From NCBI GenBank assembly GCA_964577145.1, contig CAZNXM010000004.1, forward strand, positions 1,747 through 65,746: a DNA stretch of 64,000 bases, given 5' to 3'. Both the position numbers and the translations under genes were made by a program. Every line of letters begins with the position of its first letter. Within the stretch, counting starts at the first letter, position 1. The stretch is from an uncultured Candidatus Poseidoniales archaeon. Its GTDB lineage: Archaea; Thermoplasmatota; Poseidoniia; Poseidoniales; Poseidoniaceae. The notes under the pieces were generated by a model. The model had not been told where the DNA came from and did not search any database. It worked only from the letters and a program-made list of their open reading frames with translations. Below are positions 1-64,000 of the stretch, one piece after another.

Positions 1-245
1 TCCAGCCCGATGGACCTCGATTAGAACCTCACCAGTTGCAGGACTCGGAGTAGGAGATTCTGCGATGTCAATCGCATCCATTCCACCACGTTTTGTGTAT
101 ACTACGCTACGCATTTCTGGCCCCTCTTTTCCTCTATGAGAGATTATGATATAACAATTCAAAGGAATCTGAGTTTCGAATCAGATGAAATTTACAAAAG
201 TGAGAATAAGAATGTTGAATACATGTCATAGATGGCAAGAAGGTA

Positions 246-1718
246 ATGGAAGACATCTTGGCATTGCTATCCCAGATGAGGGATGCCAGCGGGCTCCGTG
301 AAACCGTAGGTCTTCCAGATGATGTAATTCTCGACTTTTCTAGTCGTGATTCGTCTTTGATACAAGCCATTAATGAGGCTTCAGAGAAGCAATCGCAATT
401 TTCTAGCGATGAATTAATGATGAGTGAGAGTGACCTTGTAGCGCATTTACAATCAGATTTCATCAATTTCTACGCACCCGCTACAGTCAATCCCTACGTC
501 GCTATTTCTGGTCGTGGTCCATGGGTAGTAACCAGTCATGGGGCCGTTTTGCACGATAATGGCGGCTATGGGATGTTAGGTATTGGACATGGACCAGATG
601 CGATTATCGAAGCGATGGCTGAAAACCATGTGATGGCGAATGTCATGACACCATCTTTCAGTCAAGCTCGACTTGCAAACGCATTGAAACGCGAGTTAGG
701 ACACACAAGAGGTTCTTGCCCGTTTTCAAAATTCATCTGTGTGAATTCGGGTTCTGAATCCGTTACCGTCGCTCTACGTATTTCCGATGTTAATTCGAAG
801 TTGATGACAGGCCCGGGAGGCCGTCATGAAGGAAAACCAGTCAAACTACTCGCGATTGAAAGGGCATTCCACGGCAGGACAGATCGACCAGCACAAATTA
901 GCCATTCGTGCATGGAATCTTACGACAAAAACCTCAGGACATTCGCAGTTCGTGACACGCTTATCCTTGTTCCAAGCAATGATACTGCGGCTCTTCGCAA
1001 AGCATTTGCCGATGCTGATGCTAAAGGTTACTTCATTGAGACCATGGCAATTGAACCGGTTCAGGGTGAAGGAAACCCCGGGCAATGTATCGAGCGTGAG
1101 TTCTATGATGAGGCACGTCGATTGACCAAAGAGCATGGCTCGATGCTACTAATCGATTCTATTCAAGCAGGTATTCGTGGACAAGGAACTCTATCAATAA
1201 TTGATTACGAAGGATTCCAAGATGCAGAAGCTCCAGATCTTGAAACATGGTCCAAGGCTCTTAATGCAGGACAATTCCCACTTTCGGTACTCGGTCTGAA
1301 TGAGAGAGCATCCAAACTCTATGTGGTCGGCATTTATGGAAATACCATGACTACCAATCCTCGTGCTCTTGAGACTGCAATCGCAGTTCTCGATAGAATC
1401 ACTCCTGAACTACGTCAGAACATTCGTGATAGGGGAGTTGAATTCGTTGAGAAACTCAATGCTTTGGCCGAGGAGAATCCTGGAACGATTACCAAAGTTC
1501 AGGGAACTGGCCTACTCATTTCAGCGGAACTTGACCCTGAGAGACTTGAGGTAGTTGGCTTCGATAAGGTCGAGGTCTGGTGCCGTAAGCATGGCCTTGG
1601 AGTCATTCATGGTGGAATCAACGCACTGCGCTACACACCACATTTCAATATCACCAGTGAGGAAATCGATTTGGTAATCGACATCACCCGAAGGGCGATA
1701 AAGCACTTCACAGAGTGA
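246..1718 (+). CDS. Class III (PLP-dependent) aminotransferase; acetylornithine/4-aminobutyrate aminotransferase family
   Basis: 490 aa ORF with class III aminotransferase signatures (GSESVTVALRI; FIETMAIEPVQGEGNPG; LLIDSIQAGIRGQG resembling the DEVQTG-GRTG region). The true start may be internal. Confidence 0.75.
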   Translation: MEDILALLSQMRDASGLRETVGLPDDVILDFSSRDSSLIQAINEASEKQSQFSSDELMMSESDLVAHLQSDFINFYAPATVNPYVAISGRGPWVVTSHGAVLHDNGGYGMLGIGHGPDAIIEAMAENHVMANVMTPSFSQARLANALKRELGHTRGSCPFSKFICVNSGSESVTVALRISDVNSKLMTGPGGRHEGKPVKLLAIERAFHGRTDRPAQISHSCMESYDKNLRTFAVRDTLILVPSNDTAALRKAFADADAKGYFIETMAIEPVQGEGNPGQCIEREFYDEARRLTKEHGSMLLIDSIQAGIRGQGTLSIIDYEGFQDAEAPDLETWSKALNAGQFPLSVLGLNERASKLYVVGIYGNTMTTNPRALETAIAVLDRITPELRQNIRDRGVEFVEKLNALAEENPGTITKVQGTGLLISAELDPERLEVVGFDKVEVWCRKHGLGVIHGGINALRYTPHFNITSEEIDLVIDITRRAIKHFTE

Positions 1719-3040
1719 TTGGTTCGATGCGCACCCTATTGGCAGCCCTGCTCCTTCTGCTTGTGGCTCCATTAGCGTCTGCTCAGAGTTTTAACGAGGC
1801 CCTCACCGAGTGCCCCGCTACCTTGACCGGTAGCAGTCAGCCCGAGCAGATTCACTTGCAACTGGCCGACTCTCACGATGAGATGATGGTGATGTGGGCG
1901 ACCGAAGTCAGAGGGAATGCTGAGGTCGAATGGTCATCCTCTGCTGGAGAGGCTTCAGCCAGCGGAGAATCATACTGCTACAATCACGACAAGGCGTTCC
2001 ATATGGCGCTGATGACAGGTCTTCCTGTAGGAGAGGAAATCACCTATCGAGTAGGTGATGGTAGCACTTGGTCTCCTGAACTTAGTTTCACAACTATCAA
2101 TCCCGATGCCGAGCATTTTGAGTGGATCTCAATCGCTGACCATGGGATTTCTGACGAAGGTCAGCAGGTAAGCGACGGCATCATCTCCGACCAGAATGCA
2201 CAGTTAGTCACCATCTCGGGAGATATCTCCTATGCCGATGGTGACCAGAATGTCTGGGATGACTGGTTCGACATACAACAGGCAAGTACGGTTAGAATTC
2301 CTTGGGTTACATCGGTCGGCAATCATGAGAATGAACCCGGACCCGGATTCACTCCTTACGAGCACAGATTTGACTCGGATGAGGTGAAGGAGAGCGAGGG
2401 ATTCTGGTACGCGAGGGATATGCCCGGTGTCCACATGGTCTTCATCAGCAGCGAGCATCCCTATGATGAGGGCAGCGCCCAGTACAACTGGATTAAGGCT
2501 GATCTTGAGGCTGCAAATAGTGAACAGGCCAGAGAGGAGAGGCCATTCATCATCATCTACGCGCACAAGCCGATGTATTCCTCCAACTCCTATCATGGCT
2601 CGGAGGTCGAACTGAGGGATGCGCTCGAGGCGCTCTATGTCGAGAACGGGGTCGACCTCATCGTAGCAGGACACGACCATTTCTACGAGCGTACCCACCC
2701 AGTAATCGCTGAGCAAGTGGTCGAAAACGGGCCGGTGCATCTTGTAATCGGTATGGGCGGTAGGTCGGCCTATGAGGAACTCGATGAGCCACAGCCGGAT
2801 TGGAGCGCGTTTCGCGAGAATAGTTCCTACGGCTGGACTAGGTTAGTCTATGATGGTGAGAGCAGGACCATCGACTTCACCCATCACAGAATCGATGGAA
2901 CCATCGGTGATAGTTTCACCTTATACGAAGGTGGAGAGATGGTAATGCCAGAGGGCAATGATTCGCTCGGAATAGCAGGGATTAACGCGGTCTTGACACT
3001 CACAGCCCTGCTCGGGGCAGCCCTACTCACTGACCAGTAA
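1715..3040 (+). CDS. Secreted calcineurin-like metallophosphoesterase (purple acid phosphatase-like) with C-terminal membrane anchor
   Basis: N-terminal signal peptide MRTLLAALLLLLVAPLASAQS. Metallophosphoesterase motifs GNHE and GHDH. C-terminal hydrophobic anchor GIAGINAVLTLTALLGAALL. Confidence 0.7.
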   Translation: MIGSMRTLLAALLLLLVAPLASAQSFNEALTECPATLTGSSQPEQIHLQLADSHDEMMVMWATEVRGNAEVEWSSSAGEASASGESYCYNHDKAFHMALMTGLPVGEEITYRVGDGSTWSPELSFTTINPDAEHFEWISIADHGISDEGQQVSDGIISDQNAQLVTISGDISYADGDQNVWDDWFDIQQASTVRIPWVTSVGNHENEPGPGFTPYEHRFDSDEVKESEGFWYARDMPGVHMVFISSEHPYDEGSAQYNWIKADLEAANSEQAREERPFIIIYAHKPMYSSNSYHGSEVELRDALEALYVENGVDLIVAGHDHFYERTHPVIAEQVVENGPVHLVIGMGGRSAYEELDEPQPDWSAFRENSSYGWTRLVYDGESRTIDFTHHRIDGTIGDSFTLYEGGEMVMPEGNDSLGIAGINAVLTLTALLGAALLTDQ

Positions 3041-4514
3041 TCAGATGATGCAAGGTTCTGACGTGAATTCCAGTTGCACCGTGCTTGACCAATTTGTTGG
3101 TCTTTGCACCCCATGCAGTTCCTGCAATATCGAGGTGAGCCCATGGAATCTGCTCTCCATCTCTCTCTGGAACGAATTGTTTGAGGAATGCTGCTGCGGT
3201 ATTTGAGCCGCCCCAACGTCCTGCACCGAGATTGCGAGTATCGGCGATCTTCGAATCGGTAATCTCCTTCTCGAATGCCTTGAACAAAGGCATTGGCCAA
3301 GCGATTTCTCCACAGTGTTCTCCAGCCGCTTTGATGTTGGCAAGGAGTTCATCATCATTCGACCACAGTCCTGTGGCCTCATGTCCAAGAGCGACGACAA
3401 TCGAACCGGTTAGAGTTGCGAGGTCGATGATGTAAGATGGGTTGAGGTGGGTTCCAGCATACCAGAGTCCGTCGGATAGAACCAGTCTTCCTTCAGCATC
3501 GGTGTTGAGAACTTCGACGGTCTTTCCAGAGTAGGTCTTGATGACATCTCCAGGGCGTTGAGCATTAGCAGATGGCATATTCTCAGCCATGCATGTTACC
3601 GCTACAACTCTCTCATCCCAGCCACTTTCTGCAAGGGCTGCAATTACTCCGAATGTTGTTGCAGAGCCATGCATGTCATACTTCATTTCGTCCATCGATG
3701 CTGACGGCTTTATCGAAATTCCACCGGTGTCGAAAGTGATTCCTTTTCCTACAATACACGGGGAAGGCCCGGGCTTGCCGCCATTGAGTTCGAAGATGAC
3801 CATGCAGGGTTTTCGCTCGCTACCCATGCCTACTCCAACCAATCCACCCATGCCCATGTCAATCGCTTGGTCGTATGAAATGACAGTGACTTCCAAGTTG
3901 TCATGCTTGTCAGCAAATTCAACAGCTTGCTTAGCAAATGCTTGAGGGTATAGGTCGTTAGGTGGGGCATTACCGAGGTCTCTTGCGAGGTGTACACCAG
4001 TCGCTACTGCGCTGGATAAACTTGCAGCAGTCTCAAGGTCAGCGACCTTGTCAGATTCACATGTAACATGGATTACTAGTTCACTTTCTTCCTCTTCATC
4101 CTCGTCCTTGGATTTGTAGTGGTCGTAGGAGTAATCACGTAGGCTCATTCCTTCAACGAATGATGCCATGTGAGAGCCTTCAAGACCATGGAATCGAATT
4201 GTGAGAGTTGTTCCGTGGATCTTTCCACGTGCTGCGATAACCTTTGCTCCAGCCTCACGCATCGATTGTTCAGTTGCCTCTTCTGGCTTGCCCAATCCAA
4301 TCAGGAGAGCTTTGCCTTCATCAAGTCCAGCAAGGGTCATAGAAGAGCCAGCCTTAGCCTTGAAATCTCCATTGGATAATACATTGTCAATTTGGTTTTT
4401 CAGATTGCGGTGCACTCCAGCCCCGCTACCTTCTGCCATTGCTTCACATCCTTGCCAAAGTGGAAGGACAAGGGTTCCGTTGATGTTATCGTTGGCGTCT
4501 ACGTTCAACTGCAT
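3027..4514 (-). CDS. pepA: Leucyl aminopeptidase, peptidase M17 family
   Basis: M17 catalytic signature NTDAEGRLVLSD and overall cytosol aminopeptidase layout. Start chosen at the internal Met MQLNV; the ORF extends to 4568. Confidence 0.85.
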   Translation of the reverse strand: MQLNVDANDNINGTLVLPLWQGCEAMAEGSGAGVHRNLKNQIDNVLSNGDFKAKAGSSMTLAGLDEGKALLIGLGKPEEATEQSMREAGAKVIAARGKIHGTTLTIRFHGLEGSHMASFVEGMSLRDYSYDHYKSKDEDEEEESELVIHVTCESDKVADLETAASLSSAVATGVHLARDLGNAPPNDLYPQAFAKQAVEFADKHDNLEVTVISYDQAIDMGMGGLVGVGMGSERKPCMVIFELNGGKPGPSPCIVGKGITFDTGGISIKPSASMDEMKYDMHGSATTFGVIAALAESGWDERVVAVTCMAENMPSANAQRPGDVIKTYSGKTVEVLNTDAEGRLVLSDGLWYAGTHLNPSYIIDLATLTGSIVVALGHEATGLWSNDDELLANIKAAGEHCGEIAWPMPLFKAFEKEITDSKIADTRNLGAGRWGGSNTAAAFLKQFVPERDGEQIPWAHLDIAGTAWGAKTNKLVKHGATGIHVRTLHHLITGQ

Positions 4515-4571
4515 GTGCGCACCTGAAGTCGGGGGAGGTGTCTGCCCTATTGAAGGTGAGGGCGGCAATAA

Positions 4572-5936
4572 TCAACCAATCAATTCTGCCTCAAGTATGG
4601 GTTCATCCATTGAGAATGGTTCTTCTTCTCTAGACCACCACCATGCTGCAAGTACAGCGAGAATGGTAATTCCCGACATTTGTAACACATAGAATGCATC
4701 ACCGAATAATCCCGATTGAGTCACAATAGTCGTATCTTCAGACGGCACGGATTCATTTACCCACATTGCTGCATCGATAATCCTCTTTTGATACGAAAGT
4801 CTCCATTCTCCACCTGAATCACTCCAACCTGATGATGTTACAGAAGTATGATTGGTAGCGTTAACGGTGAAGTTGTCTGATTGCCATAATATCGTCTCAC
4901 CCTTCATGTATTGTAGGGTTGCATTACGTGTTGTTGCCCTACCATGATTTGTAATGTCGAATGACACTTTGTCATCATCGATTCGAATTTCATCTACTAC
5001 CAAGCGTGCCCGCCAAAACCAGACATTGTCGATTAAGTAACGCATTACTTCCAGTTCTTCACCTAAGCGACTCGAGAGTGATTCGATTGAACCAAGAAGG
5101 AATTGTTCATCGTCGGTTTCGAAAGTGAATGTAGGGAATCCCATGACTCCGTATCCATAATCTCGGCTAGTACCACTATTGGGATAGAGGCCTTGATTGG
5201 CATTGCGAACAGGGATGTCCGAAATATTGGCGTGAATATCATCTCGGATTCCATGGAATAATTCCCAATCGATTGGTTGGTCTGGGATGTAACCCCATGG
5301 ATGTAGCATTATCCAGACACCTGTGTGCATGGTGACATAGAGGTCAGCATTAGGTACAACATTGTTCATGTAGGCTGCATTATTTGCAGTTTCAGCTTCA
5401 CTAAACGGACCAGAGCCGGGTTGGGTTTCATCCTGCTCGTTCCAGTGATGGTCGTAGTTTCGATTCAAATCGACTTGATTGATATTCCACCGGGTATCCA
5501 AGTCATTGCCATCTGCATTGAGCATGACCATAATGTGCAATTCAGTATTTTGCAGCACCCTGATTGCTTCTTCGTTTCCAGCAGCCCATCCCTCGATGTA
5601 ATACTGTGCCGTTAGGAAAGCCAATTCGGTTCCTAGGTGTTCATTACCATGATGTCCACCATCGATGTAAACTACATCTTTCTCGCTGCCATCAGCTTTG
5701 GTTTCATTACTCCAATCACTGATTTGTACAATCCATTGGTCCCTTCCCAATTCGGTTTCTCCCGCACTGGTCTTTTTGACGATATCAGGGTGGTCTGCAG
5801 CCCAAGCGTCGAGATCTACAGTGAGAGTAGCCCATGAGTGATACCAGTGTTCTTGGATGATTCCAGGTTGTTGCGCCGAGGTTGTTGGAGCCGATGCCAG
5901 CAGTAGGATACTAAGCATCAGTATTGCCCGGCGCAT
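4572..5936 (-). CDS. Secreted zinc carboxypeptidase (peptidase M14-like) with C-terminal membrane anchor
   Basis: Signal peptide MRRAILMLSILLLASAPTTSAQQ. HGNEHLGTE zinc-binding motif (HxxE) typical of M14 carboxypeptidases. C-terminal TM ITILAVLAAWWW. Confidence 0.65.
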   Translation of the reverse strand: MRRAILMLSILLLASAPTTSAQQPGIIQEHWYHSWATLTVDLDAWAADHPDIVKKTSAGETELGRDQWIVQISDWSNETKADGSEKDVVYIDGGHHGNEHLGTELAFLTAQYYIEGWAAGNEEAIRVLQNTELHIMVMLNADGNDLDTRWNINQVDLNRNYDHHWNEQDETQPGSGPFSEAETANNAAYMNNVVPNADLYVTMHTGVWIMLHPWGYIPDQPIDWELFHGIRDDIHANISDIPVRNANQGLYPNSGTSRDYGYGVMGFPTFTFETDDEQFLLGSIESLSSRLGEELEVMRYLIDNVWFWRARLVVDEIRIDDDKVSFDITNHGRATTRNATLQYMKGETILWQSDNFTVNATNHTSVTSSGWSDSGGEWRLSYQKRIIDAAMWVNESVPSEDTTIVTQSGLFGDAFYVLQMSGITILAVLAAWWWSREEEPFSMDEPILEAELIG

Positions 5937-5980
5937 GTTCTGCCATCCATAGGATGGCAATCAATTTGACTGTTTCAATT

Positions 5981-7297
5981 TCAGTCAAGAATGTATGAAA
6001 ATAAGATTGGAGCGACGATTGTAGCATCGCTTTCGATAATGTGCATTGGAGTATCCGGTGCGAGTTTGCCCCAACTGATTTTTTCGCTTGGAGGTGCACC
6101 AGAATAGCCGCCGTACGAAGTTGTCGATTCACTAATTTGTGCGAACCAACCCCACAGTGGTACATCTTCGCCGAGGTCTTGGCGCAGCATTGGCACTACA
6201 CAGATGGGGAAGTCTCCTGCAATGCCTCCACCGATCTGAAGGAAACCGATTGGGTGTTCTGCATTACGATACCATTCAGCCAAGTGCATCATGTAGTCGA
6301 TGCCGGTTTTGACAGCACTTCTCTCGACATCACCAGCAATGCAGTGTGCGGCAAAAATATTGCCAAGTGTGGAATCTTCCCATCCTGGAACATAAACGGG
6401 GATTGCAGCATCTCTCGCTGCGATAATCCAAGAATCAGCACGCGGTATATCAGCATCGAGATCATCGAGAATAGCCATCAGATGTTCATGTGGAAATGCG
6501 CTTTCATTTTTCCATTGTTCGAGAATTTTCCCTTCGATATGGCGGATGGCTTCATCCTCAGGAATGCAAGTATCAGTCACGCGATTGAAACCACTTTTCA
6601 GCAACTCAGCATCGTCTTCTTGTGATAAATTTCGCCAATCGGGTATTCTGTGAAAAGATGAGTTTGCAACTAGGTTGAAAACTTCCTCTTCGAGGTTTGC
6701 GCCGGTACAAGAGATGGCGTGAACTTTACCCGCCCTTATCATTGGTGCGAGTGATCGTCCAAGTTCGGCAGTACTCATTGCTCCAGATAGAGTAACCATT
6801 AGCCTTCCTCCATCATTGAGGAATGTATCCAAAGAGTGTGCACAATCACGCAGTGCTCCCGCATTGAAATGATTGAAATGACGGTCTACGAATCCACGTA
6901 CACCTCCATTTGTCGGTTGAGTAAGGAATCTTTCGACTCGCTTTCTACGATTGATTCTGATTTCGGGGAATGTTGCGGCCAATACCTTTTCCAATACTTC
7001 GATGATACGTGCAGGGTCGGTATCGCCACAGGTGAATGCATCGATTGCAAGCCAACCACGGTCGGAGTAAGTATGAGCGCTAACATGAGATTCGTCGAGC
7101 AATACAACTGCTGCAAATCCAAGTGGGGAAACACTGCCATCGAAATCTTCGACATGAGAATGTACCCTTCTTGCACCAGATGAATCTACTGCTTTTTCCA
7201 GAAGATTGAGCATCCATTCCCCCTCAATTCCGACCACTCCGGTACAATCGAGCATGATATGTGCGCCATGTGACAAATAATCAACTCCTGTTAGCAA
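5981..7297 (-). CDS. dys: Fusion protein: pyruvoyl-dependent SpeH-type decarboxylase (S-adenosylmethionine or arginine decarboxylase) + deoxyhypusine synthase
   Basis: N-terminal ~125 aa matches archaeal SpeH (VVLLDESHVSAHTYSDRGWLAIDAFTCG, with a conserved E-S self-cleavage site). The remainder matches deoxyhypusine synthase (LSGAMSTAELG...MIRAGKVHAISCTGANLEEEVF; GGGIAGDFPI; EKISWGKL). It is one continuous 438 aa ORF. Confidence 0.8.
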   Translation of the reverse strand: MLTGVDYLSHGAHIMLDCTGVVGIEGEWMLNLLEKAVDSSGARRVHSHVEDFDGSVSPLGFAAVVLLDESHVSAHTYSDRGWLAIDAFTCGDTDPARIIEVLEKVLAATFPEIRINRRKRVERFLTQPTNGGVRGFVDRHFNHFNAGALRDCAHSLDTFLNDGGRLMVTLSGAMSTAELGRSLAPMIRAGKVHAISCTGANLEEEVFNLVANSSFHRIPDWRNLSQEDDAELLKSGFNRVTDTCIPEDEAIRHIEGKILEQWKNESAFPHEHLMAILDDLDADIPRADSWIIAARDAAIPVYVPGWEDSTLGNIFAAHCIAGDVERSAVKTGIDYMMHLAEWYRNAEHPIGFLQIGGGIAGDFPICVVPMLRQDLGEDVPLWGWFAQISESTTSYGGYSGAPPSEKISWGKLAPDTPMHIIESDATIVAPILFSYILD

Positions 7298-8171
7298 TAT
7301 GTGCAGCTATGATTTTCGTGGCAAGCATCGCTGCAGTGAATTCGGTCAGAGGAGTATCCTCTTGTGGCACGATTTCGTTTACGTCGGCGCTGATGACTTC
7401 ACAGTTCTCGAAAACGGTCTCGATTGTTTGTACGGCATGCCAGAATGAGAGCCCTCCGGGAACAGGTGTTCCGGTGGCAGGAACAAGTGAACCATCCAAG
7501 CCATCAATGTCGATTGTGAGGTGGACGGGCCCTTCAATGCCAGATATTGATTCTAACCATTCAGCCCATGCTTTAGCACCGGTACAAGGGCTCATCACAT
7601 CACGTGCGAGAAATGTGTGAATCCTTTCATCAGATTCGAAGAGGTTTGCCTCTTGTCTACAATATGCTCTGATGCCAACCTGATGGACCCCTATTGCTCC
7701 TTCGTCGAGAGAACGGGCTATTGCACAAGCATGTGAATATGGCTCGCCATCGAGTTCGTCTCTTAGGTCAGCGTGAGCATCGATCTGTACTAGTGTGACC
7801 TTCTTATCACACCCTCTTAGGATGCCAGGAAGAATTCCATGTTCACCACCAAGGAATATTGGAAATGCTCCGGAATCATATTGCTCACGAGCGTATAATC
7901 CAATTCCATCGAGTTGTTCTTGGAGAGTGTTTCCCTCTCCATTCCATGGCTCAATAGTCTGAATTGACGCACCTGCTGGTAGTTCTTCATCGAGTAGGTC
8001 ATCAAAGAGTTCTACCTGTCCTGAAGCAATAATGCAGGCCGCAGGTCCGTTTGCAGTTCCTTGGCCAAAAGAAGTGGTTAATTCATATGGGACGGAAGCG
8101 ATGATGACATCAGCCGGTCCTACGGGTTCTGGTAACCCGAGGAAATTACCCTCCACAAAGTCGTCCTCCAC
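7281..8171 (-). CDS. speB: Agmatinase / arginase-family ureohydrolase
   Basis: Ureohydrolase Mn-binding motifs GGEHG, QIDAHADLRDE, SADVNE and DIDGLDGSLVP. It overlaps the downstream SpeH-DHS gene by 17 nt (same strand), which suggests an operon. Confidence 0.8.
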   Translation of the reverse strand: MEDDFVEGNFLGLPEPVGPADVIIASVPYELTTSFGQGTANGPAACIIASGQVELFDDLLDEELPAGASIQTIEPWNGEGNTLQEQLDGIGLYAREQYDSGAFPIFLGGEHGILPGILRGCDKKVTLVQIDAHADLRDELDGEPYSHACAIARSLDEGAIGVHQVGIRAYCRQEANLFESDERIHTFLARDVMSPCTGAKAWAEWLESISGIEGPVHLTIDIDGLDGSLVPATGTPVPGGLSFWHAVQTIETVFENCEVISADVNEIVPQEDTPLTEFTAAMLATKIIAAHIANRS

Positions 8172-8311
8172 GTAATGTTCCGGGGTGATTTTGCCTTTTA
8201 ACCATCCGAAAGGGCGTTTTTCGACGAAGTGTCTATTAGGGACTTCGACCTATACATATTATTGCGTGACGGAGCCGAAGGTGTCCCGCCAAGGCCCCCC
8301 GACCGCACAAG

Positions 8312-8740
8312 GTGATAATGATGGGAATGACAATGGCAGAACTAACTCAGGCGATTCAACAACATATCGACATGGAGATGGATTCAGAAGTAGCCTGTGG
8401 AATGGCAGAGCACGCTCTTGGCTTCTTTGGCTTCTACGACCGAATTATCGATAACGCTCTTGAGCCCACTGATAGGAACTTGTTTTACATGTTTCAAGAC
8501 TATGACCTTCTTACTACAGAATCAGAGGAGACCACCCTTTGGGATGGTCGAGAATGGAGGATTCACTATTGGCGCTTCAAGCCAGAACTGCGCGAGCGTG
8601 TAGAAGCATACATGTCTCGCAAGGTAAAGGAAGTCGAAATCGACCCATTTGGCGACATTTACACCGGTGGTGGCACGATTTGGACCCGAGAGGGCGACAA
8701 GCCTGTCAATCCCAATGCTTTCACCTCTGACCACTGGTGA
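8312..8740 (+). CDS. Hypothetical small cytoplasmic protein
   Basis: 142 aa ORF with no recognisable motif. Its stop overlaps the start region of the large surface-protein ORF. Confidence 0.4.
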   Translation: MIMMGMTMAELTQAIQQHIDMEMDSEVACGMAEHALGFFGFYDRIIDNALEPTDRNLFYMFQDYDLLTTESEETTLWDGREWRIHYWRFKPELRERVEAYMSRKVKEVEIDPFGDIYTGGGTIWTREGDKPVNPNAFTSDHW

Positions 8741-8793
8741 AACTGTACTTGGACCCACAAGTATTGAAATGGAGCAGCGCGAGCAATATCCAT

Positions 8794-11745
8794 ATGAAGA
8801 CGAGGAGCCTTATTCTCGCCGCGCTCTTTTTGACCTCGGTGGTTCCACTTTCCACCGCAGATGATCCAGTGGGAATTAGCATTCTCACCGATTGGGGAGA
8901 TGACCATGCTTACATAATCACAGGCGATGTGAATCTCTCTGATGTCAATGTCACACATTCACGTGATGGTTCATCTCTTGATATCGGTTTGATTTACGAT
9001 ACTACAGGAGCTGACCTTCGCCTAGAACTCAACTCCACTTTGGAATATGAGGACGTCATTACAGTCTCAGTAGGAGAATTTTCGCGAACAATAACTGTGG
9101 GATTGTGGAGCCAACCTTTGGCAGACCACGAGGTTACAACCACTACGCAATGGACGATGGACCAGCAATGGACAAATGAGTATGGTCAACAGAAATACAT
9201 CTTGACTTTCGATGGCAATGGTTGGCAAGCAAGAGAGGGGAATATCCTCGAAGCTTGGGAAATGGGTGATGGTGCTTTACAAATTACCAGCAATACTGAC
9301 GATGGTGGTATAATCCTAAATTTAATTCTTGAATCGGTTTGGAAGAACGAGACAATTGTAGATGGAATTCTTACCGGGCAGGTTTTCGATGCACGTGGTG
9401 CTGGTACTATCGGTGTCGAAAACAATGGCACAGATGGAGAGGTAACAATCGAGGGTCTAGTGAGTGATGCGTGGATTAATCGTTCTCTAATCAATGGAAT
9501 TGTCGATGAAAAATTCAGACTTGAGGCCAATGGCTCAATCGAGGTATTGAATAACGAAAGCGAAGAAGGAAATTTTTCTTTGACAGGAGTTCTCGCTGTA
9601 TTATTAGTCGAGACTCACGATATCAATGGCACTAGAGTTCTCGACCATCAAGAATTTGAGGCAACTGCAGATCTAGTAATCGAGGATAACGATACTAGAA
9701 TCGATATTTCGCTTGAAGTATTCCAGCAATTAGAGCGCTGGGAAAATGGAGTGATGGTCAATGCCTATAGTAATCTAGAGGGCCATGGCTCATTTGGATT
9801 AACCAGTTCAGATGAAAATTCAAGTGTAAATATCAATGGCACAATTTATGATTTCCACCAAGCCAGTGAAGATGGTTTGACGACAATCGACGACTTCCAT
9901 CTCGATGGAACGATTAGTGGAGATGCATCGGGAACCTTTGGAGTCGTGAGAAATATCGAAGCCGATGGACAACAAGCAAGTTGGAATGGTACAACATATG
10001 ATGTAATCGTCATTCACCAGGAAGATTGGTTCAATCTAACTGGGATTGCTGGACTACCTAATTCTGAGATTGGAGCAGGAGCGCATCACAACGAATCATG
10101 GGATTACATGGTTCCCCAAGAACACTGGGACAATCGTTCTATTCGCACCGTTTGGCAACAAACCGGCAATGACCCAAGTAGCGGCGATGAGGTTCACAAC
10201 AATTCCCCAATAGAGAAGCCACTAGAGCAACCAGATGTTGAAGAAATGCTTGGCGATGTAAATGTAGGGAGAGAGATGGGCTTTGTCCCTCTTGATGCAA
10301 AAGAAGGTGATGTATTCACTCTTGACCACCAAAACGGAATGGCTCTAACAGTAACATGTGGAATTCCAGAAGTTAAACCGATTGATGGTCACATGGTAGA
10401 TACTCTCGCTTGGACGGGAGTATATTCTTCAGGCGTAGATGGTAATGCAAGTGGTAATATCATCGTAGATGGGCCGTTATCTGGACTCAATGTTGAAATT
10501 GAAAGGATAATCATTGCACCATTTGGTGAAGACAACCAAACAGTAATTGTAACTGAGAATAAACAGATAGATCGTGTACTATCACCATCAATAATTTCAA
10601 TTCACGACAATACTCCACCAACGATAGTTAGCGCTACGCTCAGAGAGGGTGTAGTCACAGGTGAAGGTGGGCCAATAGCTCATCTTGAAGTCGTGGTTTC
10701 AGATCCCGATTTCAATGTTGAGAGCGTAACAGCTAACCTCTCTGGAATAGGCGGAGGAGTTGTGGAACTCTCAGATAAGGGGATGCAAGGAGATACAGAA
10801 ATTGGCGACGATATCTGGACCACTCAAGTTGTTGTAATGGGCTTAGAATTAGGAAATATTTCTATCATCATTTCTGCAGATGATACCTTTGAGTCGGCTG
10901 TAAACCTCAATACTACAATAGAAGTGAGAAATCAACCACCACGTCTTGCAGAAATCACAATAGTTCCTCATAAAATTGCACGCGGTGATATGCTCATTAT
11001 CAATGCAGAGGTAATTGATGGTCATGGAGTTGCAAGTGTGCAAATTGATTTACGCGATAAAGGAGGATCGCTCCAAGACCTTGAACGAATTGGTGAATTT
11101 TGGATTGGTGAAGTGGTAATTCCCGATGGAATGTCACCTGGAGACCATCTTCTAAAGGTCAGGATGGAAGATGACCTTGGTTCTTCAATTATCGTTACTA
11201 GAACTAAGTTTTCAGGCCTCCACCATGTCGAACTTTCCGAGGATGAGGATGTAAAGGTAGAGGTGCTAAACACCCCTCCACAAATCGATGTTGGAGAAAC
11301 AAGAGTGATTACTGTTGGCGATGAAGATAAGGTGTATACATTTACTGTAACCATAACCGATCACGATAATCTTGCATCTGCGAAAATAAAACTTGGAGCA
11401 TTCGCACCACCCGGCGATGAAGGCAAATGGCTCGTGTTAGAACCAAATGGCGATGATACATATTCAATCACGGTTTCAATTCGTTCAACTATCGTAATAG
11501 GAACCCACGAAGTTCTGGTTAGAGCCACTGATATCTATGGTGCCCAATCATCTGATGAATCACTAGCAGTAATTATTCAAGAAGAAGACAATTCTGTAAT
11601 CTCTGGTGATGGACCCGATACCAAATTAATTACCTATGCAGCTGTTGGAGGAATGATAATTCTTGCAATTGCTGGGGCTACGATTTACATCCGCCGCGGT
11701 AGTGATGGTGAAGGTGGCGGATTAGGCGGATTCGGTGAAGTCTGA
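8794..11745 (+). CDS. Very large secreted cell-surface protein (~980 aa) with C-terminal transmembrane anchor
   Basis: Signal peptide MKTRSLILAALFLTSVVPLSTADD (ORF opens at 8737). A long acidic, Thr/Asn/Gly-rich extracellular region. C-terminal TM LITYAAVGGMIILAIAGATIYIRRG followed by a Gly-rich tail. Confidence 0.7.
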   Translation: MKTRSLILAALFLTSVVPLSTADDPVGISILTDWGDDHAYIITGDVNLSDVNVTHSRDGSSLDIGLIYDTTGADLRLELNSTLEYEDVITVSVGEFSRTITVGLWSQPLADHEVTTTTQWTMDQQWTNEYGQQKYILTFDGNGWQAREGNILEAWEMGDGALQITSNTDDGGIILNLILESVWKNETIVDGILTGQVFDARGAGTIGVENNGTDGEVTIEGLVSDAWINRSLINGIVDEKFRLEANGSIEVLNNESEEGNFSLTGVLAVLLVETHDINGTRVLDHQEFEATADLVIEDNDTRIDISLEVFQQLERWENGVMVNAYSNLEGHGSFGLTSSDENSSVNINGTIYDFHQASEDGLTTIDDFHLDGTISGDASGTFGVVRNIEADGQQASWNGTTYDVIVIHQEDWFNLTGIAGLPNSEIGAGAHHNESWDYMVPQEHWDNRSIRTVWQQTGNDPSSGDEVHNNSPIEKPLEQPDVEEMLGDVNVGREMGFVPLDAKEGDVFTLDHQNGMALTVTCGIPEVKPIDGHMVDTLAWTGVYSSGVDGNASGNIIVDGPLSGLNVEIERIIIAPFGEDNQTVIVTENKQIDRVLSPSIISIHDNTPPTIVSATLREGVVTGEGGPIAHLEVVVSDPDFNVESVTANLSGIGGGVVELSDKGMQGDTEIGDDIWTTQVVVMGLELGNISIIISADDTFESAVNLNTTIEVRNQPPRLAEITIVPHKIARGDMLIINAEVIDGHGVASVQIDLRDKGGSLQDLERIGEFWIGEVVIPDGMSPGDHLLKVRMEDDLGSSIIVTRTKFSGLHHVELSEDEDVKVEVLNTPPQIDVGETRVITVGDEDKVYTFTVTITDHDNLASAKIKLGAFAPPGDEGKWLVLEPNGDDTYSITVSIRSTIVIGTHEVLVRATDIYGAQSSDESLAVIIQEEDNSVISGDGPDTKLITYAAVGGMIILAIAGATIYIRRGSDGEGGGLGGFGEV

Positions 11746-11817
11746 AGTTTCATAACTCAAGTTGAAGATAGTACTTGCAGGCGTGGTATTTATCCACTGT
11801 ACAATTGTGGGAAATTT

Positions 11818-13488
11818 ATGCGGATAGGACCTATCCATATTCCGTTTACAAAAAAGGTTGATACTCCTTTCATATGGCTGAATAATCCAGATGCCATCAA
11901 AGTCGATGCAATGCCATCGAAGATTTCTTTCACTCCTGACCGGCCCTTTTCTATTGTTGGTTCCATTTTCACTATGGGATTCATTATTTTTGGACTAATA
12001 TTAGCGGGCATCCCTATAGGAATTATTGCAGCAGAAACCATTTACCCAATGCTCGATGAGGATAGTGATGAACCATGCTGGCCAGACCAAGATTCCGCGA
12101 TAATATTGTCAGACGGAATGGTATATTGTGACTTGGGGGGGTCGACTGAGGAATACACCGATTATCAGATTGCAGATGGCCATTACAGAATGACGATGTA
12201 TGGAGAAGAAGTCTACGAATACAGATGGTCAGAAGAAAATGGCACAATCACCTATGCATGGTTAGATGGAGATTACAATTACTATGAATGCTGGCAATAC
12301 ATTAGAGCCTCAGCCTTGCCAGAGAACTTTACAGGCGATGACCTCATTGTGAAATATGGCACAGAGGATGAATCTTATCCAGAATGGTGCAACGAGAGTC
12401 CGGATAATTCTAATATCGTGTATAGCGATACCAATTCAACCCCATTTGATGGTGAGTTATTGTACAATATTTATCCCAGTGACATGGCATATAGCATTGA
12501 AACAACTCAATTCATGGATGAAGGCAATATCCGTCACACATATCACGAGTTGGATTGGGACAATCAGATTTATTTTGAAGAAGTAGCTTTTCTTTCAATC
12601 TTTATGTTCGTTGGATTAGCAATAATGTTGGCCCCCCTGCTCACAAGAAAACGGATTTTAACCTTCGATACTATTGCCAACCAAGTGACTGAAGAATTCG
12701 CCAAATGGCCTAGGTTCGGCACCCACCGTGCAACAATACAGACGCCTCTGTCTGTGGACATTGTAAGAAATACTAGGGAAGTTCATCATAGTGAGAGTGG
12801 AGATGAACATTCTTCAGGAAGGACATGGACTACCTATCATGATGGAATCGACATCACTGTCGATTTAGTTGGCCAAGGTCCACAACCAGTCCTCTTCTTG
12901 GAGGGTAATGATGCAAGAAAGGAATACGAATCGATTCTTGGTCAACTATTCTTTGTATTGGGGCTCGATCTTTCTTCAGCAGAAGAGGCGATAGATAGCA
13001 CTGAAGAATTTGAAGAAGAAGCAATTTTGGGAGAACCTCGTCAAATAGAGTCGAAAGAAAACTTCCCTGGAATCATATTTATCGGAGGAGATGTGCCATA
13101 TACAGTTGGCCAAACTATTGCATATACTGCCGCTTGGATTCTAGGTATCTGGGTCATTTCAGGACTTGGTTACACCTTCCTTTCACCATTCTGTGGATTA
13201 GCAGCTTTAGTGACCATCTTACAATTCCGAGGGATAATGAAGACATTACGAGGGGAATCGATAATGGTAAAAAATGGTGAAACTATGACTTTCAGGGATA
13301 CAAAGGACCCCACTCGGTATGATGGAAAGATGGCCGAGATGATAGATGGCCTTGAACAGGCGGATTCTAAGTTTGAAGAAGCCACTACTGTGAAAATGGA
13401 TTGGATGCCATTTGAGAATCTGAAGATGGTTAGGCTTGGTCCGATTATCGGTGGAATAATCGCTCTTGTAATCTTCGTCTTATGGTGA
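11818..13488 (+). CDS. Polytopic membrane protein, function unknown
   Basis: 556 aa with several hydrophobic helices (FIIFGLILAGIPIGIIAA, IFMFVGLAIMLAPLL, AAWILGIWVISGLGYTFL, IIGGIIALVIFVLW). It lies directly downstream of the large surface protein. Confidence 0.5.
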   Translation: MRIGPIHIPFTKKVDTPFIWLNNPDAIKVDAMPSKISFTPDRPFSIVGSIFTMGFIIFGLILAGIPIGIIAAETIYPMLDEDSDEPCWPDQDSAIILSDGMVYCDLGGSTEEYTDYQIADGHYRMTMYGEEVYEYRWSEENGTITYAWLDGDYNYYECWQYIRASALPENFTGDDLIVKYGTEDESYPEWCNESPDNSNIVYSDTNSTPFDGELLYNIYPSDMAYSIETTQFMDEGNIRHTYHELDWDNQIYFEEVAFLSIFMFVGLAIMLAPLLTRKRILTFDTIANQVTEEFAKWPRFGTHRATIQTPLSVDIVRNTREVHHSESGDEHSSGRTWTTYHDGIDITVDLVGQGPQPVLFLEGNDARKEYESILGQLFFVLGLDLSSAEEAIDSTEEFEEEAILGEPRQIESKENFPGIIFIGGDVPYTVGQTIAYTAAWILGIWVISGLGYTFLSPFCGLAALVTILQFRGIMKTLRGESIMVKNGETMTFRDTKDPTRYDGKMAEMIDGLEQADSKFEEATTVKMDWMPFENLKMVRLGPIIGGIIALVIFVLW

Positions 13489-13520
13489 ATTTACTTGATT
13501 CAAATTTGGAATCTATTGGA

Positions 13521-13880
13521 TTAGAAGGTCAGGACCTTTTCGCTGGTCCTTACCCACTCTGAACACTCGGCCATTGTTGAGAATTGGGCTTGCTCGTAAT
13601 ACGGCTGGCCTTTGGCAATTCCACACCTTTGTTGACATGTTCCGCAGACCTTTACCGGCACACCGTTGGCGATCAAATCCTTGGTCATCTGTACCATATC
13701 ATCCACACCAGGTGGTGGCTCAATTCCATCTCTAGCAAGGTCCACTGAATCGTTCATGAGAAAAATTCGTACCTCTTCACCATCAGAATTCAATTGACGA
13801 GCCAATCTTAGTGCATTCCAAGTTACATCAGTTCCATCATATGGTTGGTGGTTTAGGATAATCAGTATTGCCATGTACAA
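13521..13880 (-). CDS. DsrE/DsrF-like family protein
   Basis: 119 aa with a DsrE/DsrF-like layout (MAILIILNHQPYDG...VRIFLMNDSVDLARDG...VKVCGTC). Confidence 0.55.
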   Translation of the reverse strand: MYMAILIILNHQPYDGTDVTWNALRLARQLNSDGEEVRIFLMNDSVDLARDGIEPPPGVDDMVQMTKDLIANGVPVKVCGTCQQRCGIAKGQPYYEQAQFSTMAECSEWVRTSEKVLTF

Positions 13881-13967
13881 CGGTCAGAGGCCAATTATTT
13901 CAACCATCCGAAACAATTTCACGCCTCTGTTCTACTACATAGAAAATTGACAACAACGTAGAACAGA

Positions 13968-13982
13968 GTGCGAGAGCCGGGA
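13968..13982 (-). repeat. 15-bp direct repeat copying the 3' end of the adjacent tRNA-Gly (tgcgagagccgggac)
   Basis: An identical 15-mer occurs at 13968-13982 and at 14049-14063 (the tRNA acceptor/T-stem end), 66 bp apart. It could be an att-site remnant. Confidence 0.4.
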
Positions 13983-14048
13983 CCCGTAGGTTGGGATGTG
14001 CGAAGCGAAGGAACCGAGGGTAAGGCTAACGCATTGAGCGAAGGGAGA

Positions 14049-14120
14049 TGCGAGAGCCGGGACTCGAACCCGGGTTCAAGCGTTGGCAACGCTCGGTGAT
14101 AACCACTACACCACTCTCGC
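14049..14120 (-). tRNA. tRNA-Gly (anticodon GCC)
   Basis: The minus-strand sequence GCGAGAGUGGUGUAGUGGUUAUCACCGAGCGUUGCCAACGCUUGAACCCGGGUUCGAGUCCCGGCUCUCGCA folds as a cloverleaf: 7-bp acceptor stem, U8, D-loop with GG, anticodon loop UUGCCAA, T-stem CCGGG/CCCGG with loop UUCGAGU, discriminator A. No encoded CCA. Confidence 0.8.
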
Positions 14121-14201
14121 AAGTGCAACCATCGGATTGGACGGGGGTATAAACCGTTGTCGATGTAGCAGAATAGGTTCAAAGTTGGGAGTCTCAAATG
14201 G

Positions 14202-14567
14202 TTAAAGTGACTCAAGTCCTCTAATCTTATCTTCAATAATCGAAGCACATTTCTCGAATACCTCAAGTGTTTGACCAAATGGGTCTTCGATTCCCCAATC
14301 TTGGTCGATTCGAATTGCGGGACAATCTACTCCACATCCCATTGAAATTACCATTTCAAAGGATTGCCAATCGATGCTGTTGACCTGCTTTGGGCTCAGT
14401 CCCTCTGTGCTAAATCCTCTTTTCTCAAGTGCTTTCAGAGCATTCAAACTGACATTGGATTCGGGATGGGTTCCTGCCGAGGATGCTTCATGTCCTAAAC
14501 CGCGAGCAATAGCTTCAGCCATTTGAGACCTGCAGGAGTTACCAACACATACGAAGAGGAGGCGCAC
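14202..14567 (-). CDS. Low-molecular-weight protein tyrosine phosphatase / ArsC-type arsenate reductase family protein
   Basis: CX5R P-loop VCVGNSCRSQMAEA near the N-terminus. The ORF extends to 14672, but the conserved domain begins near a GTG; the start is uncertain. Confidence 0.7.
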   Translation of the reverse strand: MRLLFVCVGNSCRSQMAEAIARGLGHEASSAGTHPESNVSLNALKALEKRGFSTEGLSPKQVNSIDWQSFEMVISMGCGVDCPAIRIDQDWGIEDPFGQTLEVFEKCASIIEDKIRGLESL

Positions 14568-14596
14568 GTAAGTGCGGTGATGCTTCTTGTCTATGA

Positions 14597-14959
14597 ATGA
14601 TGACTTTGTGGACTCGAATAATGTGGAAGCCAATTCTATGGTATGCGGCGATATATTCTGCATTTTTTGCAATTCATATTATTGCTGCAGCAAATGACTT
14701 AGATATGCTGTTCAAGATTGTTGCAATCATCATTACTGGTCAAACAATGTTGGCTGGATTATGTATTCATTTTCTAAATGGGGATGTGAGACACACACGA
14801 ATACCAGTAGTGTTTTTGGCAGCAGGACTTGGATGGGCATATGCAGGCATGAATGAGAGTTGGACAATTGCATTATGGGTATTAGGGGCGGTATTTTTGC
14901 AAATTGGAACTGAAAAAGGATTGAAGTACAGTGCGCCCGCCGAGTCAATCAATGTCTGA
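14597..14959 (+). CDS. Small hydrophobic membrane protein, unknown function
   Basis: 120 aa with 3-4 predicted TM helices. Confidence 0.4.
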
Positions 14960-15956
14960 CTCTCCTGTCAAGGTAAATACTCCTGGTGCAGCTCCAGCAG
15001 AGCCATCTCCTGAAGACCAGAAGAAGATGGAGCAAGCCTACAACCAGATGAAAAGAAAGATGTCTATTGCTGAGATGGGTAAATCGATCAAACACAAGTT
15101 GATGGTATTATCTGGAAAGGGCGGAGTCGGAAAATCCACTGTGGCTACAGGGCTTGCTCTTTCATTGGCTCAGCAGGGCCTCAAAGTTGGATTATTGGAT
15201 ATCGATATCACAGGTCCGAACGTACCTAAAATGATGGGTCTGAGTAATCACAGGTTACATGTTGAGGCAGGTAGGATTCATCCAGCGGTAGGACATCTTG
15301 GTGTGAAAGTAATCTCGATGGCTTTCTTGCTTGAGGATGAGGATACTCCTGTTGTCTGGCGTGGCCCTATCAAACTGGGAGCAATCCAGCAATTCATCGG
15401 AGATGTAGAATGGGGCGAACTCGATTATCTAGTAATTGACTTCCCACCCGGTACAAGCGATGAACCCCTTACGGTAGCACAAAACTTGCCAGATATCGAT
15501 GGAATGGTCATCGTTACTACTCCGCAATCAGTAGCCCTTCTTGACTCACGCAAGTCGATAACATTCGCAAAGTCCCTCAAGGTTCCAGTTACAGGAGTTA
15601 TCGAAAATATGAGCGGATATACTGTGCGCGGTAAAGCAGCAGCAGATTCCGAAATAGAGGTTGCAGGTCCTGGAGGTATTACGATTCCAGTCCAAGTTGA
15701 CTCAAATGGCGATTGGCATGTTACATTGGATATTTTCAAATCTGGAGGCGGGCAGAAAACCGCTGAGGAATTCGGAGTACCATTCCTTGGAAAGGTACCA
15801 TTCGACCCCGGTTTCGTACGTGGTGGAGACGATGGAGTTCACCGTATTGTTTCCGATCCCGATGGTTTGTCTTCAATTGCATTTGCAAATGTTGTTTCCA
15901 GCATACAGAGTGAGGTAGAAGGAGCATCATCATCTTCTACACTCGAAATAATCTGA
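14952..15956 (+). CDS. apbC: Mrp/NBP35 (ApbC) family iron-sulfur cluster carrier ATPase
   Basis: Deviant Walker [12 protein letters not shown] and MinD/Mrp-like architecture. A C-terminal extension is present. Confidence 0.85.
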
Positions 15957-15965
15957 GGGACGCAT

Positions 15966-16313
15966 ATGGCAATTCCCACTTTGACACGACTCGAGCGCAG
16001 AGATGTAGACATGCATCTCACATGGGATGATGGAACTATTCACGAAATACGCTACGATGATTTGCGCCATGCTTGTCCATGTGCAAATTGCTCTCCTCAA
16101 CGAAATTCTGATGACTCTTCCTTTGTGTTGAGACAATCCGTTGATGCATTACTTGCAGAAAAGCCAACTGTTCGACCTACAGGGAATTACGCGTTGACCT
16201 TTGAATGGACAACGGGATGCTCTTCGGGGATTTATCGCTTTGAGCGAATTTGGCGAATTGGACAGAATGAGGACCCCGACCAAGGCAAGCAGTATGTTCA
16301 CGGTGCATGGTGA
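15966..16313 (+). CDS. DUF971 family protein (commonly partnered with Mrp/NBP35)
   Basis: 115 aa. The CPC...C cysteine pattern (HACPCANCSP) and its position immediately downstream of Mrp are typical of DUF971. Confidence 0.55.
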   Translation: MAIPTLTRLERRDVDMHLTWDDGTIHEIRYDDLRHACPCANCSPQRNSDDSSFVLRQSVDALLAEKPTVRPTGNYALTFEWTTGCSSGIYRFERIWRIGQNEDPDQGKQYVHGAW

Positions 16314-16331
16314 AACGCCCTTTAGGGCGTT
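16314..16331 (+). terminator. GC-rich hairpin immediately after the DUF971 stop (aaacgccc-ttta-gggcgtt)
   Basis: Perfect 7-bp inverted repeat starting 1 nt after the TGA stop. Confidence 0.4.
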
Positions 16332-16388
16332 GTCGAAGGGACAAGCCACATGAATACGGTTTAATCACGCTATGTTGGAGGGATTTGA

Positions 16389-18455
16389 TTGGACGGCGTT
16401 TATCTGACCTGGTTAATCAGTGCCCTAACCATTGGCGTTTTGCTAATGCCGCTGATAAAACCACCATGGGCAACCATCACACTGCACGGCTTTATCGACT
16501 TCCTCCGTCGTTATTGGATGCACATAGCAATCGTTCTATTCATTTACAATGCAAAGGATTTCTTGGACGAAATAGATAGATTGCTAATGGCAAATACTGG
16601 CTTGGATATGACTCCATGGATATATGCTATTGAAGGGGACATGGTATTGTGGGTGCAGCAGACCTTTGAAGCTCAATGGCTTACCACTTTCCTCACTCAC
16701 TTTTACGTTGTTGGGTTCATGGTAATCTGTTATGTTTCAATCTTCTATTTCGCATATTTCGACGACCGTTGGATGGCTGACCGGATTTCATTAACCATAT
16801 TTTGGGTCTACATAATAGCGATTCCATTCTATCTATTTTTCAATGTCCGCGTCACCGGAGATCATATTCCAGAAATGGAAACCCTCGCATATAATTTAAC
16901 ACCTGAAATCAATGATTGGTTCACACGAATAGACCCGTTCACAAACGGTATGCCGAGTCTTCACATTGGTTTTCCCTTTGCAGTGTGGTTATGCTTGTTA
17001 CGCCATGATGCCGATGGACGTTGGATTGTTTATCGACGTCTAGTCTTTGGATATTTCATGCTCACAGCATTCTGTATCCTATACCTAGGAATACATTGGT
17101 TCCTCGATATTGTTGGAGGAATGGCGGTTGCTGCGATGGCAGTCAATTTATCTGATCGTACTTCAGGTCCGATTTGGCGTATACTCGATGAAAGGACAAT
17201 CAATGCACGTCTTGCTACAGTTTTGACGAACCCTAAGAGGGCGTGGAACATTATTTCGGCACAGGTGAAGGGTACACTAAATCGATATTCACGGCCTAGT
17301 AGTAATGAAACCGGAGTGATGATAACAGTTGTAATCATTTTAGTTGCTGGAATTATTACTTGGGACCTTACCCATCAAACACTACCTGCAGGTGGAGTTG
17401 AAGCGCCAGTAGAAGTAACCGCAGCTGATGGATGGCTCGTTACCCTTGACGATAGGGAAACAGGAGCATTAGTAGTGGTTCATAATCTATCAGATTTGGA
17501 ACTTGAAATCGCAGTTGCGCAGCCAATAATGGATGAAAATTCGTCATATGATGTTAGTGGGAATTACTTGGTAATGTCAAATTCAACGGTTCTGTACGTA
17601 ATTGATATTCTCGACCCGGGTACGATTATTTTGCAAAAGGAAGTGTACCAACTGAACAATGTGGTAATGCTTCCAAGAGGGACCTTCGCGTTATTTGATG
17701 CTGATGGCTTGTCATATTGGGACCTTGATGGCCTTGAGGTTTCAGGGCCAAATGTTCCAGAGGGTGACGAGATAAAATTATTCGAGTCATCGGGAGATGA
17801 AATTGCAATGGTATTTGCAAGCAATCCAAATGAAGTGAATATTGGAATGATGGGTGCTGAAGGTTTGATTTCAATCCAACTCAATGTTACTGCTCCTGAA
17901 TTGGAAGACCTTGTGTTAGAAGAGCAATGGGGCTTGGTTGTTGATGAAGAAAATGCTTCGATAGTTGATCTTAGTTTCAATAGGGACTATCTTGCTGCCA
18001 CAGTAAATGTCACTGCTACAACACGACTAGTATTACTCGACCGCTCTACGGGCGATTCATTCATGCCAAGCGACCCCAAATACCCTACTTTTGACCCAGA
18101 TGTCGGACATGGCATATTGGTGTGGGCATCTCAGCAGCACCTCAATCCAACAAATCCCCAAGATAAGTACCTCGATAGAGAGATTCTATTGCTGGATTTA
18201 GAAACTAATCATACTGAGGTATTGACTGCTGACGAAGAAGACCAATGGGGTCCAATGGCGCTTGAGAACCATATCGTATATCGCCAAGAAGATGCAGATG
18301 GAGTACTCAGCGTTGAAATCCATCAGCGCGAAGCAACTCTCAAACCATATGCTTCTAGCACATTGCAGATTGGAGTAATCATTGCAATCAGTTTGCTCCT
18401 AATCCATTTGATGCAACGTCAAATGGAAACAAAGGGCAAGAATCAGCCGCCGTGA
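16389..18455 (+). CDS. Membrane protein: N-terminal PAP2-like polytopic domain + large extracytoplasmic domain + C-terminal TM
   Basis: N-terminal six-helix region with PAP2-like motifs (NGMPSLHIG; YLGIHWFLDIVGG). About 350 aa of acidic extracellular sequence. C-terminal TM IGVIIAISLLLIHL. Confidence 0.45.
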   Translation: MDGVYLTWLISALTIGVLLMPLIKPPWATITLHGFIDFLRRYWMHIAIVLFIYNAKDFLDEIDRLLMANTGLDMTPWIYAIEGDMVLWVQQTFEAQWLTTFLTHFYVVGFMVICYVSIFYFAYFDDRWMADRISLTIFWVYIIAIPFYLFFNVRVTGDHIPEMETLAYNLTPEINDWFTRIDPFTNGMPSLHIGFPFAVWLCLLRHDADGRWIVYRRLVFGYFMLTAFCILYLGIHWFLDIVGGMAVAAMAVNLSDRTSGPIWRILDERTINARLATVLTNPKRAWNIISAQVKGTLNRYSRPSSNETGVMITVVIILVAGIITWDLTHQTLPAGGVEAPVEVTAADGWLVTLDDRETGALVVVHNLSDLELEIAVAQPIMDENSSYDVSGNYLVMSNSTVLYVIDILDPGTIILQKEVYQLNNVVMLPRGTFALFDADGLSYWDLDGLEVSGPNVPEGDEIKLFESSGDEIAMVFASNPNEVNIGMMGAEGLISIQLNVTAPELEDLVLEEQWGLVVDEENASIVDLSFNRDYLAATVNVTATTRLVLLDRSTGDSFMPSDPKYPTFDPDVGHGILVWASQQHLNPTNPQDKYLDREILLLDLETNHTEVLTADEEDQWGPMALENHIVYRQEDADGVLSVEIHQREATLKPYASSTLQIGVIIAISLLLIHLMQRQMETKGKNQPP

Positions 18456-19120
18456 TATCGCACTCGCGTTTTAATTTCGTCAAGTCGTTTGAGGATGTCC
18501 TTGGCCGACGGGACTTCACCGCCTGGGGCTTTTGGAGCGGGCCCTAATTTTTCATCAAGGGATGAATAACCGTCCAATACCATTTCCATTGCACCTTTTA
18601 CATCAGGATGTGAGGCACCGAGAATTTCGTGTAGTACATGTAAATCAATACCGTATCCCTCGAGTTCATATTCCATATTTGCAAGCCCGAGGTCGATTAG
18701 ACGTGATTCTCCGCTAGGAGTAATTAGAATGTTATTGGTCGAGAGGTCGCCGTGAGTTACTCCGTTGCGATGGAGAGAACGAATCGCTGCACCAACACCA
18801 TGCAATAGGCTATCACTAGCCCCTCCTTCTTGGAGCACATCTATCAGTTGTCGACTTTCAATGTATGCCATGATGATACGGCCCTCTTCAAAGTCAACAT
18901 CCCAAATTGGAGGAATAGGCACTCCTTTTGCATGAAGCCAAATCATTAGTTTGACCTCATTAGTCATTCTTCGACGAGTCAAAGTACGGTCTAGGTCAGG
19001 GTGCCGCCAAGTGCGTGGTCGGCGTGTTTTTTGGACTGCTGGTCTGCCATGCCAAGTGCCTGAAACCACCTCGGCTTCGGCACCGAGATGCATGATTTCG
19101 CCTGCAACCCACGCCGCCAT
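18443..19120 (-). CDS. bud32: Bud32/Kae1-associated Ser/Thr protein kinase (KEOPS subunit)
   Basis: Small atypical kinase: HLGAEAEV glycine-loop region, VQKTRRPRTWRHPDLDRTL, catalytic HGDLSTNNILI, DLGLA. The ORF extends to 19213; start chosen at an internal Met. Confidence 0.75.
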   Translation of the reverse strand: MAAWVAGEIMHLGAEAEVVSGTWHGRPAVQKTRRPRTWRHPDLDRTLTRRRMTNEVKLMIWLHAKGVPIPPIWDVDFEEGRIIMAYIESRQLIDVLQEGGASDSLLHGVGAAIRSLHRNGVTHGDLSTNNILITPSGESRLIDLGLANMEYELEGYGIDLHVLHEILGASHPDVKGAMEMVLDGYSSLDEKLGPAPKAPGGEVPSAKDILKRLDEIKTRVRYHGG

Positions 19121-19160
19121 GTCTTGAATGGCTGAAGACCATGGTTCAAAAAGGAGGCGC

Positions 19161-19175
19161 CACCCCGTAGGGGTG
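19161..19175 (+). promoter_or_regulatory. Palindrome caccccgtaggggtg in the divergent bud32/nadA intergenic region
   Basis: Perfect 6-bp stems around a gta centre. It belongs to the recurring CCCC-(R)TA-GGGG hairpin family seen elsewhere in the window. Confidence 0.3.
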
Positions 19176-19232
19176 GGTGTAACCTTGACTTTGTCATTAC
19201 CCATGTGTGCCATCGACTTTACTCAGGACGCG

Positions 19233-20315
19233 ATGGGTCCAGATGAGCAAGCGATTGCTGACCGTATTTCTGAACTCAAGGAAATACTTGGAGACGACCT
19301 CCTCATCCTTGGACATCACTATCAGCGAGACCAGATTGTCATGCATGCTGATTTACTAGGTGATTCCTTCTTATTGTCAGAACTTGCAGCCAAATCAAAA
19401 GCTCGATACATCGTTTTCTGCGGTGTGCATTTTATGGCTGAGGGTGCAGACATTCTTACCAGTGATGAGCAGAGTGTTATTCTTCCAAATATGAGAGCAG
19501 GTTGCTCAATGGCAGATATGGCGGTTCTACACGATGTGGAGAAAGCATGGGGAGAAATTCTTGAACAAACAGGCTTGTGTGATCCTGCTGAGCCAGAAAG
19601 CGGAGAGAATTTCCTCATCCCAGTAACCTACATGAATAGCGCTGCTGAACTCAAAGACTTCTGTGGCCGTCATGGAGGAATTGTCTGCACATCATCGAAT
19701 GCTAGTGGCATTCTAGATTGGGCATATGAGAGAGCAGGTCCAAATGGTGCAGTCTTATTTTTCCCAGATCAACACCTTGGAAGGAATACTGGACTATCTA
19801 TGGGCATTCCTGAATCAAGGATGGCGGTTTGGACTCCTGGAGAGGAGAATCAGATTCCCTCTGATGTGAAGATAGTCCTCTGGCATGGTTTCTGTTCAGT
19901 CCATAAGCGCTTCACCACTACACAAGTAGATGATTTTCGAAAGAGAAACCCAACCGGTGTTGTTGTAGTTCATCCCGAATGCCCAAGAGAAGTAGTAGAT
20001 GCTGCAGATGCAAATGGTAGCACTGAATTCATTCGCAGGTTCGTAGCTAAACAAGAACCGGGAACTCATATTGCAGTGGGCACTGAAATCAATATGGTTG
20101 CCCGTTTAGACAAACAGCACCCAGAATTACATGTCGAATGTCTCGAGCCCACAATATGCCCTTGTTCTACGATGTATATGATTCATCCAGCATATCTCAT
20201 GGACGTGTTAGAGAAGATTGTAGATGGGGAAATCCCCAATCAAGTCACCGTAGAAAAGAGTGTGCAAGAGGGAGCAAAGGTCGCCTTAGAACGTATGCTT
20301 TCAATCAAGCAGTGA
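19233..20315 (+). CDS. nadA: Quinolinate synthase
   Basis: NadA motifs ILGHHYQRDQI, IVFCGVHFMAEGADIL and the three-repeat architecture. Start chosen at the internal Met MGPDE; the ORF opens at 19128. Confidence 0.85.
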   Translation: MGPDEQAIADRISELKEILGDDLLILGHHYQRDQIVMHADLLGDSFLLSELAAKSKARYIVFCGVHFMAEGADILTSDEQSVILPNMRAGCSMADMAVLHDVEKAWGEILEQTGLCDPAEPESGENFLIPVTYMNSAAELKDFCGRHGGIVCTSSNASGILDWAYERAGPNGAVLFFPDQHLGRNTGLSMGIPESRMAVWTPGEENQIPSDVKIVLWHGFCSVHKRFTTTQVDDFRKRNPTGVVVVHPECPREVVDAADANGSTEFIRRFVAKQEPGTHIAVGTEINMVARLDKQHPELHVECLEPTICPCSTMYMIHPAYLMDVLEKIVDGEIPNQVTVEKSVQEGAKVALERMLSIKQ

Positions 20316-20688
20316 GTTCGTACCCCTTCCAGCCAGCAAGTGCAAGTAGTGGGCAAAGTACGATTGTTAACACAGCATAACCCACTGCATGCGAAGGAGT
20401 GGCTTCCCACAATTCAATGGTCTCTACCGAGAAGGTAGACATTGTAGTGAATGCTCCAAGTATTCCAGTGCCGAGTAGTAATGCAACATCTTTGGAAATC
20501 ATTTCACTTGCAAGTGCGGCCATACAAATTCCAAGCAATAGCGAACCTAGTGCATTCACAGTTAGTGTTCCCCATGGAGTTTCCATAGTTTGGCTAATTG
20601 CAAAGCGTAGCACAGCACCAAGAGCCCCTCCTGCGGCGACAAGAATGTAGGAATTCACAAATGGCTCTCCGTAGGCCCATCCTATCAA
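20305..20688 (-). CDS. crcB: Fluoride ion channel CrcB/Fluc
   Basis: 127 aa with four TM helices and CrcB signatures (GTLTVNALGSLLLG; GILGAFTTMSTFSVE). Confidence 0.8.
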   Translation of the reverse strand: MIGWAYGEPFVNSYILVAAGGALGAVLRFAISQTMETPWGTLTVNALGSLLLGICMAALASEMISKDVALLLGTGILGAFTTMSTFSVETIELWEATPSHAVGYAVLTIVLCPLLALAGWKGYELTA

Positions 20689-20723
20689 TCATACTCAAGA
20701 GCCCGGACCTTCAGCGGATTTCC

Positions 20724-21368
20724 ATGACCCTGTGGTTCATGACCGGAAATGCCGGTAAAGTTGCTGAAGCAGCTGAACATTTTTCACAACATGGAATCGA
20801 AGTAAAACAGTTTGAATTCGATGCGATTGAACCACAAGCAGACGATTTAGAAACTGTAGCCCTTGCTAAGATAGAGCAAGCAATACCACATCTTCCAGGC
20901 CCAGATGATATGTTATTGGTAGAGGATGCAGGCTTGTTTATCGCTCCACTCAATGGATTTCCTGGTGTATATTCTGCCAACGCACTTGAAACAATAGGCA
21001 ATCATGGTGTTCTTCGTTTGCTTGAGCATTTACAAAGTGAAGACCCAATAATGGATAGTCGTTTACGCGGTGCCGAATTTATGGCTGTAGCAGTATTGTA
21101 CTACAAAGGACAGACAATAGTAGCCGAAGGAATATGCCCTGGGCGCATTTCTCATAGCGAACAAGGAGAAAACGGCTTCGGCTTCGACCCGATTTTCATT
21201 CCATGCGATCTCGATGAATCTGGCACAGCATTAGAAAGAGGAGAAATCGGAACCGTTTCGACCCACGGAAAGGCCTTTGGTGCTATTTCTTTAGCAGAGA
21301 AGCAACTCTATTCTCATCGCCGTAGGGCCCTCGCAGGAATCCTCGCTGCACTCGACAGTCTGGAGTGA
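20724..21368 (+). CDS. Non-canonical purine NTP pyrophosphatase (Ham1/RdgB/ITPase family)
   Basis: N-terminus MTLWFMTGNAGKVAEA followed by the conserved FGFDPIF region. Start chosen at an internal Met; the ORF opens at 20598. Confidence 0.8.
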   Translation: MTLWFMTGNAGKVAEAAEHFSQHGIEVKQFEFDAIEPQADDLETVALAKIEQAIPHLPGPDDMLLVEDAGLFIAPLNGFPGVYSANALETIGNHGVLRLLEHLQSEDPIMDSRLRGAEFMAVAVLYYKGQTIVAEGICPGRISHSEQGENGFGFDPIFIPCDLDESGTALERGEIGTVSTHGKAFGAISLAEKQLYSHRRRALAGILAALDSLE

Positions 21369-21408
21369 CATTCTTGAAGAATGCCTGATTGGCTAGAGGT
21401 GGGCTCCC

Positions 21409-22293
21409 ATGAATAAAGTACGACTAATCGTCGCATTAGCCTTCGTCGGGCAATTGCTTGTCTTCCTCACAATGCAGGCTGAGTTTGATGCAAATGGGCA
21501 ATGGGGTCTAGTTGGTGGAATGGTAATCTGCGCAATTATTTGGACAATTCTTGGAGATAAGGCAGCGGCTCCTGTACCTAAGCGCATGATTACTAAATCC
21601 CAGCCCGAAGAGAAGACCACAGAAGAGGTTGATATTCCTGAACCCGTTAAGGATGAACTCGATGGTGCAACATTGAGGGAGCGAAAAATGGCGAAGGTAA
21701 AGGCAGCCGCAGAAGAGGAAACTGCAAATGAAATTACAGTTGAGTCAGATGACGACGATGGTCTTGATGAGGTCGAAGTCACTGTCGAAGAAGTCCATGT
21801 TGCAGATGAATTTGTCGTGGAGGTAAGCGCCCAATCGATTGAAGATGCGGCAATTCAGAGGCACATTGTCGATAAGCGTGACCGCCACGACCGCATTCGG
21901 GCCCGTATTGCTGAGCGACGTAGAGGTCAGATGGCAGATATTCGAGCATCTACTGCAAAAATGTGGGAGGACCATTCAAGTGGCGAAGATTTGGTCACAG
22001 TTATCCAAACCGAAGGGCATGGAAACCAGATAATAGAGGAACCTGCAGAAGCAGCACCTGGTCATGTTTACGGTGCAAGTCTAGTAAGAATTGATGAATC
22101 AAAAATCCTCAAACTTCGCGTACCTCTTGACAAGGGATTCCGACCTGTCGATGAAAGTAAGTCAAGTAATGCAATGGCATTTGCCTTGCCAGAAGGTATG
22201 CCGAGTCCAGCCGACCTTGGTCTACCATTACCTCCGCCTCCGGGTGCATCTGGAGCACTCGCAGCATTGCGGGATGAGATAGCTGATGATTGA
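21409..22293 (+). CDS. Hypothetical highly acidic protein with N-terminal membrane helices
   Basis: 294 aa. Two N-terminal TM segments, then a D/E-rich low-complexity region and a Pro-rich C-terminus. Confidence 0.45.
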   Translation: MNKVRLIVALAFVGQLLVFLTMQAEFDANGQWGLVGGMVICAIIWTILGDKAAAPVPKRMITKSQPEEKTTEEVDIPEPVKDELDGATLRERKMAKVKAAAEEETANEITVESDDDDGLDEVEVTVEEVHVADEFVVEVSAQSIEDAAIQRHIVDKRDRHDRIRARIAERRRGQMADIRASTAKMWEDHSSGEDLVTVIQTEGHGNQIIEEPAEAAPGHVYGASLVRIDESKILKLRVPLDKGFRPVDESKSSNAMAFALPEGMPSPADLGLPLPPPPGASGALAALRDEIADD

Positions 22294-23118
22294 TCAACGG
22301 TGCTTCCATTCGGGGTTTTCCCGAGAGAGGAATGCTTGAACACCGATTTCCTTGTCTTCAGTATCAAATAGATCTGCAAAAGCCTCAGCCTCAATTGCAA
22401 CACCTTCGCTAATTCCGTTCTCAAGTGCGGAACGAATTGTTTTCTTTGCCACTTTCAAGGTGCTCATACTTTTGGAAGCGATTGACTGAGCAATACCCAT
22501 TGTTCTCTTTTCGAGTTCTTCAGGAGAAACAACATGGTTGGCTAAACCGATTGCTAATGCTTCATCAGCACTGATAGTTTCGCCACTCATGACCATTTCC
22601 ATAGTTTTTCCAAGTCCTACGATATTGACTAGGCGTTGAGTTCCTCCCCCGCCAGGAATTAATCCCAATTTGATTTCAGGAGTTCCAAATACCGCTCTAG
22701 TACTTGCAATTCGAATATCACATGAGCATGCAATTTCACAACCCCCGCCAAGAGCAAATCCATCTACCATGGCGATGGTTGGCTTAGAAAGATTCCAGAT
22801 TGCATCCCAGCCATTATCTTTGAACAAAGAACGGATGTCATCACTATTCTTGCCAACGAATTCGGTAATGTCTGCACCGGCAACGAAAGCATTGGGTTTC
22901 GCTCGCTTACCCTCTGGTGGAGGATTGGGTTTTGCACCGGTAATAACGATGCAACGGATATCGTCGTTTTCTTCCGCCCAGCGACACATTTCTTTAATCT
23001 CTACCATCACTTCTTGGTTGAGTGCATTCAGTTTATCTGGACGGTTGATTGTAACCATTGCAATAGTGCCATCGCCACTTTCGCATGGCATCTCCTCGAT
23101 GAGAAGAACATCGCTCAT
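22294..23118 (-). CDS. Enoyl-CoA hydratase/isomerase (crotonase) family protein
   Basis: Crotonase signature ALGGGCEIACSCDIRIAS and the oxyanion-hole region. The ORF extends to 23163. Confidence 0.8.
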   Translation of the reverse strand: MSDVLLIEEMPCESGDGTIAMVTINRPDKLNALNQEVMVEIKEMCRWAEENDDIRCIVITGAKPNPPPEGKRAKPNAFVAGADITEFVGKNSDDIRSLFKDNGWDAIWNLSKPTIAMVDGFALGGGCEIACSCDIRIASTRAVFGTPEIKLGLIPGGGGTQRLVNIVGLGKTMEMVMSGETISADEALAIGLANHVVSPEELEKRTMGIAQSIASKSMSTLKVAKKTIRSALENGISEGVAIEAEAFADLFDTEDKEIGVQAFLSRENPEWKHR

Positions 23119-23184
23119 GTAGGTGCGAGGGGGAATGAGCAAATCAACTTTACAAGGACACATTGATGACTAAGCCATGCGCCC

Positions 23185-23973
23185 ATGCCGCTTATGTCAG
23201 ATGCTGAGGATGCACTTGTGGTTGCAAAAGACCTCGGTAAAAGGTACGGAGAATTCATTGCTTTGCATCCTTTGGATGTGAAGGTATCTTCAGGAGAATT
23301 TTTTGGCGTTTTTGGTCCAAACGGCGCTGGCAAATCGACCTTTATCAAACTTCTAACAGGGCAACTAAGACCAAGTATTGGCGGTGTAGAAGTATTGGGC
23401 ATCAATGCTGCAAGAAACCCTCAGAAATTAAAAGCCAATATTGGAATTGTGCCAGAATCAGAATCCCCTCCATCCTATCTTACCCCAACCGAATTCCTTC
23501 ATTTTGTGTGTAAATTACGTGCTGTGGAAGACCTTGAGGCTAAGGTAGAGCACTGGATGGACTGGTTTGGCCTCGATGAGAAGAAAGACACGATGTGTAA
23601 GGACCTTTCAAAGGGCCAGCGACAGAAGGTAATGCTCGCCGCAGCATTCATCCATGAACCTCGTCTATTATTCCTCGATGAACCATTCGCGAATCTCGAT
23701 CCAATCTACCAACGAAAATGCAGACAATGGCTCCTCGATCACGTAGCAAATGGTGGGACAATTTTCCTATGTTCTCATGTACTTGAAATGGCAGAAAGAA
23801 TGTGCAATAGAATGGCTATTATCAATAACGGGAAGGTTCTTGCTGCAGGAACCGTAATCGATATGAAATTGAATAGCGAAGAAACCCTCGAGGATGTATT
23901 CATCCGCTTAGTTGGACATTCGATTGAAGAAGCAGAACGCCGAAGCGATGAGGGACTAAACGAGGAGGAGTGA
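23185..23973 (+). CDS. ABC transporter ATP-binding protein
   Basis: Walker A GPNGAGKST, ABC signature LSKGQRQKV, Walker B LLFLDEPFANLD. Confidence 0.85.
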   Translation: MPLMSDAEDALVVAKDLGKRYGEFIALHPLDVKVSSGEFFGVFGPNGAGKSTFIKLLTGQLRPSIGGVEVLGINAARNPQKLKANIGIVPESESPPSYLTPTEFLHFVCKLRAVEDLEAKVEHWMDWFGLDEKKDTMCKDLSKGQRQKVMLAAAFIHEPRLLFLDEPFANLDPIYQRKCRQWLLDHVANGGTIFLCSHVLEMAERMCNRMAIINNGKVLAAGTVIDMKLNSEETLEDVFIRLVGHSIEEAERRSDEGLNEEE

Positions 23974-25673
23974 TTATGTCAATCAGCTTCTCCAGCCGTG
24001 ACTGGTCTGAGGCAGAAGCCTCGACAGTAGCGGTGACCTTCGATAGTGCAGGCGGTGGAAAACACCTCCATAATCCGCTAACGGGATGGGCTGCTTTCAG
24101 TGCTACATTCAAGGTAATGTTCATCGAAGAATATCGTGAGAATCTTGACTTTGCAAAAAAACGCCGTATCATGATGTTTCCACTCATGGTTGCATTAGTG
24201 ACGATGGTTGCGACAATTGGACTGCAATTTTTGGTAGGAGAAGGTGCTGCTCAAGACACCGAATCAATATCAAATTCCAAAGCCTTCACTTGGCAAGAGA
24301 TGCGATTTGCCCTCCATTTGCCTCTATTGATGTTCAGTCTTGGAATGGGTTCGTTCGCATTCCTTGGAAGGGAGAGAGTACTTGCACGTACCGGGACAAA
24401 GAACTACCTTCTTGCAAGTCCAGCCTTGCAACCATTAACCAACTCAACCGCACATTTCGCATATTATTGTAAGGATTTATCATATTACGTAATGCTAATT
24501 CTAACTCCAGTAATTGGTGGAATGGCAGTAGGGATTTCTCTAGAGTGGTGGACCGATGTTAGTACACCTCTTGAGTGGTCCAGTCTTCCACGCACTTGGA
24601 TTGCTATGACGGTAACTCTTGCCGAAGGATTGGCCCTATCTTTCATTGCCTCATCATTATGGCTTCTTGGAGGGTGGGTAAGTCGTATTACTCCAATAGC
24701 GATAATCGGACTTGGAACAATCGTAGGCCTTGGATATGTACCTAGACAAACTCTCTTGTGGGGTATGGCAACACAAGCACCAGGTGGTGAAATCTGGGCA
24801 ATTCCAGCAGTCGTACTTTCGCTTTGTGCAGCGTATTTTGCAGCGCAATTAGTTCGAGATGATTTTGAAGTAAAGGTCGTTGCAAAGAAAGAATTATTCA
24901 TGCCAATTTGGAACAAATTACGCTTCCTTGGAAAGGGAACAACGCGCCTTCTAGTTGCTAAGGAAGCGGTTGATTTAGTTCGTTCAGGCTCACTAAAGAA
25001 AATGACTGTGAGTTATTCAGTTCCTCTAATAGTACTCTTATTGATGGCCTGGTTGGTCGATTTTGCAGAAGCACCAATCCCAATCAATCTACTCAGTTAT
25101 GCGCCCTTCCTCGGCTTTTTCGGATTCAATTTTTACTCATGGCTTACGGCCCTTGATTCACCTGAGCACATGAATGGTCTTCCGTTATCAGTTCCACAAT
25201 TGATCAGGGCGAAAGTTGTGGTTTATTTCCTCGCAACATCATGGATTTCTATTCTCTTCGTTTGCCTCATGGCATGGAAACTCGACGAATGGGCAGTCCT
25301 TCCAATCGCACTGATAGTAATGATTGCTAACAGTATCTACATTGTTTCATTGACTGCATTCTTGATGGGACTAGCTCCCAATAAGGCGATATTTGATGCA
25401 AAAATAATGACATGGTTTTGGATTGGTACGGTCATACCTCTTCTAGCACTATTCCTTCTATCCTTCACTCAAGGTGATGTTTCATTCTATGAGAATTGGA
25501 TGAGTGCGGTACAAGACGGTGGATTGGATGCGGAAGCGGTTGAATTTACTAGCGAAAAGATGGAATCAGGATTCAAGGGTATTCTTGGCGTCAGCGTAGG
25601 ACTGGTGGCGGCTTCAATTCTATTGATGAAACTACTCGACCGCAAATGGGGAAGGGCAGAATTCAACAACTGA
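23970..25673 (+). CDS. Large polytopic membrane protein, probable ABC-2-type permease partner
   Basis: 567 aa with at least 10 hydrophobic helices. It overlaps the ABC ATPase stop by 4 nt. Confidence 0.5.
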   Translation: MIMSISFSSRDWSEAEASTVAVTFDSAGGGKHLHNPLTGWAAFSATFKVMFIEEYRENLDFAKKRRIMMFPLMVALVTMVATIGLQFLVGEGAAQDTESISNSKAFTWQEMRFALHLPLLMFSLGMGSFAFLGRERVLARTGTKNYLLASPALQPLTNSTAHFAYYCKDLSYYVMLILTPVIGGMAVGISLEWWTDVSTPLEWSSLPRTWIAMTVTLAEGLALSFIASSLWLLGGWVSRITPIAIIGLGTIVGLGYVPRQTLLWGMATQAPGGEIWAIPAVVLSLCAAYFAAQLVRDDFEVKVVAKKELFMPIWNKLRFLGKGTTRLLVAKEAVDLVRSGSLKKMTVSYSVPLIVLLLMAWLVDFAEAPIPINLLSYAPFLGFFGFNFYSWLTALDSPEHMNGLPLSVPQLIRAKVVVYFLATSWISILFVCLMAWKLDEWAVLPIALIVMIANSIYIVSLTAFLMGLAPNKAIFDAKIMTWFWIGTVIPLLALFLLSFTQGDVSFYENWMSAVQDGGLDAEAVEFTSEKMESGFKGILGVSVGLVAASILLMKLLDRKWGRAEFNN

Positions 25674-25691
25674 ACCCAACAGCCGAGTAGC

Positions 25692-26237
25692 ATGGGGCTG
25701 GTAATCGCAGTTTGCGGAATGCCAGCAAGTGGCAAAGGAGAGTTTGCTTCCATACTTGCTTCCAAAGGGATACCTGTTCGCTCCATGGGTGATATGGTGA
25801 GGGCCGAAGTTGCCTCACTTGGAATCGAGGAAGGGCCAAATGTGTTTGGCGAAATAGCAACTGCTCTGCGTGCAGAGCACGGTGATGACATACTTGCAGT
25901 TCGTTTGACTTCAGCCGTTGATTCATTATTGGAGGATCATCCTATCGTACTAATCGAAGGAATGAGAGGTACTGCAGAGAAAGCAGTATTCGTTGAACAT
26001 TGGGGGTCTTCATTCATTTCAGTGGCGATAACCGCGGATACCGAAACAAGATTTCAAAGAGTAATTTCCCGCGGTCGTTCTGAAGATGGAGACAGGTCAA
26101 CTTTCCAACTTAGAGATGAGAGAGAAAATGGATGGGGTTTGGAACAAATAATTTCTGAAGCGGAATTCACATTCCAAAATAACCGAGATGTAGCCGAACT
26201 CACACTTCTTGCTTCGGATTGGCTAACATCCCTGTGA
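25692..26237 (+). CDS. P-loop nucleotide kinase-like protein (adenylate/dephospho-CoA kinase fold; resembles archaeal UPF0200 family)
   Basis: N-terminal P-loop VIAVCGMPASGKGEF and a kinase-like ~180 aa length. Confidence 0.5.
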   Translation: MGLVIAVCGMPASGKGEFASILASKGIPVRSMGDMVRAEVASLGIEEGPNVFGEIATALRAEHGDDILAVRLTSAVDSLLEDHPIVLIEGMRGTAEKAVFVEHWGSSFISVAITADTETRFQRVISRGRSEDGDRSTFQLRDERENGWGLEQIISEAEFTFQNNRDVAELTLLASDWLTSL

Positions 26238-26260
26238 GTGGGCCCGTAGGGCCCCTCACA
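26233..26260 (+). terminator. GC-rich hairpin overlapping the stop codon (tgtgagtgggccc-gta-gggcccctcaca)
   Basis: ~12-bp stem with one bulge around a gta centre. The TGA stop of the upstream gene lies within the 5' arm. Confidence 0.45.
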
Positions 26261-26315
26261 CATAGACAAGGTCATAACCGGCGATTGACCGTGAAGAGGA
26301 TGCTACGGGGGTGTC

Positions 26316-27845
26316 GTGTACATGGCGAGAAAGGGAGGAGGAGGCCAGAAGCGCCAACGAGGCCAGCAACGAGCGCAATATGATGAGCTAGACAAATACC
26401 CTGTCATGCCCCCTCATGCCTTTGCGCGAATCGTTCGTGACAAGCGCTCTCTAAACATCGTATACCAAATTATTGAACCCCCCCTCAATAAGAAAGAAAT
26501 GGAGTGGCGAGATGAATTACTAGATATTTTCATCCGTTCACTAACCGCAAATATCGAGGAGATAGATGCCGACCCCATCGCCTACCTTAGAACAGCAATG
26601 GACAAGGTCATCAAAGCCTATGGTATGAAGATAAATAAGAAATCCAAGTCCAAACTATTCTATTATCTTAGAAGAGACATGGTAGGCTATGGAAAGATGG
26701 ACGTTCTGATGAACGATGCTAACGTTGAAGACGTATCGTGCGATGGAACGGGAGTACCGATTTTCGCTTATCATAGGAAATTTGAGTCTGTTGAAACTAC
26801 ATGTTCTTGGGATACTGATGAAGAACTCGAAAGTTACGTGATTAAATTGGCGCAGCGGTGTGGTAAACACATTTCAGTTGCAGACCCTCTGCTCGATGCT
26901 ACATTGATGGATGGTTCGCGAATTGTCATGAAGCTCGGCCGAGAGGTTTCTACTAGAGGTTCAGCATTTTGTATTCGACGATTCAAGGACGATCCGTTCT
27001 CACCTTGTGATATTATTGCATTCCGAACCCTTTCTTCTTTGATGGGCGCATACCTGTGGATTTCATTCCAGAATGAAGTTCCAATGCTATTCGTAGGCGG
27101 TACTGCATCAGGTAAGACTACCACGCTTAACGCAATGTGTATTTTCATACCTTGGCAGATGAAGATTGTTAGTATCGAGTCAACTCGTGAAGTAAACATT
27201 CCACAACCAAACTGGGTCCCAGGACTAACCCGGCAAGGATTCGGTGGAGAATCATCTGAGGGTGAAATCGGTGAGTTCGAACTTCTAAAGGCAGCTCTTC
27301 GTGAGCGACCTGAGTACATTATCGTGGGAGAGATTCGTGGTGCAGAAGCATATGTTCTATTCCAAGCAATGGCAACAGGTCACTGTGCTTATTCGACAGT
27401 TCACGCCGACTCAGTACCTTCTCTAGTCCACCGCCTAGAGAACAAACCGATTGATATCCCACGTGTTCTTCTTCCTGCACTGGAAGCCTGTGTGATTCAA
27501 ATTCAGACCAGAATTAATGGACGACGTGTTCGACGTTCAAAGCAAATTGTCGAAATTGTAGGTATAGATCCAAACTCAATGGAAGTCATTACGAACGAAG
27601 TTTTCCGATGGAATGTTGCAAATGATGATTTCATATTCTCTGGAAAGTCATATGTTTTGGAGAAGATTATGGTTAAGATCAATTATAGTCAAGAGGACAT
27701 GAGAAGGGAACTTAGAACCCGTAAGCGTATTCTCGAATGGATGGTGCTCAATGACATTCGCAAGGCCGATCAGGTCAGCCAAATTATCACAGAGTACTAT
27801 GTTAGGCCACACGAGATTCTCGCAAGAGTTGATGGAATGCGCTGA
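26316..27845 (+). CDS. FlaI/ArlI-like type IV filament assembly ATPase (archaeal secretion ATPase superfamily)
   Basis: Walker A VGGTASGKTTTLNAMCIF, Walker B/Asp box region, FlaI-like N-terminal domain (IVYQIIEPPL). Length 509 aa. Confidence 0.85.
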   Translation: MYMARKGGGGQKRQRGQQRAQYDELDKYPVMPPHAFARIVRDKRSLNIVYQIIEPPLNKKEMEWRDELLDIFIRSLTANIEEIDADPIAYLRTAMDKVIKAYGMKINKKSKSKLFYYLRRDMVGYGKMDVLMNDANVEDVSCDGTGVPIFAYHRKFESVETTCSWDTDEELESYVIKLAQRCGKHISVADPLLDATLMDGSRIVMKLGREVSTRGSAFCIRRFKDDPFSPCDIIAFRTLSSLMGAYLWISFQNEVPMLFVGGTASGKTTTLNAMCIFIPWQMKIVSIESTREVNIPQPNWVPGLTRQGFGGESSEGEIGEFELLKAALRERPEYIIVGEIRGAEAYVLFQAMATGHCAYSTVHADSVPSLVHRLENKPIDIPRVLLPALEACVIQIQTRINGRRVRRSKQIVEIVGIDPNSMEVITNEVFRWNVANDDFIFSGKSYVLEKIMVKINYSQEDMRRELRTRKRILEWMVLNDIRKADQVSQIITEYYVRPHEILARVDGMR

Positions 27846-27884
27846 AAATGAGTTCTAGATTTGATGTTTGGGAAGGGATAATGG

Positions 27885-28904
27885 ATGGAGTTAACCGCTT
27901 GGCAGAAAATTTGTCACCGCTTATTAGGTGGCCTTTTCAAGAAGCGAGCTCGTGAAGACACAGAACTTGGTGACAACCTAGTAAAGGGGAATATGCCAAT
28001 AATGCCAGAGGTATTTTTGGCTCAAAATTTCATGGTCACTATTCTAGTACTGATTTTTTGTATCCTAATCAATTTAGCATTCTTTTTCCCCGTTATCGGA
28101 TTCATAGATTATTATGAGTCATTACCTGACGAATCCACGGCAGAAGCCTGTTTCGTTTGGGAATATTGGAATGAGGACTTAGTTGATACCACATTACCTG
28201 CAAATGGATGTCCATACTTTGCCTACCTTGAATTTCCTGATTGGGTAGAAACACTGATTCCGATAATTTTCGGTCCGGTTATTCCATATTTTGTTTTCAA
28301 ATATTTGAAGAAAGGGGCTTCAAGGTCAGCACATGCAAGAGGGGTAGCTCTTGAGAAATACTTGCCTTATGCAGCATCATATACTGCAGCGATGGCTGCT
28401 GCAAATGCAACCCCGCACAAGATTTTCAGGTCACTAGCAATGAATGGAGATATCTATGGCGAGATTGCTTATGATTCAGCTATGATTTATCGCGACGTGA
28501 GCCTACTAGGATTTGATTTGCTTACTGCGATGAAAATGTCGGTTGACCGTGCAGCATCCCCTTGGATGACAGAATTCTTCCAGGGTATGGTTGGAACGCT
28601 AACAGCCGGAGGCTCGCTAAAGTTGTATTTCCTAAATCGTGCTGAGCACTATATGCGTGAGAACCGAACCAGATTGCATGAATTCTTAGAATCTTTAGCA
28701 ATGTTGGCTGAATCTTATGTTGTGGTTGCAGTTGCAATGCCTCTTTTCCTAATTGTCATGCTCGTGATTATGTTCTGGGTTAGCGGTGCTGGAGCACAAA
28801 TGAGTGAGGGTACATTGTATCTGGTTGTGATGTTGGTATTACCATTAATCCACGTGATGTTTGCATTCTTAGTATGGTCGTCCAGTGAAGAACAAAAAAT
28901 GTGA
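27885..28904 (+). CDS. FlaJ/ArlJ-like (TadB/C, T2SSF-domain) membrane platform protein, N-terminal half
   Basis: One T2SSF-like cytoplasmic domain (LPYAASYTAAMAAANATP...LLGFDLLTAMKMSVDRAASPW...LKLYFLNRAEHYMRE) flanked by TM helices. Confidence 0.65.
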   Translation: MELTAWQKICHRLLGGLFKKRAREDTELGDNLVKGNMPIMPEVFLAQNFMVTILVLIFCILINLAFFFPVIGFIDYYESLPDESTAEACFVWEYWNEDLVDTTLPANGCPYFAYLEFPDWVETLIPIIFGPVIPYFVFKYLKKGASRSAHARGVALEKYLPYAASYTAAMAAANATPHKIFRSLAMNGDIYGEIAYDSAMIYRDVSLLGFDLLTAMKMSVDRAASPWMTEFFQGMVGTLTAGGSLKLYFLNRAEHYMRENRTRLHEFLESLAMLAESYVVVAVAMPLFLIVMLVIMFWVSGAGAQMSEGTLYLVVMLVLPLIHVMFAFLVWSSSEEQKM

Positions 28905-28916
28905 GGAGGTGAGGAT

Positions 28917-30434
28917 ATGGCGCGCAAGAAGAAGAACAAAATCATCGTCGATCTCGATCTTCCAAAGGATGATTCAACAATGACAAAACTCTATGCGATT
29001 TTGATGGTTACAGGCTTCATCGGCTTGGGTTGTTTTGGATTTTGGCTAACTAATTCTCACTTTACAACTTCACCAAATGGTCAACCATTATTCGTTAATC
29101 TAGCCTGTGGTTTTGATTCAACTGTAGAACTAACTCCGACATTAAATGAAACCTGCCCCATGTTGGAGGATACTCCAACTCCAATTATCTATGAAACTGA
29201 AGAGCCATGGCTTGAGTTTAAAGAGCAGGGTCAGTATTTCGATGTACCTGGACGTAATATTTCTGAATTAAATGGCGCCCCTCCTCCAGTCCAACCATTT
29301 ACGGGCACATGCAATATCGATTCATCTCTACCGGCTGATTATTCATTTAGAATCTACCACACCGATGGCCAAATAGTCGCAAGGCATGATGGTAATAGCC
29401 ACGATGAGAATGACAAGTGTTACCTCCATGTAGAGAATATGGAAGTGGCGAATATGTATTCAGTTGTAATTGTTTCAAATGAAGAAATTAATTCTGCAAC
29501 ATATCGCTTTGAGATGGATTACTTTGATGGCACTCCGGAATATATCAATAACAAATCACTTTGGATTGGTCCAGAAGTAAATCTGGGTGGAATGAGTTTG
29601 AGGCCTACTATTTTCCTCAACTTCTTTGGTTTTGGATTCTTCATGTGTTTCTGGCCGGCTTCTTTCTATTGGGACCGTGTAAAAACAAGAATTAATGATA
29701 TGGAAGAGAAATTCCCTGATTTCTTACGAGATCTTGCAGAGTATTGGAAGGGGGGTTTGTCAATGACTGTAGCGGTTCAAACGTTGGCGAAATCTGAATA
29801 CGGTGCCTTGAACCATGAAGTAAAGAAAATGAGTGACCAATTAAGTTGGGGTGTTGCATTTTCCGATGTCATTCACATGTTTGCAGAACGTGTCGGTACT
29901 CCTCTTGTCAGGCGTGCAATCTCTTTGATTTCTGAGGCTAACCGTGCTGGAGGAAAGATTTCTGATATTCTTGTTACTGCAGCAAATGATAGCCGTGAAA
30001 TTAAGTTCCTTGAGGGCGAACGAGTACGCTCTATTTCATCATACATTTCAGTTATCTGGACTTCATATGGTGTATTCTTAGGAGTTATTGTCGTTCTTGC
30101 TAAGGTTTTCATTCCTGCGATTGCGGGTTCAAATTCTGAACCTAGTGATGAAGGAGATGGTGGCGGTCAAGCTATTGGAAACATGGTTATCAGAAATATC
30201 GAGCCTCTGTTTTTCCTGACGATTTTCTATTATGGTGTTACGATGCAAGCATTGGGTAATGGAAATATGGCTGGACTGATGGCTACTGGAAGATTTAGCA
30301 GTGGAATGAAGCATGCTGGGCTGATGATTCTTCTTTCCTTACTATGTTTCAATTTCATCGTTTACACCCCCGACCTCATAGGAATTACAACTTTGCCAGG
30401 CTTCAATGTCTCAGCTGGTGTTTTCAGACCATGA
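28917..30434 (+). CDS. FlaJ/ArlJ-like membrane platform protein, C-terminal half with ~200 aa extracytoplasmic insertion
   Basis: Preceded by RBS GGAGGTGAGGAT. N-terminal TM, then a Cys-containing hydrophilic insert, then a T2SSF-like domain (LRDLAEYWKGGLSMTVAVQTLAKSEYGALNHEVKKM...LISEANRAGGKISDIL) and C-terminal TM helices. Confidence 0.65.
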   Translation: MARKKKNKIIVDLDLPKDDSTMTKLYAILMVTGFIGLGCFGFWLTNSHFTTSPNGQPLFVNLACGFDSTVELTPTLNETCPMLEDTPTPIIYETEEPWLEFKEQGQYFDVPGRNISELNGAPPPVQPFTGTCNIDSSLPADYSFRIYHTDGQIVARHDGNSHDENDKCYLHVENMEVANMYSVVIVSNEEINSATYRFEMDYFDGTPEYINNKSLWIGPEVNLGGMSLRPTIFLNFFGFGFFMCFWPASFYWDRVKTRINDMEEKFPDFLRDLAEYWKGGLSMTVAVQTLAKSEYGALNHEVKKMSDQLSWGVAFSDVIHMFAERVGTPLVRRAISLISEANRAGGKISDILVTAANDSREIKFLEGERVRSISSYISVIWTSYGVFLGVIVVLAKVFIPAIAGSNSEPSDEGDGGGQAIGNMVIRNIEPLFFLTIFYYGVTMQALGNGNMAGLMATGRFSSGMKHAGLMILLSLLCFNFIVYTPDLIGITTLPGFNVSAGVFRP

Positions 30435-30447
30435 GGTGGCAGAGTTG

Positions 30448-30888
30448 TACGATGACGACTCAGGACAGATTCACATCCTTGAGATGTTGACATTATTCTG
30501 GCTCTTTTTCATGTCAGCAACTTTTCTAATTCAAATCCAGGTGCCAGATTCTCCATCACAGTCTATTGATGCAAGTATGGAGTTCGCAGGACAAGATGCC
30601 ATCCGATATGGCCTTGGTATTGACTCTCAGGGAGGCGAATATGACTCTAGACTTGCTGAATTACTTTCCAGTGGTAACGAGGACGCAGCATGCGAACTAA
30701 TCCAAGGAGCGATAACAAGTGGTTACGAAGGAAATTGTTGGCTAGCCCGTGATTCAGGAACTAGTCACCCTGCAGGAGAAGTAGGGACTCCTGCTGGCCG
30801 TACAATCACTACACATTCACTAGTTGCAGTCGATGACCATCTGTGGACGGTCTCACTTGATGTGTGGACTCGAGGAGGTGGCGAGTGA
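30448..30888 (+). CDS. Small pilin-like protein with class-III-like signal peptide (acidic leader + GQ + hydrophobic helix)
   Basis: ...YDDDSGQIHILEMLTLFWLFFMSATFLIQ. RBS-like gaggtgg at 30436-30442. The ORF opens at 30406 overlapping the upstream gene; a GTG/TTG start is likely, so coordinates are approximate. Confidence 0.35.
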   Translation, partial: YDDDSGQIHILEMLTLFWLFFMSATFLIQIQVPDSPSQSIDASMEFAGQDAIRYGLGIDSQGGEYDSRLAELLSSGNEDAACELIQGAITSGYEGNCWLARDSGTSHPAGEVGTPAGRTITTHSLVAVDDHLWTVSLDVWTRGGGE

Positions 30889-31319
30889 TGCTATCTGAAA
30901 GGGATGAAGAGGGTCAAATGCTCTTGGCAACAGGCATAGTACTGATGATGTCACTTCTTTCGATGGCCATTTTTGGAGTAAAGATGGCAGGAATTGCAAT
31001 GCCACACGACCCTGCGGGTGATACTACAATCACCGCTTCAGGAGAAGTGGTGGAATCATTGCCTGCATTGACTTACGATAGAGCCCAAATCTGGTATGAT
31101 GGTGGCTTATCTGAGTTAGAGAGTGTAGAGAAAGCGATGGCCTCGTTACACGACGACATCTTACACCATGGTGAGATTAGAGGAGTAGAACTCAAATTAC
31201 TCGACATTACAGTAAGTGAGTTGGACGGTATTATCACTGTAAATTGTGAATTGGGGGCTGCTGATAGAAATGCAATGCTTGCAAATCCAATCGAGTTTAC
31301 TATTGATCTCGATGTTTAA
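30888..31319 (+). CDS. Small pilin-like / FlaF-FlaG-like protein with class-III-like signal peptide
   Basis: MLSERDEEGQMLLATGIVLMMSLLSMAIFG, then a ~110 aa soluble domain. Its start ATG overlaps the upstream stop (TGATG), and an RBS gaggaggtg lies 8 nt upstream. Confidence 0.45.
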   Translation: MLSERDEEGQMLLATGIVLMMSLLSMAIFGVKMAGIAMPHDPAGDTTITASGEVVESLPALTYDRAQIWYDGGLSELESVEKAMASLHDDILHHGEIRGVELKLLDITVSELDGIITVNCELGAADRNAMLANPIEFTIDLDV

Positions 31320-31982
31320 TCAATGTGCTTTACGCCATTCATTCCAAGCGAGGTCCATCCAGTGATGAATTCTCTCAAGAGAATCGTCGACCCTTGTTGG
31401 GTCCAAAGTATTCCAATCTGCAATCTTTGCTTTTTCGAGCAATGATTCCTGAATTGCTCGTATCCTTGGCAATGCAGAGATGTATCTCTCAGCATTACGG
31501 AATGAATGACTTTCTCTTTGCTTGAGGAAAGAGGTATGCTGCTTTTCATCATCTACATGCATTACCACTCCAATAGCAATACCTCCCGCTTCAGTCCAAG
31601 ACCTCAGTAATCTCGCACTTGGCTCAAGATGAACTCCTTCGAGAACAAGGTCAATTCCTTCCCTTCGAGCTCGTTCAATAGTGGCTAGAACACCTGCTTC
31701 AACAGCGGTACAGGTATCTTGCCAGTCAAGAACAGCATCACCTGCTTCACCTCTACTGAACGAAGACCGGTGAAGTGGACCATGGCCATCTTCGTCCATT
31801 ACTCGCATTACCTCTCTGACCGCATCGGTTGAGAGCAAGCGTGAGAATGAACGTGAATGTGCGAGTTTGACTGCAGTGGTTGATTTCCCCACTCCAGTAG
31901 CCCCAGAGATTAGCACCAGTATTGGCGGTTTACCGGTTACAGTAGTAGTGGTCGCCTCAGCGATGCCAATGCGCTGCGCCAT
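31320..31982 (-). CDS. 2-phosphoglycerate kinase-like P-loop ATPase
   Basis: P-loop ILVLISGATGVGKSTTAVKLA followed by LLSTDAVREVMR, resembling archaeal 2-phosphoglycerate kinase. Confidence 0.55.
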   Translation of the reverse strand: MAQRIGIAEATTTTVTGKPPILVLISGATGVGKSTTAVKLAHSRSFSRLLSTDAVREVMRVMDEDGHGPLHRSSFSRGEAGDAVLDWQDTCTAVEAGVLATIERARREGIDLVLEGVHLEPSARLLRSWTEAGGIAIGVVMHVDDEKQHTSFLKQRESHSFRNAERYISALPRIRAIQESLLEKAKIADWNTLDPTRVDDSLERIHHWMDLAWNEWRKAH

Positions 31983-32062
31983 GAGAGGGTGCTATGCACC
32001 CTCGCTAATCAACACCTCCCTCGATGCGAGAGGCTTTGAGCAGGTTCCTCTTCGCCTCAAGC

Positions 32063-33499
32063 ATGGCGAGCGAGCAGATGCTAATCGCAGGAGAATGGTG
32101 CGATGCTGAGGATGGAGGAACAGGAGATGTACTCAACCCAGCTACAGGAGAGATAATTGCAACGGTTCCTAAGGCTACAATTGCAGATGTTGATCGCTGC
32201 GTTGCCGCGTCGAGAGAAGCCCTCAAGAGCAAAGATTGGGCATTGATAGACCCAGCACAACGCGGACGTATTTTGAATAAAATGGCCGCAGCAACCTATG
32301 CAAACGCCAAGTCGCTTGCAGCCCTTGAGTCATCCAATAATGGTAAGACATTCAGAGAAGCTCTCAGTGAAATTCGTTACGGTGCATGGACCCTAGAGTA
32401 CTTTGCTGGCCTATCCGATAAAATCGAAGGTAGTACAATTCCAGTTCCAGGTAACCGCTTGAATTACACATTGCGCCAACCACTTGGCGTAACGGCACAC
32501 ATCGTACCATGGAATTTCCCACTACAATTGGCAATTCGTTCAATTGCACCCGCTCTTGCGGCAGGTTGTACAGTTATTTCCAAGCCGGCCTCGTGGACGC
32601 CGCTCTCATTGCTCGCTTGGGCGAAGGCAATGGAAGAGGCTGAAGTTGGGTTGCCTACTGGTGTACTTCAGGTAATCACTGGGTCAGGAGGACTGATTGG
32701 AGATGCTTTAGCAGGTCATTCAGGTGTTGATGGAATCATTCTTACCGGTGGGGTGCCAACCGGACAAGCGGTAATGGCAAAGGCAAGTGAGAATCTCACT
32801 CCAGTAACTCTGGAACTTGGAGGTAAAGGCGCAAATATTGTATTCCCTGATGCTAATCTACGCCATTGTGCCAAAGCGATTTGCTTTGGAATATTCATGA
32901 ATGCAGGACAGATGTGTTGGGCTGGTTCCCGGCTGATTGTCCATGAGGACGTACATGATGAATTGGTTGAAGCGATTGTTGCTGAAATCAGCAAGTGGCC
33001 AGTAGGTCCCGGTATGGAAGAGGGAGTTCGTATGGGAAGTATGGTCCATACATCTCATCGTGATGATGTGCTCGACATGTTGGCTAAAGGCCTAACCGAA
33101 GGCGGTGAGGTTGTGTGTGGAGGAAATGCCCTCGACCGTGAGGGCGCGTTTATGGAAGCAACAGTGGTCACAGGAGTTTCAAGTGATAATCTACTATTCC
33201 AAGAGGAATTATTCGGGCCGGTTCTAGCAGTTACTACATTTACAGATGATTCGGAGGCTCTTGCTTTGGCAAATGATACTCCATTTGGATTACTAAATGG
33301 AATCTGGACCAACAACTTGTCCAGAGCTCATCGCTTTGCCCATGATGTCGAAAGTGGAATGGTATCGATAAATGAATATCCAATCACCTTCCCACAGACA
33401 GCCTTCACCGGGTGGAAGCAATCAGGTATTGGGGTAGAGCAAAGTCAAGATGCACTTCGTTTCTATACCAAGGTAAAGAATGTCAACGTTAAGTTGTGA
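32063..33499 (+). CDS. NAD(P)+-dependent aldehyde dehydrogenase
   Basis: ALDH motifs ELGGKGANIVF, catalytic Cys region NAGQMCWAGSRL, EELFGPV. The ORF opens at 32024. Confidence 0.85.
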   Translation: MASEQMLIAGEWCDAEDGGTGDVLNPATGEIIATVPKATIADVDRCVAASREALKSKDWALIDPAQRGRILNKMAAATYANAKSLAALESSNNGKTFREALSEIRYGAWTLEYFAGLSDKIEGSTIPVPGNRLNYTLRQPLGVTAHIVPWNFPLQLAIRSIAPALAAGCTVISKPASWTPLSLLAWAKAMEEAEVGLPTGVLQVITGSGGLIGDALAGHSGVDGIILTGGVPTGQAVMAKASENLTPVTLELGGKGANIVFPDANLRHCAKAICFGIFMNAGQMCWAGSRLIVHEDVHDELVEAIVAEISKWPVGPGMEEGVRMGSMVHTSHRDDVLDMLAKGLTEGGEVVCGGNALDREGAFMEATVVTGVSSDNLLFQEELFGPVLAVTTFTDDSEALALANDTPFGLLNGIWTNNLSRAHRFAHDVESGMVSINEYPITFPQTAFTGWKQSGIGVEQSQDALRFYTKVKNVNVKL

Positions 33500-34269
33500 T
33501 TCTCATGAACATCGAAGATGTGGATGGAGTCAAGGTTCTCCACCTAACTGGTGGTAGTGCAGCCAAGTCGTTCAGCAGGGAATTTTTACCCAAGATTGCA
33601 GATGCAGTGAACTCACTCATGGGTGAGAAAGCAGTAGTCATCACTGGTGAGGGTAAGTTCTTCTCAGCAGGCGCAGATATCAATGCCTTTCAGAAATCAA
33701 TAGATGAAGGCGATAGCGTTGATCTCATCAGAGAACTTACTGGAATCCTTCACCCCTTACTATTGAAAATGAGAACATCGCCAACAATCTTTGTCGCTGC
33801 TCTCAATGGAGCATCTGCTGGAGGCGGACTTGGGCTTGCACTTGCTTGTGATGCAAGAATCGCTTCGCCCGATGGAAAGATGGCAGCATCTTATGCTGGC
33901 ATGGGACTTTCTCCTGATGGCGGAACAACTTGGCTTCTACCACGTCTAGTTGGAGAGCAAGCAGCGCGTAGTTTCTTCCTCGGGAATAAGGTCTGGGATG
34001 CGCAGGAAGCATGTCGTTTAGGCGCAATCGACCAAGTTGTCGCTGCTGACAATTTATTGGCGCGTGCAATCCATGTCGCAAGGACTTGGTCCCAGTGGGG
34101 AAATCATACCAAAGAAGCGACCAAGCATCTTTTGCTAACTCAGAATATCAATGACTTCGAAACCCATCTTACACATGAGAGGACCCTCATAGAAGCCGCA
34201 GGTACTACTGGAGAATTTGCCGAAGGTGTCAGGGCATTCTTAGAGAAAAGAAAGCCAGATTTTTCCTAA
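33496..34269 (+). CDS. Enoyl-CoA hydratase/isomerase (crotonase) family protein
   Basis: ALNGASAGGGLGLALACDARIAS. Confidence 0.8.
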   Translation: MILMNIEDVDGVKVLHLTGGSAAKSFSREFLPKIADAVNSLMGEKAVVITGEGKFFSAGADINAFQKSIDEGDSVDLIRELTGILHPLLLKMRTSPTIFVAALNGASAGGGLGLALACDARIASPDGKMAASYAGMGLSPDGGTTWLLPRLVGEQAARSFFLGNKVWDAQEACRLGAIDQVVAADNLLARAIHVARTWSQWGNHTKEATKHLLLTQNINDFETHLTHERTLIEAAGTTGEFAEGVRAFLEKRKPDFS

Positions 34270-34300
34270 TGTTAATAGCCCGTCGGGTTTCAGATTACGA

Positions 34301-34321
34301 AGGTAATGCCGGGCATTACCT
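34301..34321 (+). promoter_or_regulatory. 21-bp perfect palindrome aggtaatgcc-g-ggcattacct between the crotonase gene and the next ORF
   Basis: 10-bp perfect inverted repeat, 14 nt upstream of the ATG at 34335. It could be a terminator hairpin or a dimeric regulator site. Confidence 0.35.
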
Positions 34322-34334
34322 GAGGTGAACCGGA

Positions 34335-34853
34335 ATGGATGAAGACAGCTATAACAAGATAATGAAGGCACAATACGAGGACTTATCGAATAACTGCAAT
34401 GCAATAATTTCCTTTGAAGATTATGCATGCAAAGTAGACTGTCAATATCGATGTGATTTCGGACTCCCTCCTCAAATCGATGAGAAGGCGGCGTTTCGCT
34501 TGAAGAGTGCTGCTGTCAAAGTAGGAAGGGAGTTTATCGATAATGATGAGGAAGTACAATGGGAAGCAGAGAAAGAGAATCGTCTGCAATATATGAAGGA
34601 TAGACTACAAGCGGCAATTGAAGATTATCTGGATTACAAAACAATACGTCTTGAAGCACCATTTCCGTTAAATCGTCGATTCAAAAGAAAGGATATCACA
34701 ATGCTAGAGGGAGCCCATCTTGAGCCGGAGGAAGTAGATGAGTTTGGAGGCTTTGGCGAGGCTTTTGAAACTCTTTTCAAGGAAGGTTACTACAGAGTGG
34801 TAGAAGAAGGTGGTCATTCCAAACACGATGTGTTTCAAGCTCTAGCGGTTTGA
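34335..34853 (+). CDS. Hypothetical acidic protein
   Basis: 172 aa with no recognisable motif; contains a CxxxC...C cluster near the N-terminus. Confidence 0.4.
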   Translation: MDEDSYNKIMKAQYEDLSNNCNAIISFEDYACKVDCQYRCDFGLPPQIDEKAAFRLKSAAVKVGREFIDNDEEVQWEAEKENRLQYMKDRLQAAIEDYLDYKTIRLEAPFPLNRRFKRKDITMLEGAHLEPEEVDEFGGFGEAFETLFKEGYYRVVEEGGHSKHDVFQALAV

Positions 34854-35039
34854 GAACTTGACAAAAATTTCACATGTAGAATAAGTAGATCCCCAATCCA
34901 ATTATTGGGCCATAGAAAAGAATTGAAATCAGGATACGCCCTTTTCGACTCTTTTCAATATTCTCGATGAGTTCACCGATTGGTTCGGCGAGTTCAAGGG
35001 GGTCTACCATGGGTGATGTTTGGAAACCGACCCTGTAAA

Positions 35040-35936
35040 TTATTCGCCGGTATCTGGCAATTCAGTTTCTTCGGCAGAACCTGATGACCAGTCATAGATA
35101 CCCTTTCCACTCTTTTTACCAAGTCTGCCCTCTGCTACTAATTTCTCGAGTAGCGGGTGCGGGGCATAGGACTCATCATCGAATGATTCCATGAGATTGA
35201 GAAGGATATCCCGACGTACATCAAGACCTACTAGGTCGGTAAGCGCTAGCGGCCCCATCGGGTGTTTGTATCCTAGAACCATCGCGGTATCGATATCCTT
35301 AGCAGAAGCAACACCATCTGCAAGCATACGAATTGCCTCATTGCCGAGTACAACTCCAAGGCGACTGGTAGCGAAACCAGGGACGTCTTTGACAAGAATA
35401 GTAGTTTTTCCCATCGCTTCACCAGCAGCTTTGGCAAATGCCACAGTTTCGTTTGAGCACGAGTCGTGCGCAACAAGTTCGAGGAGTTTCATTATCGGAA
35501 CCGGATTGAAGAAATGCATACCGATCACTTTGGCAGGTCTTCCAGAAGCCGCAGCAATATCGGCAATAGATAGAGATGAAGTATTGGTTCCAAGAATACA
35601 ATCTTCTGTGGTCATTGCTCCTAGGTCCGCAAAAATTTCGTGTTTGAGTGAAGGAATCTCCGGAACTGCTTCAATCACCATATCAACATCTGCAACAGCC
35701 TGTGCCATGTCATCATATGGTGTCAACAGAGTGGACCAGGCCGCCTTCTGTTCTGGTGTGGTTTTGCCACGGGCAATCCCCTTGTCCCAGAATGCATCAA
35801 TATTGGCCATGCCACGTGCTAATCCTTCGGGAAATGCATCGAAAAGATTGGTCTTCCAGCCAGCCTGAGCGCAGACTTGAGCAATTCCTGCACCCATAGT
35901 ACCGGCGCCGATAACCGCAACCGACTTGACCGCCAT
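35040..35936 (-). CDS. 3-hydroxyacyl-CoA (3-hydroxybutyryl-CoA) dehydrogenase
   Basis: N-terminal Rossmann VAVIGAGTMGAGIAQVCAQAG and a 3HCDH-type C-terminal domain. Confidence 0.85.
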   Translation of the reverse strand: MAVKSVAVIGAGTMGAGIAQVCAQAGWKTNLFDAFPEGLARGMANIDAFWDKGIARGKTTPEQKAAWSTLLTPYDDMAQAVADVDMVIEAVPEIPSLKHEIFADLGAMTTEDCILGTNTSSLSIADIAAASGRPAKVIGMHFFNPVPIMKLLELVAHDSCSNETVAFAKAAGEAMGKTTILVKDVPGFATSRLGVVLGNEAIRMLADGVASAKDIDTAMVLGYKHPMGPLALTDLVGLDVRRDILLNLMESFDDESYAPHPLLEKLVAEGRLGKKSGKGIYDWSSGSAEETELPDTGE

Positions 35937-35959
35937 GACCTATCCTAACAGGCCTTGGT

Positions 35960-36853
35960 TCATGACGATTCCTTGGATTGAGCGTAAGCCACTCCGCCTA
36001 CAATGAGCGCAAATGATGCTACAAGTGACCACCCCAGCATCTCATCGATGAGCGCCCAACCCGATAGTATTCCAAATAATGGAACGAGATAGACATAGAG
36101 AGCAGCTCTACCTGCGCCTATGGTTTTGATTCCATCAGCAAACCAAACATAACTCATCACAGTTGAGGCGATGGCGAGGAATGCAAGCCATCCCCAAGCC
36201 TCCATTGAAGCATGGGGCCAGCCATAATCACTCATCTCCCACAATGCAGTAGGCGTTTGGATTAGTAAGCCAACCGAACTTGCCCAAACCGTGAGGTGGA
36301 GCGGTGACAGAGCATCATCGCCACTCATCGCCTTTTTCATCAAAATAGTTGCCCCAGCCCAAGAGAGCGCGGCCAGTCCGATCAGCGCATCTCCAAGAAG
36401 TCGCTCATCAACTGGGAGATTGACATTTGGAGAGTACCATGCTATCACAATAACACCACTTACCGCTGCTAATAGACCAATTACCAGCCTTCGGTCCAAC
36501 TTCTCCCCGAGGAATGGTATTGCTAACAAGGCGGTAAAAAGTGGATTGAAAGTGATCATCAGCGATGCATCTCCTGCGGCAGTCCATTTCATTCCATACA
36601 TGAAGAATGCTTGATAGACGAAGGTAGACAGAAAGCCGATCATGGCAATGTTTCGCCATTGTTCTCTCTTTGGAAACACCCATTTTCCAGATATTTTTAG
36701 ATAGATTAGGAAACAGAATACCGCAAGAATATAGCGCAACCATCCAGCGGTAAAGGGAGGTATTTCCAGAGCAACTACTCGACCAGCAACCCAACCTACT
36801 CCCCAAATAATTGCTACAACGAGCAACTTGACGTGGGTCGTTGCATTCTTCAT
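35960..36853 (-). CDS. EamA/DMT-family transporter
   Basis: 297 aa with ten TM helices and a duplicated EamA-like layout. Confidence 0.7.
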   Translation of the reverse strand: MKNATTHVKLLVVAIIWGVGWVAGRVVALEIPPFTAGWLRYILAVFCFLIYLKISGKWVFPKREQWRNIAMIGFLSTFVYQAFFMYGMKWTAAGDASLMITFNPLFTALLAIPFLGEKLDRRLVIGLLAAVSGVIVIAWYSPNVNLPVDERLLGDALIGLAALSWAGATILMKKAMSGDDALSPLHLTVWASSVGLLIQTPTALWEMSDYGWPHASMEAWGWLAFLAIASTVMSYVWFADGIKTIGAGRAALYVYLVPLFGILSGWALIDEMLGWSLVASFALIVGGVAYAQSKESS

Positions 36854-37413
36854 TTGAATCGCTCCAAACCAAGTTGCAGAATTCTGGCTCTTGGAAGCCC
36901 GATTTCAGGCATACCTGCAGCAGGGGCGTGTAGTTTCAGACCTTCAATTCGCGTCACATACAATCCGTATGATGCGATGTCATCTGTCTTGAATGGAGTT
37001 GGCAGACCCATACTATCGAGAGTTTGGCATGCTTGCTGACTGTAAATAGGATAGATATTTGTCGAGAAATGCATCCAAGTTGAGATTCTCTTCACATCGA
37101 CATTGTCCAAAGTGAGAAGATGTTCGAGCATACCAACATCTGGGTACTTCACGGTTTGAAGAGCCATACTCACTTCCATAGCAACATCTTCAGTAAGGGC
37201 TAATGGAGAGTTTGCTGCCCACATATCAGCATGTGAAAGATGTTCCATTACATCGTCACCAGTAATGGAGAACAAGGCTTTCTGGTATTCTCGGTCGGTA
37301 TATACATCTTCTACCAAGGAGGGTAACTCTAGGTAAAATTGCTCGAGCCTTTCCTCATCGACGCCATAGAGCGAAACGGGAATCAATTGAATCAACTCAA
37401 GCCGTTGCGCCAA
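36850..37413 (-). CDS. Hypothetical protein downstream of and overlapping the PaaA/BoxB-like gene
   Basis: 187 aa with no motif. A 17-nt overlap with the upstream ORF in another frame could reflect coupling or a frameshifted single gene. Confidence 0.35.
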   Translation of the reverse strand: MAQRLELIQLIPVSLYGVDEERLEQFYLELPSLVEDVYTDREYQKALFSITGDDVMEHLSHADMWAANSPLALTEDVAMEVSMALQTVKYPDVGMLEHLLTLDNVDVKRISTWMHFSTNIYPIYSQQACQTLDSMGLPTPFKTDDIASYGLYVTRIEGLKLHAPAAGMPEIGLPRARILQLGLERFK

Positions 37414-38560
37414 TACCGCTAGCGGTCTGCCGAGGGGTCAATGGTTTGTCCTCAACCCATTGTTGTGTGAAGAGTTCCTTCAGTGCCTCTTCATCTTCTG
37501 GTGTAGGGAGTACGGTCAGAAGGTATTCATCGTATTCTTCGTCACTGCCTTCCCATAGTGCGCCATCAGTAGTACACTTGCGGCCGCCGAAATCTCCGAT
37601 TTCTCGGTTGAAGTTTTCATGAGGAACAAATAGGGTTACTCCGCAATCTTCGGGGAGATATCCATTGAGTTTCTCAACTTCCTTAACGATCTCATCGTGG
37701 TAATGTCCGCGGCTTTCTTCGTTGAGGACTTCTTTGTCGACATCGATGCCCGCTTCGAGTTTCTTGCGCTCATCCCAGCGTCCCTTTACTCCCCAGACAT
37801 ATGCCCAGGTAGCACTGGTGGAAGAATCGGTTCCGAATAGGTCGTGCGCTGTTGCCACCCACTTGTTCATGTAGCGTTGAAGCATATCCAAAGGAATCAC
37901 TCCAGCCTTGATGATTCTTCGTAGTCCATTGGAACCAGTTCCAAGATGGAATGACTCTTCTTTGAGCATCGGTCCCATGGATGCAGCCAGTGGTTTGAAA
38001 GAAGAAGTTGACAACATTCCAAGTTGGAATTTGCCATCGCGGTCAACGAACATTGTGTAGCAGAAGAAATCGAGCCAGTGGGGCATTGGGCGATTGAATG
38101 CGCCAAGTAGACGGTCACCATCTTGCGCATTTCGCTCCAATAATTTCTGAGCTTCACGCCGTCCTTGCTGTCCAAAGTAAGTCATTAGCAGGTATGCCAT
38201 TTGCCATCCATGACGTTGTTCCTCTGCCATGATACGTGCTGCTGCATAGCGGTCATAATCGGTAGGAGCGCTTGCTAGAAGATGGCGCTGCTGTTCGACA
38301 GAAGCGAATTCAGTATCGCCTTGAACGGTGATCATTGCAATCAATGCATCACGGATATTCTGATGCGGAACTTGTAGTGCTCTTTCCCATTTGGTACGTC
38401 CAGCGTAATCGCCAAACTCGATAGTATCTCCAGCACGGTCCCAATCGAATAGAATAGAGAGGTCAAAATCCCCAAGCCATTCTCGGTTGAATCCGACTCT
38501 ATCTTGCCACTCGCTGAAGTTAGCGACCCATTCTTCCCAAGTTTTGGGTAGTTCTGCCAT
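37397..38560 (-). CDS. Ferritin-like diiron oxygenase of the phenylacetyl-CoA (PaaA) / benzoyl-CoA (BoxB) oxygenase family
   Basis: Diiron ligand motifs EEQRHGW and KEESFHLGTG (compare PaaA DEAGHG / EESFH). Confidence 0.5.
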   Translation of the reverse strand: MAELPKTWEEWVANFSEWQDRVGFNREWLGDFDLSILFDWDRAGDTIEFGDYAGRTKWERALQVPHQNIRDALIAMITVQGDTEFASVEQQRHLLASAPTDYDRYAAARIMAEEQRHGWQMAYLLMTYFGQQGRREAQKLLERNAQDGDRLLGAFNRPMPHWLDFFCYTMFVDRDGKFQLGMLSTSSFKPLAASMGPMLKEESFHLGTGSNGLRRIIKAGVIPLDMLQRYMNKWVATAHDLFGTDSSTSATWAYVWGVKGRWDERKKLEAGIDVDKEVLNEESRGHYHDEIVKEVEKLNGYLPEDCGVTLFVPHENFNREIGDFGGRKCTTDGALWEGSDEEYDEYLLTVLPTPEDEEALKELFTQQWVEDKPLTPRQTASGIGATA

Positions 38561-38619
38561 GCTACGGGGAGGAGGCCCCTCCTATTCATTAATTTGCGAA
38601 CATGTTCGTGCGAACATGT

Positions 38620-39246
38620 TCAAGGGGAGCGCTTGCGTACATCGTCGGCGTATGTATTGAACACCGTACCCTCTATCCGGTGCAACTGGACCGATAATGT
38701 GGATTTAGATACGCCGATATTTTCAGCGAGATTCGTAAGTGTAATTCTGCGAGGAGTTTCCCAGTATCCCTCGTGCATTGCCGCATCGAAAACAATCCGC
38801 TGACGTGGCGTTAGAAGTCTTGCACCTGCTGCTCTAGTCGAGACTACGCGGTAAGGGATCTCTTCTTCACGAAGTAATTGAACAAGGCGGCGACTATTTT
38901 CTGCTGAGCATTCAATAATCCAATCGACCCATCCATCTCTAACTTCGAAAGGAGAATGAGGAATCACTCCTACTTCTCGAATTGGTTTGATGAATCCTCC
39001 ACCACCTTGTGCGATATCAACTGCATATCTCCCCTCGCCCAATTTGCGTACTTCATCGACTCCACTATGATTGGACAGTTCACTTTCAATTTCAACCGTA
39101 GATGAAATTCTAGCAGCACCTCTGCCCCGTCCAAGAGGCATCGTTTCTTCGATTCTAAGAACTGCTTCTGGGCGCTGTCGTGAAACATCACCGGACCAGT
39201 GCCCTTCAGGCAGTCGGACCTCGATGCGTAGATGTTGAGCCATTGT
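38620..39246 (-). CDS. HTH_10 (bacterio-opsin activator-type) transcriptional regulator
   Basis: C-terminal HTH_10-like segment RRITLTNLAENIGVSKSTLSVQLHRIEGTVF. The ORF extends to 39297. Confidence 0.55.
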   Translation of the reverse strand, partial: TMAQHLRIEVRLPEGHWSGDVSRQRPEAVLRIEETMPLGRGRGAARISSTVEIESELSNHSGVDEVRKLGEGRYAVDIAQGGGGFIKPIREVGVIPHSPFEVRDGWVDWIIECSAENSRRLVQLLREEEIPYRVVSTRAAGARLLTPRQRIVFDAAMHEGYWETPRRITLTNLAENIGVSKSTLSVQLHRIEGTVFNTYADDVRKRSP

Positions 39247-39247
39247 A

Positions 39248-40228
39248 TCACAAAGTATGGGTTCTATCGTGGCGAGTGACTTCACCAGTTTTGACATCGA
39301 TTAGTTCAGCAAAGGTCTGCACTTCACTCTCACCGACAACCACGCCTGGTAGATAGCCATCGCATACGCCGGATGCAGCAAAGATTGCATCATCGGATTT
39401 GCAAAGGTCAGTAGCATCCCAAAGGCGAGTCAAATCATCATTGACCATATTTTCAGCACGCTTTTCCTCTTCCTCACTTCGGAACACGAGTCTCCCTTCG
39501 AAAACCCCTCCGATTCCACGAAGTGCAGTAGCGGTAATCACGCCTTCTGGAGCAGCACCAATCCCGAGAAGCATGTCGAAGGGACCGTCATGGCGAGCAG
39601 CCCAAATTGCTGCGGAAACATCTCCATCACCCATCAGGTGTAGTTCGGCCCCAGCCCCTCGAATTTCTTTGAATAACTGCGAATGGCGCTCTCTATCAAG
39701 AGCGACTACTTTGACTTCGCTCATCGGCTTATCGAGAACCGATGCTGCTTGCTCAAGGTTGTAAGCAACACTACCATCGAGGCTGATATGACCAGCGAGT
39801 TCTGGCCCGGCTGCTATCTTATCCATGTAACAATCAGGAGCGTGTAATAAGGTTCCACGCGGTGCTGCTGCAAGTACTGCAATTGAGTTTGGAGTATTGT
39901 CGGCACAGTTGTTAGTACATTCTAGAGGGTCGACTGCAATGTCGATTTGAAGTGCGCCTTCTACTCCTACCTGATTTCCGAGTTCTTCACCGATGAATAG
40001 CATAGGAGCTTCATCACGTTCACCCTCTCCAATGGCGACACGTCCATCGAATGGAACTTTGTCAAAGGTCCGCCTCATCGCTTCAACTGCTGCAGCGTCA
40101 GCCGCATTTTTATCACCAAGGCCACGCCATGCAGCGGATGCAATCGCTGCCTGATCGACCGCTTCGAGGAAGTGGTGTGCGAGGTCGGCGGTCCTGGCCA
40201 TATTGTGGTCCAGACGCGACCCCTCCAT
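39248..40228 (-). CDS. glpX: Fructose-1,6-bisphosphatase class II (GlpX)
   Basis: GlpX-like N-terminus MARTADLAHHFLEAVDQAAIASAAWRGLGDKNAADAAAVEAMR and conserved metal-site regions. Confidence 0.85.
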   Translation of the reverse strand: MEGSRLDHNMARTADLAHHFLEAVDQAAIASAAWRGLGDKNAADAAAVEAMRRTFDKVPFDGRVAIGEGERDEAPMLFIGEELGNQVGVEGALQIDIAVDPLECTNNCADNTPNSIAVLAAAPRGTLLHAPDCYMDKIAAGPELAGHISLDGSVAYNLEQAASVLDKPMSEVKVVALDRERHSQLFKEIRGAGAELHLMGDGDVSAAIWAARHDGPFDMLLGIGAAPEGVITATALRGIGGVFEGRLVFRSEEEEKRAENMVNDDLTRLWDATDLCKSDDAIFAASGVCDGYLPGVVVGESEVQTFAELIDVKTGEVTRHDRTHTL

Positions 40229-40240
40229 GAATGAAACGGG

Positions 40241-40690
40241 TCAGTTACCCTTGTGTTTTTCGAGGACTACAATATCGGTAATCCGTGTTTCTGGGTATTG
40301 GCCCTCGGAATTTTTCTCATATGATTTCACCATATCTAGGGCGCAAAGTAGACCTGCCGATGCTCCTGTAAGTGCTTCCATTTCTATGCCGGTTCGGTAA
40401 TGGGCATTGACTTCAACAGTACAACGTAGAGCATTTCCTTCCCAAGCCCAATCCACTCTACAACCTTCAAGTGGAATTGGATGGCAATGAGGAATAATTC
40501 TTGGAGTATCTTTGACTGCTTGAATCGCAGCAATAGTAGATGCTTCAAGCACATCTCCTTTCTCTACTGAGCCAGAAGTAATCGCCTGTTTTGACGCACT
40601 GGATAAGTGAACTAAGCCGGTGGCACTGGCTCGACGCTCCACGATTGGCTTGTCTCCAATATCAACAACTCCCTGAATGCTTTTGTCCAT
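40241..40690 (-). CDS. moaC: Cyclic pyranopterin monophosphate synthase MoaC
   Basis: MoaC motifs KGDVLEASTIAAIQAVK, IPHCHPIPL and TGIEMEALTGASAGLL. Start chosen at MDKSIQ; the ORF opens at 40774. Confidence 0.8.
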   Translation of the reverse strand: MDKSIQGVVDIGDKPIVERRASATGLVHLSSASKQAITSGSVEKGDVLEASTIAAIQAVKDTPRIIPHCHPIPLEGCRVDWAWEGNALRCTVEVNAHYRTGIEMEALTGASAGLLCALDMVKSYEKNSEGQYPETRITDIVVLEKHKGN

Positions 40691-40694
40691 AACA

Positions 40695-41126
40695 TCACCC
40701 AAGTCCGGCCTTCCAAGTCTCGCCCGATGGCTTGACTTCTTTCTTCCACAGAGGGGCTTGTCGTTTGAGTTCATCGATTAGCCAAGAGCAGCTTTCGAAA
40801 GCCTCCTTTCGGTGAGGGCTTGCAACATGAATTGCGACAATATTTTCACCTGGCCCTACCGAACCGGTACGGTGAGACATTGCAACAGAATGAATTGAAA
40901 ATTGCTCAATCGCTTGTTCTGCAAGTTGGTTGAGCGTAGAAGATAATTGATCTTGCCAAGCATCAAATTCCAGACGAAGCACCTCTTCGCCATCATCATT
41001 ACCGCGAGTAATTCCAATAAAGGAGACTATTGCACCGCATCCCTCGCTTTGGAGTCGCTCTCGTAATGCATCTGGGTCGAGGGCAGATGGGGCCTCTTCG
41101 ATGATGATTCGCCCCTCCATGGCCAA
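40695..41126 (-). CDS. moaE: Molybdopterin synthase catalytic subunit MoaE
   Basis: GAIVSFIGITR and HRTGSVGPGENIVAIHVASPHRKEAF. It lies immediately upstream of moaC. Confidence 0.8.
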   Translation of the reverse strand: MAMEGRIIIEEAPSALDPDALRERLQSEGCGAIVSFIGITRGNDDGEEVLRLEFDAWQDQLSSTLNQLAEQAIEQFSIHSVAMSHRTGSVGPGENIVAIHVASPHRKEAFESCSWLIDELKRQAPLWKKEVKPSGETWKAGLG

Positions 41127-41158
41127 GCCAAGTTGGCCGCATCCTTGAAACCATCTTT

Positions 41159-42427
41159 GTGAGTGAGACCCCCATGGACGAGCACAAACCCATCCATATC
41201 ATGGGAGCAGGGCTCTCTGGTTTGGCTGCGGCTATCACTCTTGCAAGGGGTGGGCGAGAAGTCCATGTTCATGATATCAGAGAAGATTCAGGTGCGCGTT
41301 TTGATGGCGATTTCCAGGCTTTAGAAAATTGGTCTCAGCCTTTTGATTTCTTTGACCAACTGCGAGATTGGGGTTTCGACCCTGCAGAATTCAAGGCTAC
41401 AGAATTCAGTGTCATCGATTTGATTCATCCCGACGATGAGATTACTCAACCCTATACCGATGGGGTTGCTTATCGCATAGTAGAACGAGGTACCTCCTCG
41501 CATACAATAGATCAGGGATTCAAGAGAATGGCGCTTGAGGCCGGGGCTCAAATACACTACAAGAATCGTGTGAAGGAAGAGGATTGCGATATTATTGCAT
41601 GCGGTCCTAAGGGAACAAGTGCTGTAGCCTATGGCGAAATTTTTGAGACCAGTCATCCAAACCATATCGGATTTCAATTGAATGATAAATTAGCGCCCGG
41701 TGCCTATTCCTATCTAATTGTAATAGATGGTGTTGGCCTAATTTGCACTTGCTTATGGCGCAAGCAGAAAAAAAGCGAGCGATTCCTCAACGAGACAATA
41801 GCTTGGTATGAGGCCAAGTATCCCGATTTGGATAGAAAACCAATCAAGCGAGTAGGTGGTAAAGGTGATTTTACAATTAATGCTCGATACAAGCAGAATG
41901 GTCGTTATTACATCGGTGAATCTGGTGGTCTTCAGGATTTCATGTGGGGATTCGGAATGAGGATGGCTGTGTGGTCGGGCCATCTTGCTGCTAAGGATAT
42001 CCTTGGTGAGTGTGACTATGAAAAGGAAGTTCGACGCCAACTCCTACCTTATGTTCGTACTTCAGTAACCAATCGTTTCTTAATGAATAGAGTCGGTGAT
42101 GGAATGTTCAAGCGAATGTGCAATAATTGGATGCGTAATCAGAAGCGCAATGATGACGGCTTAGTGTGGGTTGCTAAATTGTTCAGACCTACTTGGTGGA
42201 AAACTCTGATCTATCACATGGTCAGCCCTTTCATGCTCGAGAAGGACTCCAAAGCGATGGGCCGTGGTGTTCGTCGAATGCCTTTCCGCAAGGCTCTCAA
42301 GCGCGATGTCTGGGAACAATCCGCTGAAGCACAGGAAGTAGGTAATAGATGGAATGAAGCACGAAAAGGAGGAGGCAAGACTTCCTTCGCTGAAGACTCG
42401 GATTCCCCTTCAGTTCCAGATTCTTGA
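41159..42427 (+). CDS. FAD-dependent oxidoreductase (geranylgeranyl reductase-like family), with basic C-terminal tail
   Basis: N-terminal dinucleotide-binding IHIMGAGLSGLAAAITLARGG...VHVHDIRED. Confidence 0.5.
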   Translation: MSETPMDEHKPIHIMGAGLSGLAAAITLARGGREVHVHDIREDSGARFDGDFQALENWSQPFDFFDQLRDWGFDPAEFKATEFSVIDLIHPDDEITQPYTDGVAYRIVERGTSSHTIDQGFKRMALEAGAQIHYKNRVKEEDCDIIACGPKGTSAVAYGEIFETSHPNHIGFQLNDKLAPGAYSYLIVIDGVGLICTCLWRKQKKSERFLNETIAWYEAKYPDLDRKPIKRVGGKGDFTINARYKQNGRYYIGESGGLQDFMWGFGMRMAVWSGHLAAKDILGECDYEKEVRRQLLPYVRTSVTNRFLMNRVGDGMFKRMCNNWMRNQKRNDDGLVWVAKLFRPTWWKTLIYHMVSPFMLEKDSKAMGRGVRRMPFRKALKRDVWEQSAEAQEVGNRWNEARKGGGKTSFAEDSDSPSVPDS

Positions 42428-42468
42428 GCGGCGATATACTCATCTAGCGAACCCTTGTCCGAGGAGAC

Positions 42469-43332
42469 ATGAGCGACCTACACGGACTCGTGCTTGAGCC
42501 AATGCCCAACAATCTCGTCAACTACGGAACCACCACAAATGGTATCGCAGTTATCGAATTAGCATCCAACTCTGCAGGTGCACCTCTCACTGATGGTGAA
42601 GTTGGACCAAATACATACACTCATGGAATGATGTGTGATATCGATACCGCTGTAATTAAGGCACGATTTGATGACAATGTCACAGTCATCGTCATCACAG
42701 GTAATGGTCACAAGTTCTTTTCCGCAGGCGCTTCAATCCAGATGCTAAACAGTGTTACTCCAGGATTCAAGTACAATTTCTGTCTTCACGCAAACGAGAC
42801 ACTTTCTCGCTTCGAACAGACCTCCAAGTTGGTTATCTGTGCAATGAATGGTCACGCTGTTGGTGGCGGTCTTGAGATCGCTATGGCTGCAGACATTCGT
42901 ATCGCCCGCAAGAATTCCGGTAAGGTCGGACTTCCTGAGATCAACCTTGGAGTGCTTGCAGGTACCGGTGGTACTGCTCGCCTAACTCGTTTAATCGGTA
43001 AGGCAAAGGCGCTAGAGATGATGGTCACTGGCGAATTAATGTCTTTTGAAGATGCAAAGGATTGCAGCCTCATCAACCACATTTGGGAAGGTGATGCAGA
43101 TGAGTTCCGCAGAGACATTCTAGATTGGGCTAGCCAATTCACCCTACCTAACAAGGCAACTAAGGCTGTTGGAAACATCAAGCGTTCTTGCCAGACCGGA
43201 CCAGAGATTCCATTCGAGTACCACTTGGCACTCGAGCGTGAGTTGCAAGCTGCACTCTTCGGAAGCAGCGATGCTAAGGAAGGCATTGCGGCATATGTTG
43301 AGAAGCGCGTACCTTCCTTCGAAGGTAACTGA
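42469..43332 (+). CDS. Enoyl-CoA hydratase/isomerase (crotonase) family protein
   Basis: AMNGHAVGGGLEIAMAADIRIA. Confidence 0.8.
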   Translation: MSDLHGLVLEPMPNNLVNYGTTTNGIAVIELASNSAGAPLTDGEVGPNTYTHGMMCDIDTAVIKARFDDNVTVIVITGNGHKFFSAGASIQMLNSVTPGFKYNFCLHANETLSRFEQTSKLVICAMNGHAVGGGLEIAMAADIRIARKNSGKVGLPEINLGVLAGTGGTARLTRLIGKAKALEMMVTGELMSFEDAKDCSLINHIWEGDADEFRRDILDWASQFTLPNKATKAVGNIKRSCQTGPEIPFEYHLALERELQAALFGSSDAKEGIAAYVEKRVPSFEGN

Positions 43333-43338
43333 GTACCT

Positions 43339-44013
43339 TCAAAGCGGACAAGTCCGCTTATTGTGAGACATACTGTCACAAATTCCACAACGGCGGAGTG
43401 CTTTGTTACGTGAGTTTCGGGCGACCCTTGCTTTTGCTGCGAATGGATTCAGATCCGGACAGGTTCTGAGGTTATGTCCAATCTGATTGCAGTTTGAACA
43501 TAATCTTCTCCCACTTGAGCGGAGCCTTGCTACTCTGGCTTTCTCTGGATGTAGGGTATAGCAAGTCCTAGAGTTGTGGCCTGGTTTGTTGCAAGCTCCG
43601 CAACGCCGCTTCCCATCGGTTTGACGTGCCAAGGCCCTTTCTGGATTGATTTCAGGACAAGTTCTGGTATTATGGCCAGCAGCGAAACATTTCGAACAAC
43701 GTCTTCGCCCATCGCGTCTTTGAATAAGAGGGCGATTTGGATTTAATACGGAGCATGTCCTAGTGTTGTGTCCTCGGATTCCACAATAGGAACAAGTGCG
43801 TGAACCACGAGATGCTTTTCTGGCTGCGCGCTGAATCGCCTTCTTTGGGTATAGTTTCGGACAAGTTCGAGAATTGTGCCCACTCTCTTTACAATTCGCG
43901 CAAGCCCTGAGTTCCATCCCTCTTCGGGTTGAATAATATTTACCAGAATTAGTAAGAGGGCATGTTTTCTTATTATGGCCACTGGCGCCACAAGTGCTAC
44001 ATGTGCGCCTCAT
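43339..44013 (-). CDS. Protein composed of seven tandem CCHC zinc knuckles (C-X2-C-X4-H-X4-C); CNBP-like nucleic-acid-binding protein
   Basis: Seven ~30 aa repeats: CSTCGASGHNKKTC, CANCKESGHNSRTC, CSYCGIRGHNTRTC, CSKCFAAGHNTRTC, CGACNKPGHNSRTC, CSNCNQIGHNLRTC, CGICDSMSHNKRTC. It is a basic protein with an AT-rich promoter region upstream. Confidence 0.75.
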   Translation of the reverse strand: MRRTCSTCGASGHNKKTCPLTNSGKYYSTRRGMELRACANCKESGHNSRTCPKLYPKKAIQRAARKASRGSRTCSYCGIRGHNTRTCSVLNPNRPLIQRRDGRRRCSKCFAAGHNTRTCPEINPERALARQTDGKRRCGACNKPGHNSRTCYTLHPEKARVARLRSSGRRLCSNCNQIGHNLRTCPDLNPFAAKARVARNSRNKALRRCGICDSMSHNKRTCPL

Positions 44014-44163
44014 AGCCCATAATACTGAGACTTGGATATAATATATCTCATCATTATTTGAAGATTAATTAATTATTGAGATTATTAATCTTCCAATATT
44101 GGCATATTTTTGATTATTTATTCGTCGATGCGTTGAAGTCCTCGACATGGGTGGGCGAGTCAC

Positions 44164-45090
44164 ATGGCCACCTACCATGTCCCCGCTGACGTGCCCGATG
44201 AGTTGATTGAGACTTTCATCGCCAATATGGATGCTGCAACTTGCGGCACTGGAAAGATGAACCTCTTTGCGTGTGATCAAAAGATTGAGCATCTAAATGA
44301 TGACTTCTATGATGGCGGAGAAAAAATCCCACTGAGTTCTAATGACCCGGCACATCTTTTCGAGATTGGTGCACGTTCTCATAAGCAAGGTACTATCGGA
44401 GTTTTGGCAGGACAACTTGGATTGATTTCTCAATATGCTAGAGATTTTCCTGATGTGCCATACCTGGTAAAACTCAATTCGAAGTCCCACCTGATTGGTA
44501 CTTCACAGCGAGACCCCGTTTCTCAGGCAATGTGGGATCTTGATGATGTTATGGCATTGGCTCATAATGGAATAAATGTCGTTGGTATCGGTTACACAAT
44601 CTATCTCGGTTCTGAATTTGAACATGATATGCTTACTGAAGCCGCGAGTATGATTCGCCAGGCCCACGAACTTGGAATGATTTCAGTTGTCTGGATGTAT
44701 CCACGTGGAAAAGCGGTAACCGATGAGAAATCTCCACAATTAATCTCTGGGGCTGCAGGAGTAGCAGCCTGTATCGGTGCTGATTTCGCTAAGGTCAATT
44801 ATCCAAGAGCATTTGATGGAATGACTCAGCCAGAGAGCCTGGCAATTGCTTGCGAAGCTGCTGGTCGAACCGGAATCATATGTTCTGGTGGAGGTTCATT
44901 GCCTCCTGAAGATTTCTTGAGCCGTCTACATGAGCAAATGAATATCTCAGGATGCAGAGGTGCTGCAACTGGGAGGAATATTCACCAGAAGACAACTGAG
45001 GATGCAGTTAGAATGTCCGCCGCTTGCAAAGCGATAATCTGTGATGGAGCAACTCTTGAAGAAGGATTGTCGATTTACAACGGACAGTAA
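44164..45090 (+). CDS. fbaB: Class I fructose-bisphosphate aldolase, DhnA/FbaB type
   Basis: Strong similarity to the E. coli FbaB region (LVKLNSKSH; VVGIGYTIYLGSEFE; QAHELGMISVVWMYPRG; GADFAKVNYP). Confidence 0.8.
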   Translation: MATYHVPADVPDELIETFIANMDAATCGTGKMNLFACDQKIEHLNDDFYDGGEKIPLSSNDPAHLFEIGARSHKQGTIGVLAGQLGLISQYARDFPDVPYLVKLNSKSHLIGTSQRDPVSQAMWDLDDVMALAHNGINVVGIGYTIYLGSEFEHDMLTEAASMIRQAHELGMISVVWMYPRGKAVTDEKSPQLISGAAGVAACIGADFAKVNYPRAFDGMTQPESLAIACEAAGRTGIICSGGGSLPPEDFLSRLHEQMNISGCRGAATGRNIHQKTTEDAVRMSAACKAIICDGATLEEGLSIYNGQ

Positions 45091-45182
45091 TCATTGTACC
45101 ATTCCACAAGATGTGCAGAACCCACCAACTACTAGCCCTCCGCAAAATATGCAGAGGCCTTCACTGGTGCAAGTAATGGATT

Positions 45183-45554
45183 TCATGAACGGCGGATTAG
45201 ATCAGACGAGGTCTGAATTTGTCCATTGATGTCGAGGAGCAGTGGTTGTCCTTCTTCCCAGTCAGGGCAGTTGTCTGAAACCCAGATTCGTGTAGCCCAT
45301 TCGCAAATGTCATATCCGCCAGATAGGATTCCGGAGCGCTTGATGTATCCGACCTTGACAATATCTTTGTCTTTAGAGAGAACATTGCCTAGTTGTTGGC
45401 TAGTTGTACCATGGCGCATGGTACTATTGATGTGCTCCAAAATCTCAGCTGTATTGCGCGGACGCTCAGCTAGGAATTTCTTGATTTTTTCTCGAATGCG
45501 TACTGTTTTCATCATCTCTCCTCCTGTCATTTTGGCTCCCATATACTCTGCCAT
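45183..45554 (-). CDS. Hypothetical small protein with winged-helix-like segment
   Basis: 123 aa (ERPRNTAEILEHIN...QQLGNVLSKDKDIVKVG). The overlapping plus-strand ORF 45226..45663 looks non-protein-like and was not called. Confidence 0.4.
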   Translation of the reverse strand: MAEYMGAKMTGGEMMKTVRIREKIKKFLAERPRNTAEILEHINSTMRHGTTSQQLGNVLSKDKDIVKVGYIKRSGILSGGYDICEWATRIWVSDNCPDWEEGQPLLLDINGQIQTSSDLIRRS

Positions 45555-45774
45555 GGTTGCCGTTGGAACCGAGGAGCGAAGCAGCCCATATAACCATTAT
45601 CCCGACAGAGGGGTTCCAAGTTACATTAAGACCCCCCAAAATGTAGCAAAGATAGCGGTTTAATTCTGGAACCGAGTTTAGTAAGTTGTTCTCCACTGGA
45701 AATGTGTAACTAAATGTAACAACCAAATAGATAGTAAGTGAAAATATTGATATGCAGGGCGCTAGTGGAGTAAA

Positions 45775-48084
45775 TTGGTGACAATGGTGTCTGGGACTCG
45801 TATTCGTTCAATTCATCAGAGGAGGATCCTCGATTGGTTAGCGGACGGAGGAGGCACTGTTTCAGAAGTTTCTAATGCACTATCGATGCGAATGCCACAT
45901 GCTTCAGCCGCATTGAAAAAGTTGAGGGAATCGGGCGACGTCGTACGTGACGACCTAAATATTCGAGGCTCGAGATTGCGTCTTTCATCACAAGGCCTGG
46001 CTAGACTTGAGTCCGATGGACTCGATCGTCTAGAGGCGTCAGTTCGCTGGCCCCCACCTCCCGGAGCGGCCGGAATTGTTCTTGCGAGAGATGGCTCTAT
46101 GCTGTTACTTGGTTATGCATCAAAGCCTCAAGGACCCTTGATTGGGCTCCCAGATAGACCAATGGACGATGATTCTGGAGTGGTCGAAAATTCCAATGGA
46201 AACAAAGGGGGCGGGGAGTATTGGCGTTGGGGCGTCATCAGAGGAGATGGCCCTGTTTGGTGGGATTTAGAAAATGGACGCCGTGCAGAAGCTCCCGAAG
46301 ACACCTCTCCCTTGACCTTGGCAGCGTGGATGGAGCGACCAAAAATAATGGGTGTTGTCAGAGTTCGTCTCTTAGATGATACGAGAGAATGGCCCTTAGG
46401 TGTAGGAAGTTGGTTCTCTTCTCTACCTCAAGGAATTTGGCCAGACTTACCTCAGCAATTATGCGATGGCGATGTAGCATTTGGCCGAGCGGGTAATTCC
46501 GGTCCTTTAGTAAGGCCGAGGGATGGAGTTCATGCATTATTGGGCAAAAGAGATGATCAAGCTCTCGTGTTAAGAGCGGTAGCAAAAGGTGCATTGTGTA
46601 TTGCAGATTTCGATTTGCTTGGGCGTGAAGGTGCCCCTATAGCATTTGCAATTCTCAAGTATTGGCTTCGAGAAGTCCATCCCCGCCTTTCTAATGAGAC
46701 AATTTCAGAGAGAATGGCCAAGATAAAGTCAGACCTCATCGAGGGAATATCTACAGCGTCAACTCGTCGTTTATTAGCCGACTTCCCCGGCAGAGAATGG
46801 GCCGAAGAAGGTGTAATGGATACACGTTCACTCTCACTAAGAGCAGCACGCGCAATGTTGGCTTATGCTCTAGAGTCATCCAATCAACCGATTGTTGTCC
46901 ATTGGCGCTGGCCTATTGAACGAGGTGTATTGGACCAACTCGTATCAGATAGCCGTTGCCGAATGGTAATCTGTGAGGGGACTGCACTTGAATTGCCAAT
47001 GCGCTTGACATCGATGGGGGTCCATGGAAAGTTCAACCTAGAATTACCAGATAGAGTACAGATTCCAGTAAGTCTTGATGGAGATCTCTCTAGTGAGATG
47101 CCAGAGAATTGGGAAATGCCTGCAAATCCATCCGAAATAGTGCGAGGGGATTTGACCCCTCCGAGAAGTAAACCCCTCAATCAAAGAGAAGCGATGTGGG
47201 TTGCTTGCAACCTTACTTCAGATGGTAATGATACTTGGGCTGACATGGTAGAGGAGGAATATCCGCTTGCTGCATGGATTGCTACTTCACCTGAACAGAG
47301 AGGTTCGAGATGGAGGCGTATTTCCAAAAAGATTGATTCGATTTGGGCTAGCCTTGCAAATCTAGAATCTTTTGATATTGAACAATTATGTGATTTAGCT
47401 CTTGATAATACTGATGCATATGAATCACTTGTGGAGCGAGTTCGCTCTAGTCCGATGATAATGCTTGATCAAGTACACCTCATTCCTCATCCTGCAATGG
47501 CTAGTGCGTTATTATCTTCTACACATTGGCTTTCAGCATCCACAATGGAGTCAGTAGATGTTGCTTGTTCAGCATTTCTTGAAGACCCCATTGATATCGA
47601 TGGAGTAATGATGGCATGTTGGGATTCAGAACTCAAAGAGAAGGTTGCTTTAGCATGCCCTCATCACCATGCGCTTTCAGTTGGAGTACAAGACAGAGAT
47701 GCGATTATGGGAATAATTACTGCTGTTAATCATTCACTATGGAAAGAGAATGCTCTGGAATGGGTCCGCTTATTTCTCTCTTCATCTCAAGGAAGAACGA
47801 TGCTAAGCGAACTGGAGATACCATGGGCTGTATTATTATGTGATTCTGTACTATTGAGCGAGGACCTGAAATTAACTCATCACATGAAGAGTGGGCCTGG
47901 TCACGACTCATTGCTGGATGTACTCGATGCATTAGATGCTAGAGAAAGAGGAATTGCACCACCAAAAGGTAGAACTCATCCAATGGTGGGTTGGCTATTC
48001 CAAACAACTGTACCTCATGTCCCAATTCATTGTGAAGGCAACATGGAGATACACATTGCTCTACACCGACGCCTTCATGCATGA
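45775..48084 (+). CDS. Large (769 aa) hypothetical protein with N-terminal winged-helix DNA-binding-like domain
   Basis: N-terminal RRILDWLADGGGTVSEVSNALSMRMPHASAALKKLRESGDVVRD (MarR/ArsR-like wHTH). The remaining ~650 aa carry no recognisable motif. Confidence 0.55.
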   Translation: MVTMVSGTRIRSIHQRRILDWLADGGGTVSEVSNALSMRMPHASAALKKLRESGDVVRDDLNIRGSRLRLSSQGLARLESDGLDRLEASVRWPPPPGAAGIVLARDGSMLLLGYASKPQGPLIGLPDRPMDDDSGVVENSNGNKGGGEYWRWGVIRGDGPVWWDLENGRRAEAPEDTSPLTLAAWMERPKIMGVVRVRLLDDTREWPLGVGSWFSSLPQGIWPDLPQQLCDGDVAFGRAGNSGPLVRPRDGVHALLGKRDDQALVLRAVAKGALCIADFDLLGREGAPIAFAILKYWLREVHPRLSNETISERMAKIKSDLIEGISTASTRRLLADFPGREWAEEGVMDTRSLSLRAARAMLAYALESSNQPIVVHWRWPIERGVLDQLVSDSRCRMVICEGTALELPMRLTSMGVHGKFNLELPDRVQIPVSLDGDLSSEMPENWEMPANPSEIVRGDLTPPRSKPLNQREAMWVACNLTSDGNDTWADMVEEEYPLAAWIATSPEQRGSRWRRISKKIDSIWASLANLESFDIEQLCDLALDNTDAYESLVERVRSSPMIMLDQVHLIPHPAMASALLSSTHWLSASTMESVDVACSAFLEDPIDIDGVMMACWDSELKEKVALACPHHHALSVGVQDRDAIMGIITAVNHSLWKENALEWVRLFLSSSQGRTMLSELEIPWAVLLCDSVLLSEDLKLTHHMKSGPGHDSLLDVLDALDARERGIAPPKGRTHPMVGWLFQTTVPHVPIHCEGNMEIHIALHRRLHA

Positions 48085-48410
48085 GAGGCCGGTCGCGTAG
48101 TTTGGCTGCACATGCAACATCGGCTGGAGGGCGTGCTGCCCGATGAAAGCCGATACCAATGATGCGGCCATGTGCCATCGACGAAGACCAGGGTGACCTT
48201 CGGGTATGACCTCTGATGCAAACCGATGGACTATGTGGTCGGTAATGGGTCCTCGCCGGACGAAAGGATGAGTGTGAGACAACCAATCGGCCGCACAGAC
48301 GCCCTGACCCTGGGTCAAGCCTCCGAGGAGACGATGATAGGGGCTGTTACGGGTCGGGGCACAGCTTCTCTAACAATACCTTCAACTGTTGTCGAAGTAC
48401 AGTATACTAC

Positions 48411-49397
48411 ATGGTGAGGTTAGGGCGTTGCCTAGTCGGCGGTACTTTTGACCGATTTCATGCCGGCCATATCGCACTATTAGAAGCGGCTCTTGCCGAA
48501 GCCGAACTTGTTGAAGTTTGGATCGCAGGAGATGAAATGTCTGCAAGTAAATCTCCATTGATACAGTCTTTCGATGAGCGAAGAGGAGCAATTCTCGATT
48601 GGTGTGGTGAGAGAATTTCAACTCATGAACTCAAAGATGAATTGGGACCTGCACCACATAGAGCAGATTGCGATTCGATAATCTGCACACCTGAAACATT
48701 ACCCAATTGCAATTCAATAAATGAAAAGAGATTACATGCAGGCCTAATTCCTTTGGAAATCATTGAGGCCGAACATGTTCTAGATGAAACTGGAAGTATT
48801 ATCTCTAGTACAAGAATTCGAGCTGGGATAATCGATAGGGATGGAAAGGCGTGGTTGGCCAATAAGGATAGAGAAGTTACTCATTATTTCCAACCAGCAC
48901 TCGATTCTGAATTGAAAGAAGCGATGGGAGATTTGCATCTTGGCCCAGAGAATGCACCTGAAGTGGCAATGTCGTCGGCGATTGAAGATTTGACTTTTGG
49001 AATACTGGTGTCTGTAGGAGACGTATGTACCGCTACATTGCTCGATATGGACATCATTCCTGACATCGCTTTAGTTGATGGATTCACAAAGAGAACCGAA
49101 TTGGAAGATAAAGTGGACCTTTCACCATTCGATGTTCTAATCGATGCGAATAATCCGCCGGGACAAATTACCCCTTCTCTAATTGATTCTATCGAAGCAG
49201 CATTGCACAATGACCAAACCACATGTATTGAAGTGTCAGGAGAGGAAGACCTTGCTCCAATCATTATTCACCTTCTCGCACCACTTGGAACTAATGTAGT
49301 ATATGGGCAACCCGGAAAAGGGGTGGTCATACGTCATACCGATAATCAAGCTAAGCAGGAATGCCGTTCGATACTTGATCGCTTTGAGGTGAGATAA
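48411..49397 (+). CDS. coaD: Bifunctional CoA-biosynthesis fusion: archaeal phosphopantetheine adenylyltransferase + DUF359 (GTP-dependent dephospho-CoA kinase-like) domain
   Basis: N-terminal cytidylyltransferase/PPAT motif VGGTFDRFHAGHIALL. C-terminal ~170 aa with DUF359-like motifs VSVGDVCT, ALVDGFTKR, VSGEEDLAPIIIH, VVYGQPGKGVV. Confidence 0.65.
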   Translation: MVRLGRCLVGGTFDRFHAGHIALLEAALAEAELVEVWIAGDEMSASKSPLIQSFDERRGAILDWCGERISTHELKDELGPAPHRADCDSIICTPETLPNCNSINEKRLHAGLIPLEIIEAEHVLDETGSIISSTRIRAGIIDRDGKAWLANKDREVTHYFQPALDSELKEAMGDLHLGPENAPEVAMSSAIEDLTFGILVSVGDVCTATLLDMDIIPDIALVDGFTKRTELEDKVDLSPFDVLIDANNPPGQITPSLIDSIEAALHNDQTTCIEVSGEEDLAPIIIHLLAPLGTNVVYGQPGKGVVIRHTDNQAKQECRSILDRFEVR

Positions 49398-50431
49398 TGA
49401 CTCTAGTTTCAATCACCGTTTGCGTCAGAAATAGCAATGATTGGATTGATGATTGTATGGAATCATTGGTTAACCAAACCCACCGTCCACTAGAGATTAT
49501 TATTGTCGATGATGGTTCAAATGATGGTTCAACAGAGAAGGTAAAAAAATGGGGAGAGGAAGAATTTGTTACTGCAATTACTCAGAAAGCATTGGGGTTA
49601 TCTGCAGGTAGAATGGCTGCACTTGAAGTAGCGCGTGGAGAATGGGTTGCAATTACCGACATCGATGTTCGGCCCGAACCGGATTGGATTGAACAATTAC
49701 TCTTGGCTTCCCCTTCACAAGAGGAAGAAGAGGTCGTTGCAGTAACTGGTAGAACTGTATTCGGTCAGTCAAATGATGTGGTCTCAATTATCAGATCGAT
49801 TGAAATCCAAGCAAAATATCGTTCTAGGCCCAGAAGAACAAGTCTCGCAAATGGTCCATGTTCAATGTTCAACAGGGAGAAATTACTCGAGGTAGGGGGA
49901 TTTAATCCAACTTGGTATCATGCTGAAGACATGGAGGTATCTTTGAAGTTAATAGCTGAAGGAGGGGTAATCATCTATGCTCCTGACGCTGTTGTCAACC
50001 ATATTCCTGAAACCGGGCTCACTCGATTCCTTAGCAAGAGAAAAAGAGATTCAAGAGCTCACGTCAGGATTGTACGAAATTATTCAGCGCGTAATCGAAG
50101 AGGTTTAGGTTTTGATTTCATAGGTTCCTCGTGGATTATTCTCGCACTATTACCAGCATGTCTCTCAATGATTGCTGGCTTTGTATTATTATTGAAAGAT
50201 GGATACGATTTCGGCAATATGAAAAATGAGTTTATCACATTTGGTGAACCCGTTTGGCTATTATTGCCAATTCTGATTTGGTTGATTCTCTCCTTGCGTA
50301 CAACATTATTCATTGCGGCTAAAAAGAGCCCGCTCAAAGCCCCATTGATATTCATAGCGTGGTCGTTAGCACTATGGCTAGGAATCATTCTTGGTTACCT
50401 TGACGCCCTATTCGGGCGTAATGGGCACTGA
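49397..50431 (+). CDS. Family 2 glycosyltransferase with C-terminal membrane helices
   Basis: GT2 motifs VSITVCVRN...EIIIVDDGSNDGS and a DxD region. Its start overlaps the upstream stop (TAATG). Confidence 0.8.
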   Translation: MTLVSITVCVRNSNDWIDDCMESLVNQTHRPLEIIIVDDGSNDGSTEKVKKWGEEEFVTAITQKALGLSAGRMAALEVARGEWVAITDIDVRPEPDWIEQLLLASPSQEEEEVVAVTGRTVFGQSNDVVSIIRSIEIQAKYRSRPRRTSLANGPCSMFNREKLLEVGGFNPTWYHAEDMEVSLKLIAEGGVIIYAPDAVVNHIPETGLTRFLSKRKRDSRAHVRIVRNYSARNRRGLGFDFIGSSWIILALLPACLSMIAGFVLLLKDGYDFGNMKNEFITFGEPVWLLLPILIWLILSLRTTLFIAAKKSPLKAPLIFIAWSLALWLGIILGYLDALFGRNGH

Positions 50432-50995
50432 TCATTCCTCGGTTTCAGTTTCAACTAGCATCCTCATGACAAGTCCACTAGCAATCAAAGCCACACATAC
50501 CGAATATACTCCGGGGTCAATCCAATTCGTGAATAGTATTCCACGGATGATGTAGAAAATCAAGCCGATGGTAATCAACCATCCACCAATAGGTGTTGCC
50601 AATCCTTTGTCGAAGGAAAAGAGGGAAAGGACGAATCCGACTTCATGCTCAAAAGTAGATTTCAAATGCTCTTCCATTGTACCATCGCCAATCTGTGTTC
50701 GCATACCTAAGAATAATGCAGCACAACAAATTGCCATGAAAACAATGTCACCCAAAACAATCGAGAAACCATCAGCAACATCAAATGCAGCGTTGGTCAT
50801 CTCAAAGGTGAGTAGGCCACCCCAAGAGATTCTATGGTGAGGGTGAACAATTCCAAGGCAGTTCATGACTGCGAGGAAAAGTCCCCAAATTCCTAACGCA
50901 ACATACCAGTCAGCAAGTCCCTTTGAAGGGAGTATGAAGGTCTCGAGAAGGCTGCGCTCTCCATTCTCATTGCTGTTGCTCATGGCGACTGCCAC
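50432..50995 (-). CDS. Hypothetical polytopic membrane protein
   Basis: 187 aa with 4-5 TM helices. Confidence 0.5.
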   Translation of the reverse strand: MAVAMSNSNENGERSLLETFILPSKGLADWYVALGIWGLFLAVMNCLGIVHPHHRISWGGLLTFEMTNAAFDVADGFSIVLGDIVFMAICCAALFLGMRTQIGDGTMEEHLKSTFEHEVGFVLSLFSFDKGLATPIGGWLITIGLIFYIIRGILFTNWIDPGVYSVCVALIASGLVMRMLVETETEE

Positions 50996-51021
50996 CTTGG
51001 TCGCGGTTATGAGTGTTTAGG

Positions 51022-51040
51022 AGAGCCCCTACGGGGCTTT
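51022..51040 (-). terminator. GC-rich hairpin (agagcccc-tac-ggggcttt) immediately downstream of the orc1/cdc6 stop
   Basis: Inverted repeat with a tac centre starting 2 nt after the stop. It belongs to the recurring hairpin family. Confidence 0.4.
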
Positions 51041-51041
51041 C

Positions 51042-52283
51042 TCAAAGGCGGCTTTGGTGCCGGAACCTATTTGCAAAGATTTCCGAGAATACTGGTTCGG
51101 CCTTTGCCATCACATCGATTGGGTCGATGTTATTGGGGATACAGGAATTAATCTCCTTGGATCTACCATGCCTTCCTCTTGAAATTACTTTAGCTGTAAT
51201 TAAGCCTAGCATGTCGAGATTATTGATAATGCCAGAGATTCTTCTTGCAGTTAGGAATTGCTGGCCAACTAAATTGCAAGCCTGTTTGTAAATGTGATAA
51301 ACTTCACCAGTCTGAATATTGCGAAGTCCATTACTCTCATTGATGAGAACAGATGCAAGAACCATCTTCTGTTGTGTGGGAAGAGTACGAATCACTGGTG
51401 TAACTTGGTCGGATTCAATTTGAGCCTGAGCAATCCTAACATGTTGTTGCTCTACAATGCCAACACCTTCTTGCTCAGCCTTTTCGGTAGAAACACGAAG
51501 TAAATCAAGTGCGCAACGGGCATCTCCGTTTTCTTGTGCTGCAAGTGCAGCGCACAATTCTATGACACCGTCTCCAATCGCATCTGGAGTGATTGCATTT
51601 TGTGCCCTTCCTCTAAGAATATCTTGAAGTTGCTCAGCATTATATGGATTGAATATGATATCTTCCTGGCCAAGCCTACTTCTTACTCGTGGATCGAGGA
51701 AGTCAGTAAATTTGAGATCGTTTGAGATGCCGATAACACATGCCCTAGCATTTTTTAATTCAGCATTCAAGTTTGTCAAATTGTAAAGAAGGTCATCTCC
51801 AGCCTTCTTTACAAGGTGGTCGATTTCGTCAAGTACGATGACATAAACTCCCCCGCGTTCATCCATCCGTCTCACTAATTCTGAAAACACCCGGTCAGTT
51901 GGCCAGCCAGTAAATGGGATATCAGCCTCTTCATGAGCTTCAAGAAGTGTGTTTCCAAGATGGGATAATACTCGGTATTGAGTATCGATTTGTCGGCAGT
52001 TAACCAAAACTGGATGAACAACTCTTCCAATTTGTTCACCCTTTCGCAGGAGTTGGTCACAAACATATCTGGTGACAGCGGTTTTACCGGCTCCGGTCAC
52101 GCCGTAGAGAATCATATTCGAAGGAATGTGGCCCTTAAGGGCCTCGACTAAATTGAAACTTAAAGTCTCAACTTCTGCATCACGATGAGGCAGTCTTTCA
52201 GGGGTGTGAGTGTGGCGCAGTGTCTCCTTTTGGATGAAAAGCGTCCTTTGTGTGAGAATGCCATCGAAAATATTTGACGACAT
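51042..52283 (-). CDS. orc1: Orc1/Cdc6 replication initiator (AAA+ with C-terminal winged helix)
   Basis: Walker A LYGVTGAGKTAVTRYV, Walker B VIVLDEIDHL, sensor regions, and a C-terminal wH domain. RBS GAGGAG upstream. Confidence 0.9.
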   Translation of the reverse strand: MSSNIFDGILTQRTLFIQKETLRHTHTPERLPHRDAEVETLSFNLVEALKGHIPSNMILYGVTGAGKTAVTRYVCDQLLRKGEQIGRVVHPVLVNCRQIDTQYRVLSHLGNTLLEAHEEADIPFTGWPTDRVFSELVRRMDERGGVYVIVLDEIDHLVKKAGDDLLYNLTNLNAELKNARACVIGISNDLKFTDFLDPRVRSRLGQEDIIFNPYNAEQLQDILRGRAQNAITPDAIGDGVIELCAALAAQENGDARCALDLLRVSTEKAEQEGVGIVEQQHVRIAQAQIESDQVTPVIRTLPTQQKMVLASVLINESNGLRNIQTGEVYHIYKQACNLVGQQFLTARRISGIINNLDMLGLITAKVISRGRHGRSKEINSCIPNNIDPIDVMAKAEPVFSEIFANRFRHQSRL

Positions 52284-52694
52284 TTTATTACACTTCTCCT
52301 CATATCATTCAAGGTTGTCCGGCTGGCAGACACAATGCATGATGACTTACGTGAGTCCGAGTCCGCCATATAAATTTGTTTGCTGATGAAGAATTAAAGT
52401 GAGGAATAGCCGACTTATTCAACTTCAATTGGAGTTCATAAAGGGGAGGGCGTTTTCAGCATGATTATTGAAAAAAACAGCATACTGTCGGTCTGAATCC
52501 GGAAACTTTTCCGTAGGGAACTTTTTTTCCAAAGCGATAGAGCTGTCAAATCCGACTCTCTATTTGGAAAGCCAAAGTCAATTCGAAAACAATCGTAACA
52601 AGCTAAGATCAAATTTTGTATATAACCTCCAATTGGAGAATTCAAGATTAAGTGTGAAAATTACACTCCCGTGAGTTATTTTTTGATGTTATTA
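52284..52694. promoter_or_regulatory. Candidate replication origin (oriC) upstream of orc1/cdc6
   Basis: A 411-bp non-coding region with AT-rich tracts. A perfect 12-bp palindrome CTCCAATTGGAG at 52627-52638 and a near-copy CTTCAATTGGAG at 52423-52434 bracket the AT-rich core. An inverted repeat tttccaaa...tttggaaa lies at 52527-52572. Confidence 0.4.
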
Positions 52695-53462
52695 TTATAT
52701 CAAACCTATAGAATTCGGCAATAACTCTAACGTCATTTCATCATTTCCGTGAATGACATTGGATGGGAAATCTGGCACCTGCGTGGTGATAATTTCATAA
52801 TCAGCGTCAATAAATGTATGAGTTATTAATATCGTAGTATCTTGGTTTTCATTTGCAAGTTTCTTGATATCATCTGGTTTATGGTGGTGCTCAGTGGGTA
52901 CCCATTGCGGAACTCCCATTTCTACAATAGCAAGATCAACACTACCAACTCGACTCCACAATTCTTCACAAGGGCCACTATCTCCAGAGTGGAGAAGAGA
53001 AATTCCGTTTTCGTGTTCGAGCCTCCAACCATGCGGGTCTACTTCAGGGTCATGAAGAACTTCAAATCGCTCAAAAGACCAATTTTCAACTTTTGGAATA
53101 TCAACCCATTTTATTGATTCCAGAATTGAATCGAGTGAGCCAGGATATGCAAGATGGCAAAGATGCACGAGCCGTTCTTTGACTCCAGAAGAACCTGCTA
53201 CTGTAAGTGGTCTAAGGCCATCTCTATCTGAAATGTATTTCCGTTCTAACAAGATAAATGGAAATCCAAACACATGGTCTCCATGAACATGAGTGATTAG
53301 AATAGTATCGATATCTGCTACCGAAATACCTGCTCTCCGAAGGCTTGCTAAGCATGTTGGAGGTGCATCTATTATCATGTGACGGTCAATACAAGTGAAA
53401 GAGTGATGGCGTCCTGAAGGCAAGAATGCATTACCGCTCCCGAGTAATTCGACCTTCACCAT
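52695..53462 (-). CDS. Metallo-beta-lactamase-fold hydrolase (possibly RNase Z-like)
   Basis: Motif II ILITHVHGDHVFG and an N-terminal LLGSGNAF-type strand. The ORF extends to 53588. Confidence 0.7.
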   Translation of the reverse strand: MVKVELLGSGNAFLPSGRHHSFTCIDRHMIIDAPPTCLASLRRAGISVADIDTILITHVHGDHVFGFPFILLERKYISDRDGLRPLTVAGSSGVKERLVHLCHLAYPGSLDSILESIKWVDIPKVENWSFERFEVLHDPEVDPHGWRLEHENGISLLHSGDSGPCEELWSRVGSVDLAIVEMGVPQWVPTEHHHKPDDIKKLANENQDTTILITHTFIDADYEIITTQVPDFPSNVIHGNDEMTLELLPNSIGLI

Positions 53463-53551
53463 GGAGGGGGTGACGCCCTTCGGGCCTAAGACATCATCGC
53501 ACCAACATTCATGAACAGTAGTCCGGTGGGCTGGTTCATTCGGTGGTTGCA

Positions 53552-54814
53552 ATGTCGAAATGGAGTGCAAAGAGCCCTTACCAATCAAAGGTTACTGAGT
53601 GCTATGTTCTCAATGGACCAGGTTCCAAAAAGGAAACCTGCCATATCGTATTCGATTTGGGTGATTCCGGCATGGATTACAAAGTAGGTGACGCATTAGG
53701 TGTGCTTGCAGAAAATCCACCTCATACCGTCGATGAATTAATTGAAGTCACTGGTTGGGATAGTAAACAAATTGTGAGCACGCATAATGGTGAGCGCACT
53801 CTTCGCGACGCATTAAAGATGGATTTTGAAATTCATCGCGTTAACAAGAAATTCGTAAATTCACTTGTTCAAAAGGTGACTTCAACAGGTATGCGAATCA
53901 CAGTTTCACTAGTGGAACGCTATCGTGAGGCTGTGGCTGGAGGTGGCTCTGAATGGATGGGAGGAGATTCATCTCTTGTCGTAGAACCTAACCCTTCTAT
54001 TCCGGGCGATGACCCTGTGGCAAAGGTCGCTAATCTCGTCTCTGATGGCGATGCAATGGAGGACTATATCTGGTCACGTGATTATATCGATGTGATTAGG
54101 GATTTTGATGTTCAGTATGATGCAGAAGAATTCCTTGAACTAATTGACAAATTAAAGCCACGCCTCTATTCTATTGCTTCAAGCCACGATGCCCATCCTG
54201 GTTTGGTTGAGTTGACAGTTGGAATCGTTCGATATTCTCATCACGATAGAGATAGAGGTGGTTTGTGTACTGTTTACTTAGCTGACGAAGTTGAAATTGG
54301 GAAAACCGATGTTGGTGTATTCATGAGCCCTACCAAGTCTTTCGTTTTGCCAGAAGACAAATCTACTGATATTATCATGGTTGGTCCGGGAACAGGAATC
54401 GCACCTTTCCGTGCTTTCATGGAACAGCGTGTCTTTGATGGCGGGGATGGAAAGAATTGGTTATTCTTTGGCGATCAATCTGAGAAAACAGAATTTTACT
54501 ACAAGGATTCGATTGAGGGTTGGCTCGATGAAGGTCACCTCTACCGATTTACCACTGCTTGGTCAAGAGATCAGGAAGAGAAAATCTATGTTCAACACAG
54601 ACTCAAAGAGTATGGTGCTGAGGTTTGGGAATGGTTTGAGAGAGGAGCATATTTCTACATCTGCGGCGATAAGAAATACATGGCAAAGGATGTACATCGA
54701 GCCCTAATCGAAATCGCAATAGAGCACGGTGGAATGTCAGAAGAAGATGCAACCTTCTTCATCGAGAAAACGATGATGAGGGAGCAAAAGCGCTACTTGC
54801 GCGATGTGTACTGA
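53552..54814 (+). CDS. FAD/NAD(P)-binding flavoprotein reductase of the ferredoxin-NADP reductase family (CysJ C-terminal-domain-like), without flavodoxin domain
   Basis: RLYSIASS FAD motif, GPGTGIAPFRAF NADPH motif, YICGDKKYMAKDV. The N-terminal region aligns with the CysJ connecting domain. Confidence 0.75.
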   Translation: MSKWSAKSPYQSKVTECYVLNGPGSKKETCHIVFDLGDSGMDYKVGDALGVLAENPPHTVDELIEVTGWDSKQIVSTHNGERTLRDALKMDFEIHRVNKKFVNSLVQKVTSTGMRITVSLVERYREAVAGGGSEWMGGDSSLVVEPNPSIPGDDPVAKVANLVSDGDAMEDYIWSRDYIDVIRDFDVQYDAEEFLELIDKLKPRLYSIASSHDAHPGLVELTVGIVRYSHHDRDRGGLCTVYLADEVEIGKTDVGVFMSPTKSFVLPEDKSTDIIMVGPGTGIAPFRAFMEQRVFDGGDGKNWLFFGDQSEKTEFYYKDSIEGWLDEGHLYRFTTAWSRDQEEKIYVQHRLKEYGAEVWEWFERGAYFYICGDKKYMAKDVHRALIEIAIEHGGMSEEDATFFIEKTMMREQKRYLRDVY

Positions 54815-54821
54815 TACTGGA

Positions 54822-55400
54822 TTATGAATCGAGCGGAGTAGGTATTTCCACCGCTGGAATACCTCGTTCACGCGCCCGTTTTATCATGATAGATGTCCAC
54901 TTGGATTTCGGACCAGGGAAAGCGATAACATGTGTCGCATGGTTAAGCATATCATCGACAAGTGTAGGTGCTGCTTCTGGCCTACCATCGTCTTGTAATC
55001 CGCTCCGTGGTGCATTCCATGCTTCATTGTAAATCGCCATCGGAATGGCATGATTATCACACCATCTCTCCGCTAAATAATCGACTCCTGATGCGCCTCC
55101 AATGATTATCAAGTCAGGATATTCATGCCATTTCATCCATTGATCGAGTTGCTCTTCTAACCACTGAAAATCATAGAATCTAGAATTGCCACAAATTACC
55201 AAATTCACAACTTTACCGCTCTTATTCAGATCCCTTCCCGCCAAACGCTCGGCAGTGGCCGCTCCGGTGTTTTCATCTGCATCCATAGACGCGAGTATGT
55301 TTGCTATCCTATAAGCCTCATCCCGCCGCTTCCCATACAGCGCGAGAAAGCGGGTCAGAGTTGCCGGAATCCGGCGACAATATTGGCTTGAAAACATCAC
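54822..55400 (-). CDS. SLOG-family Rossmann protein (DUF2493/DprA-like)
   Basis: LIIIGGASGVDYLAERWC and HATHVIAFPGPKSKWT, resembling GGAxGxDxxAxxWA of SLOG/DprA-like domains. Confidence 0.4.
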   Translation of the reverse strand: MMFSSQYCRRIPATLTRFLALYGKRRDEAYRIANILASMDADENTGAATAERLAGRDLNKSGKVVNLVICGNSRFYDFQWLEEQLDQWMKWHEYPDLIIIGGASGVDYLAERWCDNHAIPMAIYNEAWNAPRSGLQDDGRPEAAPTLVDDMLNHATHVIAFPGPKSKWTSIMIKRARERGIPAVEIPTPLDS

Positions 55401-55456
55401 ATGAGTGTAATTGTTGAACCGCTTTCATCATAGAGCAGGTGTGTCTGGCAACACTC

Positions 55457-56797
55457 ATGGGATTCAAACGTGTGCTTATTGCCAACCGTGGTGAAATCGC
55501 ATTAAGGATTCTGAGAGCATTGCGTGATATGGGTATTGAGGCAGCCGTTATTCACGGCCGTGAAGACCGATTATCACTACCTGTACGTATGGCAGATGTC
55601 GCATATCCTATCATGCGAGCAAACCCTTTGGATTCTTACCTTGATATCGAGGCGATAGTAAATGCCGCTAAAGAATTGAATTGTGATGCAGTACATCCAG
55701 GATATGGATTTCTTGCCGAGAATGCTCAATTCGTAAAGCGCCTAGAAGAAGAAGGAATCACTTTCATTGGTCCTGCTGCGAATGTTATCACTTTACTTGG
55801 TGACAAAATCGAGGCAAGAGCTGCGATGGAAGCAGCAGGTCTTCCAACTGCTAAAGGCAGTAGTGAACCCATCTCCAGTGCAGACGTTGCGAGTGAACTG
55901 GCTTCAGAAATTGGTTATCCAGTTATCATCAAAGCTGCAGCAGGTGGTGGAGGTATTGGTATGCAAATTGTGCACGCTTCAGATGAATTTGAAGGGGCTC
56001 TCAAGTTGTGCCAAAGCCGGGCAAAATCCGCATTTGGTGATGATAGGGTATTCGTAGAGAAATATATCGAAGGTGCCCAACACGTAGAATTTCAAGTTCT
56101 TGGTGATGGCAAAAATGCTATTCATTTCGGTGAGAGATTTTGCTCTATTCAACGTCGTCACCAGAAACTTGTCGAGGAAGGTCCTTGGTTGACCGATGAG
56201 AAGCGTGCGGAGATAGGTGCTCTTGTTTGCGCTGGTGCTGAAAGCGTCGGGTACAAGGGCTTAGCAACATTCGAATTTTTGCGTGATAAGAATGGAGATT
56301 TTTACTTTCTCGAAGTCAATCCCCGGGTTCAGGTAGAGCATACGGTCACCGAATTGATCACAGGATACAACCTTGTCCAACTTGGAATCAGAGTTGCTCA
56401 AGGTGAAAGTCTACCTCTCTCTCAGGGGGATGTGAAGATTAGAGGTCATGCGATTCAATGTCGACTAAATGCTGAAGATACTACCAACTTCGTACCTTCA
56501 CCTGGTAGACTTTGGGAATGTCATTTCCCCAGTGGATTTGGAGTACGATGTGATACTCATGCCCATCCTGGTTATGAGATGCCAGGATGTTTTGATAGTC
56601 TGTTGGCAAAACTACTGACTTGGGGACCAACTCGTGAAGATGCAATCGCTCGAATGAGAACCGCTCTAGATGAGACAATCATTACTGGAGTAGAGCATTT
56701 AATTCCGCTACATCGTAGAATTATGGATGAGAAAGATTTCCTAAACCGAGACGTTACAATCCAATATATCGATATGCACCAGGATTTACTCGGGTGA
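55457..56797 (+). CDS. accC: Biotin carboxylase subunit of a biotin-dependent acyl-CoA/pyruvate carboxylase
   Basis: MGFKRVLIANRGEIALRILRA, ATP-grasp motifs, EVNPRVQVEHTVTE. Confidence 0.85.
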   Translation: MGFKRVLIANRGEIALRILRALRDMGIEAAVIHGREDRLSLPVRMADVAYPIMRANPLDSYLDIEAIVNAAKELNCDAVHPGYGFLAENAQFVKRLEEEGITFIGPAANVITLLGDKIEARAAMEAAGLPTAKGSSEPISSADVASELASEIGYPVIIKAAAGGGGIGMQIVHASDEFEGALKLCQSRAKSAFGDDRVFVEKYIEGAQHVEFQVLGDGKNAIHFGERFCSIQRRHQKLVEEGPWLTDEKRAEIGALVCAGAESVGYKGLATFEFLRDKNGDFYFLEVNPRVQVEHTVTELITGYNLVQLGIRVAQGESLPLSQGDVKIRGHAIQCRLNAEDTTNFVPSPGRLWECHFPSGFGVRCDTHAHPGYEMPGCFDSLLAKLLTWGPTREDAIARMRTALDETIITGVEHLIPLHRRIMDEKDFLNRDVTIQYIDMHQDLLG

Positions 56798-56801
56798 TTA
56801 G

Positions 56802-57728
56802 ATGGATGTTCTAATCGTCGGCAGTCTTGCCTATGATTCACTGGAATCCCCAGAGGGAATTGCAACAGAAGAATTGGGAGGTTCAGCATCCTACAGTGGA
56901 TTCTCCACCTCATTTCATTTGAATCGAATGTCTGGTGGCAAAGCAGCATTAGTAGGGGTGGTCGGACATGACTTCCTCACTGAAGATATGGCTGCATATG
57001 TCGATGCAGGCCTCGATGTCACAGGAATAGAAACTGCACAGGGCTTGACTTTCCGCTGGAAGGGGTCATATCACGGAAATATGTCTGAAGCAGAAACTCA
57101 TGAAACTCATCTCAATGTGTTCGAGCACTTCGAACCAAAAGTTCCAGTTCATTCTATTCATCCAAGTGTGGTGTTTTGCGCAAATTTGCACCCCGCACTA
57201 CAACTTTCGGTTATCGAACAAACTTCACCCACCAGAATTACGATGCTTGATTCTATGAATTTGTGGATTAACATTGCAAAAGATAGTTTGATTGAAGCTA
57301 TGCAGAAGGTCGACCTTGTAGTACTGAATGATGGTGAAATTAGGATGCTAGCCAATGATGATAATTTGGTCCGAGCATCCTTTGCAGTTCAGGAATTGGC
57401 CGGCGGTGGAATCCTTGTCGTAAAGCGAGGAGAACATGGAGTTCTTGCTCTTCACCCCGATGGATTGCTATCTATGCCGGCATTTCCGACAAAGAAAATC
57501 GTAGATCCAACAGGTTGTGGCGATGCTTTTGCAGGAGCGATGGCAGCTTTCCTTTCACAAAATGAAGGAAAGATAGAGCGTGAAGAACTTGCAGAGGCTC
57601 TTGTTCATGCTACAGTTACCGCATCATTTACTTTAGAGAGGTTCGGAACAAATAAAATCAGAAATCTTTCGCAGGAAGAATACGACTTACGACTAATCGA
57701 CTACCGAGCGATAACCAGTACCCGCTGA
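56802..57728 (+). CDS. PfkB-family carbohydrate kinase (ribokinase-like)
   Basis: C-terminal PfkB signature VDPTGCGDAFAGAMAAFL. Confidence 0.8.
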   Translation: MDVLIVGSLAYDSLESPEGIATEELGGSASYSGFSTSFHLNRMSGGKAALVGVVGHDFLTEDMAAYVDAGLDVTGIETAQGLTFRWKGSYHGNMSEAETHETHLNVFEHFEPKVPVHSIHPSVVFCANLHPALQLSVIEQTSPTRITMLDSMNLWINIAKDSLIEAMQKVDLVVLNDGEIRMLANDDNLVRASFAVQELAGGGILVVKRGEHGVLALHPDGLLSMPAFPTKKIVDPTGCGDAFAGAMAAFLSQNEGKIEREELAEALVHATVTASFTLERFGTNKIRNLSQEEYDLRLIDYRAITSTR

Positions 57729-57769
57729 GTCTACAACAGACTCAAGAAAGGTCCGCCGGTCGCCGGTAT

Positions 57770-58789
57770 ATGACCGTCCTCAATATCGCCATGGTCGGAA
57801 GTGACGAATTGGCGAAAGAGATTGCGAAGGCAACCGACCAACGCGATGTCCATACCTATGTTCACAAAGAGGTCGGAGCCAATGGTCCTCGGATTCTATC
57901 TATCATAAGGCCCGCTAAACTTCCAGATAGAATACGCCCTCTGTTCAATGCATTGTGCGCGGCCCGTGTTGGATTGATTGAGGTAACAGGTGTCAATGCA
58001 GAATTCGGAGAAGTTCTGGTCGCTTTTGCTTCAGCGGGAATTGACAAGGGCCTCATCGTAATCAACGCCGCAGAGGGAGGATGGGTTGACGAAGACCAAG
58101 TAATGGGTCTCTTCAAACAGGCTGGACTAAGTGGATGGACTCAATGTAGTAGTGATGGAATCGAACTTCGTGGGGAATTATACAAGTTAATGGATTTGAT
58201 TTCTACTGACCTCGAGGCGGCAAAGTCTGCTCCACTCGTTGTCCCAATCGACCAACATTTCAATGTCAAAGGCATTGGTCTTGTTGCAATTGGCTATGTT
58301 CAATCTGGTACCTTGAAGGTACATGATGAATTGAGATTAATGCCAGCTGATGGCCCTGGGACAGTGAAGTCATTACAGGTAATGGATGATGATGTGAATG
58401 AGGCTGTAGCAGGCGATAGAGTAGGAATCGCTCTACGAAATACCAAGGAAGAACATCTCTCTGGTGGAAGCCTTGTGATACATCCTGAAGTAGAAGATAA
58501 GAACAAAGGGATCAGTATTCCACTTGCACTTGAGAAGCACGAACGTAGCCGAATAGAATTAACACAATCTCCGTTCCAAAAAAGAATCCTAAATCCCGGA
58601 GATGTTGTTCATGCTGCGGTCGATTTGCAATTCGCTGTTGGAAGAATTGAATCGATAGATGATGGAATGATAGTTTCTTGGGATTCGCCATTATTCATCA
58701 GGTGCGATGAAGCACCACAGGTTTTGGTTGCCCAACTCGATTCTAAACCACGAATAATGGGTTCAGCAAGCGTATACCGGCTGGATTGA
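57770..58789 (+). CDS. EF-Tu/SelB-like translation-factor paralog lacking the GTP-binding P-loop
   Basis: A degenerate N-terminal G-domain (NIAMVGSDELAKE replaces GHVDHGKST). A clear EF-Tu domain II beta-barrel (PLVVPIDQHFNVKGIGLVAIGYVQSGTLKVHDELRLMP...AVAGDRVGIALRN) and a domain III-like C-terminus. Confidence 0.6.
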   Translation: MTVLNIAMVGSDELAKEIAKATDQRDVHTYVHKEVGANGPRILSIIRPAKLPDRIRPLFNALCAARVGLIEVTGVNAEFGEVLVAFASAGIDKGLIVINAAEGGWVDEDQVMGLFKQAGLSGWTQCSSDGIELRGELYKLMDLISTDLEAAKSAPLVVPIDQHFNVKGIGLVAIGYVQSGTLKVHDELRLMPADGPGTVKSLQVMDDDVNEAVAGDRVGIALRNTKEEHLSGGSLVIHPEVEDKNKGISIPLALEKHERSRIELTQSPFQKRILNPGDVVHAAVDLQFAVGRIESIDDGMIVSWDSPLFIRCDEAPQVLVAQLDSKPRIMGSASVYRLD

Positions 58790-58806
58790 GAGGGTCGCCA
58801 ATACGC

Positions 58807-58821
58807 AACCCCATAGGGGTT
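58807..58821 (+). terminator. Hairpin aacccc-ata-ggggtt downstream of the EF-Tu-like gene
   Basis: Perfect 6-bp inverted repeat with an ata centre, 18 nt after the stop. Confidence 0.4.
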
Positions 58822-58868
58822 CACCTACGGTGCATTGATAACCTCAACTTCAAGTTCGCAGGTTCGGG

Positions 58869-60401
58869 ATGTACTCAGACACCAGGGCAGAGAGCCCCAG
58901 TGTTGGCGAGCCGGTGGAAGTTTTCCGCTCGCTAAATCTGGGGGGTGTACGCGGTAGGGTGAGGGCAACCCTTTCCGATACTCAACTCTGTTTCGAATCA
59001 CGTACTGGTCAAGCATTGGATATGAAACTTGAAGCGGTTCAGAGGGTTCAACACCATCATACTACTTTGATTCCTGCTTGGCTTGGATTCGTTGGCTTGC
59101 TTCTATGTTGGCTTTCATGGAGAGGTCTAGAAGGTAAATTACAATCGTTGACAGGTGCAGTAGGAATTGTGCTTGCAGTATCACATTTCATCACACGCCG
59201 TCAGACATTAACCATCGATACATCTGCGGGGGATTGCCATTCGGTTTTCGGGAATGATGATTCATTAATACGATTATGTGCAATGGTAAATAGGATGCAA
59301 GATGGACTAAGTTTGGAAGAGGCAAGGGAGAGTCTATCTTCTCTAATCAGAGATTCTGATTATCCTAGGCACCGTAATTTTGAGGAAATTCTTTCCGTTC
59401 CTGAGATAATAGAATTAGAACCCGCTCCAGTATTGACCAGTTTCCTAGATTCGATGTCATTTGATGAGCAGGAACCACTTGATGCGACAATTATCGATGA
59501 GCCAATCACTATGGTTGCAGACCTCGACCTTCCAACATGGGCGGATGAAATTATACAAGAACCCGAGCAGGAAGTACCAGCGAGTCTACTTTCTCGTGCC
59601 AGAGATAACCTACACACTCAGAGGAATAATGTGATTCAGAATGGTTGGCATCCGCAAATGCAACAACCTCATCCCCATTCCATCCATCGTAATCAGCCAG
59701 TTGAGTCTTCATCATATGGTATGATGCAATTTAATGGAGCGATTCCGTCTGAACATGTTCCAATGCAAGCAGCTCCACCACCTTCTCAATTCCTACCATC
59801 ATTCTTTGGTGCTGAAGGGGCCCATATTCCTGGTGCAATGGTTGAAGAGTTCCAATCACCTGATACTCCATTGATCGATTCACAACTCGAGGAGCCAACC
59901 CAGTCACTTGTCGCATCTGCGCGTAAAGAGGAGAGTCAATTGGCTTCTGAAAGTGAAAATACAGAGGCAGCCGAGGGTCCTGCCGAAAGATATCCCTCGA
60001 TGTCTAGACTTTCAGCCAAGGGCAATAATCGGCGACGAATTTCAACCGGAGGCCGTAGGGGAACTAGGCTTCGAGGCAGTTCAGTCGTAAGGGAATTAGT
60101 TGGACCTTCCCTTGAAAGAGTTGGAAATATTTCGCGTAGTTTGCTAAGAAGGTCACGAACTACAGACGCATTGAGGATTCAAGCCGATCATGCAAGACAA
60201 GCTGAAGTGACAGCAGAGTCAATTCAGAATCTTGCCCAAAGTAGAGGTGGCGTTGTAAATGATGGAAAGGTAGAGGAGATGTTGAGTCATATCAGGACTG
60301 AGGTTGCAATACCATCTTCATTCGGTGAGATGATGAGCACCGAAGAAAAGCAACAACTCGAGGCAGAAGGCGTTTCAGCGCTTCCTAGACTAGATTCGTA
60401 A
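58869..60401 (+). CDS. Hypothetical protein with two N-terminal TM helices and long low-complexity (Q/P/S/E-rich) cytoplasmic region
   Basis: 510 aa. TM helices TTLIPAWLGFVGLLLCWL and LTGAVGIVLAVSHFI. The rest appears disordered. Confidence 0.45.
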   Translation: MYSDTRAESPSVGEPVEVFRSLNLGGVRGRVRATLSDTQLCFESRTGQALDMKLEAVQRVQHHHTTLIPAWLGFVGLLLCWLSWRGLEGKLQSLTGAVGIVLAVSHFITRRQTLTIDTSAGDCHSVFGNDDSLIRLCAMVNRMQDGLSLEEARESLSSLIRDSDYPRHRNFEEILSVPEIIELEPAPVLTSFLDSMSFDEQEPLDATIIDEPITMVADLDLPTWADEIIQEPEQEVPASLLSRARDNLHTQRNNVIQNGWHPQMQQPHPHSIHRNQPVESSSYGMMQFNGAIPSEHVPMQAAPPPSQFLPSFFGAEGAHIPGAMVEEFQSPDTPLIDSQLEEPTQSLVASARKEESQLASESENTEAAEGPAERYPSMSRLSAKGNNRRRISTGGRRGTRLRGSSVVRELVGPSLERVGNISRSLLRRSRTTDALRIQADHARQAEVTAESIQNLAQSRGGVVNDGKVEEMLSHIRTEVAIPSSFGEMMSTEEKQQLEAEGVSALPRLDS

Positions 60402-60863
60402 TTACTTGTTCTTTTGGGCGAGCATGTGTTCTCGAATGCTAAGTGCTTGATCCCAGTCTGCTTGTTCTGATTCATCTTCTACAACGAATTGTGGGATTGG
60501 TATTGGACGCATCATAGAGTCGATTGCCACAAAGAAAAAGAATCCTTCACAAATTTTCTTTTTCTCCCAAGTAGCTTTGTCAACAGCAACTGCAGTAACC
60601 TTTGTACAAGCAGTATGACTACTTGTGAAAACAACCTTTCCTGTAACTTCTAACAGATCACCCTGTCGTGCAGGTGCCATGAAAGTCAGTGTGTCGATGG
60701 AAATAGTTACAAATTCGCGATGAGCAAACTTTGCGCAAGCAATCCCTCCAGCTTTATCCATCAATGATAGTAATCTTCCTCCAAAAAGAGTATCATAGGC
60801 ATTTGTATCCCCTGGGAATACGTGTTCAATCAGTGTTGCTGCCTCTTTTGAGTAAGGCTCCAT
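60402..60863 (-). CDS. Acyl-CoA thioesterase (hotdog fold, YciA-like)
   Basis: GDTNAYDTLFGGRLLSLMD...FVTISIDTLTF, typical of acyl-CoA thioester hydrolases. Confidence 0.8.
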   Translation of the reverse strand: MEPYSKEAATLIEHVFPGDTNAYDTLFGGRLLSLMDKAGGIACAKFAHREFVTISIDTLTFMAPARQGDLLEVTGKVVFTSSHTACTKVTAVAVDKATWEKKKICEGFFFFVAIDSMMRPIPIPQFVVEDESEQADWDQALSIREHMLAQKNK

Positions 60864-60952
60864 GCTGTTGCGAGAAGGCCCTCCCTCAAGAAGTCAGTGG
60901 GGAATGCATACTCAAGGGGTGGTTTCTTGACCTACAAGACGTGCCACATGAC

Positions 60953-61624
60953 ATGGACGATAGTAAAGTCTGTGTCGCTTTGGTTTCAGGTGGAATAGAT
61001 TCCCCTGTTGCAGTGGCAAGGATGTTAGCGGAAGGATGGGATATTATCCCGGTTCACGCAAGCCAAGAGCCGATTACTGGTCCAGAAGCGGAACTCAAAA
61101 CCATAGCATCGTTGCAACATTTGCTAGAAATGGATGGACCACTTGGTGATGCGGCGAGAAGTCATCTTCGCCGTGAGTTGATCGTAGTTCCAGTTGCTGA
61201 AGTTCTTGCATTATTTACTGAAAAATGGTGCCATTCTGAGTATTTTATTCATATGAAGAGGCTATTCAATTCGTTAGCAACTTTGTGTGGTGAGGAAGTA
61301 GAAGCGAGCCATGTTTTGACAGGAGAAAATCTAGGCCAAGTATCTAGCCAAACTTTAGGGAATTTAGGCGGAGTTGAAATCGCCACTCCATTATTGCCAC
61401 TAAGGCCTCTGTTGGCCTTTGATAAGGTTGATATTATGGCGATGGCAAGAACGATTGGAACCTTATCAATAAGTGAAGGACCAGAAGTATGTGATGCGCT
61501 TGGACCTGATAAGCCTACAACAGTTGCAAATAAGGAATGGTTGGAGAAATCTGAGGAACGATTGGGAGGGATTTCATCACTCGCAATGAGATGTTGGGAA
61601 GATAGGCGCCCAGTCCCCCTTTGA
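60953..61624 (+). CDS. PP-loop ATP pyrophosphatase, ThiI-like tRNA sulfurtransferase domain protein (no THUMP domain)
   Basis: PP-loop VALVSGGIDSPVA. Start chosen at the internal ATG at 60953; the ORF opens at 60731 and overlaps the thioesterase on the other strand. Confidence 0.6.
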   Translation: MDDSKVCVALVSGGIDSPVAVARMLAEGWDIIPVHASQEPITGPEAELKTIASLQHLLEMDGPLGDAARSHLRRELIVVPVAEVLALFTEKWCHSEYFIHMKRLFNSLATLCGEEVEASHVLTGENLGQVSSQTLGNLGGVEIATPLLPLRPLLAFDKVDIMAMARTIGTLSISEGPEVCDALGPDKPTTVANKEWLEKSEERLGGISSLAMRCWEDRRPVPL

Positions 61625-61631
61625 AACTCAT

Positions 61632-61659
61632 TCGGGTCCCCCCCATAGGGGGGAACCCG
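61632..61659 (+). terminator. Strong GC hairpin cgggtccccccc-ata-ggggggaacccg
   Basis: ~12-bp stem with an ata centre, 8 nt after the stop of the ThiI-like gene. Confidence 0.45.
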
Positions 61660-61725
61660 TAGGTTACATCTTCCCGTCGGGCTTTTATGTCGGACATTAG
61701 TGGAGGGAGAAGAGGAGTAACTCAT

Positions 61726-64000
61726 ATGACCGACAATAAGAATTCAAGAACCGCTTTGTTGTTCACCTTCTTGATGCTAATTTCGCCACTCGCGACAGCT
61801 GCATCAGTGACAACTTTCAGCAATGGCGACAGTGAGATTTTAATTGAAGTCAGAGACGAATCTGATTTTGTGAATACTGTTGATGGAACCATTACACTTC
61901 CTGCCGGTGGAACCGTTACCGATGCATCGGTCGAACTATCTACTGGAATGGCTACTCATCAAATCCAAAGCACCATCAATGGTGAAACCCAACAGTTCGT
62001 ATGGGACCCAACATACAATAATCAGCAAACCGAGTATTCGAATATCGATGATTTCACTTATCACGAAGATAGTGTCAGACTTGTCAGTGGAGGATACTCC
62101 ACCGATTTTGAGCGAAACCATGGTAATTTCCAAGACCATTCACAGCCACCAGTATCTTCTGGAATGGGTTGGCAGCATGGCTCTCTCACAGGAGCAACAA
62201 CGCTGAATGATAATTGTAATACCGGCATGGATTGCTGGGGTACCAATATGTACGATTCAGATAATGATTACACAAATGATGACGATGGCTCTAGTTTCTC
62301 ATACAGCATGATTTCTCCTGCAGTATCAGTAGACCCAGCATCATATATTGCTCGGTTCTCAAGTTGGCATGGCATGCATTGGACAGAGACAAACCCTGGT
62401 GCAAACCCTACTAAGACATACTGGGATTGTGGCTATGTAATGGTTAGAAACAGTTCTTCTCCAAGCTTCCCGCCACCCGACCAAGGCTGGTCTTACATCC
62501 CATTTGATACTGGAAACACTTCGGGAATTAGTTATGCTAACGGACTTTATCCAATTGGAAATGGAAATGGAAAGATCCAGACCTGTGATGGCCTTACTGG
62601 CAATGATTACGCTATTGGTGGCGAATCAACAAGTGCATCACAGAATCCTACGGGTTGGGCTACCCTCGCAGTGAATCTGGACCAGCATATCACAAAATAT
62701 GTGCAACTTAAGTTTGTACTTTCTTTCAACGCTGGAAGTGGTACTCCGTATAATTCAACCATGCCTGGATGGTTTATCGATGATTTCCGTATCGGCGACC
62801 CACTACCTCAAAATGGCTGGATGACAGTCAAAGGTTTCACGCCACGCCAAGCCCCAATGGCTGGATTCCCAGATGGCTATGGAGTTCTTCAGATAGAGCA
62901 GGAAATCTCTCCTACCAATTCTTTGAAAGTAGAAATCCTACGTGGTTCAACAACCGAGATAGTTGTTGACAATAATGGAAATCAGATGACTGGATTGATT
63001 GGACCTATCGTTGAATTATGGGATATTGATGCAAGTGAATATCCGGTTATTGATATTAAATTCCTATATGATACTGGGCAGTATCGATTGTCGACTGCAG
63101 TATTGCATGGTTTATCTCTCGGTACAAGAGTAGGTAGCGGATTAAATGACACGAGTGTCGTTTTTGATCCATTTATTATTGATGGAGTATGGATGTCACC
63201 TGGTGGCGCTCAGCCGTTGATGTACGCGCCAACGATTATCGATCAATCCTTCAACCCACCAATTCAGCGTACCAGATTTAGTCAGCCAATTGTGGGGATT
63301 ACTCCGGTAATTGTCGATGATTGTATGGATGACCCAAGCATTCAGATTAACATGAGAAATAATAATCTCGTTAATCTCACTCCGAATACCAAGTATGAAC
63401 CTTTAATTCCAGCATTTGGTTTCTCTTCTATCATATCATATGCCAACCCATGTGGGCTTTCCGAAATCTGGTTTGATTTGGAATTTGGACATAGTGCATC
63501 TGGTGTTAGCATCGATATCGCAAATGACGGTGATATCGAATGGGCAATGAACGAACCAGCCTTTGGTGCATTTGGCCGTCAAACTACATTGTGGACGGGA
63601 TTAGTAGATGGCGAGAATCAAGGAGGAACTCAGTCTACTATTGTTCTAAACGCTGCAGGAAAAGGTGTTGGCGGTAGTTTCATGATACCACGTGGAGCCA
63701 CAGTGACAAATGCAGATGTGATATTAACCGATAACACAATCAGTTCTCTTTCGGACCCAAGCGTTGGGTTTGACCTAAGTTTGATGAGTAGTTATCAGGA
63801 AGAATTCCTAGGTAGCATGGACAATGTTTCAATGTTCTCCCACGAAATTCTTGAAACTCCATTAGATCTTGTATCTGCGATAAACAATCTACTTCAGAAT
63901 CCATTGGTTGCATCAAGTCATATTGACGCATATGGAAATGAGTGGTTCACTCTACACTTTGTTGCAGAAAATACCGATGCTTTGACTTCCTCATCAATCA
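61726..64000 (+). CDS. Large secreted protein, 5'-partial view (continues beyond window end)
   Basis: An open reading frame of more than 2270 nt with no stop in frame to the window end. The ORF track does not list it because no stop falls inside the window. N-terminal signal peptide MTDNKNSRTALLFTFLMLISPLATAAS (alternative in-frame ATG at 61687). RBS-like ggaggg at 61702-61707. Confidence 0.6.
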   Translation, partial: MTDNKNSRTALLFTFLMLISPLATAASVTTFSNGDSEILIEVRDESDFVNTVDGTITLPAGGTVTDASVELSTGMATHQIQSTINGETQQFVWDPTYNNQQTEYSNIDDFTYHEDSVRLVSGGYSTDFERNHGNFQDHSQPPVSSGMGWQHGSLTGATTLNDNCNTGMDCWGTNMYDSDNDYTNDDDGSSFSYSMISPAVSVDPASYIARFSSWHGMHWTETNPGANPTKTYWDCGYVMVRNSSSPSFPPPDQGWSYIPFDTGNTSGISYANGLYPIGNGNGKIQTCDGLTGNDYAIGGESTSASQNPTGWATLAVNLDQHITKYVQLKFVLSFNAGSGTPYNSTMPGWFIDDFRIGDPLPQNGWMTVKGFTPRQAPMAGFPDGYGVLQIEQEISPTNSLKVEILRGSTTEIVVDNNGNQMTGLIGPIVELWDIDASEYPVIDIKFLYDTGQYRLSTAVLHGLSLGTRVGSGLNDTSVVFDPFIIDGVWMSPGGAQPLMYAPTIIDQSFNPPIQRTRFSQPIVGITPVIVDDCMDDPSIQINMRNNNLVNLTPNTKYEPLIPAFGFSSIISYANPCGLSEIWFDLEFGHSASGVSIDIANDGDIEWAMNEPAFGAFGRQTTLWTGLVDGENQGGTQSTIVLNAAGKGVGGSFMIPRGATVTNADVILTDNTISSLSDPSVGFDLSLMSSYQEEFLGSMDNVSMFSHEILETPLDLVSAINNLLQNPLVASSHIDAYGNEWFTLHFVAENTDALTSSSI

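Follow-up and report, generated by a model that had tools for sequence, protein, structure and literature searches.

The operon described here consists of five genes: one for a PilB/GspE-type ATPase, two half-platform T2SSF genes and, in last place, two small genes that we call ORF1 and ORF2 (table 1). It lies in a stretch of DNA of 64,000 nucleotides, referred to below as the window. The intergenic gaps along the operon are, in order, 39, 12, 10 and −1 nt. The first half-platform protein matches the N-terminal half of the ArlJ and UpsF models, the second the C-terminal half of the ArlJ models; the second also contains a long, Cys-containing segment after its first membrane helix. The identity of the ATPase has a median of 92% over 69 related loci. 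The order platform–ORF1–ORF2 is kept in 83 of 83 related loci, even where ORF2 identity drops to about 30%; one such distant relative lies on a 3.0 Mb contig. The operon is type IV pilus-like and is found throughout the marine group II archaea (Poseidoniales).

Table 1. Genes and sequence features of the operon, in window coordinates.
Feature	Position	Strand	Remarks
PilB/GspE-type secretion ATPase, operon gene 1	26316..27845	+	Pfam T2SSE, E 1e-25
First half-platform protein, TadB/EpdJ-like	27885..28904	+	one T2SSF domain; Pfam T2SSF, E 9e-12
Second half-platform protein	28917..30434	+	one T2SSF domain; Pfam T2SSF, E 3e-12, residues 269-394
Shine-Dalgarno-like GAGGTGG for ORF1	30433..30439	+	5 nt upstream of TTG 30445; overlaps platform stop codon
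ORF1, 147 aa from TTG start	30445..30888	+	267 homologues, mostly 145-147 aa
ORF1 leader MYDDDSG	30445..30465	+	predicted cleavage after Gly (30463-30465), before Gln (30466-30468)
ORF1 hydrophobic helix IHILEMLTLFWLFFMSATFLI	30469..30531	+	conserved His +3, Glu +6; nearly invariant in family
ORF1 segment between Cys83 (30691-30693) and Cys98 (30736-30738)	30691..30738	+	both Cys invariant in alignment
Shine-Dalgarno GGAGGTG for ORF2	30874..30880	+	within ORF1 3' end; 7 nt upstream of ATG 30888
TGATG, ORF1 stop and ORF2 start with one base in common	30886..30890	+	translational coupling
ORF2, 143 aa	30888..31319	+	1025 homologues at E <= 1e-3
ORF2 leader MLSERDEEG	30888..30914	+	predicted cleavage after Gly (30912-30914), before Gln (30915-30917)
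ORF2 hydrophobic helix MLLATGIVLMMSLLSMAIFGV	30918..30980	+	QMLLAxGxVL..L.SM invariant down to 30% overall identity

Could this be an archaellum locus? Such genes (flaI/flaJ-like) of marine group II have so far been read as ‘flagella’ for adhesion (PMC6461757, PMC6864105), and a preliminary description of this DNA offered FlaF/FlaG-like stators as one identity for the small proteins. These are indeed small and single-pass, with an archaellin-like hydrophobic N-terminus, and are encoded beside a FlaI/FlaJ-like gene pair. However, the ATPase scores 399 bits against the NCBIfam FlaI model, under the cut-off of 550, and its closest solved relative is the GspE of Archaeoglobus fulgidus (2OAP; 400 bits, E 1e-118) rather than FlaI (264 bits); it also matches TadA and CpaF models and structures. 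The operon contains neither archaellin nor FlaH (ArlH), and no further class III-type candidate turned up in the window. In MGIIa genomes the flaB/H/I/J loci are distinct from ‘additional’ flaJ, flaI and tadC genes (PMC6864105). Neither small protein matches a pilin, archaellin, FlaF/FlaG, Class_IIIsignal or TadE model at E <= 1. Finally, the beta-sandwich of FlaF (PMC4425475) differs from the helices and single four-stranded sheet predicted for ORF1. Taken together, ATPase type, operon content, missing matches and ORF1 fold largely refute the suggestion, and we give hardly any credence to ORF1 and ORF2 as FlaF/FlaG (ArlF/ArlG) homologues serving as archaellum stators. We conclude that this is a separate pilus-type operon of the PilB/GspE type, not an archaellum locus.

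Are the two small genes real, and where do they begin? Hundreds of homologues, the gene order and the one-base overlap between the ORF1 stop and the ORF2 ATG, present in 79 of 83 loci, place them far beyond chance; both are real. The start of ORF1 had been placed at ATG 30406. The sequence evidence makes TTG 30445, 10 nt past the stop of the platform gene, the most likely start. A start codon stands exactly seven codons before the Gln in 76 of 83 ORF1 loci, 62 of those 76 with a Shine-Dalgarno-like motif upstream, and in two relatives (L005 and L006) an in-frame stop directly precedes the TTG matching the ORF1 start. On the conservation of this start, the upstream stops and the position of the Shine-Dalgarno-like motif we reject GTG 30436 and also ATG 30406, which is probably not used. 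The ORF1 leader therefore has seven residues (MYDDDSG), not 20. The ORF2 coordinates stand as first given, as does its TGATG overlap with a ribosome-binding site, and a Shine-Dalgarno-like motif precedes ORF2 in 82 of 83 loci. Both starts lie upstream of the Gly/Ala-Gln junction, and the peptides DDSGQ-IHILEMLTLFWLFFMSATFLI and DEEGQ-MLLATGIVLMMSLLSMAIFG are found as originally written.

ORF1 and ORF2 represent unannotated families, encountered so far only in Poseidoniales-type genomes. The ORF2 homologues form 65 clusters at 50% identity and come from 241 species-representative genomes. Comparison of ORF1 with ORF2 by hhalign gave no relationship, so the two are not paralogues. A search of the window proteins and 54 relatives with Pilin_N (PF07790) and archaellin (PF01917) gave no match at E <= 1, under conditions in which a haloarchaeal Pilin_N protein, the positive control, scored E 9e-23. 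Model searches also returned no unrelated cytoplasmic family. Leads came from two Pfam families with a gathering threshold of 27 bits. Thirteen of 15 ORF2 relatives weakly match DUF7261 (best 23.1 bits, E 9e-5; window copy 11.9 bits); for ORF1, the best relative reaches 18.4 bits (E 0.003) against DUF7262, which the window copy does not match. These scores lie under threshold and are a lead to possible remote homology, not evidence of membership. The most DUF7261-like ORF2 relative found nothing in plasmids by tblastn, DUF7262 occurs in none of the six haloarchaeal plasmid loci of this type in the collection, and a homologue search with a haloarchaeal DUF7261-like N-terminus gave no match.

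What signal does the N-terminus carry? Leader length is fixed, at seven residues in ORF1 and nine or ten in ORF2, and a 21-residue hydrophobic helix, the best-conserved part of each protein, comes next. Across 83 ORF1 loci the residue at −1 is Ala (75) or Gly (8), with all four synonymous codons in use for each; among 84 ORF2 sequences it is Gly (43) or Ala (41). Position +1 is Gln in every sequence of both families, a residue that typifies EppA substrates (PMC4371748). Pooled, all 167 sequences have Gly or Ala at −1, within the Gly, Ala or Ser that class III signal peptides have there and that prepilin peptidases universally require (PMC4371748). Position −3 is Glu or Asp in 83 of 83 ORF1 loci, with Asp at −4 in 79, and Asp or Glu in 80 of the ORF2 sequences. 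In both proteins, moreover, the short leader runs directly into a hydrophobic domain some 20 residues long, and both share their operon with a type IV filament ATPase and platform in an order kept 83 times out of 83. The shortest leaders cleaved have three residues for PibD and five for ArlK (PMC10117864). This prepilin layout, which the preliminary description had recognized in both proteins, supports their reading as pilin-like.

Two elements of the class III pattern are missing: a positively charged leader, and a uniformly charged −2, which in class III proteins is typically Lys or Arg (PMC3387779, PMC4371748). The window leaders each carry a side-chain net charge of −3, bearing out their first characterization as acidic. 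In ORF1, −2 is never Lys or Arg; it is Glu or Asp in 44 of 83 loci and uncharged in 38 (about 46%), the window copy having Ser. The ORF2 −2 takes eight residues (K, A, R, E, S, G, Q and D), being charged (Lys, Arg, Glu or Asp) in 53 of 84 and uncharged in 31 (37%); in the window copy it is Glu. Of the 83 ORF1 leaders, 80 are net negative and 23 lack Lys and Arg, and most ORF2 relatives have two or three Lys/Arg and a net charge of 0 or +1. By these counts, the acidic leader is family-wide for ORF1 and peculiar to the window lineage for ORF2. The preliminary description attributed Lys/Arg ahead of the cleavage site to all known leaders. This was overstated, acidic −2 and −3 residues being already known in archaeal substrates: reviews give archaellin −2/−3 positions as charged, ‘acidic or basic’ (PMC10117864), Haloferax PilA1-3 have Asp at −2 (PMC4371748, Table 1) and the haloarchaeal pilus-locus proteins fetched for comparison read ..ERAQ.., ..DRAQ.. 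and ..DDRG... The true departure from the textbook motif is that ORF1 leaders often lack a basic residue and that −2 is so frequently uncharged in both families. ORF1, with His at +3, never fits a reconstructed FlaFind-like core pattern. This misfit and the breach of the usual rule of a positive leader and a charged −2 count against the pilin reading.

If the helices resemble those of pilins, what do they carry? AlphaFold2 placed the helix at residues 5-28 in ORF1 and, with low confidence, at 7-33 in ORF2. Besides the N-terminal helix, the ORF1 model (pLDDT 76) shows a second one, some short ones and an antiparallel sheet of four strands; as modelled, these elements come in the same order as in a pilin or pseudopilin. 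At pLDDT 54 the ORF2 model is too poor for a judgement of fold. A Foldseek search of the ORF1 model against the PDB returned nothing below E 0.02; pilins are a poorer match for the modelled fold than sensor-type extracytoplasmic alpha/beta domains. Profiles of the two families, run against PDB sequences, found no credible match. Solved archaeal pilins have beta-strand-rich heads (PMC12448462), among which an alpha/beta head such as the one predicted would be atypical.

On which side of the membrane do the heads lie? Exactly two Cys occur in 83 of 83 ORF1 relatives, and a Cys83–Cys98 disulfide is probable from this conservation; 67 of 84 ORF2 relatives have one N-X-S/T sequon. Both are signs of head domains outside the cell. 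The opposite topology, N-terminus outside and C-terminal domains in the cytoplasm, binding or regulating the ATPase or platform, could appeal to the net negative ORF1 leaders and to the Arg right after the helix (FLIRV) in many relatives, by which the positive-inside rule would weakly favour an ORF1 N-terminus outside. But the ORF1 charge difference across the helix, counted by hand, is about zero, so that the rule is not decisive, and the Lys/Arg of most ORF2 leaders oppose an N-terminus outside. The invariant Cys pair and the recurrent sequon fit an extracellular head, and an inverted arrangement would leave the conserved Gly/Ala-Gln junction unexplained; we consider it very improbable.

The heads also contain invariant polar motifs (GxExNCW in ORF1, HHGExRG in ORF2), and both proteins evolve no faster than the platform proteins. 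In these respects they are unlike a typical exposed major pilin. Might they not be filament subunits at all? As uncleaved single-pass proteins they could associate 1:1 outside the membrane, at the machine's base, as a module for anchoring or alignment whose function would parallel that of ArlF/ArlG, PilN/PilO or GspL/GspM. The strictly conserved translational coupling, implying equimolar synthesis, the position of the genes at the 3′ end of a machinery operon, their platform-like rate of evolution and the polar motifs all agree with such a module. So do the acidic leaders with uncharged −2, which depart from known peptidase substrates, the modelled likeness of ORF1 to sensor-type domains and the want of a nearby peptidase gene: six-frame translation of the window contained no GxGD[..]K-type motif, its multi-pass membrane ORFs gave no A24 match in Pfam, and no prepilin peptidase was found within about 10 kb beyond either end, a result that also counts against the pilin reading. 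Yet a base module leaves unexplained why all 167 sequences are confined to Gly/Ala at −1 and to Gln at +1 next to a freely variable −2, why the short leaders are of fixed length and why the N-termini resemble haloarchaeal pilus-locus proteins with R-A/G-Q junctions. We regard it as unlikely but credible.

[quoted passage not shown] What is established covers the two genes and where they start, the conserved motif and the operon around them; topology, cleavage and incorporation into a filament we infer along the following lines. The precursors would insert in the membrane with the short leader in the cytoplasm. An archaeal prepilin peptidase of the PibD/ArlK/EppA type would cut after the Gly or Ala, leaving at +1 a Gln that may cyclise to pyroglutamate. 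The helix would anchor the mature protein, its alpha/beta head outside the cell and, in ORF1, probably disulfide-bonded. Extraction by the split platform and the ATPase would follow, with the subunits built into either a helical fibre or a short pseudopilus. The 3′ position, the translational coupling and the platform-like rate of evolution suggest low-abundance subunits at a 1:1 ratio, for example in a heteromeric base, a priming complex or a minor-pilin complex. The window yielded no small Flp/EpdE-like major pilin. An alternative role as the sole major pilin is conceivable.

A bolder version, which we think rather doubtful, is that of an order-wide minimal filament machine whose sole dedicated subunits are these two unrelated proteins at 1:1, with acidic, Lys/Arg-poor leaders, an unconstrained −2 and alpha/beta heads that resemble those of bacterial pilins and pseudopilins more than the beta-rich heads of solved archaeal pilins. 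If true, a prepilin peptidase would read [D/E]-x-[G/A]/Q (the slash marking the cut) instead of a basic −2, and the product would be a heteromeric fibre or pseudopilus of a type so far undescribed in archaea.

Marine group II are the most abundant archaea of the surface ocean, and none is cultured. Two of their widespread ‘hypothetical proteins’ gain a likely role, as pilin-like subunits of a pilus-type machine; this is a useful annotation, not a system of a new kind. Proteins of this type would escape motif tools that expect a basic −2, and if the acidic leaders really are cleaved, archaeal prepilin peptidases accept a wider range of substrates than has been known. Metaproteomics, heterologous cleavage assays and cryo-electron tomography gain concrete targets in ORF1 and ORF2.

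How does this locus compare with known systems? The bacterial Tad pilus has the pseudopilins TadE and TadF, the split platform TadB/TadC and the ATPase TadA/CpaF. The Poseidoniales locus has in common with it a split platform and, alongside the machinery genes, a pair of genes for pilin-like proteins about 150 aa long; on the other hand, there is no TadE-like match, Flp-type pilin, TadV and TadZ are absent and the cleavage motif differs. ArlF and ArlG are likewise small and single-pass, with a pilin-like hydrophobic N-terminus and genes beside ATPase and platform, but their beta-sandwich fold and archaellum operon both fail to apply here (PMC4425475). Within the same phylum, the CdiP machinery of Cuniculiplasma divulgatum (Thermoplasmatales) also has a split platform, CdiPFa and CdiPFb; it differs in having two ATPases, pilins encoded about 500 kb away and a CdiPB head mainly of beta-strand, and no ORF1- or ORF2-like genes are described for it (PMC12448462). 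The Sulfolobus Ups operon (upsX-E-F-A-B) has the same order, with ATPase, platform and two adjacent pilin genes last (PMC4371748). Its platform is unsplit, however, and UpsA and UpsB are paralogues with Lys-Ala junctions, whereas ORF1 and ORF2 are not detectably related.

The Epd pilus of Methanococcus maripaludis comprises the EppA-processed EpdA-E, the ATPase EpdL and two TadC-like proteins, EpdJ and EpdK. Unlike the Epd proteins, ORF1 and ORF2 have no Class_IIIsignal/DUF361 match at E <= 1, and the Glu found at +5 in Epd stands at +6 in ORF1 and is absent from ORF2; of the features of EppA-dependent pilins, both families thus have the +1 Gln and lack the +5 Glu and the model match. The ORF1 −2 is not Lys/Arg, the locus has no EppA gene, and there are two pilin-like genes rather than five or more, with no small stand-alone major pilin identified. 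In common with Epd are the single ATPase with two platform genes, the pilin-like proteins encoded alongside and the invariant Gln at +1 after Gly/Ala (Epd KGQ and RAQ sites, PMC4371748 Table 1; also PMC4858521).

The haloarchaeal PilB4-type loci encode an ATPase, TadC, DUF7287, DUF7288, a DUF7261-like gene, DUF7266 and DUF7289. With this set come five small genes, one platform that is not split and an enlarged ATPase, and its −2 is almost always Arg, unlike that of the Poseidoniales proteins. The sequence links of ORF1 and ORF2 to it are weak: the similarity of ORF1 to DUF7288 is confined to the N-terminal 26 residues, and all haloarchaeal similarity is below Pfam thresholds. Nonetheless, the haloarchaeal ATPase is 41-45% identical to that of the window, small genes with R-A/G-Q junctions come after the platform gene in both, and Asp/Glu at −3 is common to the two sets. 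DUF7288 reads RAQAHTLE against AQIHILE in ORF1; the DUF7261-like protein reads ..ERAQMFLIGG.. against ..DERAQMLLATG.. in relatives of ORF2 (80 columns aligned by hhalign, E 7e-4). DUF7288 followed by the DUF7261-like gene is the same order as ORF1 followed by ORF2.

Where do the two small genes begin? ORF1 and ORF2 are the last two of five genes in a + strand operon, in which successive genes are separated by 39, 12 and 10 nt before ORF1 and ORF2 overlap by one base; a convergent kinase-like gene terminates directly past ORF2. The observation made in the preliminary description is real as a whole: the N-terminal peptides quoted for both proteins are identical to the translation of the window, and both the TGATG stop/start overlap and the ribosome-binding site of ORF2 (GGAGGTG, 7 nt 5′ of the ATG) were found as described. 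Only the ORF1 start, placed there at ATG 30406, did not hold. We replaced it by TTG 30445 on four observations. Of the 83 related loci, 76 have ATG, GTG or TTG as a start codon at a distance of exactly seven codons 5′ of a conserved Gln; the relatives L005 and L006 have an in-frame stop directly 5′ of the ORF1 TTG; the TTG of the window follows the stop of the platform gene by 10 nt and GAGGTGG by 5 nt; and homologues of ORF1 are mostly 145–147 aa long. When the window is compared with its closest relative, codons 5′ of the TTG vary freely and those 3′ of it are conserved. ORF1 is therefore delimited as tabulated.

Features of the window, with strand where assigned
Feature	Position	Strand	Remarks
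Large ORF	8737–11745		1002 aa; no Pfam match at thresholds used
Large ORF	11818–13488		556 aa; no Pfam match at thresholds used
ABC ATPase, permease-like protein, AAA_18 kinase-like gene	23185–26237		precede the pilus operon
T2SSE ATPase	26316–27845	+	Pfam; gene 1 of the five-gene operon
Half-platform 1	27885–28904	+	one T2SSF domain; matches N-terminal half of ArlJ/UpsF platform models
Half-platform 2	28917–30434	+	one T2SSF domain; matches C-terminal half of ArlJ/UpsF platform models
ORF1	30445–30888	+	147 aa; TTG start; leader MYDDDSG
Stop/start overlap	30886–30890	+	TGATG
ORF2	30888–31319	+	143 aa; ATG start; leader MLSERDEEG
Large ORF	45775–48084		769 aa; no Pfam match at thresholds used
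Replication-initiator-like ORF	51042–52283	-	apparently Cdc6/Orc1 type

In the closest relative the public gene call for the ORF1 protein (P0121) takes the upstream ATG, which adds the equivalent of window positions 30406–30444 and gives 160 aa; family-wide comparison indicates that this start is mis-called. In two loci, L060 among them, the stretch from the in-frame stop 5′ of ORF1 to the conserved Gln contains no ATG, GTG or TTG. In L060 the codon at −7 is ACG, which could reflect either a non-canonical start or an error in sequencing.

Do these N-termini resemble substrates of the class III signal peptidases? We number the last leader residue −1 and the Gln +1.

Leader positions in the relatives of ORF1 and ORF2
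Position	ORF1 (83 loci)	ORF2 (84 sequences)
Start codon	−7	mostly −10
Basic leader residues	Arg/Gln/Lys at −6	usually Arg at −9, Lys/Arg at −5
−4	Asp 79/83	variable, Asp 44/84
−3	Glu/Asp 83/83	Asp/Glu 80/84
−2	E, N, D, S, T, V, G, Y; never Lys/Arg	K, A, R, E, S, G, Q, D
−1	Ala 75, Gly 8	Gly 43, Ala 41
+1 onward	Q-I/V-H-I-L-E-M-L-T-L-F-W-L-F-F-M	Q-M-L-L-A-T/A-G-x-V-L

Throughout the 167 sequences −1 is Gly or Ala only, and all four synonymous codons of each are used. Position +1 is invariant, the leader is short and of fixed length, and the hydrophobic helix is the best-conserved segment. Judged by sequence, the combination of these features with a variable −2 has the look of a prepilin-peptidase site. 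Gly, Ala or Ser at −1 is a universal requirement, and Gln at +1 is a hallmark of EppA substrates that PibD tolerates as well (PMC4371748); leaders of 3–5 residues suffice for PibD and ArlK (PMC10117864).

How unusual, then, are the acidic leaders to which attention had been drawn? One review holds a positive −2 to be specific to archaeal sites (PMC3387779); another calls positions −2/−3 in archaellins charged, ‘acidic or basic’ (PMC10117864), and Asp at −2 is tabulated for Haloferax PilA1–3 (PMC4371748). In the haloarchaeal pilus-locus proteins retrieved for comparison, Asp/Glu at −3 precedes Arg-Ala/Gly. On this evidence an acidic −3 is ordinary. What stands as unusual is the net negative charge of the ORF1 leader in 80 of 83 relatives (23 without any basic residue), the uncharged −2 (38/83 for ORF1, 31/84 for ORF2) and the departure from a reconstructed FlaFind-like core pattern, which none of the 83 ORF1 sequences fits, owing to His at +3, and only 53 of 84 ORF2 sequences fit. 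Most ORF2 relatives carry two or three Lys/Arg in the leader; the fully acidic leader of the window's ORF2 is a peculiarity of its lineage. In treating the leaders as unusual, the preliminary description was right only in part.

Our preferred reading, which we consider fairly probable, makes ORF1 and ORF2 pilin-like parts of this machine that a class III signal peptidase would process, as had been proposed; the peptidase-site pattern and the place in a pilus-type operon both support this. The main rival, an uncleaved, anchored heterodimer, would account for the atypical leader charges and for sensor-like fold matches, but leaves the Gly/Ala–Gln junction unexplained, and we regard it as rather unlikely. 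A search of the window and its immediate flanks turned up no prepilin peptidase. Archaellum assembly needs such a peptidase. MGIIa genomes are reported with archaellum loci (PMC6864105). For a peptidase elsewhere in such genomes this counts as indirect evidence at most.

The AlphaFold2 model of ORF1 (pLDDT 75.8) runs from a helix (5–28), through a break at an invariant VPD, to a second helix (37–58), two short helices and a four-stranded antiparallel sheet. Cys83 and Cys98 are the sole cysteines in 83 of 83 relatives, a pairing consistent with a disulfide and with a head outside the cell; an inverted topology of the two proteins is unlikely. In ORF2 the motif D..HG..RG is invariant, and 67 of its 84 relatives have a single N-X-S/T sequon. 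No relationship between the two families was detectable.

How widely is the pair distributed? Pfam and NCBIfam hold no family for either protein. Searches (E <= 1e-3) returned 267 homologues of ORF1 and 1025 of ORF2; the latter, for which alone clusters and species representatives were counted, form 65 clusters at 50% identity, hence a narrow family, and occur in 241 species-representative genomes. Named homologues of both are always ‘hypothetical protein’, from Poseidoniales, Poseidoniaceae or ‘Euryarchaeota archaeon’ MAGs. All 80 genome loci listed are of Poseidoniales type except L044 (CAXQWT010000002.1), an archaeal ORF1–ORF2 contig filed under a bacterial Salipiger bermudensis MAG and probably a mis-binned contaminant. 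ORF1 and ORF2 are new families, so far unannotated, of a kind that is known, and their signal motif is a variant.

The order platform–ORF1–ORF2 is kept in 83 of 83 loci, and the complete order from the ATPase onward wherever the contig is long enough; the flanking genes too are usually the same. The order persists at ~30% ORF2 identity, in one case on a 3.0 Mb contig, and 79 of 83 loci share the one-base overlap. Measured against the window proteins over 69 loci, median identity is 66 and 62% for platform halves 1 and 2, 60% for ORF1, 56% for ORF2 and 58–59% for the flanking AAA18 and AAA33-like genes. Because of their operon-end position, strict coupling, platform-like evolutionary rate and invariant polar motifs, we lean towards a low-abundance 1 : 1 pair, either minor or priming pilins or a heteromeric base.

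The ATPase is far more conserved over these 69 species-level loci (median 92%, minimum 85.5%) than the platform and neighbour genes (56–66%), which suggests a core rather than accessory function of the machine. The three genes that precede the operon recur, always ahead of it, in 60 of 83 loci; this may reflect no more than synteny kept in streamlined genomes, or else a functional link; the permease-like protein (567 aa) has 11 predicted membrane segments and no family match. The 3.0 Mb ENA contig (L088, 19411–20438) encodes, some 9 kb 3′ of the ORF2 homologue, a 4372-aa protein with cupredoxin/copper-binding matches and a weak archaeal Pilin_N match, a possible giant surface protein with a pilin anchor. 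The replication-initiator-like ORF seems equivalent to a 413-aa Cdc6/Orc1-type protein in an overlapping contig (L095), so a replication origin may be situated some 20 kb away from the pilus operon.

To which class does the machine belong? The closest solved relative of its ATPase is Archaeoglobus GspE (2OAP, 400 bits); FlaI scores far lower (264 bits), CpaF is also behind, and the score falls under the NCBIfam cut-off for FlaI. For these reasons we take the machine to be of pilus type, not an archaellum. The suggestion that ORF1 and ORF2 are FlaF/FlaG-like stators consequently finds no support, and we think that identity unlikely. In half-platform 2 the first membrane helix and the T2SSF domain are set apart by a long segment (residues about 45–225) with four cysteines (64, 80, 132, 168) and no family match, which is probably extracytoplasmic. 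Platform proteins do not commonly have an exposed domain.

The split platform itself is common to the Epd system and many euryarchaeal ‘clade 2’ loci (PMC4858521), and also occurs in the CdiP pilus of Thermoplasmatales (PMC12448462). In a plasmid collection the best annotated relatives of the ATPase are haloarchaeal (41–45% identity), from loci in which ATPase and TadC precede DUF7287, DUF7288, a DUF7261-like gene, DUF7266 and DUF7289. ORF2 relatives match DUF7261 weakly (13 of 15; best E 9e-5, profile positions 3–81, below threshold), and hhalign aligned the ORF2 family with the haloarchaeal DUF7261-like proteins at E 7e-4 over 80 columns. For ORF1, 7 of 39 relatives gave weak whole-length matches to DUF7262 (best E 0.003, below threshold); its N-terminus, AQIHILE, resembles the RAQAHTLE of DUF7288, whose gene precedes the haloarchaeal DUF7261-like gene. 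We read these sub-threshold similarities as hints of remote homology and do not count them as family membership. The Ups operon is laid out alike, and its terminal gene pair encodes the fibre.

Follow-up and report, generated by a model that had tools for sequence, protein, structure and literature searches.

Can one polypeptide of a Poseidoniaceae (marine group II) archaeon carry out the last two steps of CoA synthesis, and, if so, is the underlying gene fusion genuine and new? The question is raised by an open reading frame in the 64-kb stretch of DNA analysed here (the window), which was predicted from its sequence to join an archaeal phosphopantetheine adenylyltransferase (PPAT) to a DUF359-type, GTP-dependent dephospho-CoA kinase (DPCK). 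DUF359 has been tied to CoA biosynthesis by an 'analysis of domain fusions' (Makarova et al. 2019). Fusions of PPAT to arCOG04076 have been reported from uncultured marine group II/III euryarchaeota, e.g. AIF21550.1, and served as the clue by which the archaeal DPCK, TK1697, was found and then proven (Shimosaka et al. 2019, mBio 10:e01146-19).

A single reading frame with two domains

The gene was found at the coordinates originally predicted, as a single intact open reading frame. The three sequence motifs quoted in the prediction were also located in its translation: GGTFDRFHAGH at aa 10-20, VSGEEDLAPIIIH at aa 275-287, and VVYGQPGKGVV at aa 296-306. The gene and its parts are:

48411..49397, + strand: fused PPAT-DPCK gene, ATG start, 328 aa and a TAA stop (ORF list)
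48426..48851, + strand: PPAT domain, aa 6-147 (NF001985, PF01467, 3do8_A, Foldseek)
48852..48887, + strand: inter-domain junction, ∼aa 148-159, short and lacking a long disordered linker
48888..49391, + strand: DUF359/arCOG04076 domain, predicted GTP-dependent DPCK, aa 160-327 (PF04019, NF041125, 8jvc_A, Foldseek)

An AlphaFold2 model of the fused protein, built on 11 homologues, reached a pLDDT of 91.1 and a pTM of 0.86, with pLDDT values of 82-94 at the junction. The junction also aligned without indels between the fused proteins of Poseidoniales and those of CPR. The high pTM of the model and its short, well-ordered junction suggest that the arrangement of the two domains is fixed. Their order, PPAT followed by DPCK, is the order of the two final steps of CoA synthesis.

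The dephospho-CoA kinase half

The original prediction had been made to depend on the C-terminal half matching DUF359 profiles. It does so clearly: an HMM search with PF04019 gave a match at aa 207-326 (E 6.4e-33, 113.5 bits against a cutoff of 25), spanning profile positions 2-126 of 126. The NCBIfam model for GTP-dependent DPCK, NF041125, matched aa 160-327 (E 4.4e-30); the score of 104.5 bits misses its equivalog cutoff of 300, but the model is specific to Thermococcales, so membership of the family is unaffected. Among solved structures, the sequence of this half matched the Thermococcus kodakarensis DPCK (8jvc_A, E 4.7e-24, aa 164-327), and Foldseek retrieved the same structure with the model (E 1.3e-16, TMt 0.84, 38% identity over 175 aligned columns).

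DUF359 DPCKs have a thiamine-pyrophosphokinase-like variant of the Rossmann fold and are distant kin of the thiamine pyrophosphokinases (PMC6650551). Mutants of TK1697 identify residues that matter in the cell, as D48A and D67A severely impair growth and D125A causes a partial defect (Shimosaka et al. 2019, PMC6650551). The equivalent residues of the window protein, taken from a HMMER alignment to 8jvc, are:

49020..49022, + strand: Asp204 (in VGDV, aa 202-205), equivalent to Tk-DPCK Asp48
49077..49079, + strand: Asp223 (in LVDG), equivalent to Tk-DPCK Asp67
49248..49250, + strand: Asp280 (in GEEDLA), equivalent to Tk-DPCK Asp125

All three aspartates are invariant in 11 Poseidoniales sequences and in a mixed alignment of Poseidoniales and CPR proteins. 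The same holds for G277, E278, E279, D280, and L281 of the GEEDLA motif. Profile and alignment evidence thus supports an assignment of the C-terminal half to the DUF359/PF04019/arCOG04076 dephospho-CoA kinases, of which it is a divergent member. Its phosphate donor (GTP or ATP) cannot be read off the sequence; by analogy with the T. kodakarensis enzyme, GTP is most likely.

Could the chemistry of this half have shifted, either to an ATP-dependent DPCK or to a kinase or pyrophosphokinase with a different substrate? Identity to Tk-DPCK is just 38%, the score lies far under the Thermococcales equivalog cutoff, the family is distantly related to the thiamine pyrophosphokinases, and donor specificity has been established for one enzyme only. 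We nevertheless consider such a shift unlikely, given that neither the three catalytic aspartates nor the GEEDLA and YGQP motifs vary, that the fold of 8jvc is matched with a TMt of 0.84, and that fusion to a PPAT favours dephospho-CoA as the substrate. A change of donor alone would in any case leave the role in the pathway intact.

The phosphopantetheine adenylyltransferase half

The N-terminal half matched PF01467 at aa 8-138 (E 1.3e-9, 38.8 bits against a cutoff of 21), but this family is broad, and the assignment to PPAT leans on the NCBIfam PPAT subfamily model NF001985 and on the logic of the fusion. NF001985 matched aa 6-147 with 113.6 bits, above its curated threshold of 104. In sequence, the closest solved structure is the Archaeoglobus fulgidus PPAT (3do8_A, E 2e-9, aa 8-145). 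The AlphaFold2 model and the Foldseek alignment to 3do8 give this half a Rossmann-like nucleotidyltransferase fold; 3do8 ranked first (TMt 0.77-0.80, rmsd 1.7-2.5 Å), followed by many bacterial CoaD structures. Two signatures of nucleotidyltransferases are present:

48438..48470, + strand: GGTFDRFHAGH, (H/T)xGH nucleotide-binding motif, aa 10-20, with FHAGH at aa 16-20
48801..48821, + strand: ISSTRIR, second nucleotidyltransferase signature (ISxxxxR), aa 131-137

In the first of these, G11, T12, F13, D14, H17, G19, and H20 are invariant both within Poseidoniales and when CPR sequences are added. The second aligns with the ISSTRIKRG of 3do8 from A. fulgidus. Of its residues, I136 and R137 do not vary in either alignment, and S132, S133, and R135 are constant only within the Poseidoniales set. 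The evidence from profiles and motifs supports a putative archaeal-type PPAT (NF001985/COG1019, within PF01467).

Since PF01467 is generic, the domain might instead be another HxGH nucleotidyltransferase (e.g. one acting on FMN, NMN, or glycerol-3-phosphate), with the DUF359 kinase coupled to a different pathway. Weak matches to NMNAT and glycerol-3-phosphate cytidylyltransferase models and structures, and an extra FAD_syn-like nucleotidyltransferase domain in some CPR relatives, point in that direction. However, NF001985 is the only nucleotidyltransferase model to exceed its curated cutoff, and the others stay below 32 bits and cover the first 40-60 residues alone. The top structural matches are the archaeal PPAT and then bacterial CoaD, and the product of a PPAT is what the partner domain acts on. 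We regard a different nucleotidyltransferase as very improbable, and retain PPAT as the identity of the N-terminal half.

Conservation of the fusion in Poseidoniales

A protein search returned 437 matches. Among the best 120, almost every protein has the two Pfam domains within 328-391 aa, at identities from 93% down to 49%, the exceptions being a few truncated calls of 252-287 aa; their source names include Poseidoniaceae, Poseidoniales, Poseidonia sp., and 'Euryarchaeota archaeon'. When each GTDB species was represented by one genome, 494 genomes proved to encode a relative. In the best 80 of these, which are MAGs of Poseidoniaceae (MGIIa) and Thalassarchaeaceae (MGIIb), the match covers essentially the whole length, with one cut by a contig end. 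The closest is Candidatus Poseidoniaceae archaeon ETNP1_MAG_19, with 94% identity. Across the protein and genome searches, full-length Poseidoniales homologues range from 93% down to 47% identity.

A frameshift had been named at the outset as the other way in which the predicted fusion might fail, and the reading frame proved unbroken in more than 120 protein clusters and in the best 80 species genomes. This continuity excludes a merger by frameshift. An artefact of sequencing or assembly, in which a frameshift or a missing stop codon joined neighbouring coaD and DUF359 genes, thus has practically no chance of being correct, even though the two proteins are encoded separately in most cultured archaea (Shimosaka et al. 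2019) and a few short matches (P0196, P0198, and P0143) resemble separate halves: the same continuous frame, of 328-340 aa, recurs in independent species-level genomes, the junction is well conserved and confidently folded in the model, and the short matches nest inside the fused clade of the tree, which makes them more likely to be truncated gene calls than separate halves. Frameshift and mis-assembly were therefore rejected; only a systematic error common to hundreds of independent assemblies could rescue them.

A tblastn search with each half found only the fused gene in the 64-kb window, i.e. no second copy of PPAT or DUF359. Pfam scans of 24 flanking ORFs (∼34.3-61.6 kb) revealed neither a further gene of CoA biosynthesis nor a P-loop CoaE.

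Public annotation of the fused PPAT-DPCK proteins is incomplete. NCBI names fused homologues only 'pantetheine-phosphate adenylyltransferase' (P0002, P0053, P0082, P0096, and P0108), and the name used by JGI is 'UPF0218 family/phosphopantetheine adenylyltransferase'. In NCBIfam, the kinase half reaches the cutoff of no model and the fused form is covered by none; the DPCK function is consequently not propagated in databases.

Gene neighbourhood and a candidate small RNA

The fusion sits in a block of genes that is kept across the order and consists of a 769-aa protein, the fusion, a family-2 glycosyltransferase (GT2), and, on the opposite strand, a 187-aa membrane protein and Orc1/Cdc6. In the window the surrounding features are:

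45775..48084, + strand: 769-aa ORF without a Pfam match, upstream of the candidate small RNA and the fusion
∼48103..48368, + strand: candidate H/ACA-box guide sRNA with several hairpins, lying between the 769-aa ORF and the fusion
49397..50431, + strand: family-2 glycosyltransferase gene (PF00535, E 2.5e-26)
50432..50995, - strand: 187-aa multi-pass membrane protein without a Pfam match, converging on the glycosyltransferase gene
51042..52283, - strand: Orc1/Cdc6 gene, two genes downstream of the fusion, 99% identical to that of the closest MAG

The ATG of the glycosyltransferase gene overlaps the stop codon of the fusion (TAATG), and 78 of 80 related loci have a glycosyltransferase gene directly 3' of the fusion. 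The two genes are probably co-transcribed. A functional link between CoA synthesis and a GT2 glycosyltransferase is not evident. On the other side, 70 of 80 Poseidoniales loci keep the 769-aa ORF (24-92% identity) immediately upstream of the candidate sRNA and the fusion, and by eye its N-terminus resembles a winged-helix DNA-binding domain. Upstream of Orc1/Cdc6, at 52423..52638, an 18-nt inverted repeat (CTTCAATTGGAGTTCATA / TATAACCTCCAATTGGAG) was found with its arms 180 nt apart; the arms may represent ORB-like elements on either side of a replication origin.

The 326-bp gap upstream of the fusion has a mean nucleotide identity of 78% across 12 Poseidoniales species, against just 30-74% identity for the proteins that flank it. 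In the RNAalifold prediction, 75 base pairs make up four hairpins; 25 of the pairs show compensatory double changes, and the G-U pairs fit the + strand only. Hairpins 3 and 4 are each followed by ACA, and the element also has K-turn-like GA motifs and invariant internal loops. The sole Rfam match is to the Pyrococcus H/ACA sRNA HgcG/Pab40, and it is weak, with 17.3 bits where the gathering score is 77. Each of the 35 closest loci has the invariant blocks in the same place; so does L050, and L053 has one of the two. On these sequence features, the element is a candidate for a conserved, structured, H/ACA-like small RNA.

Fused homologues in CPR/Patescibacteria

When the phylogenetic distribution was traced beyond the Poseidoniales species genomes, the fusion was found to be abundant in CPR/Patescibacteria. 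With phmmer, 1.84 billion cluster representatives were searched exhaustively, yielding 3249 matches, and the best 150 are mostly full-length fused proteins with just 30-38% identity. A search seeded with one of the CPR proteins (P0139) gave 1047 matches, of which the best 120 all combine PF01467 with PF04019; the few named organisms among these 120 are Candidatus Roizmanbacteria, Woesebacteria, Parcubacteria, and 'bacterium'. Fused homologues from CPR also include P0307, P0320, P0195, and P0336. One CPR fusion (L082, 8001..9008) lies on a closed chromosome of 1,448,136 bp (CP065004.1), flanked by aminoacyl-tRNA synthetase genes.

The domain architecture is not uniform. Variants of ∼490-540 aa have a further nucleotidyltransferase domain at the N-terminus (PF01467, of FAD_syn-like or citrate-lyase-ligase-like type); these are P0223, P0225, P0267 (L081, 3001..4572), P0343, and P0372, and P0267 adjoins an NAD synthase gene. 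In P0268, a protein of 327 aa, DUF359 precedes PPAT; this reversed order implies that the domains were joined independently and argues for functional coupling of the two.

To place these sequences, the DPCK domains of 53 proteins (164 columns) were used for an NJ tree with bootstrapping. It recovered a single clade of marine-archaeal fused proteins with 93% support and left the CPR sequences unresolved, and monophyly of all fused proteins received 10% support. The DPCK domain of the window scores 90-95 bits against standalone Thermococcales DPCKs and 40-73 bits against fused CPR proteins. We propose only tentatively that the window protein belongs to a PPAT-DPCK fusion family reaching beyond marine archaea into CPR/Patescibacteria, in which hundreds of fused homologues occur. 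If there was one fusion origin and the gene moved between domains of life, bacteria with reduced genomes would finish CoA with an 'archaeal' GTP-dependent kinase module. The family has been presented as archaeal, with bacterial carriers unmentioned (Shimosaka et al. 2019, mBio 10:e01146-19), and our literature searches on CPR/Patescibacteria found no paper on bacterial carriers of the PPAT-DUF359 fusion.

Proposed function

Profiles, solved-structure homologues, the AlphaFold model, and the catalytic residues agree that both halves are the enzymes originally named. Together with the conservation of the catalytic residues, the fold, and the presence of the fusion throughout the order, these domain identities, all observed here, point to a bifunctional enzyme for the last two steps of CoA synthesis in a Poseidoniaceae archaeon. 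We give this reading a probability of about 0.9. Its catalytic activities, its preference for GTP, and any channelling are what we infer from these observations. The N-terminal HxGH domain would convert ATP and 4'-phosphopantetheine to dephospho-CoA and PPi. The C-terminal DUF359 domain would then phosphorylate the 3'-hydroxyl of dephospho-CoA with an NTP, most likely GTP as in T. kodakarensis TK1697, to yield CoA. A fusion would guarantee 1:1 expression and bring both active sites into one compact protein, where dephospho-CoA may be handed over more readily. Substrate channelling between the tightly packed domains is the remaining possibility for something novel in this gene; a biochemical assay of a fused PPAT-DPCK protein was not found in the literature searched.

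The gene would complete the CoA pathway of an archaeal group that is among the most abundant in the surface ocean. The fusion is a textbook 'Rosetta-stone' case, which let the last missing archaeal CoA enzyme be identified in 2019.

Comparison with known systems

The fusion has been known since 2019, and the window protein is an ordinary member of a known family. The interpretation originally put forward was right and only its novelty was overrated; the window gene itself adds no new biology. It shares the two domains, the taxon, and the inferred function of the fusions described by Shimosaka et al. (2019), among which it is placed by architecture and taxon. The enzyme characterised in that work was, however, the standalone one of T. 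kodakarensis and not a fused protein.

Compared to that enzyme (TK1697; 8jvc, NF041125), the C-terminal half of the window protein has the same fold and the three catalytic aspartates, with the TMt of 0.84 and 38% identity given above. TK1697 is a standalone protein of 175 aa from a hyperthermophile, whereas the DPCK domain of the window is part of a fusion and falls below the NF041125 cutoff. The N-terminal half similarly shares HxGH, ISSTRIR, and the fold with archaeal PPATs (COG1019; A. fulgidus 3do8 and T. kodakarensis TK2128). The latter are standalone proteins of ∼150-160 aa, whereas the PPAT of the window is fused at its C-terminus to the DPCK. The PPAT half (aa 7-147) also matches NF002250 (PRK01170, 'bifunctional pantetheine-phosphate adenylyltransferase/NTP phosphatase'), in which the partner domain is an NTP phosphatase instead of DUF359; membership was rejected at 82.5 bits, far below the cutoff of 489.

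The eukaryotic CoA synthase (COASY) catalyses the same two reactions and has its domains in the same order, PPAT then DPCK. The original prediction held that the archaeal fusion is built from domains non-homologous to those of CoA synthase, and this is correct for the kinase half only. The kinase of COASY is a P-loop, CoaE-type DPCK (PF01121), for which a Pfam scan of the window protein gave no match at E<=1, and it is non-homologous to the thiamine-pyrophosphokinase-like DUF359 domain. For the PPAT half the claim fails, as COASY and the window protein draw on a common nucleotidyltransferase superfamily, the HxGH superfamily of bacterial and eukaryotic PPATs, in line with the CoaD matches found by Foldseek. 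The window protein is an analogue of COASY that arose by convergent fusion and not a member of its family.
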